From the NCBI RefSeq assembly GCF_006345805.1, contig NC_043023.1, forward strand, positions 3,162,001 through 3,226,000: 64,000 nucleotides of DNA. Direction: 5' to 3'. The notes below the pieces were generated by a model. That model made no database searches and had not been told where the DNA came from. It saw only the letters and a program-made list of their open reading frames with translations. This document shows positions 1-64,000 of this stretch, piece by piece. Both the position numbers and the translations under genes were made by a program. Numbering within the stretch: position 1 is the first letter of the stretch; each line of letters opens with the position of its first letter. This stretch comes from Octopus sinensis. Taxonomy: Eukaryota.

Positions 1-14289: not shown

Positions 14290-16090
14290 GTTTAATTATT
14301 AATAGTCACCAACGTTCTCTATGACTTCTTTTCATCTGTGAATGAGCTTTTCAATGCCACATTCATAAAATTTTTTAGATTTAGAAATGGAAAAAGAAAT
14401 TAACTCAGTTTTGACTTCTGCTCTTGAAGAAAATCCGAATCCACTCAGATGATTTCGTAAACTTGTAAACAGATGATAATGTGTAAGAGCAAGGTCTGGT
14501 GAATATGGTAGATGGTGCCAAATTTTTCAAGGTGGTCTTTGGTTTTTTGTGCAGTGTGAGGTCTAGCATTATGATAAAGGATGATTCTTTCGAGTGAGGT
14601 TGTTACCAGTGCTGCTGGACTAGCTCCTGTGCAGGTGACACATAAAAAGCACCATTTGAGCATGGCTGTTGCCAGTACCACCTTACTGGCCCTTGTGCCG
14701 GTGGCACGTAAAAGCACCCACTACACTCTCAGAGTGGTTGGCGTTAAAAAGGGCATCCAGTTGTAGAAACTCTGCCAGATCAGATTGGAGCCTGGTGCAG
14801 CCATCTGGTTTGCCAGTCCTCAGTCAAATCGTCCAACCCATGCTAGCATGGAAACTCTCCTTTACTCTTTTACTTGTTTCAGTCATTTGAGTGCGGCCAT
14901 GTTGGAGCACCGCCTTTAATCGAGCAAATCGACCCCAGGTCTTATTCTTTTGGAAGCCGAGTACTTATTTTATCGGTCTCTTTTGCCGAACCGCTAAGTG
15001 ACGGGGACGTAAACACACCAGCATCATTTGTGAAGCAATGCTAGGGGGACAAACACAGACACACAAACACATACACACACATATATATATATACATATAT
15101 ACGACAGGCTTCTTTCAGTTTCCGTCTACCGAATCCACTCACAAGGCTTTGGTCGGCCCAAGGCTATAGCAGAAGACACTTACCCAAGGTGCCACGCAGT
15201 GGGACTGAACCTGGAACCATGTGGTTGGTTAGCAAGCTGCTTACCACACAGCCTCTCCTGTATACATATATACGACAGGCTTCTTTCAGTTTCCGTCTAC
15301 CGAATCCACTCAAGGCTTTGATCGGCCCGAGGCTAGAAGTAGAAGACACTTACCCAAGGTGCCACGCAGTGGGACTGAACCCGGAACCATGTGGTTGGTT
15401 AGCAAGCTACTTACCACACAGCCATGATGATGATGATGATGGTCGTTTTTGCTGTAAAGCTGTTTTCAAATGTGTTAGGCATCAGCAGCCTACATCAGTC
15501 ATTATTGTTTAATCATCATCCATCAGCTCATAATGAGTTATTTCCCACATATCCCCATCATACACTCAGAAGAATCTTCCTTGGGTGAAGGCCACTTCTG
15601 GACTGCTGAGTAAGCTCTTCACCGTGAGCGAATCACTGATGTTCTTGCTTAACATTATGGTAAAGGATCCATTTTTCATCCAGTAATGATTCTATTGTGG
15701 AGGCACGTGGCTTAGTGGTTAGGGTGTCAGCACCGTGATCATAAGATTGTGGTTTCGATTCCTGGACCAGGTGACGTGTTGTGTTCTTGAGCAAAACACT
15801 TCATTTCACGTTGCTCCTGTCCACTCAACTGGCAAAAATGAGTAACACTGCGATGGACTGACGTCCCGTCCAGCTGGGGAACACATATGCCATAGAAACC
15901 GGGAAACCGGGCCCATGAGCCTGGCTAGGCTTTAAAAAGGGCACATTTAGTTTTTCATTTAATGATTCTATTAAAAAATAGCCCTACAGCTCATGAATGC
16001 ATAATGATGTACAACAGTAAACATGTTGTCAGAAGAGGGATCATGCAGGACCCTTTTTCCAACCTTTCATATTTCACCAATCCCTTTTAA
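14290..16090 (-). mobile_element. Fossil mariner (Tc1/mariner) transposase interrupted by several retroposons
   Basis: Motif remnants NRIITG, GLHPRKILLSV, LYHNARPH and LPYSPDLA across stops and frameshifts. Confidence 0.8.
15697..15959 (+). mobile_element. tRNA-derived SINE inserted in the mariner fossil, 13-bp TSD
   Basis: A/B-box-like head (gtggcttagtggtt...ggtttcgattcc); TAATGATTCTATT on both sides. Confidence 0.85.
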
Positions 16091-16533
16091 TTCATGATGA
16101 ATAGGGGTAAGGCTCAGGCTGAGCCCATCCTTAGTTGTCAAACTGTAAGTCAAGCTTACTTCAACAATGGCTCCCCATGCAGCAGGATTCGACCCTTTTC
16201 AGCCCCCTTCTCTTGATTCCTCCAGTAGACTGGAATCCCCATTTCTGAATCATCCTCTCCATAGTCTTTCAGTCACTATGCCTTGTGAGTGGATTTGGTC
16301 GATGGAAACTCAAAGAACCCCATCATATATATGTACATATATGTGTGTGTTTATGTTTTTTAATGTAAGCATGCGCAGGAGTGGCTGTGTGGTAAGTAGC
16401 TTGTTTACCAACCACATGGTTCTGGGTTCAGTCCCACTGCATGGCACCTTGGACAAGTGTCTTCTGCTATAGCCTCGGGCCGACGAAAGCCTTGTGAGTG
16501 AATTTGGTAGACGGAAACTGAAAGAAGCCCGTC

Positions 16534-16568
<35 letters not shown>

Positions 16569-17206
16569 CGTGTGTGTCTGTGTTTGTCCCCCTAGCATTG
16601 CTTGACAACCGATGCTGGTGTGTTTATGTCCCCGTTACTTAGCGGTTCGGCAAAAGAGACCGATAGAATAAGTACTAGGCTTACAAAAGAATAAGTCCCA
16701 GGGTCGAGTTGCTCGATTAAAGGCGGTGCTCCAGCATGGCTACAGTCAAATGCCTGAAACAAGTAAAAGAGTAAAAGAGAAAACAGACCAATAGAATAAG
16801 TACTAGGCATCCAAAGAATAAGTCCCGGGGTCGAGTTGCTCCATTAAAGGCAGTGCTTCAGCATGGCCACAGTCAAATGACTGAAACAAGTAAAAAGTAA
16901 AAGTATGCCCAAACAAGTCAAATGCTTACACAGAGCAGGTTTTACAGCCACATCATCCAAAGCGACCAGGTGAAACCGGGCTTGCTACACTTGCTTTATT
17001 CCCTTTTACAAATTCATCAAGAATAACATTACGCGTATTTTCTTCGCTTGGAGGGATCATGGGACCAGTATAACAACTACAAATTTGATAAAATTAGCAA
17101 AATCTGAAAGGTAAGGAACTCCTTACAGTGTGTCCTTCTGCTATACAACATATTGCTAAACATGCCAGTGAAAACAAGAAGACATTCTACTCCAGCCATG
17201 TTACAC

Positions 17207-17930
17207 CTCTTTTACTCTTTTACTTGTTTCGGGCATTTGACTGCGGCCATGCTGGAGCACCGCCTTTAGTCGAGCAAATCAACCCCAGGACTTGTTCTTT
17301 GTAAGCCCAGTACTTATTCTATCGGTCTCTTTTCTCTTTTACTCTTTTACTTGTTTCAGGCATTTGACTGGGGCCATGCTGGAGCACCACCTTTAATCGA
17401 GCAAATCAACCCCAGGACTTGTTCTTTGTAAGCCCAGTACTTATTCTATCGGTCTCTTTTCTCTTTTACTCTTTTACTTGTTTCAGTCATTTGACTGCGG
17501 CCATGCTGGAGCACCGCCTGTAGTCGAGCAAATCAACCCCAGGACTTATTCTTTGTAAGCCCAGTACTTATTCTATCGGTCTCTTTTCTCTTTTACTCTT
17601 TTACTTGTTTCAGTCATTTGACTGCGGCCATGCTGGAGCACCGCCTTTAGTCGAGCAAATCAACCCCAGGACTTATTCTTTGTAAGCCTAGTACTTATTC
17701 TATCTGTCTCTTTTGCCAAACCAATGCTGGGAAGACAAACACAAACACACGCATATATATATATATACATATATATACGATGGGCTTCTTTCAGTTTCTG
17801 TCGACCAAATGCACTCACAAGGCTTTGGTCGGCCCAAGGCTATTGTAGAAGACACTTGCCCAAGGTGCCACGCAGTGAGACTGAACCTGGAACCATGTGG
17901 TTGGTAAGCAAACTACTTACCACACAGCTA
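17207..17930 (-). mobile_element. Same SINE family with its 3' tail tandemly repeated four times (127-bp period)
   Basis: ctcttttactcttttacttgtttc at 17207, 17334, 17461, 17588. Confidence 0.9.
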
Positions 17931-19149
17931 CTACTTTGCCTTCATTTGCCAGTTCTTCAAAGAACCCCCGCTTTCTCAGGTGCTGCTGTATTATATGGCC
18001 CATATATCAACTACTTACTTGGTAACAAAGAAGTACGCACAGCTATGATTATTGTCATCATCATTATTATTGTTGTTATTATTATTATTATTAGCGTCAA
18101 GGTGGTGAGCTGGCAGAGTCATTAGCATGCCAGGCAAAATGTTTAGTACCATTTCATCAGTCGCTACATTCCGAGTTCAAATTCCCTCAAAATCAAATTT
18201 GCCTTTCTTCCTTTTGGGATCAATAAACAAGTACCAGTTGAGTACTGGGGTGGGAGTCAATGTAATTGACTTACACCCTCCCCTGAAATTTGTACCTATA
18301 GTAGAAATGATTATTTTAATCTCTACATCTATGCTTGCATGTGTCAGATGGAAAATCTAATGTATTCAAACTTATATATATCAATATTCTATTGGTCTCT
18401 TTTGCCAAACCAATGTTGGGAAGACAAACACAGACACACAAACACATATATATATATACGATGGGCTTCTTTCAGTTTCCGTCGACCAAATGCACTCACA
18501 AGGCTTTGGTCGGCCCAAGGCTATTGTAGAAGACACTTACCAATTCTTGTGGTTGAGTCCCTTTGCGGATCTATATCTAGCGTAAGAGCGTCTACATAGT
18601 GGATCCTCTCTCATAGTTGTGTATATATATATATGGAGAGAGAGAGAGAGAGAGAGTGATTGATAGATTTTTGTGTATGTGTATATGGATATATGTGTAT
18701 CAAGTTTTGTGTTTCAAGCTTTAGATAATAATTCAAACAAATTACATATGAAAGTTAGTCCTTCATCAAAATATATCCTAACAAATTCTATTATGTGACA
18801 CCACACGGGCAATTTTACAAGGTACTGCCATGAGGGCTTTACACCACCAGAAGGATCGATCTTAACACTTCTGCTTCAGAGTACAGGCTTTCTTGAGCAC
18901 AACAAGGTGCCAAGGACTCAATCCAAATGTGGAGTATTCTCTGGTACATTACCACTCTGATTTCCAGTACTCAGAGTTACTCATTTCCGATTATCAGCTG
19001 TTTGGATACTTTCTGAAATATGAAATAAAAGTTTGAAAACACTTATCCTTATGTCCTTTTGCTTTAAAGCCTTTGTGAACGACACATGCAAATACAGCTG
19101 CTTCAAGGTTATATTTTGCATTCCATTTCTGGTTCTCATGGTTATCGTT

Positions 19150-19530
19150 GGCGCCCTTTTGTCTCGGGAGACTATGGAGTTGTGCATAAACTAATCCAGT
19201 CTGGTTTTTGCATTTCATGTCCTCTCCAGTTTTGCGCAGGCCTGCACTAGATGTAAGAAAATCCTGAGTAGCACAACCGTCCGGATTCCTCTTTCCACCT
19301 TGCTGGCATAGTCCAAAGTGGTGCGAAGCATTATGTTTGGCACCAGCTTGGTTGCAGGAGCTGCCGGAAGAGTGTTGAGTTGAACACTAAACCACCTACA
19401 GGGCTCCACTCCAGATTTCTTTGAAGGTTGTCTCCTTTCCGTAACCCTGGATAGGGGCCCATTCCGAGTACTGTCAGCCGGCGCCAGCTGAGCCTGGAAC
19501 TCGTGTCAGCCAGGGTCGTCTCTCCCTGAA
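19150..19530 (+). mobile_element. Probable RTE LINE 5'-UTR fragment
   Basis: ttttgtctcgggagactatggagttg...tttggcaccagcttggttgcaggagctgccgg resembles RTE 5' UTRs as I recall them; not verified by search. Confidence 0.45.
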
Positions 19531-20308
19531 GTAGTGAAGAAAATCGCTACCCACTATCTCATGGTAATCTATATCAACAAAAGCAAAATTCTGTCTGTCT
19601 GTTCGGACCCCTGTATCTCAGTCTACATTTGCTCTACATAAACATATTATACCTTTTGGGAATCAGAATGATCCCAAGATTGAAACCTGCCCTTCATTCT
19701 GTTCTTGAACATCCATCATTGGGATCTGACTTAAAAGCATTTGGGTTGCTATTTCTAGCAGGTAAAGCTTGGCTGATTCATGTAAAAACACCCACTACAC
19801 TCTCAGAGTGGTTGGCGTTATGAAGGGCATCCAGCTGTAGAAACTCTGCCAGATCAGATTGGAGCCTAGTGGAGCCTTCTGGTTCGCCAGACCTCAGTCA
19901 AGTCGTCCAATCCATGCTAGCATGGAAAGCGGACGTTTGTCTGATGATGTTAAAGACCAAGAGTGAGAGAAATGACATTTGCTTCGTTAATTTTATGCCA
20001 AGATAAGAACTTTGGAACAAATTGGCCAACAGTTGGAATTCAACTTGGAACTCAAACAGTAGAATGATTGCATTAAAGAATCAATTCTTCTCCATCCTTA
20101 ATCTCTGATCAAACACCACTAGGGGCCTATAGTCATTAGAGACATATTATGGTCATGCTATTTAGCCCACTTTAGTTTGGGGCTGTAGGCCAAATTATCC
20201 TTCCGCAAGAGTAAAAGTCCACATTGTGTACAGCCTTCAGACTAGTATTATTATAAATGTTATAAGCTCCATACACTCAAAATCCTGAAACTGTTTGTGG
20301 TTTAAATA

Positions 20309-20991
20309 TGGGATGGAAGCACTCCGTCGTTTACGACGACGAGGGTTCCGGTTGATCCGAATCAATGGAACAGCCTGCTCGTGAAATTAACGTGTAAGTG
20401 GCTGAGCACTCCACAGACACGTGTACCCTTAACGTAGTTCTCGGGGATATTCAGCGTGACACAGAGAGTGACAAGGCCGGCCCCTTGAAATACAGGTACA
20501 ACAGAAACAGGAAGTAAGAATGAGAGAAAGTTGTGGTGAAAGAGTACAGCAGGGATCACCACCATCCCCTGCCGTAGCCTCATGGAGCTTTAGGTGTTTT
20601 CGCTCAATAAACACTCACAACGCCCGGTCTGGGAATATGAAATAAAAGTTTGAAAACACTTATCCTTATGTCCTTTTGCTTTAAAGCCTTTGTGAACGAC
20701 ACATGCAAATACAGCTGCTTCAAGGTTATATTTTGCATTCCATTTCTGGTTCTCATGGTTATCGTTGGCGCCCTTTTGTCTCGGGAGACTATGGAGTTGT
20801 GCATAAACTAATCCAGTCTGGTTTTTGCATTTCATGTCCTCTCCAGTTTTGCGCAGGCCTGCACTAGATGTAAGAAAATCCTGAGTAGCACAACCGTCCG
20901 GATTCCTCTTTCCACCTTGCTGGCATAGTCCAAAGTGGTGCGAAGCATTATGTTTGGCACCAGCCCTACCACTGGGCCATTGCGCCTCCAC
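20309..20991 (-). mobile_element. Same SINE family, TSD GGTTTAAATA, carrying a 331-bp foreign insert
   Basis: TSD at 20299-20308 and 20992-21001; 20634-20964 copies 19017-19347. Confidence 0.85.
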
Positions 20992-21025
20992 GGTTTAAAT
21001 AATGCTTTAATGTAATACTTGAAAG

Positions 21026-22370
21026 CAGTGGTTCTCAAACAGGGTCCACATGGCTCCTGAGTGTCCATATAAGATTTTAGGAGATCCATGTAAGAAAACA
21101 GTAAATTGGGGATCCAATAGCATCTTAGGGCCCCTCAAAAAATTTTGCTTTGGGTGTGTGTATTGGTGTGTATTGCAAGAAACAGCTGGGTTTATTTCTC
21201 TAACATTTTACAGAGTTCTACCAACACAAGTTTATGGGTGAAAAATTAGTTTTTAAACATCAAATGGTTATGGGAACCCACCAGAATAAAATGATAAACA
21301 AAGGGGGTCAATGCAAGCGAAATAGTAAATTGAGGATTTGGTGTAGTATTTTAAGGGTCCATGATAAATCTTTGCTTTTTACAGGGTTCCACCTTCACAA
21401 GTTAATGTGAGAAAGCAAAATAGGAATTTGGAAAGAAATTTCCATAAAACTAGTTTTTAAGTATCAAAAGGCTATAGGGGTCCACCAGAACAAAATATTA
21501 ATCAAAAGAGGTCCACATGTAAAAAATAGTTAAATGGGGATCTGTGGTAGTATTTTATGGGTCCACTCTCGGAGTTGTTGGCATTAGGAAGGGCATCCAA
21601 CTGTAGAAACTCTGCCAGATCAAGACTGAAGCTTGGTGCAGCCATCTGGTTTAAGGGTCCACTCTCGGAGTGGTTGGCATTAGGAAGGGCATCCAGCTGT
21701 AGAAACTCTTCCAGATCAAGACTGAAGCTTGGTGCAGCTATCTGGTTTAAGGGTCCACTCTCGGAGTGGTTGGCATTAGGAAGGGCATCCAGCTGTAGAA
21801 ACTCTTCCAGATCAAGACTGAAGCTTGGTGCAGCCATCTGGTTTGCCAGCCCACAGTCAAATCGTCCAACCCATACTAGCATGGAAAGCGGACGTTAAAT
21901 GACGACAATGATGATGATGAAAAAATTGGTACTTTAGTTGTATTTACTGCAAGAAGCAGCTAGGTTTCCTTCTTTGATGTCTTACTGACACAACCGACAC
22001 AAGTTAATGGGTGAAAAGCAAAACAAGAATTTTGAAAGAAGTTTGTATAAAACTAGTTTTAAACATTGAATTGCTACAAGGGTCCACCAGAATAAAATCA
22101 TAATCAAAGGGGTCCATAGATAAAAAATGGTTGAGAACCCCTGTTTTAGATGTATGTATTGGTATGTATTGCAAGAAACATCTAGGTTTCTTTCTCTAAC
22201 AGTTTACATAGGACAACCTACACAAGTTAATGTGTGAAAAACAAAAGAGGAATTTTGAAAAAAGGTCCTATAAAACTTGTTATTAAACACCAAATGTTTA
22301 TGGGGCTCCAGCAAAATAAAATAGCAATCAAAGGGATCCGTAGATAAAAAATGGTTGAGAACCCCAGCTT
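21026..22370. mobile_element. hAT-like non-autonomous element with internal subrepeats and a nested 96-bp tandem trimer (21559-21850)
   Basis: cagtggttctcaa...ttgagaacccctg termini; repeated gggtccaccagaataaaat blocks. Confidence 0.55.
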
Positions 22371-22410
22371 TAAAGTAAAACATGGGCATAAATTGTTTTT
22401 TAATACAGTA

Positions 22411-22716
22411 ATCTTTATATATAAAACTGAAGTTGTGTGTGTGAGACTCTGTCTCCTCCGATTTAGATTCCTAACTACTCCCACATTTTGCGGTGCAGTT
22501 TAACCAAAAGCGGGTATCTTATAGTCGTGATTCATATCGAGCCCTTCTGGGTATTAGCGCGTTTACATTGAGTCTACGATTTAAAAAAAAATTTACCATA
22601 ACTTTTCCACATTTTTAATGATTTTTGCTCAGTTTATGTAAGGGAAGTAACTTTCTAAAAATGCTTATATAGTTATTTCCCTTACAAACCAGAGCATCGC
22701 CAGGCAATACTGCTAG
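22411..22716 (+). mobile_element. Non-autonomous Helitron-like element
   Basis: atctttatatataaaa 5' end; ccagagcatcgccaggcaatactgctag 3' end. Confidence 0.7.
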
Positions 22717-23636
22717 TTAAAAGTATAACTGTAAAACATTATTTAAACGTAAGACATTTGCAGGACTTCACACATAAGATGTTTGTAATAGTATTACCAC
22801 GAAAACCAGATACAAAATCAAAAGTATAACCTTGAAGCAGCCATTTTTTTGCTACTTGTCGTTCACAAAGGTTTTTTGAACAATAGAGCATAAAGATCAG
22901 TGTTTCCTTCAAACTTCCATTTCAAATTTCAAAAGCTTATCCAAATGGGGAATATTTCAAGAGAAAAGGAAGATCAATTTACCAGCTGATGATCGGAAAT
23001 TAGTAACTCAGGGAAATGGAGCCTTTCAGTAATAATGCATGTGTGTGTGTGTTCTTTTATCTTTTACTTGTTTCCGTCATTAGAATGTGGCCATGCTGGG
23101 GCACTGTTTTACTCTTTACTCTTATACTTATTCCATTCATTTGACTGCAGCCATGCTGGAGCACCACCTTTAGTCGAGCAAATCGACCCTGGAACCTACT
23201 TTTGTAAGCCTAGTACTTATTCTATCGGTCTCGTTTGCTGAACCGCTAAGTTACAGGGACGTAAACACACCAGGATCAGTTGTCAAACGATGTTGTGGGG
23301 GAAGGGGGACAAACACACACAAGGGCTTCTTTCAGTTTCCATCCACCAAATCCACTCTCAAGGCTTTGGCTGGCCCGAGGCTATAGTAGAAACACTTGCC
23401 CAAGATGCCACCACGCAGTGGGACTGTTACTTATCTATACATAATAAAAGATCTTGTCTGTGTGTGTGTGTGCCTGTTCTGTTTTTATGTATTTATGCTG
23501 TGGAATATAAACATGACAAAATTAGGCCAGCAACGTTTCCTTTGAAACTTGAAGAAAAAAGTCTTGGGTACTACTTACACCTATTACACTATTTTTTTTT
23601 TATGACAGGGTCAAACGCTTTAGTTTAACCGAGCCA

Positions 23637-25350
23637 ACTGGGAAATACAAGCAAGAAAAGGAACTTAGTTTCTCTACATAAGCTGAAATATAAAATTAAA
23701 AAACTATATTTTTGAATATTTTACTGAAAATGTACTGAAATTTTTTTTAATTCCAAAAAGTTAAAAAGTTTACGAGTGGTTATATGGGGTACTTAAACGA
23801 GAATTCCACCAAAAATCAAATTTTCAAATTAATTTTTTTTAATAGCATAAATGTTTCTATGGGGATAAAAATATTCAAAAACAATACACGTTAGAACCAA
23901 CTGGGAAATACAAGCAAGAAAAGGAACTTAGTTTCTCTACGTAAGCTGAAATATTAAATTAAAAAACTATATTTTTGAACATTTTACTGAAAATGTACTG
24001 AAATTTTTTTTAATTCCAAAAAGTTAAAAAAGGTTATGAGTAGTTATATCGGCTACTTAAATGAGAATTCTAACAAAAATCAAGTTTTCAAACTAATTTT
24101 TATTAATAGCATGAATGTTTTTATGGGGATAAAAATATTGAAAAACAATACATATTAGAAGCAACTGGGAAATACAAGCAAGAAAAAGGAACTTAGTATC
24201 TCTACATAAGCTGAAATATAAAATTAAAAAACTGTATTTTTGAATATTTTACTAAAAATGTACTGAAATTTTTTTTAATTCCAAAAAGTTAAAAAGTTTA
24301 CGAGTGGTTATATGGGGTACTTAAACGAGAATTCCGCCAAAAATCAAAATTTCAAACTAATTTTTTTTAATAGCATAAATGTTTTTATGGGGATAAAAAT
24401 ACATAAAAACAATACATAGAAGAAACTGGGAAATACAAGCAAGAAAAGGAACTTAGTTTCTCTACATAAGCTGAAATATAAAATTAAAAAACTATATTTT
24501 TGAATATTTTACTGAAAATGTACTGAAATTTTTTTTAATTCCAAAAAGTTAAAAAGTTTACGAGTGGTTATATGGGGTACTTAAACGAGAATTCCACCAA
24601 AAATCAAATTTTCAAATTAATTTTTTTTAATAGCATAAATGTTTCTATGGGGATAAAAATATTCAAAAACAATACACGTTAGAACCAACTGGGAAATACA
24701 AGCAAGAAAAGGAACTTAGTTTCTCTACGTAAGCTGAAATATTAAATTAAAAAACTATATTTTTGAACATTTTACTGAAAATGTACTGAAATTTTTTTTA
24801 ATTCCAAAAAGTTTAAAAAGGTTATGAGTAGTTATATCGGCTACTTAAATGAGAATTCTAACAAAAATCAAGTTTTCAAACTAATTTTTATAATAGCATG
24901 AATGTTTTTATGGGGATAAAAATATTGAAAAACAATACATATTAGAAGCAACTGGGAAATACAAGCAAGAAAAAGGAACTTAGTATCTCTACATAAGCTG
25001 AAATATAAAATTAAAAAACTATATTTTTGAATATTTTACTAAAAATGTACTGAAATTTTTTTTAATTCCAAAAAGTTAAAAAGTTTACGAGTGGTTATAT
25101 GGGGTACTTAAACGAGAATTCCGCCAAAAATCAAAATTTCAAACTAATTTTTTTAATAGCATAAATGTTTTTATGGGGATAAAAATACATAAAAACAATA
25201 CATAGAAGAAACTGGGAAATACAAGCAAGAAAAGGAACTTAGTTTCTCTACATAAGCTGAAATATAAAATTAAAAAACTGTATTTTTGAATATTTTACTA
25301 AAAATGTACTGAGCTTTTTTTAATTCCAAAAACTTAAAAAAGGTTATTAG
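23637..25350. repeat. ~263-bp satellite, ~6.5 monomers, trimeric higher-order repeat
   Basis: actgggaaatacaagc at 23637, 23900, 24164, 24425, 24688, 24951, 25211; monomers 2 and 5, and 3 and 6, share diagnostic variants. Confidence 0.95.
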
Positions 25351-25607
25351 CTGTTGTCATAAATTGATAAACAGACAGTTAATAGCTTTAAAATTTTTTA
25401 ATTCTCAGTTATTTTAGCCAAAAGTTGTAGCAGAAATTTGAAAAGACATTTTGAAATGACAATAATTGTGTATATAAAAAATATGGATATAAATTCTTTA
25501 AAATCCAACTATGCTAATGCAGTCAGTGAAAGTCTTATTCAGGTAAACAGAATTATTTCTTCTTTTAGAGGAGAAATGTATATAAAAAAACACAAATTGT
25601 AGCATTC

Positions 25608-25735
25608 TTATACTGATAGGTAGTTCTGGAGATATTTGTGGCCGAAGAAAAGGACTCCGACAACGATTGCATTAAAGATGAATGCACCAAGAATCTTTCT
25701 GACAAGCTCAGGTGTACTTAGTCCACGTTTCGGAT
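25608..25735 (-). CDS. Transmembrane and short-tail exon: (N)PKRGLSTPELVRKILGAFIFNAIVVGVLFFGHKYLQNYLSV*
   Basis: ttttattgttcatcaattgcag|ATCCGAAAC...; phase-1 start fits the upstream exons; 18-aa hydrophobic run ILGAFIFNAIVVGVLFFG followed by HK; TAA at 25608-25610 (a weak GTATAA donor just before the stop cannot be excluded). Confidence 0.72.
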
Positions 25736-26334
25736 CTGCAATTGATGAACAATAAAATATATAGCTACATTTATATATTTGTTTTACAAGAATTTTGATG
25801 TGAAATCGTGTGTTGAAACAGATATTGTTGTATTTCGGAATGGTCATTTTGCCAGTTTAGCCAATAAAAAAAGAGATACAAAATACAAAATGGCTGACCG
25901 TTGCTAAGGAGAGATACACAAATAAGAAAGAAGAAAGCAAAGGACCACTGATGAGGTCACAGGAGTGTGATGAAAGAACTCTGGCTGAAATAAGATTAAG
26001 ATTAATGTAAAAAATAAATAACACTGAAGCAAAGTAACACCAAATATATAGTGCGTGTGTTTTTATTGGCTAAACAGGCAAAATGACCATTCCTAAATAC
26101 AAAAATATATAGCCTTTGTTTTTAATAAAAAATAGTAATATCTCCCAAGCTTGACCATTTTCATATTAACCTATTAAAAAATACTTTCGTTTCTGTTAAA
26201 CAAATTCCAATTTAAAGTGATCTAAAGGAAAAGTCCCCATCAAAATTTCCAGTAACACTATGTTGCACACATTAGCTTGGTAATGACAAGGTTATTTTAC
26301 TAAAATCTTCATAATTTTCAAAATTTATTCATAC

Positions 26335-26682
26335 GGTCGGTCAGAACCCCCTTCGGTCACAACACAGACCATGGGATTGCATCTAGAATGTTACCTTCCT
26401 AGTCACAAGTCCGGGCAAGGTTGTTTATGGAAGACCAGCAGTCGCCCATGCATACCAGCCTCTCCTCTCCACAGCACTGATGTTATCCAAGGGAAAGGCA
26501 AAGGGGCCGATACAGCTTCGCACCAGTGACGTTGCAACTCATTTCTACAGCTGAGTGAACTGGAGCAACGTGAAATAAAGTGTCTTGCTCAAAAACACAA
26601 CATGCAGCCTGGTCCGGGATTCGAGCTCACAACCTCACGATCGTAAGCTCGATGCTCTAACCGCTGAGCCATGTGCCTTCAT
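26335..26682 (-). mobile_element. tRNA-head SINE with CORE-like body and RTE-like tail
   Basis: Head gaaggcacatggctcagcggttagagc with B-box-like ctcgaatcc; ttgagcaagacact CORE-like motif. Confidence 0.65.
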
Positions 26683-26779
26683 ACAAAAGCAATGTATTTC
26701 AACAGAAATATGGTAAGAAATAGGTTAACACACACCAGTATCCGAGAGGAGTATATCTAAAAGATTAGCTAATCCCCTT

Positions 26780-26982
26780 CAGATCAGTCCATGATTTAGA
26801 AGGGTTATATAAGATATGCAAAGGGGTTTTGACTTTCTTATTCTAGCACAGAAATGCAAGGTCAACAGATCAGTCCATGATTTAGAAGGGTTATATAGGA
26901 TATGCAAAGGGGATTGACTTTCTTATTCTATCACAGAAATGCAAGGTGAACAGATCAGTCTATGATTTAGAAGGGTTATATA
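26780..26982. repeat. ~86-bp minisatellite, ~2.4 copies
   Basis: cagatcagtc(c/t)atgatttagaagggttatata at 26780, 26866, 26951. Confidence 0.9.
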
Positions 26983-27299
26983 GCAAAAGGAAAGACAGGG
27001 CTTCTGTCAATTTTTGCCATTAATAATATTTTTCTCTTCAAATTCAACCTTCATGATTAACTGGAAAATGTCACTCATTTCTATAACAATTAAATAGTAC
27101 AATTGACAGATAATCCTAGGTAATGAAACTAACTAATCCATTTCTTGAACTATAAAAATATCCCACCAGGGATTTTTATAAAAACTTATCAATTCAAAAC
27201 AGAAAAGAAAATCTAAGACAGAAGCAAACCTTGAAATTGTCAAGTTACAAACTTTGAATTTGTGTAAATATTATGAAAATATTTGTACAGCTGTTGTTG

Positions 27300-27329
<30 letters not shown>

Positions 27330-27334
<5 letters not shown>

Positions 27335-27622
27335 TAGTTTTATTTTTATCACGTGCTTTCACTTCACTACCGAGCGCAGCTCTGTGTGCCTTTGGTATGT
27401 GCTGTGATTTGTTGTGATACTCTGATGGTTATTGTATGGAAAGTGTTCTGCGTAGGATGTGTGCAGTGCCTAGTAGTGCAATTTTCTGTATGTTATATGT
27501 GTTTGTAAGTCCTGGTGTTTTTGTTATGTATTTGTCTGAATATTTTTTTATCATGCCTAATGCACCTACTATGATAGGAATTGTTTCTGTTTTTAGATTC
27601 CACATTCTGGTTACCTCTATTT
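27330..27622 (-). mobile_element. Dong/R4-clade non-LTR retrotransposon 3' end within (TAA)n
   Basis: IEVTRMW...IPIIVGALG...IQKIALLGTAHILR resembles the C-terminal REL-endonuclease region of R4/Dong; flanked by (TAA)n on both sides. Confidence 0.75.
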
Positions 27623-27659
27623 TATTATTATTATTATTATTATCATCATCATTATCATT

Positions 27660-28222
27660 ATTCAGTGCGAGAGCAGTGCATGCCATCAAAATGACACTGG
27701 GGTACAAATATACGAAGCCCAGTATACCCATCATGACTACCTGTCTGATAACGGTACACCAGGCACATGCCTCATAACCATATGTGCATGACATGGTGAT
27801 CTCATATCAAGATAAACAGTACATGAACTTGCGGGTGGGACCCAGTTAGAATTTTCTTCTGGTTGGGTAACCCATCTCACTCAAAAGGTCCCTGATTCAG
27901 GATTGTTTAAGGATGTTAAACGAAACACCCATGTTTCCAGAGGTGAATCATTCAAACCCCAAAGAATCCCTCTCAATACATGGCTATGATGCTCCCCCAC
28001 TACTTCTGCTCGTGATCAGAGATGCACATATCGCCAGTCACTAAGGGACATGCTCAACTGGTTACGGTCAAACAACTGACAAGCAAATCTGTGGTATTGA
28101 GCAGAATATTTGCTGTAAGCCCATCTTTTATACCAAGACAAAACAATGTACATGATAACACTTGCAATCAGTTAAGATCAGAAGCCATGAGAACCACTGC
28201 CTGGTACTGCATCAGGGCATTT
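27660..28222 (-). mobile_element. Unclassified ~560-bp retroposon embedded in (TAA)n; partial + strand copy at 3665-4090
   Basis: Two homologous copies in the window, both ending in (TAA)n. Confidence 0.7.
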
Positions 28223-29155
28223 ATTATTATTATTATTATTATTAACCAGGAGGGCAGAGAGGTGGCTGAATTGTTAGCATGCCAGACAAAATGCTTTGCA
28301 ACATTTTGTCCATCTTTATGTTCTGAGTTCAAAATCTGCCAAAGTCTACTCTACCTTTCATCCTGCCAGGGTCAATAGAATAATTATTAGTTGAGCACTG
28401 GGGTCGATGTAATCAACTTACCCTCTCCCCACTAAAATTGCTGGCTTTGTGCCAAAATTTGAAACCGTTGCAGAACCATTGGCATGCCAGGCAAAATGCT
28501 TGGCAGTATTTCATCCTTGTTTACATTCTGCGCTCAAATTTCACTGAGGTCAACTTAGCCTTTCACCCTTTACAGGTCAATGAAGTAAGTACTAGTTGGG
28601 CATTGGGGGTCGATGTAATAAGGCCAACCCCTGAAATTACTAGCATTGTGCCAAAACTTGAAACCATTAACCCTTTCGATACCAACCCGCCTGAAACCGG
28701 CTCTGGCTCTTTAGCACAAATATTTGGTTTTCAGAGGTTCTGAATTAAAATCTTCCACCAAACCTTAGTCGCAATTTATGTTCCCAAAACTAGCTTAATT
28801 ATAACGATGTTATTTTACTAAATCCTTTATTATATTTAACCCTTTTGATACCAACCCGGCTGAAACAGCCTCTGGTTCTTTAGCACAAATATTTGGTTTT
28901 CAAATGTCCTGAATTAAAATCTTCCACCAAACCTTAGTCACAATTTATGTTCTCAAAACTAGCTTAATTATAACGATGTTATTTTACTAAATTCTTTGTT
29001 ATATTAAAAATTAATTGAAAGAGACACAGAGCATCAGAAAATAAATACAGAAACGAAAGGGTTAATATTATTTGAATGGTGGGGGAAAGTTGTGAAAACA
29101 GCAAGAGAGAATGATTCCACTTTAAGTGCCAAGCTGTGAGGGAGAGGGCACTTAC

Positions 29156-29206
29156 TTTGGTGTTCAAGGAGATGATTGGGTTCCTCGATTATACATAAGG
29201 GTCCTC
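29156..29206 (-). CDS. Possible 51-nt phase 1-1 stalk exon: (R)GPLCIIEEPNHLLEHQ
   Basis: ccttctaatacag|GAGGACCC...CACCAAA|gtaagt; multiple of 3 and open in the gene frame, but the surrounding sequence may be an old TE remnant. Confidence 0.4.
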
Positions 29207-30364
29207 CTGTATTAGAAGGATCACATCATTATCATCTATTTTTTCTTCTACTGGTGTTTAATTTGTATACGTCCCTTCTTTATTTATTGTTAACCATGTA
29301 TACTTCCAATTTTTTTAATCCTTTCATATATATAAACCCCTCACACACCTTAAGTCTATCTTGGTATTGACATCCTTATCCTTTGCCCTTGTGGCAAATA
29401 AAAGAAATCATTATTGAGAGGCTGTGTGGTAAGTAAATTCCTTACAAACCACATGGTTCCGGGTTCATTCCCACTGCATGGCACCTTGGGCAAATGTCTT
29501 CTACTATAGCTTCGGGCTGACCAAAGTCTTGTGAGTGGATTTTGTTGACGGAAACTGAAAGAAGCCCAACGTATATATGTATATATATATATGTATGTGT
29601 GTGTATATCTTTGTGTGTCTGTGTTTGTCCCCACAACATCGCTTGACAACTGATGGTGGTGTGTTTACAACCCCGTAACTTAGCAGTTCGGCAAAAGAGA
29701 CCGATAGAATAAGTACTAGGCTTCCAAAGAATAAGTCCTGGGGTTGATTTGCTCGACTAAAGGCGGTGCTCCAGCATGGCCGTAGTCGAATAGCCGAAAG
29801 AAGTAAAAGAGTAAAAGAGTAACTATCAGCTGAGTCCATTGTGAAGATGGCCCCTCTACTTTACTTCAACCAGGAAAGGCAACCAGTTTTTTATATGCTT
29901 GAGGCCCAGGGCAAAGGGGATCATATAGTAGACATGGCTGAAAGGGCTAAAGACCAGCAGTTGTCTTTTTGTCAAAACCTTAATAATCTTTACAGGTTTC
30001 ACTTAAAGAGGAAAATCAGGGTGGAGAGGTAAGGGCTGCCTTGCAATCAGTTTGTTGAAAGGTGGGTGAGAGAGGTGAGCATTACCTGCGTGAATGGGCC
30101 TTCTCTTAGTGTATACCTGTATATTGGAGAGGAAAGACTGGGAGAGGGCATCCACCCTGGTGGTCACGGAGACCATGGATTTTGTGGGCTTTCTTTACGT
30201 GTAGCCCTTGTAAGTCCCTCCACTACCAGGGGTTTTACTTTGACTTTGTTTCATTTATTGTATGACTTTTTACATGCTAAAACCCACACTGTACCCTCCC
30301 AAATGTTTTCCTTTGTGTTCACCTTCAGTGGTTAATAAAGAAATTATAGGAATTATTTCCTTAC

Positions 30365-30613
30365 TGTTTATCTTCAAATGAATGTCTGCAGCTTTAAGGT
30401 TGGCATTAGGAAATTTCTGAGTCATACATCCCTTAGTTCCATCTGTGATCGAAAGATGCGAAGAATTTACAATATGTGTCACTTTATAGAAATGGCCATT
30501 TAAGCATGTCCTGTCACATTCATTTTTATACTTGTGGCACTCCCAAGTCACCGGTCGTTTCATTTTTGGTATTGTTATCGTCATTGTGACGTTTCCATTG
30601 AGCACAGCAATTC
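30365..30613 (-). CDS. 249-nt phase 1-1 exon encoding an 83-aa extracellular domain with 4 Cys, candidate Ig-like/beta-sandwich (IAVLNGNVTMTITIPKMKRPVTWECHKYKNECDRTCLNGHFYKVTHIVNSSHLSITDGTKGCMTQKFPNANLKAADIHLKIN)
   Basis: ttctttatttcag|GAATTGCT...AAGATAAACA|gtaagg; open frame (inside ORF 30270..30992), unique non-repeat sequence, G-N-V-T-M / V-T-W / S-x-L-x-I / I-x-L-x-I strand-like pattern. The fold assignment is inference; no canonical Ig B-strand Cys is present. Confidence 0.75.
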
Positions 30614-31063
30614 CTGAAATAAAGAAATCAGTTAAGAAGTTTTCTTCACAATCAAATGGTTCTGGGTTCAGTCCCACTGAACAGCACCTTGGGAAAGTGT
30701 CTTCTACTACAGCCTCAGCCTTGTGATTGGATTTTCTTGACGGAAATTGAAGGAAGCCCATTGTATGTATATGTGTGTATGTGTGTGTGAGTGTGTGCGT
30801 GTATGTATATATATATACATATATATACACACACCTGTGTGTTTCTAAGCCTTGTGAGTGGATTTGATAAGTGGAAACTGAAAGAAGCCCATTGTTTACA
30901 TATATATATATAAATATATATATGTATATATATAGATATAGATATAGGCGCAGGAGTGGCTGTGTGGTAAGTAACTTGCTTGCCAACCACATGATTCTGG
31001 GTTCAGTCCCACCTTGTGAGTGGATTTGGTAGATGGAAACTGAAAAAGCCTGTCGTGTATATG

Positions 31064-31109
<46 letters not shown>

Positions 31110-31297
31110 GTGTATGTTTATGTGTCTGTGTTTCTCCTCCCAACATCGCTTGACAACCGATGCTGGTGTGTTTATGCCCCCGTAACTTAGTGGTTAGGCA
31201 GAAGAGACCGAGAATAAGTACTAGGCTTACAAAGAATAAGTCATGGGGTCAATTTGCGCTCGACTAAAGGTGGTGCTCCAGCATGGCCGCAGTCAGT

Positions 31298-31575
31298 ACT
31301 CGAGAGTAAAGATTATTTGCCATCATAATATGGCAGTCCTAGTTAGGATGATTGTTACTGTTCTTCAGCCCCAGGAAACATTGTCTCCAAGTGGTTATAT
31401 GACACACTATCTATGTCCTATGGGATGCTAAACTCCCTTGTTCGAAAATGTAAGGATGAAGCTACTGTGTCATATAGCCAGCTGGAGACGATGTTTCCTA
31501 GGGCTAAATTACAGTAACGATCGTCCTAATCAGGATTGCCACGTTATGTTGGCAAATAATCTTTACTCTAGAATA
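31298..31575. mobile_element. Diverged inverted-repeat element of the same family (extra arm at 31765-31860)
   Basis: agagtaaagattatttgcca...tggcaaataatctttactct arms; ccccaggaaacat(t/c)gtctcca motif. Confidence 0.6.
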
Positions 31576-31871
31576 CTGTTACTCAATGTCTCTCCTTCAG
31601 AGATTTAGAAATAATTTTCTATTTTCTAGATCAGTAACTGTGTGTCACTTCGAAAAATATATATTTTGGACAAGAGTTTAGTGGTGCCATCTCTAGCCAA
31701 GCAGTTATTCAGTGCTGATGAAGAGAAATAACTCAGAGACCATTGGTATGCAGATAGTGTGCTGTATAACCAGCTGGTGATGATGTTTCCTGGGGTTACA
31801 TAACAATACCATTTGTCCTAACCAGTATTTCCACGTTATGTTGGCAAATAATCTTTACTTTACTTTATATA

Positions 31872-31983
<112 letters not shown>

Positions 31984-32585
31984 TAGTTATCGCCATACTA
32001 ATATGGCATTCTTATAAAAATAAGAATAAAGCTGTCCGCTTATTAGCTCCATGAGGCCATCGCCTTAAGTTAGCTATTTGATACACAAACTGTATCCATA
32101 TATATTTCTATTATATATATATATTCTTTTATTCTTTTACTTGTTTCAGTCGTTTGACTGCGGCCATGCTGGAACACCGCCTTTAATCGAGCAACTCGTC
32201 CCCGGAGCTTATTCTTTAGTAAGCCCAGTACTTATTTTATCGGTCTCTTTTGCCAAACCGCTAAGTAACGGGGACATAAACACACCAGCATCGGTTGTCA
32301 AGCAATGCTTGGGGGGTAAACACACTCACACAAAAATGCATATATATATATACATATATACGACGGGCTTCTTTCAGTTTCCATCTACCAAATCCACTCA
32401 CAAGGCTTTGGTCGGCCCGAGGCTATAGTAGAAGACACCTGGCCAAGGTGCCATGCAGTGGGACTGAACCCGGAACCATGTGGTTGGTAAACAAGCTACT
32501 TACCACACAGCCACTCCTGTGCCTGTATATATATATTAATAAATCTCCGAACGAGATGCAAACAGTAACCGCTCGACAACGTAAA

Positions 32586-32919
32586 GTGTACTAGCCATCT
32601 GAATGTGGCTAGCCACTGGGGGTGGGTGTTACTGACGCTTTTAGCCCCAGGAGATCATCGTCTCCAGCTGGCTTTAGACACAATTTCAGTGCCCTTCTGA
32701 TAAACCGGTATTTACCATACGTTGACGAGAGTCAAAAACCTCGAAACTATAGTCCGTATGTATCACTTAGGTTTTCGAGAGGGGATGACCTCCCTTTGCA
32801 AATATCAGAACGGCACTGAAATTGTGTCTAAAGCCAGCTGGAGACGACGATCTCCTGGGGATAAAAGCGTCAGTAACACCCACCCCCAGTTGCTAGCCAC
32901 ATTCAGATTGCTAGTACAC
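32586..32919. mobile_element. Related inverted-repeat element with a hammerhead-like core
   Basis: Arms homologous to 2980-3432; catacg-TTGACGA-gag/ctc-GAAAC-tata-GTC-cgtatg at 32716-32760. Confidence 0.7.
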
Positions 32920-33162
32920 ATTATGTTATATATATATTGTTTTATTTCTATTCCTGAGCGCCATACTAATACATTATTTGTTTGTACTCCACCTACCTTC
33001 GTCTTTTGTTTATTTTCGTAAACCTTCCCGTTATATATATATATATATATATAAGTTCAGTAAAATTTAGATTCCAATGAATATGGTACTTAAGTTAGAT
33101 GCACCAGAGTTTTGTATGGTGTTATCCATATAAATCCATGGGGTGATTATAATCAAAATAAT

Positions 33163-33426
33163 CAACAAGAATGACTCCGGTAATTCGGTACGATCGTTTC
33201 ATGCTACATCATTTTATTAAATGTTGTAAGTATTACAACAGTTTTAAAATTAAATTAATACATAATTTTCATATAATATGAAAATTATGTATTACTGGAA
33301 ACTCTCTGTTAATGGCTGATGAGTGCTCAGCATTTTAAAACAGTACTAATACTTACAACATTTAATAAAATGATGTAGTGTGAAACGATCGAACCAAATT
33401 ACCGAAGGTATTCTTGTTGCTTATTT

Positions 33427-33509
<83 letters not shown>

Positions 33510-33810
33510 GAAAAAACACCTTTTATCAATTCAAAATGAACAATTAAATTACACCATCTAGTCAATTACATATACTAGAAATATAAAATTAAAATAACAA
33601 TAAAATGTCAATTATTAAGTAAATTGCAAAAACAAATAATAAAAAAAACATATATAATTGGAATTTTTTTTTGCAATTTACTTCATCATTGATATTTTAT
33701 TGTTATTTTCATTTTAATATTTCTATTATATGTAATTTTCTAGATGGTGTAATTTAATTGTTCATTTTGAATTGATAAAAGGTGTTTTTTTTCTATTATT
33801 TTATACATAT
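33163..33810. repeat. Two adjacent fold-back palindromes (33163-33420 and 33500-33810)
   Basis: cgatcgtttcatgctacatcattttattaaatg / cattttaataaaatgatgtagtgtgaaacgatcg and aacaccttttatcaattcaaaatgaac / gttcattttgaattgataaaaggtgtt arms. Confidence 0.8.
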
Positions 33811-33984
33811 ATTATGTTGTGTGAAATTTGATTTAGTATTTCTAAATTGAATTTTTATTCCCTGTAAGTTTGCATTTATATTCCCTCAAATAATAATTAT
33901 ATACATATATATATTAAGTTCAGGGCATCACTGGAAAGTTATACATATATAAACAAACAAGGGGTAAGCAAGGGACAAAATAAC

Positions 33985-34180
33985 AAAATACTTAACACCC
34001 AGTCATAATGTTGTAAGAGGCAGCTTCTGCCTGGTCGGAATCCATGCTGGGTATCATTCAGCAAGTCATTTTCTTCATGGAACACAATTCGTTTCTTGTA
34101 GACTATTCAGTCTATGACTTTGCTGATGTGTGAGGTCATAGAGATAGGCCTATAATTTTTAGCACCTGCCCTGCTTCCTC
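33985..34180 (-). mobile_element. Degenerate CR1-type reverse transcriptase fragment
   Basis: Minus strand reads KNYRPISMTSHISKVID*IV...NDLLNDTQHGFRPGRSC with an internal stop. Confidence 0.8.
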
Positions 34181-34882
34181 CGGGGTCTGGGAAACCTGGA
34201 GGCTGCACCAGGCTCCAGTCATATCTGGCAGTGTTTCTACAGCTGGATGCCCTTCCTAAACGCCAACAACTCCATGAGTGTAGTGGATACCTTTTATGTG
34301 CCTGGCTAGGCTGGCAACGGCCACGATCGGTTGGTGGTTTTTATGTGCCACCGACATGGAAGCCAGTCAAGGCGGCGCTGGCATCGGCAACGTACGGATG
34401 GTGCTTTTTACGTGCCACCGGCACAGGTGCCATAAGTGATGTTGACATACTTCATAACCACAGTCCTATACAGAACGACTCATAATCGCAGCTACATGGT
34501 AACCAAATGAGTGGTCGTGCAATGAAGAAAAGCAGCCACTACATGTGGGAAAGTGGTGGGTGTTAGGAAGGCCATGAAGCAATAGAAGCTTTGCCAATGC
34601 ATGGAATGGAGTTCACCACAATGCTGTGGCTTGTTGGATCCATAGCAAAATTCAAGGCGTCAGTCCTATATGGAACCCCACAAACCATCGTGGCCCTGGT
34701 CGAAAACCACTGTTGCAGTGTATTCCCTGATGTGCAATTGTCAATAGTCAAATTCGAAATTTAAATAAATCAAAATCAAAAGATTGGCTAAAAGTTATGA
34801 GTTAAGGGAAAGAAATAGAAGACAGAACTGAAAAGGTAATGTCTAGTTAAAAAAGAGAGAAAAGGTTTGTTAATCGACTTAC

Positions 34883-34921
34883 TATTTTTCTTGATATCAT
34901 AATTATTTATATCTGTCGAAT
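34883..34921 (-). CDS. Repeat micro-exon 9 (39 nt): (D)STDINNYDIKKN
   Basis: tttttacag|ATTCGACAGATATAAATAATTATGATATCAAGAAAAATA|gtaagtcg. Confidence 0.78.
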
Positions 34922-36381
34922 CTGTAAAAAATGGAAACAAAAATTTTTGATTTTAGGATGATATAATTCAGAATAATGTGAATAAAAGAACATTAGATTT
35001 CACAGTAATCTGATTGCTAAAGGATTAAACCAGCCATATCTGTTTTATGTTTGAACTAGCCACATCCACCCTATCACACCTGCCCTACAATGTTATTCCA
35101 AAAATTCATCATCACATCATTGAAATCTCAAAGCTACAAGATATTCCATGATTAATTCAAACCAATGTGAATAAATAAGGATTACATTTCACTGAATAAT
35201 CTGAATGCTAAAGGGTCAATATTTTTGCTCTTGGAAATTAAAAGGGAAAATGTGCAATAGAGACCATCAAAAGAAATTAGACATCTTATTACACTTAGAC
35301 TAACGAGATTTAATTTAATGAGATTTATGTTTATTGGGACATGATTTCATCAGACATGGGTGTACGCCTGATTAAACTATGTCACTTTCCACTTACACCC
35401 ACCCCACTTATTTTAACCTCTCAGCACCTGGTATAAAGCCACCAACCTCAAAGCTATGCTCTTCGGTCGGGGCTTTTTCCTTCCGCTTCCTTTGCCTTTA
35501 TACTTACTTGGTGACCTTCTAGTGTTGGTGCCATGTAAAAAAGCCTCCAAGTAATCTGTAAAATGGTTGGCATTAAAAAGTAGGAATGAATTCTGCATGA
35601 AACATCACCATCATCGTTCAACATCCGTTTTCCATGCGAGCATGGGTTGGACGGATCAAAAGGGGTCTGGGAAGCCAGAAGGCTGCACCAGGCTCCAGTC
35701 TGATCTGGCAGTATTTCTACAGCTGGATGCCCTTCCTCAACGCCAACCACTCCGTGAGTGTAGTGCATACTTTTTATGTGCCAGGCGGGACTGGCAACAC
35801 CCACGATCGGTTGGTGGTTTTTACGTGCCACCGACATAGAAGCCAGTCAGGGCGGTGCTGGGATTGCCAACGTACAGCTGGTGCTTTTTATGTGCCACCG
35901 GCACAGGTGCGATATGTGATGATGACAAACATCATAACCACAGTCCTATTCAGAACGACTGTCATAATCACTGCTACATGGTAACCAAATGAGTGGTGGT
36001 GCAATGAAGAAAAGCAGCCACTACATGTGGTAAAGTGGTTGCTGTTTGGATGGCCATGAAGCAATAGAAGCCCTGCCAATGCATGGAATGCAGTTCACTA
36101 CAATGCTCTGGTGTGTTGGATCCATAGCAAAATTGAAGGTGTCAGTCCTATATGGACCCCCACAAACCATCATGACCCTGGTGAAAAACCACTGTTGCAG
36201 TATATTCTCTGATGTGCATTTTTGGCTCTTTATCCTTTCTCAATGGTCAAATTAAAATTTAAAGAAATCAAAAATCAAAAGATTAGCTAAAAGTTATGAG
36301 TTAAGGGAAAGAAATAGAAGACAGAACTGAAAAGGTGATGTCTAGTTTAAAAAGAGAGAAAAGGTTTGTTAATCCACTTAC

Positions 36382-36420
36382 CATTTTGGGTGCTATCATC
36401 AGGATATGTATTTGTCAAAC
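36382..36420 (-). CDS. Repeat micro-exon 8 (39 nt): (S)LTNTYPDDSTQN
   Basis: ttttgtacag|GTTTGACAAATACATATCCTGATGATAGCACCCAAAATG|gtaagtgg. Confidence 0.78.
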
Positions 36421-37860
36421 CTGTACAAAATGGAAACAAAAATTTTTTATTCTAAGATGATATAATTCAAAATAATTGGAATAAAAGAACATTATATTTC
36501 ACAGTAATCTGATTGCTAAAGGATTAAACCAGCCATATATGTTTTATGTTTGAACTAGCCACATCCACCCTCTCACACCTACCCTACAATGTTATTCCAA
36601 AAATTCATCAACACATCATTGAAATCTCAAAGCTACGAAATAATCCATAATTAATGTGTATAATTAAGGATTACATTTCACTGAATTATATGATTGCTAA
36701 AGGGTTAATATTTTTGCCCTTGGACATTAAAAGGGAAAATGTGCGATAGAGACCATCAAAAGAAATTAGACATCTTATTACACTTAGACTAACGAGTTTT
36801 AATTTAATGAGATGTATGTTTATTGGGACATGATTTCAACAGACATGGGTGTACGCCTGATTAAACCATGTCACTTTCCACTTACACCCACCCCACTTAT
36901 TTTAACCTCTCAGCACCTGGTATTAAGCCCTCACCCTCACTGCTGTGCTCTTCGGTCGGGGCTTACTCCTTCCGCTTCCTTTGTATTTATAGTTACTTTG
37001 CGACCTTCTATTGTTGGTGCCATGTAAAAAAGCCTCCAAGTACTCTGTAAAATGGTTGGCATTAAAAAGGAGGAATGAATTCTGCATGAAACATCATCAT
37101 CATCGTTTAACATCCGTTTTCCATGCTACCATGGGTTGGACGGATCGACTGGGGTCTGGGAAACCAGGAGGCTTCATCAGGCTCCAGTCTGATCTGGCAG
37201 TGTTTCTACAGCTGGATGCCCTTCCTCAACGCCAACCACTCCGTGAGTGTAGTGGATGCTTTTTATGTGCCAGGCGAGGCTGGCAACGGCCACGATCGGT
37301 TAGTGGTTTTTACATGCCACCGACATGGAAGCCAGTCAAGGCAGCGCTGGCATCGGCAACATACGGATGGTGCTTTTTACTTGCCACCGGCACAGGTGCC
37401 ATAAGTGATGATGACAAACATCATATTCAGAACAACTGTCATAATCGCAGCTACATGGAAACCAAATGAGTGGTGGTGCAATGAAGAAAAGCAGCCACTA
37501 CATGTGATAAAGTGGTGGGTGTTAGGAAGGCCATGAAGCAATAGAAGCCTTGCCAATGCATGGAATGGAGTTCACCACAATGCTCTGGTGTGTTGGATCC
37601 ATAGCAAAATTGAAGGTGTCAGTCCTATATGGACCCCCACAAACCATCATGACCCTGGTCTAAAACCACTGTTTGCCATGTATTCCCTGATGTGCATTTT
37701 TGGCTCTTTAGCCTTTCTCAAAGGTTAAATTAAAAATTAAAAGAAATCAAAAATCAAAAGATTGGCTAAAAGTTATGAGTTAAGGGAACGAAATAGAAGA
37801 CAGAAATGAAAAGGTAATGTCTAGTTTAAAAAGAGAGAAAAGGTTTGTTAATCCACTTAC

Positions 37861-37899
37861 TCTCTTGGGTTATTTTATATTCTTTTTTATCTGTCAAAT
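37861..37899 (-). CDS. Repeat micro-exon 7 (39 nt): (D)LTDKKEYKITQE
   Basis: acag|ATTTGACAGATAAAAAAGAATATAAAATAACCCAAGAGA|gtaagtgg. Confidence 0.78.
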
Positions 37900-39308
37900 C
37901 TGTAAAAAATGGAAACAAAAATTTTTGATTTTAAGATGATATAATTCAAAATAATATGAATAAAAGAACATTATATTTCACAGTAATCTGATTGCTGAAG
38001 GATTAAACCAGCCATATCCACCCTCTCACACCTACCCTACAATGTTATTCCGAAGATTCATCATCACATCATTGAATACTCAAAGCTACGAGATAATCCA
38101 TGATTAATTCAAACCAATGTGAATAAATAAGGATTACATTTCACAGAATTATCTGAATGCTAAAGGGTTAATATTTTTGCCCTTGGAAATTAAAAGGGAA
38201 AATGTGCAATAGAGACCATCAAAAGAAATTAGTGATCTTATTACACTTAGACTAACGAGTTTTAATTTAATGAGATTTATGTTTATTGGGACATGATTTC
38301 ATAAGACATGGGTGTACGCCTTATTAAACCATGTCACTTTCCACTTACACCCACCCCACTTCTTTTAACCTCTCAGCACCTGGTATAAAGCCACCACCCT
38401 CACTGCTATGCTCTTCGGTCGGGGCTTTTTCCTTCCGCTTCCTTTTACTTTATAGTTACTTGGCGACCTACTAGTGTTGGTGGCGAGTAAAAATGCCTCC
38501 AAGTACTCTGTAAAATGGTTGGCATTAAAAAGTAGGAATGAATTCTGCATGAAACGTCATCATCATCGTTTAATATCCGTTTTCCATGCTAGCATGGGTT
38601 GGACGGATCAACCAGGGTCTGGGAAACCAGGAGGCTGCACCAGGGTCCATTCTGATCTCGCAGTGTCTCTACAGCTTGATGCCCTTCCTAAACGCCAACC
38701 ACTCCATGAGTGAAGTAGATGCTTTTTATGTGCCAGGCGATGCTGGCAACGGCATCGATCGGTTGGTGGTTTTTATGTGCCACCGACATGGAAGCCAGTC
38801 AAGGCGGCACTGGCATCGCCTAGGTACGGATGGTGCTTTTTACGTGCCATATGTGATGATGACAAACATCATAACAACATTCCTATTCAGAACGACTTAT
38901 AATCGCAGCTACATGGTAGCCAATGAGTGGTAGTGCAATGAAGAAAAGCAGCCACTACATGTGGTAAAGCGGTGGGTGTTAGGAAGGCCATGAAGCAATA
39001 GAAGCCTTGCCAATGCATGGAATGGAGTTCACCACAATGCTGTGGCTTGTTGAATCCATAGCAAAATTGAAGGTGTCAGTCGTATATGAACCCCCACAAA
39101 CCATCATGACCCTGGTCGAAAACCACTGTTGCAGTACATTCCCTGATGCGCCTTTTTGGCTCTTTAGCCTTTCTCAAATTTTAAATTAAAAATTTAAAGA
39201 AATCAAAAATCAAAAGATTGGCTAAAACTTATGAGTGAAGGGAAAGAAATAGAAGACAGAACTGAAAAGTTAATGTCTAGGAGAGAAAGGGTTTGTTAAT
39301 CCACTTAC

Positions 39309-39347
39309 CACTTTTGGTGATATTTTCATCATTTTCATCTTCCAAAC
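39309..39347 (-). CDS. Repeat micro-exon 6 (39 nt): (G)LEDENDENITKS
   Basis: acag|GTTTGGAAGATGAAAATGATGAAAATATCACCAAAAGTG|gtaagtgg. Confidence 0.8.
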
Positions 39348-40797
39348 CTGTAAAAAATGGAAACAAAAATTATTGATTTTAAGATGATATAATTCAAAAT
39401 AATGTGAATAAAAGAACATTATATTTCACAGTAATCTGATTGCTAAAGGATTAATACAGCCGTATCTGTTTATGTTTGAACTAGCCACATCCACCCTCTC
39501 ACACCTACCCTACACTATTATTCCCAAAATTCATCATCACATCTTTGAAATCTCAAAGCTACGAGATAATCCATGATTAATTCAAACCAATTTGAATGAA
39601 TAAGGATTACATTTCACTGAATTATCTGAATGCTAAAGGGTCAATATTTTTGCCCTTGGAATTTAAAGGGGAAAATGTGCAATAAAGATCATCAAAAGAA
39701 ATTAGACATCTTATTACACTTAGACTAACGAGTTTTTATTTAATGAGATTTATGTTTATTGGGACATGATTTCATGAGACATGGGTGTACACCTGATTAA
39801 ACCATGTCACTTTCCACTTACACCCAGCCCACTTATTTTAACCTCTCAGCACCTGGTATAAAGCCACCACCCTCACTGCTATGCTCTTCGGTTGGGGCTT
39901 TTTCCTTCCTCTTCCTTTGTCTTTATAGTTATTGGCGACCTCCTAATATTGGTGCCATGTAAAAAAGCCTCCAAGTAATCTGTAAAATGGTTGGCATTAA
40001 AACGGAGGAATGAATTCTGCATGAAACATCATCATCATCGTTTAACATCCGTTTTCCATGCTTGCATTGGTTGGAAGGATCGACCGGGATCTGGGAAGCC
40101 AAGAGGCTGCACCAGGCTCCAGTCTGATCTGGCAGTGTTTCTACAGCTGAGTGCCTTTCCTAAACGCGAAACACACGTGACTGTAGTGGGTACTTTTTAT
40201 GTTGCAGGGGAGGCTGGCAACGGCCACGATCGGTTGGTGGTTTGTTCATGCAACCGACATGGAAGCCAGTCAAGGCGGCGCTGTCATCGGCAACGTACGG
40301 GTGGTTCTTTTTACGTCCCACCTGCACAGGTGCCATAAGTGATGATGATAAACATCATAACAACAATCATATTCAGAAAGACTGTCATAATCGCAGATAT
40401 ATGGTAACAAAATAAGTGGTGGTGCAATGAAGAAAAGCAGCCACTACATGTGATAAAGTGTTGGGTGTTAGGAAGGCCATGAAGCAATAGAAGCCTTGCC
40501 AATGCATGGAATGGAGTTCACCACAATGCTGTGGCTTGTTGGATCCATATCAAAATTGAAGGTGTCAGTCCTATATGGACACCCAAAAACCATCATGACC
40601 CTGGTCGAAAACCACTGCTGCAGTACGTTCCCTGATGTGCATTTTTGGCTCTTTAGCCTTTCTCAAAGGTTAAATTAAAAATTTAAAGAAATCGAAAATC
40701 AAAAGATTGGCCGAAAGTTATGAGTTAAGGGAAAGAAATAGAAGACAGAACTGAAAAGGTAATGTCTAGGAGAGAAACGGTTTGTTAATCCACTTAC

Positions 40798-40836
40798 CAC
40801 TATCGGTGATATTTTCATCATTTTCATCTTCCAAAT
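40798..40836 (-). CDS. Repeat micro-exon 5 (39 nt): (D)LEDENDENITDS
   Basis: acag|ATTTGGAAGATGAAAATGATGAAAATATCACCGATAGTG|gtaagtgg; identical to the exon at 44907. Confidence 0.8.
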
Positions 40837-42210
40837 CTGTAAAAATAGAAACAAATATTTTTGATTTTAAGATGATATTATTCAAAAAAACGTGAATAAA
40901 AGAACATTATATTTCACAGTAATCTGATTGCTAAAGGATTAAACCAGCCATATCTGTTTATGTTTGAACTAGCCACATCCAACCTCCCACACCTACCCTA
41001 CAATGTTATTCCAAAAATTCATCATTACATCAATGAAATCTCAAAGCTACGAAATAATCCATGATTAATTCAAACCAATGTGAATAAATAAGGATTAAAT
41101 TTCACTGAATTATCTGAATGCTAAAGGGTTAATGTTTTTGCTCTTGGAAATTAAAAGGGAAAATGTGCAATAGAGACCATCAAAAGAAATTAGACATCTT
41201 ATTACACTTAGACTAACGAGTTTTTATTTAATGAGATTTATGTTTATTGGGACATGATTTCATCAGACATGGGTGTACGCCTGATTAAACCATGTCACTT
41301 TCCACTTACACCCACCCCACTTATTTTAACCTCTCAGCACCTGGTATAAAGCCACCACCCTCACTGCTATGCTCTTCGGTTTGGGCTTTTTCCTTCCTCT
41401 TCCTTTGTCTTTATAGTTATTGGCGACCTCCTAATATTGGTGCCATGTAAAAAAGCCTCCAAGTAATCTGTAAAATGGTTGGCATTAAAACGGAGGAATG
41501 AATTCTGCATGAAACATCATCATCATCGTTTAACATCCGTTTTCCATGCTTGCATTGGTTGGACGGATCGACCGGGATCTGGGAAGCCAAGAGGCTGCAC
41601 CAGGCTCCAGTCTGATCTGGCAGTGTTTCTACAGCTGGATGCCCCTCCTAAACGCGAAACACACGTGACTGTAGTGGGTACTTTTTATGTTGCAGGGGAG
41701 GCTGGCAACGGCCACGATCGGTTGGTGGTTTGTTCATGCCACCGACATGGTAGCCAGTCAAGGCGGCGCTTACATCGTCTACGTACGGGTGGGTCTTTTT
41801 ACGCCCCACCTGCACAGGTGCCATAAGTGATGATGATAAACATCATAACAACAATCCTATTCAGAAAGACTGTCATAATCGCAGCTACATGGTAACCAAA
41901 TGAGTGGTGGTGCAATGAAGAAAAGCAGCCACTACATGTGATAAAGTGGTGGGTGTTTGGAAGGCCATGAAGCAATAGAAGCCTTGCCAATGCATGGAAT
42001 GGAGTTCACCACAATGCTCTGGTGTGTTGGATCCATAGCAAAATTGAATGTGTCAGTCCTATATGGACCCCCACAAACCATCATGACCCTGGTCTAAAAC
42101 CACTGTTTGCCATGTATTCCCTGATGTGCATTTTTGGCTCTTTAGCCTTTCTCAAAGGTTAAATTAAAAATTAAAAGAAATCAAAAATCAAAAGATTGGC
42201 TAAAAGTTAT

Positions 42211-42238
42211 ATATTATCACCATTTGTATTTGTCGATT
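42211..42238 (-). pseudogene. Disabled micro-exon copy (pseudo-exon)
   Basis: Acceptor and the first 28 nt (AATCGACAAATACAAATGGTGATAATAT) remain, but a deletion removes the exon 3' end, the GTAAG donor and adjacent intron (taaaagttat|atattatc junction versus sister units). Confidence 0.75.
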
Positions 42239-43416
42239 CTGTAAAAAATGGAAACAAAAATTTTTGATTTTAAGATGATATGATTCAAAATAATATGAAT
42301 AAAAGAACATTATATTTCACAGTAATCTGATTGCTGAAGGATTAAACCAGCCATATCTGTTTTACGTTTGAACTAGCCACATCCACCCTCTCACACCTAC
42401 CCTACAATGTTATTCCAAAGATTCATCATCACATCATTGAAAGCTCAAAGCTACGAGATAATCCATGATTAATTCAAACCAATGTGAATAAATAAGGATT
42501 ACATTTCACTGAATTATCTGAATGCTAAAGGGTTAATATTTTTGCCCTTGGAAATTAAAAGGGAAAATGTGCAATAGAGACCATCAAAAGAAATTAGACA
42601 TCTTAATACACATAGACAAACGAGTTTTAATTTAATGAGATGTATGTTTATTGGGACATGATTTCATCAGACATGGGTGTACGCCTGATTAAACCATGTC
42701 ACTTTCCACTTACACCCACCCCACTTATTTTAACCTCTCAGCACCTGGTATAAAGCCACCACCCTCACTGCTATGCTCTTCGGTCGGGGCTTTTTTCTTC
42801 CGCTTCCTTTTTCTTTATAGTTACTTGGCGACCTACTAGTGTTGGTGGCAAGTAAAAATGCCTCCAAGTACTCTGTAAAATGGTTGGCATTAAAATGTAG
42901 GAATGAATTCTGCATGAAACGTCATCATCATCGTTTAATATCCGTTTTCTATGCTAGCATGGGTTGGACGGATCAACCGGGGTCTGGGAAACCAGGAGGC
43001 TGCACCAGGGTCCATTCTGATCTCGCAGTGTCTCTACAGCTTGATGCCCTTCCTAAAGGGTGGTAAAGCGGTGGGTGTTTGGAAGGCCATGAAGCAATAG
43101 AAGCCTTGCCAATGCATGGAATGGAGTTCACCACAATGCTCTGGTGTGTTGGATCCATAGCAAAATTGAAGGTGTCAGTCCTATATGGACCCCCACAAAC
43201 CATCATGACCCTGGTCGAAAACCACTGTTTGCCATGTATTCCCTGATGTGCATTTTTGGCTCTTTAGCCTTTCTCAAAGGTTAAATTAAAAATTAAAAGA
43301 AATCAAAAATCAAAAGATTGGATAAAAGTTATGAGTTAAGGGAAAGAAATAAAAGACAGAAATAAAAAGGTAATGTCTAGTTTAAAAAGAGAGAAAAGGT
43401 TTGTTAATCCACTTAC

Positions 43417-43455
43417 CACTTTCGGTGATATTATCATCATTTGTATTTGTCGATT
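43417..43455 (-). CDS. Repeat micro-exon 4 (39 nt): (E)STNTNDDNITES
   Basis: tttttacag|AATCGACAAATACAAATGATGATAATATCACCGAAAGTG|gtaagtgg. Confidence 0.8.
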
Positions 43456-44906
43456 CTGTAAAAAATGGAAACAAAAATTTTTGATTTTCAGATGATATAA
43501 TTCAAAATAATATGAATAAAAGTACATTATATTTCACAGTAACCTGATTGCTGAAGGATTAATACAGCCGTATCTGTTTTATGTTTGAACTAGCCACATC
43601 CACCCTCTCACACCTACCCTACAATGTTATTCCAAAAATTCATCATCACATCTTTGAAATCTCAAAGCTACGAGATAATCCATGCTTAATTCAAACGAAT
43701 GTGAATAAATAAGGATTACATTTCACTGAATTATCTGAATGCTAAAGGGTCAGTATTTTTGCCCTTGGAAATTAAAAGGGAAAATGTGCAATAGAGACCA
43801 TCAAAAGAAATTAGACATCTTATTACACTTAGACTAACGAGTTTTAATTTAATGAGATTTATGTTTATTGGGACATGATTTCATGAGACATGTGTGTACG
43901 CCTGATTAAATATTGTCACTTTCCACTTACACCCACCCCACTTATTTTAACCTCTCAGCACCTGGTATAAAGCCACCAACCTCACTGCTATGCTCTTCGG
44001 TCGGGACTTTTTCCTTCCGCTTCATTTGTCTTTATAGTTATTGGCGACCTCGTAGTATTGGTGCCATGTAAAAAAGCCTCCAAGTACTCTGTAAAATGGT
44101 TGGCATTAAAAAGGAGGAATGAATTCTGCATGAAACATCATCATCATCGTTTAACATCCGTTTTCTATGCTTCCATTGGTTGGACGGATCGACCGGGATC
44201 TGGGAAGCCAGGAGGCTGCACCAGGCTCCAGTCTGATCTGGCAGTGTTTCTACAGCTGAGTGCCTTTCCTAAACGTGAAACACACGTGACTGTAGTGGGT
44301 ACTTTTTATGTGCCAGAGGAGGCTGGCAACGGCCACGATTGGTTGGTGGTTTTTTCATGCCACCGACATGGAAGCCAGTCAAGGCGGCGCTGGCATCAGC
44401 AACGTACGGATGGTGCTTTTTACGTGCAACCGGCACAGGTGCGATAAGTGATTATGACAAACATCATAACCACAATCCTATTCAGAAAGACTGTCATAAT
44501 CGCAGCTACATGGTAACCAAATAAGTGGTGGTGCAATGAAGAAAAGAAGCCACTGCATGAGGTAAAGTGATGGGTGTTAGGAAGGCCATGAAACAATAGA
44601 AGCCTTTCCAATACATGGAATGCAGTTCACCACAATGCTGTGGCTTGTTGGATCCATAGCAAACTTGAAGGTGTCAGTCCTATATGGACACCCAAAAACC
44701 ATCATGACCCCGGTCGAAAACCACTGCTGCAGTACATTCCCTGATGTGCATTTTTGGCTCTTTAGCCTTTCTCAAAGGTTAAATTAAAAATTTAAAGAGA
44801 TCGAAAATCAAAAGATTGGCCGAAAGTTATGAGTTAAGGGAAAGAAATGGAAGACAGAACTGAAAAGGTAATGTCTAGGAGAGAAAAGGTTTGTTAATCC
44901 ACTTAC

Positions 44907-44945
44907 CACTATCGGTGATATTTTCATCATTTTCATCTTCCAAAT
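44907..44945 (-). CDS. Repeat micro-exon 3 (39 nt): (D)LEDENDENITDS
   Basis: tttttacag|ATTTGGAAGATGAAAATGATGAAAATATCACCGATAGTG|gtaagtgg. Confidence 0.8.
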
Positions 44946-45390
44946 CTGTAAAAATAGAAACAAATTTTTTTGATTTTAAGATGATATTATTCAAAAAAAC
45001 GTGAATAAAAGAACATTATATTTCACAGTAATCTGATTGCTAAAGGATTAAACCAGCCATATCTGTTTATGTTTGAACTAGCCACATCCACCTGTCACAC
45101 CTACCCTACAATGTTATTCCAAAAATTCATCATCACATCAATGAAATCTCAAAGCTACGAAATAATCCATGATTAATTCAAACCAATGTGAATAAATAAG
45201 GATTAAATTTCACTGAATTATCTGAATGCTAAAGGGTTAATATTTTTGCCGTTGGAATTAAAAGGGAAAATGTGCAATAGAGACCATCAAAAGAAATTAG
45301 ACATCTTATTACACTTAGACTAACAAGTTTTAATTTAATGAGATTTATGTTTATTGGGACATGATTTCATCAGACATGGGTGTACGCCTG

Positions 45391-46988
45391 TGTAGCAATA
45401 TCGTCTCTCATTGCTATCTTCACTGTTTGAGAAGAGTATTAAGAATAACCTCGGTCGAGATTACAGACATCTTCGGCTAGTTCAACATTGTTGTAAACAC
45501 TAATTCGATTGGCTGACACGTTGGTCTCTACTACGTTCACACAGCTGGTTATCACTTGGCACGATTTGCCTCTGTTTATTTTCGCACCATAGTTCCAAGC
45601 AGCCAATCACAGCTTTCCATTTCTGAAATTCATTGGGAGCCATGTAAACCTTATAAAATAAGGTTTCGCAGACAAATATCCGTCTTAGGTTTCAAGTCCT
45701 TCTCAGGGCGAACCTCTGACCACACAGAGCATACTCGACCAAGTTCCAGTTCGAAAGACAGGCGACCACCATTAATACAAGATGTTACAGATACCTCTCA
45801 TACTGTTAGGGTGAAAATATCACCACGAAAGAACGGTTACAGGATATCTATAACTAGAGAAAAATAACTAAGCGACAGACATCGACAAACATCGCAGATT
45901 TAATTTGTACACAAGACAACTACAGATTCAGCTATAGCGGTTAGGTAAAATTCTCGCCACGGATAAAACGGCTACAGTTAACATATCTGGAAGTATGTTC
46001 ATATCAAGAGAAAGATAAACACAACGAGTGATTCAATTAATCTCAACTATGAGACGCAACATCTTGATATGGAACTCTTACGCTGTACCTTATAAACGGT
46101 AAATCAATTATCTGTTCTTGGGTTCTAGTTTCTTCTAAGAACTACCTTAAGCCATCTGTTATTACCTGTTGCCAGGCTGATACCAACAACATAAACTGTG
46201 AACCAAATTCCATCGTCATTTCACTGGTCAGTACCTTTTTACGCCTCATGAACACACAGACACAAAAACATGCTAACACTTACAAACTTCCAACATCAAG
46301 CATGATTGTAAAATATGTAAAATAAATAATTTATATATCTCAAAAAGAAATCTTGTTGTCATTCCACACTTATGTGTTTTGCCGCTGCATGTATTATATA
46401 GTCAGTAAATAAATTATTAAGAATGGGATCGCGTGCGACTGTGTCTCATACGATACGACTGTACATGATCCTTTTTTTATACTGGGTTTGGTTTTCGCTG
46501 CGTCTTCATCATATATTCTGCTTGGTTATTTTTCTCTAGTTATAGATATCCTGTAACCGTTCTTTCGTGGTGATATTATCACACTAACAGTATGAGAGGA
46601 ATCTGTAACATCTTGTATTAATGGTGGTTGCCTGCCTTTCGAAACTGGAACATGGTCGAGTATGCTCTCTGTGGTCAGAGGTTCGCCCTGAGAAGGACTT
46701 GAAACCTAAGACGGATATTTGTCTGCGAAACCTTATTTTATAAGGTTTACATGGCTCCCAATGAACTTCAGAAATGGAAAGCTGTGATTGGCTGCTTGGA
46801 ACTATGGCGCGAAAATAAATGGAGGCAAATCGCGCCAAGTGATAACCAGCGGTGCGAACGTAGTAGAGACCAACGTGTCAGCCAATCGAATTAGTGTTTA
46901 CAACAATGTTGAACTAGCCGAAGATGTTTGTAATCTCGACCAAGGTTATTCTTAATACTCTTCTCAAATGAGAGACGATATTGCTACA
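45391..46988. mobile_element. Non-autonomous long-TIR DNA transposon, Ginger-like
   Basis: TGTAG...CTACA termini; TIRs 45391-45873 and 46520-46988; 4-bp TSD CCTG (45387-45390 and 46989-46992) confirmed by the empty site gtacgcctgattaaa in sister units; no long internal ORF. Confidence 0.85.
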
Positions 46989-47996
46989 CCTGATTAAACC
47001 ATGTCACTTTCCACTTACACCCACCCCACTAATTTTAACCTCTCAGCACCTGGTATAAAGCCCTCACCCTCACTGCTGTGCTCATCGGTCGGGGCTTACT
47101 CCTTCCGCTTCCTTTGTATTTATAGTTACTTGGCGACCTACTAGGGTTCATGCCATGTAAAAAAGCCTCCGAGTAGTCTGTAAAATGTATGGTATTAAAA
47201 AGTAGGAATTAATTCTTCATGAAACATCATCATCATCGTTTAACATCCGTTTTCCATGCTAGCATGGGTTGGACGGATCGACCGGGGTCTGGGAAGCCAG
47301 GAGGCTGCACCAGGCTCCAGTCTGATCTCGCAGTGTTTCTACAGCTGGATGCCCTTCGTAAATGCCAACCACTCCGTGAGTATAGTGGATGCTTTTTATA
47401 TGCAAGGCGAGGCTGGCAACGGCCACGCTCGGTAAGTGGTTTTTACGTGCCACCGACATGGAAGCCAGTCAAGGTGGCACTGGCATCGGCCACGTACGGA
47501 TGGTTCTTTTTACGCGCCACCGGCACAGGTGCCATAACTGATGATGATAAACATCATAACAACAATCCTATTCCGAACGACTGTCATAATCGCAGCTACA
47601 TGGTAACCAAATAAGTGATGGTGCAATGAAGAAAAGCAGCCACTACATGTGGTAAAGTGGTGGGTGTTAGGAAGGCCATGAAGCAATAGAAGCCTTGCCG
47701 ATGCATGGAATGGAGTTCATCACAATGCTGTGGCTTGTTGGATCCATAGCAAAATTGAACGTGTCAATCCTATATAGACCCCCACAAACCCTCATGACGC
47801 TGGTCGAAAACCACTGTTGCAGTACATTCCCTGATGCGCCTTTTTGGCTCTTTAGCCTTTCTCAAATGTTAAATTAAAAATTTAAAGAAATCAAAAATCA
47901 AAAGATTGGCTAAAACTTATGAGTTAAGGGAAAGAAATAGAAGACAGAACTGAAAAGTTAATGTCTAGGAGAGAAAGGGTTTGTTAATCCACTTAC

Positions 47997-48035
47997 CACT
48001 TTCGGTGATAATTTCATCATTTTCATCTTCCAAAT
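47997..48035 (-). CDS. Repeat micro-exon 2 (39 nt): (H)LEDENDEIITES
   Basis: tttttacag|ATTTGGAAGATGAAAATGATGAAATTATCACCGAAAGTG|gtaagtgg. Confidence 0.8.
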
Positions 48036-49765
48036 CTGTAAAAATAGAAACAAATATTTTTGATTTTAAGATGATATTATTCAAAAAAACGTGAATAAAA
48101 GAACATCATATTTCACAGTAATCTGATCGCTAAAGGATTAAACCAGCCATATCTGTTTATGTTTGAACTAGCCACATCCAACCTCCCACACCTACCCTAC
48201 AATGTTATTCCAAAAATTCATCATCACATCAATGAAATCTCAAAGCTACGAAATAATCCATGCTTAATTCAAACGAATGTGAATAAATAAGGATTAAATT
48301 TCACTGAATAATCTGAATGCTAAAGGGTTAATGTTTTTGCTCTTGGAAATTAAAAGGGAAAATGTGCAATAGAGACCATCAAAAGAAATTAGACATCTTA
48401 TTACAGTTAGACTAACGAGTTTTAATTTAATGAGATTTATGTTTATTGGGACATGATTTCATCAGACATGGGTGTACGCCTGATTAAACCATGTCACTTT
48501 CCACTTACAAACACCCCACTTATTTTAACCTCTCAGCACCTGGTATAAAGCCACCACACTCACTGCTATGCTTTTCGGTTGGGGCTTTTTCCTTCCTCTT
48601 CCTTTGTCTTTATAGTTATTGGCGACCTACTAGTGTTGGTGCCATGTAAAAAAGCCTCCAAGTAATCTGTAAAATGGTTGGCATTAAAACGGAGGAATGA
48701 ATTCTGCATGAAACATCATCATCATCGTTTAACATCCGTTTTCCATGCTTGCATTGGTTGGACGGATCGACCGGGATCTGGGAAGCCAGGAGGCTGCACC
48801 AGGCTCCAGTCTGATCTGGCAGTGTTTCTACAGCTGGATGCCTTTCCTAAACGCGAAACACACGTGACTATAGTGGGTACTTTTTATGTTCCAGGGGAAG
48901 CTGGCAACGGCCACGATCGGTTGGTGGTTTGTTCATGCCACCGACATGGAAGCCAGTCAAGGCGATGCTGTCATCGGCAACGTACGGATGGTTCTTTTTA
49001 CGTGCCACCGGCACAGGTGCCATTACTGATTATGATAAACATCATAACAACAATCCTATTCAGAAAGACTGTCATAATCGCAGCTACATGGTAACCAAAT
49101 AAGTGATGGTGCAATGAAGAAAAGCAGCCGCTGCATGAGGTAAAGTGTTGGGTGTTAGGAAGGCCAGGGGAAGCTGGCAACGGCCATGATCGGTTGGTGG
49201 TTTGTTCATGCCACCGACATGGAAGCCAGTCAAGGCGATGCTGTCATCGGCAACGTACAGATGGTGCTTCTTACGTGCCACTGGCACAGGTGCCACAACT
49301 GATGATGATAAACATCATAACTACAATCCTATTCAGAATGACTGTCATGATAGCAGCTACATGGTAACCAAATGAGTGGTGGTGCAATGAAGAAAAGCAG
49401 CCGCTGCATGAGGTAAAGTGTTGGGTGTTAGGAAGGCCATGAAACAATAGAAGCCTTGCCAATGCATGGAATGCAGTTCACCACAATGCTGTGGCTTGTT
49501 GGATCCATAGCAAACTTGAAGGTGTCAGTCCTATATGGACCCCCAAAAACCATCATGACCCTGGTCGAAAACCACTGTTGCAGTACATTCCCTGATGTGC
49601 ATTTTTGGCTCTTTAGCCTTTCTCAAAGTTTAAATTAAAAATTAAAAGAAATCAAAAATCAAAAGATTGGATAAAAGTTATGAGTTAAGAGAAAGAAATA
49701 GAAGACAGAAATAAAAAGGTAATGTCTAGTTTAAAAAGAGAGAAAAGGTTTGTTAATCCACTTAC

Positions 49766-49804
49766 GACTTTGGGTGATATTATCATCATTTGTATTTGTC
49801 GATT
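49766..49804 (-). CDS. Repeat micro-exon 1 (39 nt): (Q)STNTNDDNITQS
   Basis: tttttacag|AATCGACAAATACAAATGATGATAATATCACCCAAAGTC|gtaagtgg; 39 nt, phase 1-1, no stop. Confidence 0.8.
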
Positions 49805-50924
49805 CTGTAAAAAATGGAAACAAAAATTTTTGATTTTAAGATGATATAATTCAAAATAATATGAATAAAAGAACATTATATTTCACAGTAACCTGATTGC
49901 TGAAGGATTAATACAGCCATATCTGTTTTATGTTTGAACTAGCCACATCCACCCTCTCACACCTACCCTTCAATGTCAGTCTAAAAATAAACAATCACAT
50001 CATCAAAATGTCAAAACTACAAGATAATGAATGATTAATTCAAAAACCAGGAGGGAGGAAGTAAGTAGCTCAATGTGGGTATGTTGACACAAGGAGGGGG
50101 TAAGAAGAGATAGCCAGATTAGGAAGATGGAGGTGGGGTGATCAGGGTATTGAAAGAAGTGGAAGTGGAAAATTGGGAGATGAGTGGGAGGTGTGAGAGG
50201 AAAAGTATTTTCAAGGGTAGTCATTGTTGGGTATGACAATAGATGTTAATAGTTAGGGATGGTGGCACTATAGAACTAAGGGATATTGGAAAGGTGGAAG
50301 ATGGGAGAGGCGAGTATTAAAAGGAGAGAAAAGGTCCAGTTACAGATGCTAGTTGTGTAGCAAAGGGGAAATCTTAAAAATGAAGATGGGTCAGTTGCAC
50401 ATCAAAGTACCGAGGTATGTAGACATGTATGAGTAAATAGATTACATAGATTTAACATAATAGGCAAACAAGGAATAGGTTCTGTGTTTACATGAGAGGA
50501 TTACATCTGAAAATTTATTAAATAAATAGGAGTTGTGGTTTTGAAAGATAGTGGATGATTCTCATACACAGTGCCAAGATTAGTGTTGTATGGGGTGGGT
50601 GGGTGTGAGAGCTCACTGTTAATTAACCATGGTAGAATATAGGGAATGTTTCGGGACCTGAGGTTCTGTATATAATTTGTTAATGAGGTAGATAATTTAT
50701 AAGTTGGATTGTGGTGGAAAATCAAAAATGTTCCAAAATTTTCTTCCATAAAATGCATCATTTTTAAAGCTCTGCTAAAAACAAAATTGGAAAAATCCCT
50801 GTCCAAACAAAGAAAATCCTCCTTATGTGAGAGACCAATTCCAGACCTCTGTGCACTTGAGTAAGTTTGCCTTAACAAAAATAAGTTATGGAAAAAATGA
50901 AATAAAATAAAAAATAAAACTTAC

Positions 50925-50982
50925 GGAAATATGTTATAGAGAAATGGAGGAGCACCTTTAATAAGTTCGAAATACCCATGAT
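50925..50982 (-). CDS. Putative first coding exon (ATG at 50979) encoding the signal-peptide-like MGISNLLKVLLHFSITYF; ends in phase 1
   Basis: Minus strand reads cttattttttcag|ATCATGGGTATT...ACATATTTCC|gtaagt: canonical acceptor and donor, ATG 3 nt into the exon, hydrophobic N-terminus, and a phase-1 end matching the micro-exons. A second frame is also open but ends in phase 2. Confidence 0.65.
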
Positions 50983-51798
50983 CTGAAAAAATAAGTTTCA
51001 AAAGCTGCAAAATAACAAAGCTTATAACCCAGGGTCCGCTGCTGGTCAGGCTGAGAAAAACAAACAGTCACAATATCATCAGTCACTCTTTAATAGATTT
51101 ATGGTCGAGACTCTGGCAGTGGAGATCTTATTCTTAACTATTTCAAATACTATATATTTCTTTATTGCCCACAAGGGGCTAAACACAGAGGGGACAAACG
51201 GATTAAGTTGATAACATCGACCCCAGTGCGTAAGTAACTGGTACTTAATTTATCGACCTGGAAAGGATGAAAGGCAAAGTCGACCTCAGCGGAATTTGAA
51301 CTCAGAACGTAGCAGCAGACGAAATACGGCTATGCATTTCGCCCAGCGTGCTAATGTTTCTGCCAGCTCACCCTACTTCTTTAACTGATGTATCCAGATG
51401 TGGTGAGAGGTCAGACGCAACACACATCCAAGCCTCAAATCTGATGTTGGTGCCAGAATACCAAGAAATGGACAAACTAACTATTAAGTAAACATATATT
51501 TCTACATAAAACTTGCCCTGTATTGAGTTTAATAAGTCTTCCTTAGCCGAAACTTAGCATGAAATTGTTGTGTGGAGAATGTCATTTTTAATATTTGGAG
51601 GAACATTGGGCAAACTGGGCAGATATTGTCGTACATATAAATTTTGTTTTTCTTTGGGAAATATTGGTAAAATTCTGCCAATAAAGACCATGTTGTGCAA
51701 TGAATATGATTTTGTAAAGTATTAAAGTCAGGTGTAATTTTTTTCATCCAATTTTGAATAGTCAGAATATGTGTCAGTATTTACATATTTATTTTGGG

Positions 51799-51894
<96 letters not shown>

Positions 51895-52334
51895 ATGAGT
51901 TTGCAGTAAGTTACAGATATTGATAATGTCTTGAATTTATGTTTTTAATGCTTAAAATAATGAATTGGTTTTCACATTTTGTTTGTTCTTTAATCTACGT
52001 CTATATGTTATTCTGTGAAAGGTATACAGTGTTTGTGGGATGTGCAAGACACAACAGCTAAATCTTCCTTATATCACACATCATTTCATTTGAAAATCAC
52101 ACATCCTTTCATTTCACCAAGAAAAAAAAAAAGAAAAAGTAAATTTTCAAAAATTCATAGTGATACCTATTTCAAGTGGTACACTCTAAATTAAAACAAG
52201 GCGGTGCCCCAGCATGGCCACAGCTCGTGAGCTGAAACTAGATGAAACGAAAAACAAATACACAGAAAGATAATATAACGATTTTTATTTAGGAAAAGTT
52301 TTGGAAAGAAATCTTTGTGGAATGGTGGGTTTTT

Positions 52335-52520
52335 GGTTGAGTGTGCACATTGGAGACCTCTGGCAACCTAGGGCCCTGGATCACATCCCTGCTCACAGCT
52401 ATCGGGCAGAAATGGCTACCCGCATGTGCAAGCCCTGTGGGTCAGAGTGACTGTTCCAGCGCATCTCCGTTGCCATCCTCCTGGGCAACTCCTTTTCTAT
52501 TTTGTCTGCTGGGACGTTGA
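52335..52520 (+). mobile_element. CRE-clade-like non-LTR C-terminal fragment
   Basis: LETSGNLG...LFQRISVAILLGNS resembles the ET.G..G / QRISLAIQRGN REL-region motifs; frameshifted. Confidence 0.6.
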
Positions 52521-52557
52521 GGTGGTCTGAATTACAACAGATTGTATGTTCCACTCC

Positions 52558-53266
52558 TTAACCCTTTCATTACTGTATTTATTTTGAGATGCTCTGTGTT
52601 CCTTTCAATTAATTTTGAATATAACAAAGAATTTAGTAAAATAACTTGGTTATCATTAAGCTAGTGTTAGGAACATAAATTGTGACTAAGGTTTGGTGGA
52701 AGATTTTAATTCAAAACTTATGGAAACAAGACATTTGTACTACAAAGCCAGAGCCGGTTTCAGCCAGGTTGGTATCAAAAGGGTTAAATATAATAAAGAA
52801 TTTAGTAAAATAACTTGGTTATCATTAAGCTAGTGTTAGGAACATAAATTGTGACTAAGGTTTGGTGGAAGATTTTAATTCAAAACTTTTGAAAACAAGA
52901 CATTTGTACTCGGAGCCAGAGCCGGTTTTATCTGGGTTAGTATCAAAAGGGTAAATTTGCAGATTTTGTTTCACTTGTTAGAAATAGCAGCCAAATTTTG
53001 TGCAAATTGAAGACACATTTGACCAATTGTCTTGAACCCTTTTCGTTACCATATTACTGTTGAGATGCCCTGTGTTTGTTTTTCAATTTATTTTAAATAT
53101 AACAAAGTATTTAGAAAAATAACTTAGTTACCATTTAGCTAGTGTTTGTATCATAAATTGTGACAAAGGTTTGGAAGAAGATTTTAATTCAAAACTTTAA
53201 GAAAACAAGATGTTTGTACTACAGAGCCAGAGCAGGTTTTGGCCAGGTTGGTATCAAAAGGGTTAA
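52558..53266 (+). mobile_element. Tandem piggyBac-like MITEs (TTAA-CCCTTT...AAAGGG-TTAA)
   Basis: TTAA flanks and CCC/GGG termini; inverted copies at 28667-29066. Confidence 0.75.
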
Positions 53267-53733
53267 TGTAAAATTTGAAGCGAGACAGATTTAAACTTTG
53301 CACTGTTTCTGCTCCCTCCCCCCCTTTTCTTTTGAGTTTTATCAGTTACTATACAACACTAAAGAAACTGCATTTTTTGTCTCTTTCATTCTTCTTGCTG
53401 AATGAAAACAAATACCAAATTAAAAGTATTTGTATAATTGTGTCCTTCCAGGTAGAATCCTAGTTTAAACAGCTCTTATAATTTCAGAAAATTTTAGCAA
53501 CACACATAAATTAATATGATTATTGAAAAGACAGCATGGTGTTTCACTTTCTGGATCATAAAATGAAATATTTTCTTAATTATTAATTTAAAAGAATCAC
53601 TGTCAGAAAATAGCATATCGATATATTACTGATGTTCACCTTAATTTTACAAAATAATCTTTAATATATATCTTGTGTTTTTATTACTATACAAACCAGT
53701 ATTAACAACAGAGTCTCTTCAATTTGGACATAC

Positions 53734-53810
53734 CTTGTAGTTGTGGCTTGATGCAATAGGAAGTTTCAAATACCAACTGGGAAATCCAAACAATGAAAAG
53801 GACTTAGTTT
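53734..53810 (-). other. Candidate 5'-UTR exon of the minus-strand gene
   Basis: Strong acceptor cttttatttttatctttcag (alternative tttcccag giving a 43-nt exon) and donor AAG|gtatgt; contains no ATG. Confidence 0.4.
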
Positions 53811-54390
53811 CTGAAAGATAAAAATAAAAGAAACTATTTTAAAAAATTTTACTTAAAATGTACTGAATTTTTTTTAAATTCCAAAAGTAAAAAGGTTATG
53901 AGTGGTTATATGGGGTACTTAAACGAGAATTCCGCCAAAAATCAAATTTTAAAACTAAATGTTTTTATGGGGATAAAAATATTCAAAAACAATACACGTT
54001 AGAACCATGTGGGAAATACAAGCAAGAAAAGGAACTTAGTTTCTCTACGTATGCTGAAATACAAAATTAAAAAACTATATTTTTGAACATTTTACTGAAA
54101 AATGTACTGAATTTTTTTTTAATTCCAAAATGTTAAAAAAGGTTATTAGTAGTTATATGGGGTACTTAAACGAGAATCCCGCCAAAAATCAAATTTTCAA
54201 ACTAATCTTTTTTAATAGCATAAATGTTTTTATGGGGATAAAAATATTCAAAAACAATACATGTTTGAACCATGTGGGAAATAAAAGCCAGAAAAGCAAC
54301 TTAGTTTCTCTACAGAAGCTGAAATATAAAATTAAAAAACTATATTTTTGAATATTTTACTGAAAATGTATTGAATTTTTTAAAAAAAAG
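53770..54390. repeat. Second block (~2.4 monomers) of the same ~263-bp satellite
   Basis: Same motifs (ggggtacttaaacgagaat, ggggataaaaatattcaaaaacaatac); an inverted piece also lies at 55611-55760. Confidence 0.9.
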
Positions 54391-54921
54391 TATCCATTTT
54401 TCTGGAAGTTATGAGGCAACATAGTCGGTGGGGTACACATCTTTAGTTACGGGTTTTTTAAACATTATTTTTTAAAAAGCTTTTATAGAGAAACAACATC
54501 GGTGGGGACTGTCCATTGTTAGGTCTAAATTATATTACAGACTTTTAACATGCTACATCCATATCATTTAATTAAAAATATTTTTCATTAATTACATAGA
54601 TGCAACGGTTGGCCCGAGGCTATAGTTGAAGACTCTTCCCCAAAGTAGTTCTGAGAATGAAATCATGTGGTTGGGAAGCTAGCTAAATAATATTTGTGAT
54701 TCCTCTGTCGCAACTAAGTATTGATGCAGATGCCTTATCTACGATTCCTTATGACGATCCGATCAATGATTTTGCAATTCAAAAAAGTAGGAGAAAGTTT
54801 TATTTTATCATTTGTAATTGTTTATATTTTGAATTACATAATCTTTTAAGGAGACACCAAATTCTTTTAAGTGCTTAGGGCCTCGATGGCCCTGCCCAAC
54901 GTGGAATTTAAAAAGACTTAC

Positions 54922-54990
54922 CTGAGAACAAGTATTGGCACCAAAAATTAAAACGTGGCAGCTTCTATGAACTTCTCGTCTTCTAGAAGG
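54922..54990 (-). other. Candidate first (non-coding) exon; 5' boundary uncertain
   Basis: Consensus donor CAG|gtaagt at 54922/54921 in unique sequence next to a MITE end. Confidence 0.35.
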
Positions 54991-55424
54991 TTCCCGGTGC
55001 GCATGCATGCATCCACGTCAGCTAGTGGTCAGTAGTCAATCCTACAACAACTTTTTAACCCTAACCCTAACCTTAGTTGGTTTATAAAGATAATTTATTT
55101 ACTTAGTTTACAAAATTATTTACTTTGCGTTTTATTTACTTTGTTCAAAAAATATTATTTAATTTTCTTTCATATGTATTCAGCCTTGAGATACAAACCA
55201 AGCGGAAGTCGTAGGATCGACTACTTACGACTAGCTAGTGCAGATGTGCGCAACGAGACCGCTGTTCGCTAGTAGTACCCAAGACTTTTTGGTTAAACTA
55301 AAGGCTCCATTTCCCTGATTATCAAGTTTCAAATGGAACATTGCTGCCCGAATTTTGGTATGTTTATATTCCACAGCATAAATATATAAGAACAGAACAG
55401 TCAAGATCTTGTCTCTGTGTGTGA

Positions 55425-55455
<31 letters not shown>

Positions 55456-56111
55456 CCTGTTCTATTTTTATGTATTTGTGCCTTTCAGTAATAATGCATG
55501 TGTGTGTGTGTGTTCTTTTATCTTTTACTTGTTTCTGTCATTAGATTGTGGCCATGCTGGGACTACACTATTTTTTTTTTTATGACCGGGTCAAACGCTT
55601 TAGTTTAACCGTTGGTTCTAACATGTATTGTTTTTGAATATTTTTATCCCCATAAAAATATTTATGCTATTAATAAAAATTAGTTTGAAAATTTGATTTT
55701 TGGTGGAATTCTTGTTTAAGTACCCCATATAACCACTCATAACCTTTTTACTTTTGGAACCATTCCACAAAGATTTATTTCCAAAAATTTTCCTCAGTAA
55801 AAATCGTTATATTATCTTTCTGTGTATTCATTTTTCATTTCATCTAGTTTCAGCTCATGCTGGGGCACCGCCTAGTTTTAATTTAGAGTGTACCACTTGA
55901 AATAGGTATCACTTTACTCTCTTTTACTTGTTTCAGTCATTTGACTGCGGCCATGCTGGAGCACCGCCTTTAATTGAGCAACTCGACCCCGGGTCTTATT
56001 CTTTTGTAAGCAAAGGACTTATTCTATCGGTCTCCTTTGCCGAACCGCTAAGTAACGGTTTTCAAGCAATGCTAGGGGGACAAACACAGACACACAAACA
56101 CATACACATAC

Positions 56112-56162
<51 letters not shown>

Positions 56163-56859
56163 CGACAGGCTTCTTTCAGTTTCTGTTTACCAAATCCACT
56201 CACAAGGCTTTGGCTGGTCCGAGTCTATAGTAGAAGACACTTGCCCAAGGTGCCATGCAGTGGTACTGAACCCGGAACCATGTGGTCGGTAAACAAGCTA
56301 CTTACCACACAGCCACTCCTACACCATGAAAAATATATAATTATAAATAATTCTGTTCAGCAGCCCTGTTAGAAAACTTTCACTGACTGCATTGGCATAA
56401 TTTATATCCATATTTTTTATATATCATCATCATTGTCATTGGTTTAACAGAGTCTTTTCAAAATTCTGCTACATCTTTTGGTATACTAAATTTGAAATCA
56501 AATGGAACAAAACTGAAGGAGCTGAAAAGAAAAACACACTTGCAATATTTCGGTGGCACATTGCGATTTACTGGAGGAGCTTTATCAATAATTTGTTCAT
56601 TGAGTTGCACCTCCACAATCCAATGCTCCTGAATTCTTTTGATATGATGAAGTAATGAAGAAATCAGGAATTTTCCTCACTTTTGCTTCTTGTGGATTCA
56701 ACATAGTACACACAGCTGAAAATAAAGAAAAATCGTCTAAAACTGCAAAGAGATCAACAATTTCAAATTTGAAAGCAAAGAAATGGAGTAAGAAGGCAAC
56801 AGTCACTGAAGAGGTCTCAGGTGTGTGACGAAAAATTTCCGGATTCTCACAGAGGCCAT

Positions 56860-57605
56860 AACAGAAGACCGAGACCTCTGGAGATATGCTGTGACTGCGA
56901 AGACCCGACAAATAATGTGAGTTCATGGTTGTTTTCTGCACCAGCTTCACATAGAAACCCCAGCCCTTCAAAAGTGCCTTGGATAGCAGGACGGCCTGCT
57001 GTGCTTACCTTGGATCGTAGGGTGACCTGCTGTGCTTGAGGAGACCTATTGAGTCAAGTAGATCAGTATCAAAAATCAAATGGGAATTGTAGTTGCAATA
57101 CCTGTGCCGGTGGCATGTAAAATGCACCATCCGTACATAGCAGATGCCAGCGCCGCCTTGACTGGCTTCCGTGCTGGTTGCACATAAAAAGCACCAACCA
57201 ATCGTGGCCGTTGCCAGTCTACCCTGGTGCCTGTACTAGAGGCACATAAAAAGCACCATCTGTATGTGGCCGATGCCAGAGCCGCCTTGACTGACTTCCG
57301 CATCGGTGACACATAAAAACCACCAACCGATCATGGCTGTTACCAGCCTCCACTGGCACATAAAAAGCACCATCAGTACATGGACGATGCCAGCACCAGC
57401 TTGACTGGCTTCCGTGCTGGTGGCATGTAAAAAGCACCTACTACACTCACGGAGTTGTTGGCGTTAGGAAGGGCATCCAGCTGTAGAAACACTCCCATAT
57501 CAGACTGGAGCCTGGTGCAGCCTCCTGGCTTCCAAGACCCCGGTCAAACCATCCAACCCATGCTAGCATGGAAAACGGACGTTAAACGATGATGATGATG
57601 ATGAT
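56860..57605 (+). mobile_element. RTE-type 3' end: ORF tail TEDRDLWRYAVTAKTRQIM*, internal ~60-bp subrepeats, Meta-like motif and (GAT)n tail
   Basis: ggcgttaggaagggcatccagctgtagaaa motif and (GAT)n tail; truncated copies at 864-1095, 1636-1718, 2620-2960, 14595-14855, 19780-19950, 21559-21920 and in the array units. Confidence 0.7.
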
Positions 57606-57826
57606 TAATATTGAGTTAAAACAATAAACGAATGCAGAACTTAATTGTTTTTGATTATTATTTTAAAGCTTGCTCGGTATCAGATAAATCGTTATCAAAT
57701 ACCAAATTTGAATAATATTTCATTTAAAAACCTTAAAGTTCGAAAACAGTTTGAAGTAGCGTGATGCATATTTCTATATTTTTTTTTTCTTTATGTTAAA
57801 CGAGTAACAATGTGAAGTGTATTTTG

Positions 57827-58156
57827 GGCACTATTTAAGAAGAGTGGTCCCGGTGCGTCCACTCGCATGCTTTTGCATCCGCACTAGATAGTCATAACTA
57901 GTCGATCCTTACTTTGTCTTTTTGTGTTTTATTTACTTTGTATTTTTGTATTTTTTTTTCTTTTGCTTGTCTCAGTCATTTGACTGCGGCCATGCTGGAG
58001 CACCGCCTTTAGTCGAGCAAATCGACCCCGGGACTTATTCTTTGTAAGCCCAGTACTTATTCTATCGGTCGCTTTTTGCCGAACCGCTAAGTGACGGGGA
58101 CGTAAACACACCAGCATCAGTCGTCAAGCAATGCTAGGGGGACAAACACACACATG

Positions 58157-58215
<59 letters not shown>

Positions 58216-58495
58216 TGATGAGCTTCTTTCAGCTTCCGTCTACCAAATCCACTCACAAGGCTTTGGTTGGCCCGAGGCTATAGTAGAAGACACTTGCCCA
58301 AGATTCCGCGCAGTGGGACTGAACTCGGAACCATGTGGTTGGTAAGCAAGCTACTTACCAGACAGCCACTCCTGCACCTAAAAACTTATTTATTTTGTGT
58401 TTCATTTACTTTGCTAGGTAGTCGTTTTAGGATTGACTAGTCATGACTAGATAGCGCGGATGCGTGTACCGGGACCACTCTTCTTAAATAGTACC
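57827..58495. mobile_element. MITE with ~28-bp or longer TIRs and a nested SINE; related element at 54985-55278
   Basis: ggcactatttaagaagagtggtcccggt...accgggaccactcttcttaaatagtacc. Confidence 0.75.
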
Positions 58496-58519
58496 TATAT
58501 TTTGTACGTTAAAATATGA

Positions 58520-58961
58520 GGATCTTTTTGGTTTGAATGGCAGTTTTTTCCTAGCAGTGTCATATGAAATTGTCACCCATAATTATGACCCTAGTATCAA
58601 TCTATTGCATTTCAATCTGTTTTAGGTTCGGGCGTTAGTTAGGGTTGGTCAGGGTTAGGGTTAGGGGGAAGGGTATTGTTTTTTCCTTCAGAAATGTAAA
58701 TAAACCCAATCTGTTTCTTCAATGAGGAACATATTCATACGGCACAGAATGTTTTTTATCTTAAAAGACGTCATTGATTGGTTGAAATTACAGAAATTGA
58801 AGAAGAAAAACAACAAATATCTTACAAACTATAGAATTTTCTCAAGAAAGCCAAGAGAAAAATATGTTTTATAAACACATTCTACCAGTATACGAAGTTT
58901 AAAAGTGTTTTTAGTTACCTAGAAATTATGTTAAAAACTGTCGGTCAAACCGAAAAGATCC
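58520..58961. mobile_element. MITE with TIR ggatctttt(t/c)ggtttga and internal (TTAGGG)-like repeats; palindromic derivative at 59319-59646
   Basis: ggatctttttggtttgaatggcagttttt...aaaaactgtcggtcaaaccgaaaagatcc. Confidence 0.75.
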
Positions 58962-59643
58962 AAATATGCTTTTTATTTCGGAGATATACAAGTTAAGCAA
59001 ACATAAGCAGTAAAAATACAAATTGCAAATATAAGATATTCCATGACAAAAAATAAACAAAAAGAAGGAAAAATCTTGGTGCATGCATTCCAGAGGTACT
59101 AGGGTATGGGGAAAATAAGAATCAAAAGTGAAATGATAAGGTAGACAGCTGATTGAAAGAAAAAACATCTTGGCTAACCAAATTTAAGGGGTGGCACCAA
59201 GAATGGAAGGGAGAGAAGAAGAGAAAATTGGGGAAGAAAGAACAATTATGAAGAATGTAGAGACAAGGAAATAAAGGTAGACCCCAAGAAATTGTTGTTG
59301 ACAAACAACCGCAGAAATTGTATTCACCTCAATAGACGCCATTGATAGGTTGAAATTGCCGAAATGCAAGAAATTTAACAACAAATAGCTTATAAACTAC
59401 AGAATTTTCTCAAGAAAGCCAAGAGAAAAAGATGTGAATCTTTTCACTTTGACCGGCAGATTCAAAAAATAATTTCTTTGTAACTAAACACTTTTAAACT
59501 TCCTATACTGGTAGAGTGTGTTACATAAAACATCTTTTTCTCTTGGCTTTCTTGAGAAAATTCTGTAGTTTGTAAGATATTTGTTGTTAAATTTCTTGCA
59601 TTTCGGCAATTTCAACCAATCAATGACATCTATTGAAGTGAAT

Positions 59644-59677
<34 letters not shown>

Positions 59678-59680
<3 letters not shown>

Positions 59681-60048
59681 CTCTCCTTTTTCCTCTCCTT
59701 TTTTCTCTCTCCTTTTTTCTCTCCTTTTCTTCTCTCCTTTTTTTCTCTCCTTTCTTTCTCTCCTTTTTTTCTCTCCCTTTTTCCTCTCCTTTTTTCTCTC
59801 CTTTTTTTCTTTCCTTTCTTTCTCTCCTTTTTCTCTCTATTTTTTTCTCTCCTTTTTCTCTCTCCTTTTTTCTCTCTCCTTTTTTCTCTCCTTTTCTTCT
59901 CTCCTTTTTTTCTCTCCTTTCTTTCTCTCCTTTTTTTCTCTCCCTTTTTCCTCTCCTTTTTTCTCTCCTTTTTTTCTTTCCTTTCTTTCTCTCCTTTTCT
60001 CTCTATTTTTTTCTCTCCTTTTTCTCTCTCCTTTTTTTCTCTCCTTGT
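59678..60048. repeat. Polypyrimidine (TTTTTCTCTCC)n minisatellite
   Basis: Direct inspection. Confidence 0.9.
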
Positions 60049-60667
60049 TTCTTTCGGTGTCCCTTTCTGTAGAAGAGCGTAGGCTCGAAACGTAAAAGAC
60101 TTTTTCTGTTCCTGAGCGTTATACTAATACATCTGCTTGTTTTGTACACCACCTGTCTTCGTCTTTTGTTTTTTCGTAAACTCTCCCTATATATATATAT
60201 ATATATACACACACACAATGGGCTTCATTCAGTTTCTGTTTATTAGATCCACTCACAAGGTTTTGATTGGCTCAAGGCTATAATAGAAGACTTTTACCCA
60301 AGGTGCCACAGTGTGGGACTGAACCCAGAACCACATGGTTGGGAAGCAAGCTTCTTACCACACAACCAACTCACACACACACATATTGTCTGATATAGAA
60401 CTCAGTCCTGTGGGTAGAGTAGATCGTTACACTCTTGTACTTATTTCAGTCATTTGACTGTGGCCATGCTGAAGCACCGCCTTTAGTTGAGCAATTCGAC
60501 CCCGGGACTTATTCTTTGTAAGCCTAGTACTTATTCGATCGGTCTCTTTTGCCGAACCGCTAAGTGACGGGTACATAAACACACCAGCATCGGTTATCAA
60601 GTGACGTTGGTGGGGGAGGGGGACAAACTAACACACAAACATATACACACACACATATGCATATATA

Positions 60668-60699
<32 letters not shown>

Positions 60700-60700
<1 letters not shown>

Positions 60701-60887
60701 TTTATTTAAAGCAGCAGAAAATTCAACAAAATCTGTTACTCTGAGTTTCTCGTTGCCGTTCATCAGACAGTTTTTGTTAGAATGGAACTGATATATCAGT
60801 TCCATTCTAACGAAAACTGTCTGATGAACGGCAACGGGAAACTCAGAGTAACAGATTTTGTTGAATTTTCTGCTACTTTAAATAAAG
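60700..60887. repeat. 188-bp near-perfect palindrome with a hammerhead-like motif in each arm
   Basis: Centred on gatatatc (60790-60797); ctgt-CTGATGA-acggcaacgg-GAAAC-tcaga-GTA-acag at 60817-60854 and its mirror on the minus strand. Confidence 0.85.
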
Positions 60888-61199
60888 CATATTACTCCAC
60901 CACTGGTATTTGAGTACTCTTTTTTCCACCTTGTTTCACATTTATGTCTTTACTCCGGTATATATATATACGATGGGCTTCTTTCAGTTTCCGTCTGCCA
61001 AATCCACTCACAAGGCTTTGGTCGGCCCGAGGCTATAGTAGAAGACACTTGCCCAAGGTGCCATGCAGTGGGACTGAACCCGGAACCATGTTATGTTTAT
61101 TTCATGGAATGTTGACCTTGTACTTTTGAGTTTGGCCTCTGGCTTCATCATGTGTACAGTCTTGAACAGCCAGAGGCTGTTCAGCTTTCATATAATGAG

Positions 61200-61630
61200 T
61201 ATCTATCAATCTAACTAATTATATATATATATATATACAAACACACATATATATCCATTTGTCTATCTATGTATCTATTTTCCTATCTATCAATATATAT
61301 ATATATAGATAGATAGATATAGATATATATATATATATATGTGTGTGTGTGTATATATCTAATTATACATATATATACACATACACATTTCCTATCAATA
61401 TATATATATATGTATATATGTATGTATATCTATGTATACACACACACACACACACACACACACAAGTAGCTAGCTAGATAGATAGAGAGAGAGAGAGACA
61501 GTCAGAGAGACAGACAGATAGATAGACAGACAGACATACACATCACCATTGCTCACTAATGCAGTAAAGTGTATGTATGTATACAATATATATTGTGTGT
61601 ATATATATATGTGTGTGTGTATACAATATA

Positions 61631-61684
<54 letters not shown>

Positions 61685-61928
61685 ATATATATATACACAC
61701 ACACACACACATATATGCATGTGTGTGTGTGTTAAGGTGACATAGATATTCTCCACAGGATATATAATAATTAGTTTTAGAGAGATATTTCTAATGAAAA
61801 GTGCTCAACACCTGTTCATCTGAATTATGAATTATCTGGGGCTATGCCATAAGTCTTAACAGCGAAAGGGGAAACTGAAAGAGTAAGGTAACAATGTCCC
61901 CATACTAAGCATAATGTATATATATATA

Positions 61929-61982
<54 letters not shown>

Positions 61983-62007
61983 GTATGTATATATATATAT
62001 ATATATT

Positions 62008-62048
<41 letters not shown>

Positions 62049-62067
62049 CATATATATATACATATAC

Positions 62068-62098
<31 letters not shown>

Positions 62099-62147
62099 AT
62101 ATATATATATACATGTATGTATGTATATATATATATATATATATAAC

Positions 62148-62178
<31 letters not shown>

Positions 62179-62274
62179 CATGTATATATATATATATACA
62201 TCATCATCATCTTCATATATATATATACATATTATATATACATGTATGTATATATACATATATATACATGTATG

Positions 62275-62312
<38 letters not shown>

Positions 62313-63532
62313 TATATATATATATACACATGTATATATATGTATCAGAATCCCTCTCTCTCTGTATATATATACTTGTACATATATGTGTGTGTATGTG
62401 TATATGTGTACATATATTTATGGATGGATGGATATGTATATATGCTTATATATATATATATATATTTGTGTGTGTGTATACATACACACATACATGCACA
62501 CATATATATATACACACACACATACATATATACAAGCATAAACCCATACACCTATTTCTCTAGCTCTACCTCTCTCCTAACACACACACACACACATGCA
62601 CACACACACCTGTATACACACATGTATACAGATATAACTATATTTCTGCCTGAATATTGTGCACCTCCACCACCACCACTACCACTACCAATACCACCAC
62701 CACCACCACCACTACCAATACCACCACTACCACCACCACCACCAATACCACCACCACCACCACCACCACCACCAATACCACCACCACCACCACCACCAAT
62801 ACCACCACCACCACCACCACCAATACCACCACCACCACCACCACCACCACCAATACCACCACCACCACCACCACCACCAATACCACCACCACCACCACCA
62901 ATACCACCACCACACCACCAATACCACCACCACACACCACCACCACCACACCACCACACCACCACCACCACCACCACCACCACCAATACCACCACCACCA
63001 CCACCACCAATACCACCACCACCACCACCACCACCACCATACCACCACCACCACCACCACCACCAATACCACCACCACCACCACCACCACCAATACCACC
63101 ACCACCACCACCATCAATACCACCACCACCACCACCAATACCACCACCACCACCACCACCACCACCACTACCACTACCACCACCAACACCACCATCAACA
63201 GATCAATATTCAAAGTCAGGTAAGTACATTCGCCTGTGGGTAGCCCTTGCTTACCTGCACACACTTTCTCGTTACACAGACACACAGCAGGTAGCATTTA
63301 CTAATTGCTAACACACACACACACACACACATACGCATATGATACTTTATACACCTGCATACACCTTGCAGGTATACAGTATACGCAGATATATACGCAT
63401 GATACTGTATCTACACACTAACAAATACACACACATACACACAGATACATGCAAACACACACACTGACACACACGAATTGCATTATACATACAATATACA
63501 TACACACAGTATATACAATAAATATGTATGTG

Positions 63533-63579
<47 letters not shown>

Positions 63580-63620
63580 GTATATGCAGACACATATACT
63601 ATATATATACATGCATATAC

Positions 63621-63688
<68 letters not shown>

Positions 63689-64000
63689 ATATATGCATAT
63701 ACTATATATATATATACAATATATATATATGCACACACACACATATGCAATATATATATATATTCATTATATATATAAACACTTACAATACATATATACA
63801 TTATGTATATATATACACACATATACTATACTATATACATATATATATTATATATATTCAATGTATGTATGTATATATATATATATATATTACATGTATT
63901 ATATACATGTCATATATACACACACACACACATATACACCTGTACATTACATACATTCATATATATATATATTTATATATATATACACACACACACACAA
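61200..64000. repeat. (TA)n/(CA)n field with a (CCA)n tract at 62665-63195
   Basis: Direct inspection. Confidence 0.95.
63202..63219 (+). other. Candidate 18-nt micro-exon of an unidentified plus-strand gene
   Basis: caacag|ATCAATATTCAAAGTCAG|gtaagt; open in all three frames; polypyrimidine tract atypical. Confidence 0.35.

Follow-up and report, generated by a model that had tools for sequence, protein, structure and literature searches.

The window analysed here, a 64,000-nucleotide stretch of Octopus sinensis DNA, holds a tandem array in which a 39-nt micro-exon, the exon that starts a predicted Ig-fold domain, is repeated together with its intron. The exon anatomy, a breakpoint common to the units, the recurrence of extra copies in four family genes and an excess of non-synonymous change are direct observations. 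The explanation we favour, and consider moderately probable, is that this exon was multiplied ten times, with a single crossover as the likely origin, and that the copies diversified and are variably spliced in frame. The protein would thereby likely acquire an outer tip that is variable and evolves fast.

At nine sites on the minus strand, a pyrimidine tract and TACAG precede exactly 39 nt, which GTAAGT follows, and all nine intact exons share phase 1 (Table 1). These are the nine AG-39 nt-GTAAG sites of the preliminary description, which gave the lower coordinate of each exon. Its nine 13-aa peptides are likewise found, free of stops in the phase-1 frame, but a stop-free reading is on its own evidence of little weight, with a chance probability of ~0.31 given 28 changes. 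That description also saw one micro-exon per 1.5-kb unit; the cassettes are there, although they number ten, one truncated copy having been missed, and their spacing is irregular (array introns of 1409-3051 nt). This irregularity has three sources: the truncated unit, an internal duplication of 276 bp and a 1.6-kb inverted-repeat element. The element, inserted with a 4-bp target duplication, has TG..CA ends and terminal inverted repeats of ~480 bp.

The window's minus strand contains 11 instances of the pattern YAG-N39-GTRAG (nine in the array, two elsewhere), and its plus strand one. Across the 2.72-Gb genome, a tight version of this pattern is matched exactly at 12 places, every one within C27:3.20-3.31 Mb, and its reversed control at none. 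The nine exons carry no indels, their splice dinucleotides are invariant, and their sequences fall into five types. Aspartate and glutamate make up 35 of the 108 array residues, and an N-x-T sequon is present in five of the nine copies. The two exons already named on either side of the array, 50925-50982 and 30365-30613, are a putative signal-peptide exon, judged from hydrophobicity and the family layout, and the domain exon.

Table 1. Features of the array gene and its surroundings, in window positions
Feature	Position	Strand	Evidence
Tandem array, ten intron+micro-exon cassettes, ~1.5 kb each, 85-95% identical	34180..50044	-	self-BLAST
Probable 5' non-coding exon, homologue of exon 1 in paralog models	53734..53810	-	tblastn; AG/GT from sequence
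Putative signal-peptide exon, ATG at 50979, 18 aa, phase-1 end	50925..50982	-	homologous exon in paralogs
Micro-exon 1, STNT type; ancestral upstream intron retained	49766..49804	-	sequence
Micro-exon 2, LEDE type	47997..48035	-	sequence
1.6-kb element, inserted in one unit	45391..46988	.	self-BLAST; dispersed copies on many contigs
Micro-exon 3, LEDE type	44907..44945	-	sequence
Micro-exon 4, STNT type	43417..43455	-	sequence
Tenth copy, truncated, STNT type; lacks its final 11 nt and the donor but retains the acceptor	42211..42238	-	self-BLAST
Micro-exon 5, LEDE type, same sequence as exon 3	40798..40836	-	sequence
Micro-exon 6, LEDE type, mosaic flanks	39309..39347	-	sequence
Micro-exon 7, family Y-x-I strand motif retained	37861..37899	-	sequence, alignment
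Micro-exon 8, sole copy within RefSeq XP_029652262.2; lacks Y7 and I9	36382..36420	-	
High-copy interspersed repeat, ~310 bp, inside each unit, already in paralog introns	35603..35911	-	
Dispersed genome-wide repeat, ~180 bp, carrying the crossover	35037..35221	-	
Founding crossover block, last unit; switch point identical in nine internal units	35084..35093	-	
Micro-exon 9, last ahead of the domain exon; Y-D-I kept as in single-copy paralog on C9316	34883..34921	-	
249-nt phase-1 exon, body of the predicted Ig-fold domain	30365..30613	-	
Final coding exon, encoding the transmembrane helix and a short tail up to the stop	25608..25735	-	

The array gene belongs to an uncharacterised family of type-I membrane proteins that is enriched in octopods and predicted to have an Ig fold; the domain has 57 matches in the Octopus sinensis genome. 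Annotated paralogs begin with a signal exon and finish with a TM exon, and between these lie n pairs, each of a 39-nt and a 249-nt exon. The 39-mer had been taken for a new peptide repeat but is the micro-exon usual in the family, found ahead of each mapped domain exon. It is predicted to form the first beta-strand: AF2 places it within that strand and models an additional copy upstream of it as disordered. The AF2 model of paralog P0014 (pLDDT 81.4) is a two-sheet beta-sandwich like solved Ig domains, with scFv/titin as its best Foldseek matches (E 2e-8) and Z 9.5-10.8 from VIA. The model containing the array gene's own domain is weaker (pLDDT 64.7); this domain lacks near-invariant residues such as W65, and the annotated copy (36382) models as disordered.

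No Pfam family matches the 82-aa domain exon at E<=10, and a sequence search of the PDB gives no matches. A precomputed I-set assignment is present on 4 of 32 relatives, and V-set clusters of the ESM Atlas, which score 0.83 at most, are a lead only. Canonical V-set and I-set Ig domains have a disulfide between the B and F strands and a C-strand tryptophan. The canonical disulfide is absent from the family, in which W23 is invariant and the first 24 columns are free of cysteines; C32, C36 and C62 are invariant and C25 nearly so. Of 18 family members in alignment A3, 16 have the aromatic strand residue; of the nine array copies two have it, one being the last, and eight retain I9.

Like the V/I-set receptors of the Ig superfamily (CD2/CD58, CEACAM, CD200R, CD8), the family has a predicted beta-sandwich (Z ~10; rmsd 2.6-3.1 A across ~90 residues at 6-17% sequence identity), a signal, one to several domains, a TM segment and a short tail, together with phase-1 exons and tandem gene clusters. 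Unlike them, it lacks the canonical B-F cysteine pair and carries strand A on a micro-exon of its own. A fold match of this kind, made on a predicted model, gives no function. Many unplaced contigs hold paralogs; C10494 carries one other than P0062, and the domain exon of a 93% identical paralog on C9316 is broken.

In a single-copy neighbour, the introns flanking the micro-exon share a 119-bp direct repeat that is 75% identical. All nine internal units of the array switch from downstream-type to upstream-type sequence at one common block; the first copy, like the single-copy paralog, is of the upstream type along its whole length. One crossover within the 119-bp repeat, common to the nine internal units, indicates a founding unequal crossover. 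We propose that such an exchange between two repeat copies flanking the ancestral exon would have produced the first duplicated intron+exon cassette, and that later growth to ten units may have come by unequal crossing-over or conversion. The repeat carrying the crossover gave 4215 first-look candidates, of which 40 were scored, at ~84% identity and on many contigs.

The mapped breakpoint bears out the earlier suggestion that the exon multiplied in whole intron+exon cassettes. The accompanying claim that these are mostly TE fragments was overstated: genome-wide repeats make up ~310 nt plus ~180 nt of the 1460-nt intron, the high-copy share of a unit being about one third, and the remainder of the intron mostly matches the equivalent paralog intron. 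Against 204 kb of surroundings, 57% of the unit sequence has at least one match and 29% at least three. Extra micro-exon copies occur in four family genes, the array gene included. A neighbour gene has at least four, with a junction different from that of the array; on C12305, one gene has two copies and two sister genes have one; and a gene at C27:19.03 Mb has two.

An array could also result from haplotypes or reads stacked in tandem by the assembly, and there are assembly gaps nearby, one of them immediately upstream of the neighbour's array, besides the numerous unplaced paralog contigs. We consider such an artefact highly improbable: the array contains no N, flanks differ by 2.6-10.9% in every pair of copies, each unit has private insertions and deletions, and the common breakpoint is a biological signature.

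The strongest signal, accelerated non-synonymous divergence, was absent from the preliminary description. Across 36 pairs, exon copies are 27.4% divergent compared to 7.6% for the flanking introns, a 3.6-fold difference, and pN among the exon copies is 0.30 against a pS of 0.06; this excess of non-synonymous change points to diversifying selection, which likely drove the copies apart. Variable columns number 28 of 39 in the exon and 167 of 644 in the intron (p=1e-8), and none of 568 intron windows matches the exon diversity. The downstream flank in this alignment was limited to 420 nt, and five full-length units were analysed separately. A 600-nt flank was rejected; it entered a non-homologous stretch of the first unit, where variability of intron windows rose to that of the exon (pi up to 0.26).

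The copies are separated by at least 26.5 non-synonymous changes versus 1.5 synonymous. Codon tests against omega=1 give p=0.0015 (F1X4), p=0.0016 (F3X4) and p=0.084 (empirical frequencies), with the caveat that mosaic flanks, such as those of micro-exon 6 (39309), break their tree assumption. A direct synonymous/non-synonymous test gives p=0.11 on few synonymous sites (6.3 per copy), and a test on four hand-chosen disjoint pairs, copy 40798 left out, gives p=3e-6, 9e-8, 0.028 and 1e-4. Copies of the same type show no excess (44907 vs 40798, 0 differences). Compared with its neighbour, the domain exon has a pN of 0.20 and a pS of 0.077 (p=0.04). The neighbour's array has a modest excess (8/39 vs 40/569, p=0.008; p=0.37 for six copies), and eight domain exons of the 16-Mb cluster show no departure from omega=1 (p=0.32).

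Divergence of this kind might instead arise in a decaying or hypermutable gene that uses one or two copies and leaves the rest idle, through conversion patches, GAT/AAT-rich slippage or relaxed constraint. One copy is already destroyed, conserved residues have been lost from the domain, the C9316 paralog is broken in its domain exon, and the mosaic flanks and the chance level of the stop-free state fit this account. Relaxation, however, predicts equal divergence in exon and intron, and the exon excess is 3.6-fold and does not extend beyond the 39 nt. Older exons combined with homogenised introns are disfavoured, because synonymous sites have diverged just as much as the introns, and neither an indel nor a changed splice dinucleotide is found in the nine exons. 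We regard idle copies as improbable.

Array introns of 1.4-3 kb with canonical sites, and the absence of stops at junctions (0 of 55 forward junctions among 11 exons), support variable inclusion. In our model, splicing probably joins the copies in frame in differing combinations, and the protein would so acquire an N-terminal tip that is acidic, glycosylatable and variable. The last included copy is predicted to form strand A and the extra copies to be disordered, and the tip may act in recognition at the cell surface, immune or self/non-self. The RefSeq model XP_029652262.2 contains one of the nine copies (36382), skips 34883 and, oddly, joins an exon 95 kb away; as had been anticipated, annotation misses most copies, and neighbouring genes may be fused in it. 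Consecutive joining of two tandem copies is seen in the gene models of two paralogs only, P0062 and P0023.

Alternatively, each transcript could take a single copy as strand A, a Dscam-like choice that would give nine receptor variants. The one copy in the RefSeq model, the structural place of the micro-exon within the domain, the retention of I9 and the diversification of the copies at the protein level all accord with this choice, which we nonetheless judge unlikely. Dscam-type mutually exclusive clusters use docking-site/selector RNA pairing. For the one unit compared with the unique flanking introns, no perfect complement longer than 12 nt was found; the perfect complements are of 10-12 nt (E 0.06-1), from that unit without G-U pairing or cross-species comparison. 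A steric or frame barrier is also absent (introns exceed 1.4 kb, 39 is a multiple of three, and no junction creates a stop), and tandem copies are joined in the two paralog models. Moreover, the strand aromatic is missing from seven of the nine copies, two copies are identical, and the annotated one models as disordered.

Constitutive inclusion of all nine copies would give a protein of ~260 aa with a 104-aa acidic extension, its length differing only between alleles. The strong, near-identical splice sites of the nine copies, the ancestral Y-D-I retained by the last one and the inclusion of both copies in the two-copy paralog models would suit such an arrangement. Its probability is nevertheless low in our view, given the omission of 34883 from the RefSeq model and the widely varying transcript repeat numbers reported, in the available part of the paper, for the SmPoMuc precedent (PMC2576457).

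Variable inclusion, our preferred reading, can be set beside contigs from sequencing runs. Among the reads and contigs listed against 30250-30720 (the domain exon only), none shows a 39-to-39 joint of the array gene. The X5 and X6 contigs diverge from the genome at the predicted domain-exon acceptor, with 33 further letters. They match through 30614 (G), but the final base of copy 34883 is A, which weakly suggests that the domain exon sometimes has a partner other than the last copy. The X1 contig, from a paralog, leaves the genome at the acceptor carrying letters of a family micro-exon, and X2 matches 160 nt of the domain exon with 2 differences. The RNA status of these four runs is a guess, since no run in the comparison is recorded as RNA, and 20 of its 21 rows contain at most 0.30 of the words. 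The compared region has a SINE-like flank. Among protein matches of 145-2000 aa, none has several copies of the array gene's micro-exon, and there are no candidates at 45-144 aa; negatives of either range are not evidence of absence.

More tentatively, octopods may possess their own splicing-based receptor diversifier, a family that would comprise dozens of surface proteins with an Ig fold, in which the micro-exon for the first strand was multiplied repeatedly and came under positive selection. If so, cells would choose or combine copies to obtain many receptor tips for immune or self/non-self recognition, a cephalopod counterpart of Dscam or MEG diversity. Neither the octopus family and its selection signal nor a diversified Ig-type receptor system of cephalopods was found in the open-licence literature. 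The six LOC identifiers are named in no paper searched; octopus transcriptome supplementary tables, which lay outside the search, could list them. The accessible part of a 2026 review of immune diversification names Dscam, FREPs and VCBPs, and none for cephalopods; the sc-SPLASH paper (PMC11703226) was set aside, the part available having a subject other than this family. The locus provides a concrete candidate in the form of an expanded, uncharacterised and rapidly evolving family with a testable splicing hypothesis, and the array appears to be an unusually clean record of micro-exon array birth through one repeat-mediated crossover, growth and divergence.

Dscam variable exons encode the N-terminal part of an Ig domain. 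Arthropod Dscam is described, in the available text, as a surface receptor with tandemly duplicated alternative exons (PMC13428168). Those exons are far longer and mutually exclusive, whereas no long pairing element was found for the one octopus unit compared, and no search gave Dscam homology.

The cassette architecture has precedents in SmPoMuc and the schistosome micro-exon genes (MEGs). In the accessible sections on the SmPoMuc mucins of Schistosoma mansoni (PMC2576457), a 27-nt exon is repeated with its introns in ~1-kb units, up to 20 of them; introns resemble one another more closely than exons do, and transcripts differ in their number of repeats. The octopus array likewise has a putative signal peptide followed by a short exon repeated with introns, in head-to-tail units whose introns are more alike than their exons. 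SmPoMuc proteins are secreted, with three repeat types and microsatellite-separated units, and the authors invoke purifying selection on exons. The octopus repeat, in contrast, is a piece of a predicted Ig domain in a membrane protein, has five types and pN far above pS, and differs from SmPoMuc, as far as the sections go, in its mapped repeat-mediated breakpoint.

MEGs, according to the part available (PMC4350168), have small symmetric exons that can be skipped in frame, raised dN/dS, recent expansion and TE-rich loci; they consist mostly of micro-exons and are described as flatworm-restricted. The octopus exons are likewise short, symmetric and skippable (39 nt, phase 1), but supply at most 351 of ~780 coding nt and are recent paralogous cassettes, followed by the 249-nt domain exon and, at the end, the TM exon. 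The SmPoMuc paper, in its available part, also cites the spider flagelliform silk gene and Coccidioides SOWgp, whose protein repeats are encoded by repeated exon+intron units with homogenised introns (PMC2576457). As presented there, those repeats are structural or adhesive and evolve in concert, whereas the octopus array carries diversifying tips of a predicted Ig domain.

The array is a real feature of the minus strand, and an origin in misassembly is very improbable. The nine intact micro-exons reported in the preliminary description each read TACAG, 39 nt and GTAAGT in a common open phase-1 frame, and they encode the 13-residue peptides listed there. Its unit count was too low, since a tenth unit with a damaged copy had been missed. 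The proposal that whole intron-exon cassettes multiplied is borne out by a breakpoint common to all nine internal units; the suggestion that the unit is mostly transposon fragments was overstated, as high-copy repeats make up about one third of it. Some match to 57% of the unit is found in 204 kb of surrounding DNA. The introns of the array gene measure 1120, 1730, 3051, 1451, 2580, 1450, 1409, 1440, 1460 and 4269 nt, the long internal ones because of a 276-bp duplication, a 1.6-kb inverted-repeat element and the damaged unit. We take this element to resemble Ginger-type transposon derivatives. The window contains 12 instances of a generic splice-site/39-nt pattern, nine of them inside the array, and all 12 genome-wide matches to a tight pattern lie in the array gene or its neighbours.

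Features of the array gene and related loci (window positions unless a contig is named)
Feature	Position	Strand	Remarks
Tandem array	34180-50044	-	Self-BLAST limits
Damaged tenth copy	42211-42238	-	Acceptor kept; 11 exon nt and donor gone
Domain exon	30365-30613	-	249 nt
Inverted-repeat element	45391-46988		TG..CA ends, 4-bp target duplication; dispersed in many copies (80-92%)
263-bp repeat	23635-25340		6.5 units directly beyond stop codon; also at 54004-54365
Third family gene (L040)	C27:3268812-3275919	+	5' exon, signal exon, one micro-exon, TM exon; no domain exon between
Single-copy gene	C9316:23770-44487		One micro-exon, internally deleted domain exon; 93% identity upstream
Partial copy	C14:50127482-50128401		922-bp copy of window 29578-30497, 95% identity
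63-bp tandem repeat	C12305:24418-27151		About 2.7 kb, immediately past a family domain exon

The domain exon matches part of XP_029652262.2 (LOC115225442, Octopus sinensis) at 100% identity. Of 88 candidates scored in the O. sinensis genome, 57 match it, many of them clustered on C27, the contig on which the window occupies positions 3162001-3226000. A family profile search returned 32 proteins, all named as Octopus or Argonauta, and a search of 1.84 billion representatives returned 35; among the ten proteins looked up from these searches were two further kinds, one from abalone (E 4e-12) and a bacterial repeat protein. Annotation of the named octopod members goes no further than uncharacterised or hypothetical, except for one zinc-finger-like model. 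Annotated paralogs, mapped to DNA, have a signal exon, n pairs of a 39-nt and a 249-nt exon, and a TM exon; a domain of this family thus normally begins with the micro-exon. In the AF2 model of the paralog P0014 (pLDDT 81.4), which matches Ig V/I-set domains, the Y-x-I-T-Q of the micro-exon lies in the first strand, and a second, upstream copy is disordered. The V/I-set definition includes a canonical cysteine pair, which sequence comparison found absent from the family domain. The aromatic residue is present in 16 of 18 aligned relatives and, among the array copies (named by their low-end coordinates), only in 37861 and 34883. In the C14 copy, which covers the 3' half of the domain exon, the family tryptophan missing from the array gene is present.

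A neighbour gene, at a distance of 100 kb, has a lone micro-exon copy between two domain exons. Positions 1-1339 of the array unit match the intron downstream of this copy (92%), and positions 1221-1460 match the upstream intron (90%). A 119-bp direct repeat, with 75% identity between its copies, occurs in both of these introns. When 56 diagnostic columns are compared, each of the nine internal units is downstream-type until one 10-nt block and upstream-type thereafter, apart from a small deletion past the block in one unit and a few columns before it; the first array copy and the C9316 paralog are upstream-type throughout. A single unequal crossover between two copies of the repeat would leave this pattern, and an origin of the array in such an event, between the repeats flanking a micro-exon, is well supported. 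The mosaic flanks suggest that unequal crossing-over or conversion enlarged it afterwards. The repeat bearing the crossover is dispersed across the genome. The neighbour also carries a separate array, of four copies or more, whose unit is 2.15 kb long and whose junction differs; it adjoins an assembly gap. A C12305 gene has a 1.2-kb two-copy micro-exon duplication, its two sister genes have a single copy, and LOC115225372 has an older pair.

Over 36 pairs, the exon copies differ at 27.4% of sites, compared to 7.6% in 550 nt of flank, with pN 0.30 and pS 0.06. Variable columns number 28 of 39 in the exon versus 167 of 644 in the intron (p=1e-8), and 26 of 39 versus 246 of 1389 in five full-length units; no 39-column intron window was as diverse as the exon in the alignment trimmed of its non-homologous tail. 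Because pS equals intron divergence, homogenisation of the introns would not by itself suffice for this pattern. The exon copies require a minimum of 26.5 non-synonymous and 1.5 synonymous changes, giving p=1.5e-6 relative to the intron rate but p=0.11 when only synonymous sites serve as the reference. Codon models of the micro-exons, on only 8 sequences of 12 codons with recombination present, rejected omega=1 under F1X4 and F3X4 (p about 0.0015), the F1X4 likelihood still climbing at omega 32; under empirical frequencies the value of 1 was not rejected (p=0.084). The domain exon compared to the neighbour's gives pN 0.20 and pS 0.077 (p=0.04), and eight domain exons of the 16-Mb cluster show no departure from omega=1. 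The apparent selection signal is strong relative to introns and moderate in codon tests.

Several features favour joining of the copies: the introns are long, the canonical splice sites are invariant, none of the 55 possible forward junctions creates a stop, two paralog RefSeq models (predicted genes) join tandem micro-exons, and among the nine copies the aromatic residue is confined to 37861 and to 34883, the last before the domain exon, whose Y-D-I is also that of the C9316 paralog. Inclusion of all nine is nonetheless unlikely. The RefSeq model XP_029652262.2 passes from an exon 95 kb distant to 36382 and directly on to the domain exon, without 34883. That model may be a mapping chimera, because no array copy is more similar to the neighbour's exons than 36382 (6-7 differences), which also comes out disordered in the structure model. 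Read contigs from four runs of three studies, guessed to be RNA, were compared over the domain-exon stretch. One X2 contig spans 30365-30524 with 2 differences and ends at the exon boundary, contigs of X5 and X6 part from the genomic sequence at the acceptor and continue for 33 letters, and a paralog contig from X1 runs on into letters of a family micro-exon; no 39-to-39 joint was visible within this stretch. Weighing the features that make joining feasible with a RefSeq model that speaks against a fixed nine-copy product, we lean slightly towards variable in-frame inclusion. Choice of one micro-exon among the nine is just as doubtful as inclusion of all, and idle copies are a little less probable again.

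With all nine included, the product would be about 260 aa; the extension, with 35 D/E among 108 residues and five N-x-T sequons, would be membrane-distal and acidic. Layout and selection suggest a recognition role for the receptor. The array shares its cassette architecture with SmPoMuc, in which introns are more alike than exons and transcript repeat numbers vary (PMC2576457). It resembles MEGs in symmetric micro-exons with raised dN/dS (PMC4350168) and Dscam in variable exons within an Ig receptor (PMC13428168). By analogy, it would work most like a SmPoMuc/MEG cassette set in an Ig receptor, and the locus belongs to none of these three families. A search of listings and abstract openings in open-licence literature found no description of the receptor family or array.

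At 30418-30419, the X1, X5 and X6 contigs have the family tryptophan codon and X2 has glutamine like the window, so alleles or orthologs would differ in amino acid at this site. An X6 contig extends past the domain exon into the next intron (30250-30364) and several family models finish in read-through tails, so secreted isoforms are possible. The C9316 gene, whose signal exon has three differing positions, all amino-acid-changing, is either a paralog or a deeply diverged haplotype. The 263-bp unit is homologous to the surroundings of the family 5' non-coding exon and may represent a promoter/first-exon array. At C27:16.29-16.49 Mb, RefSeq isoforms of LOC115225115/116 link signal, micro- and domain exons over tens of kb of neighbouring paralogs, and are either mapping chimeras or a case of exon sharing like that of clustered protocadherin.
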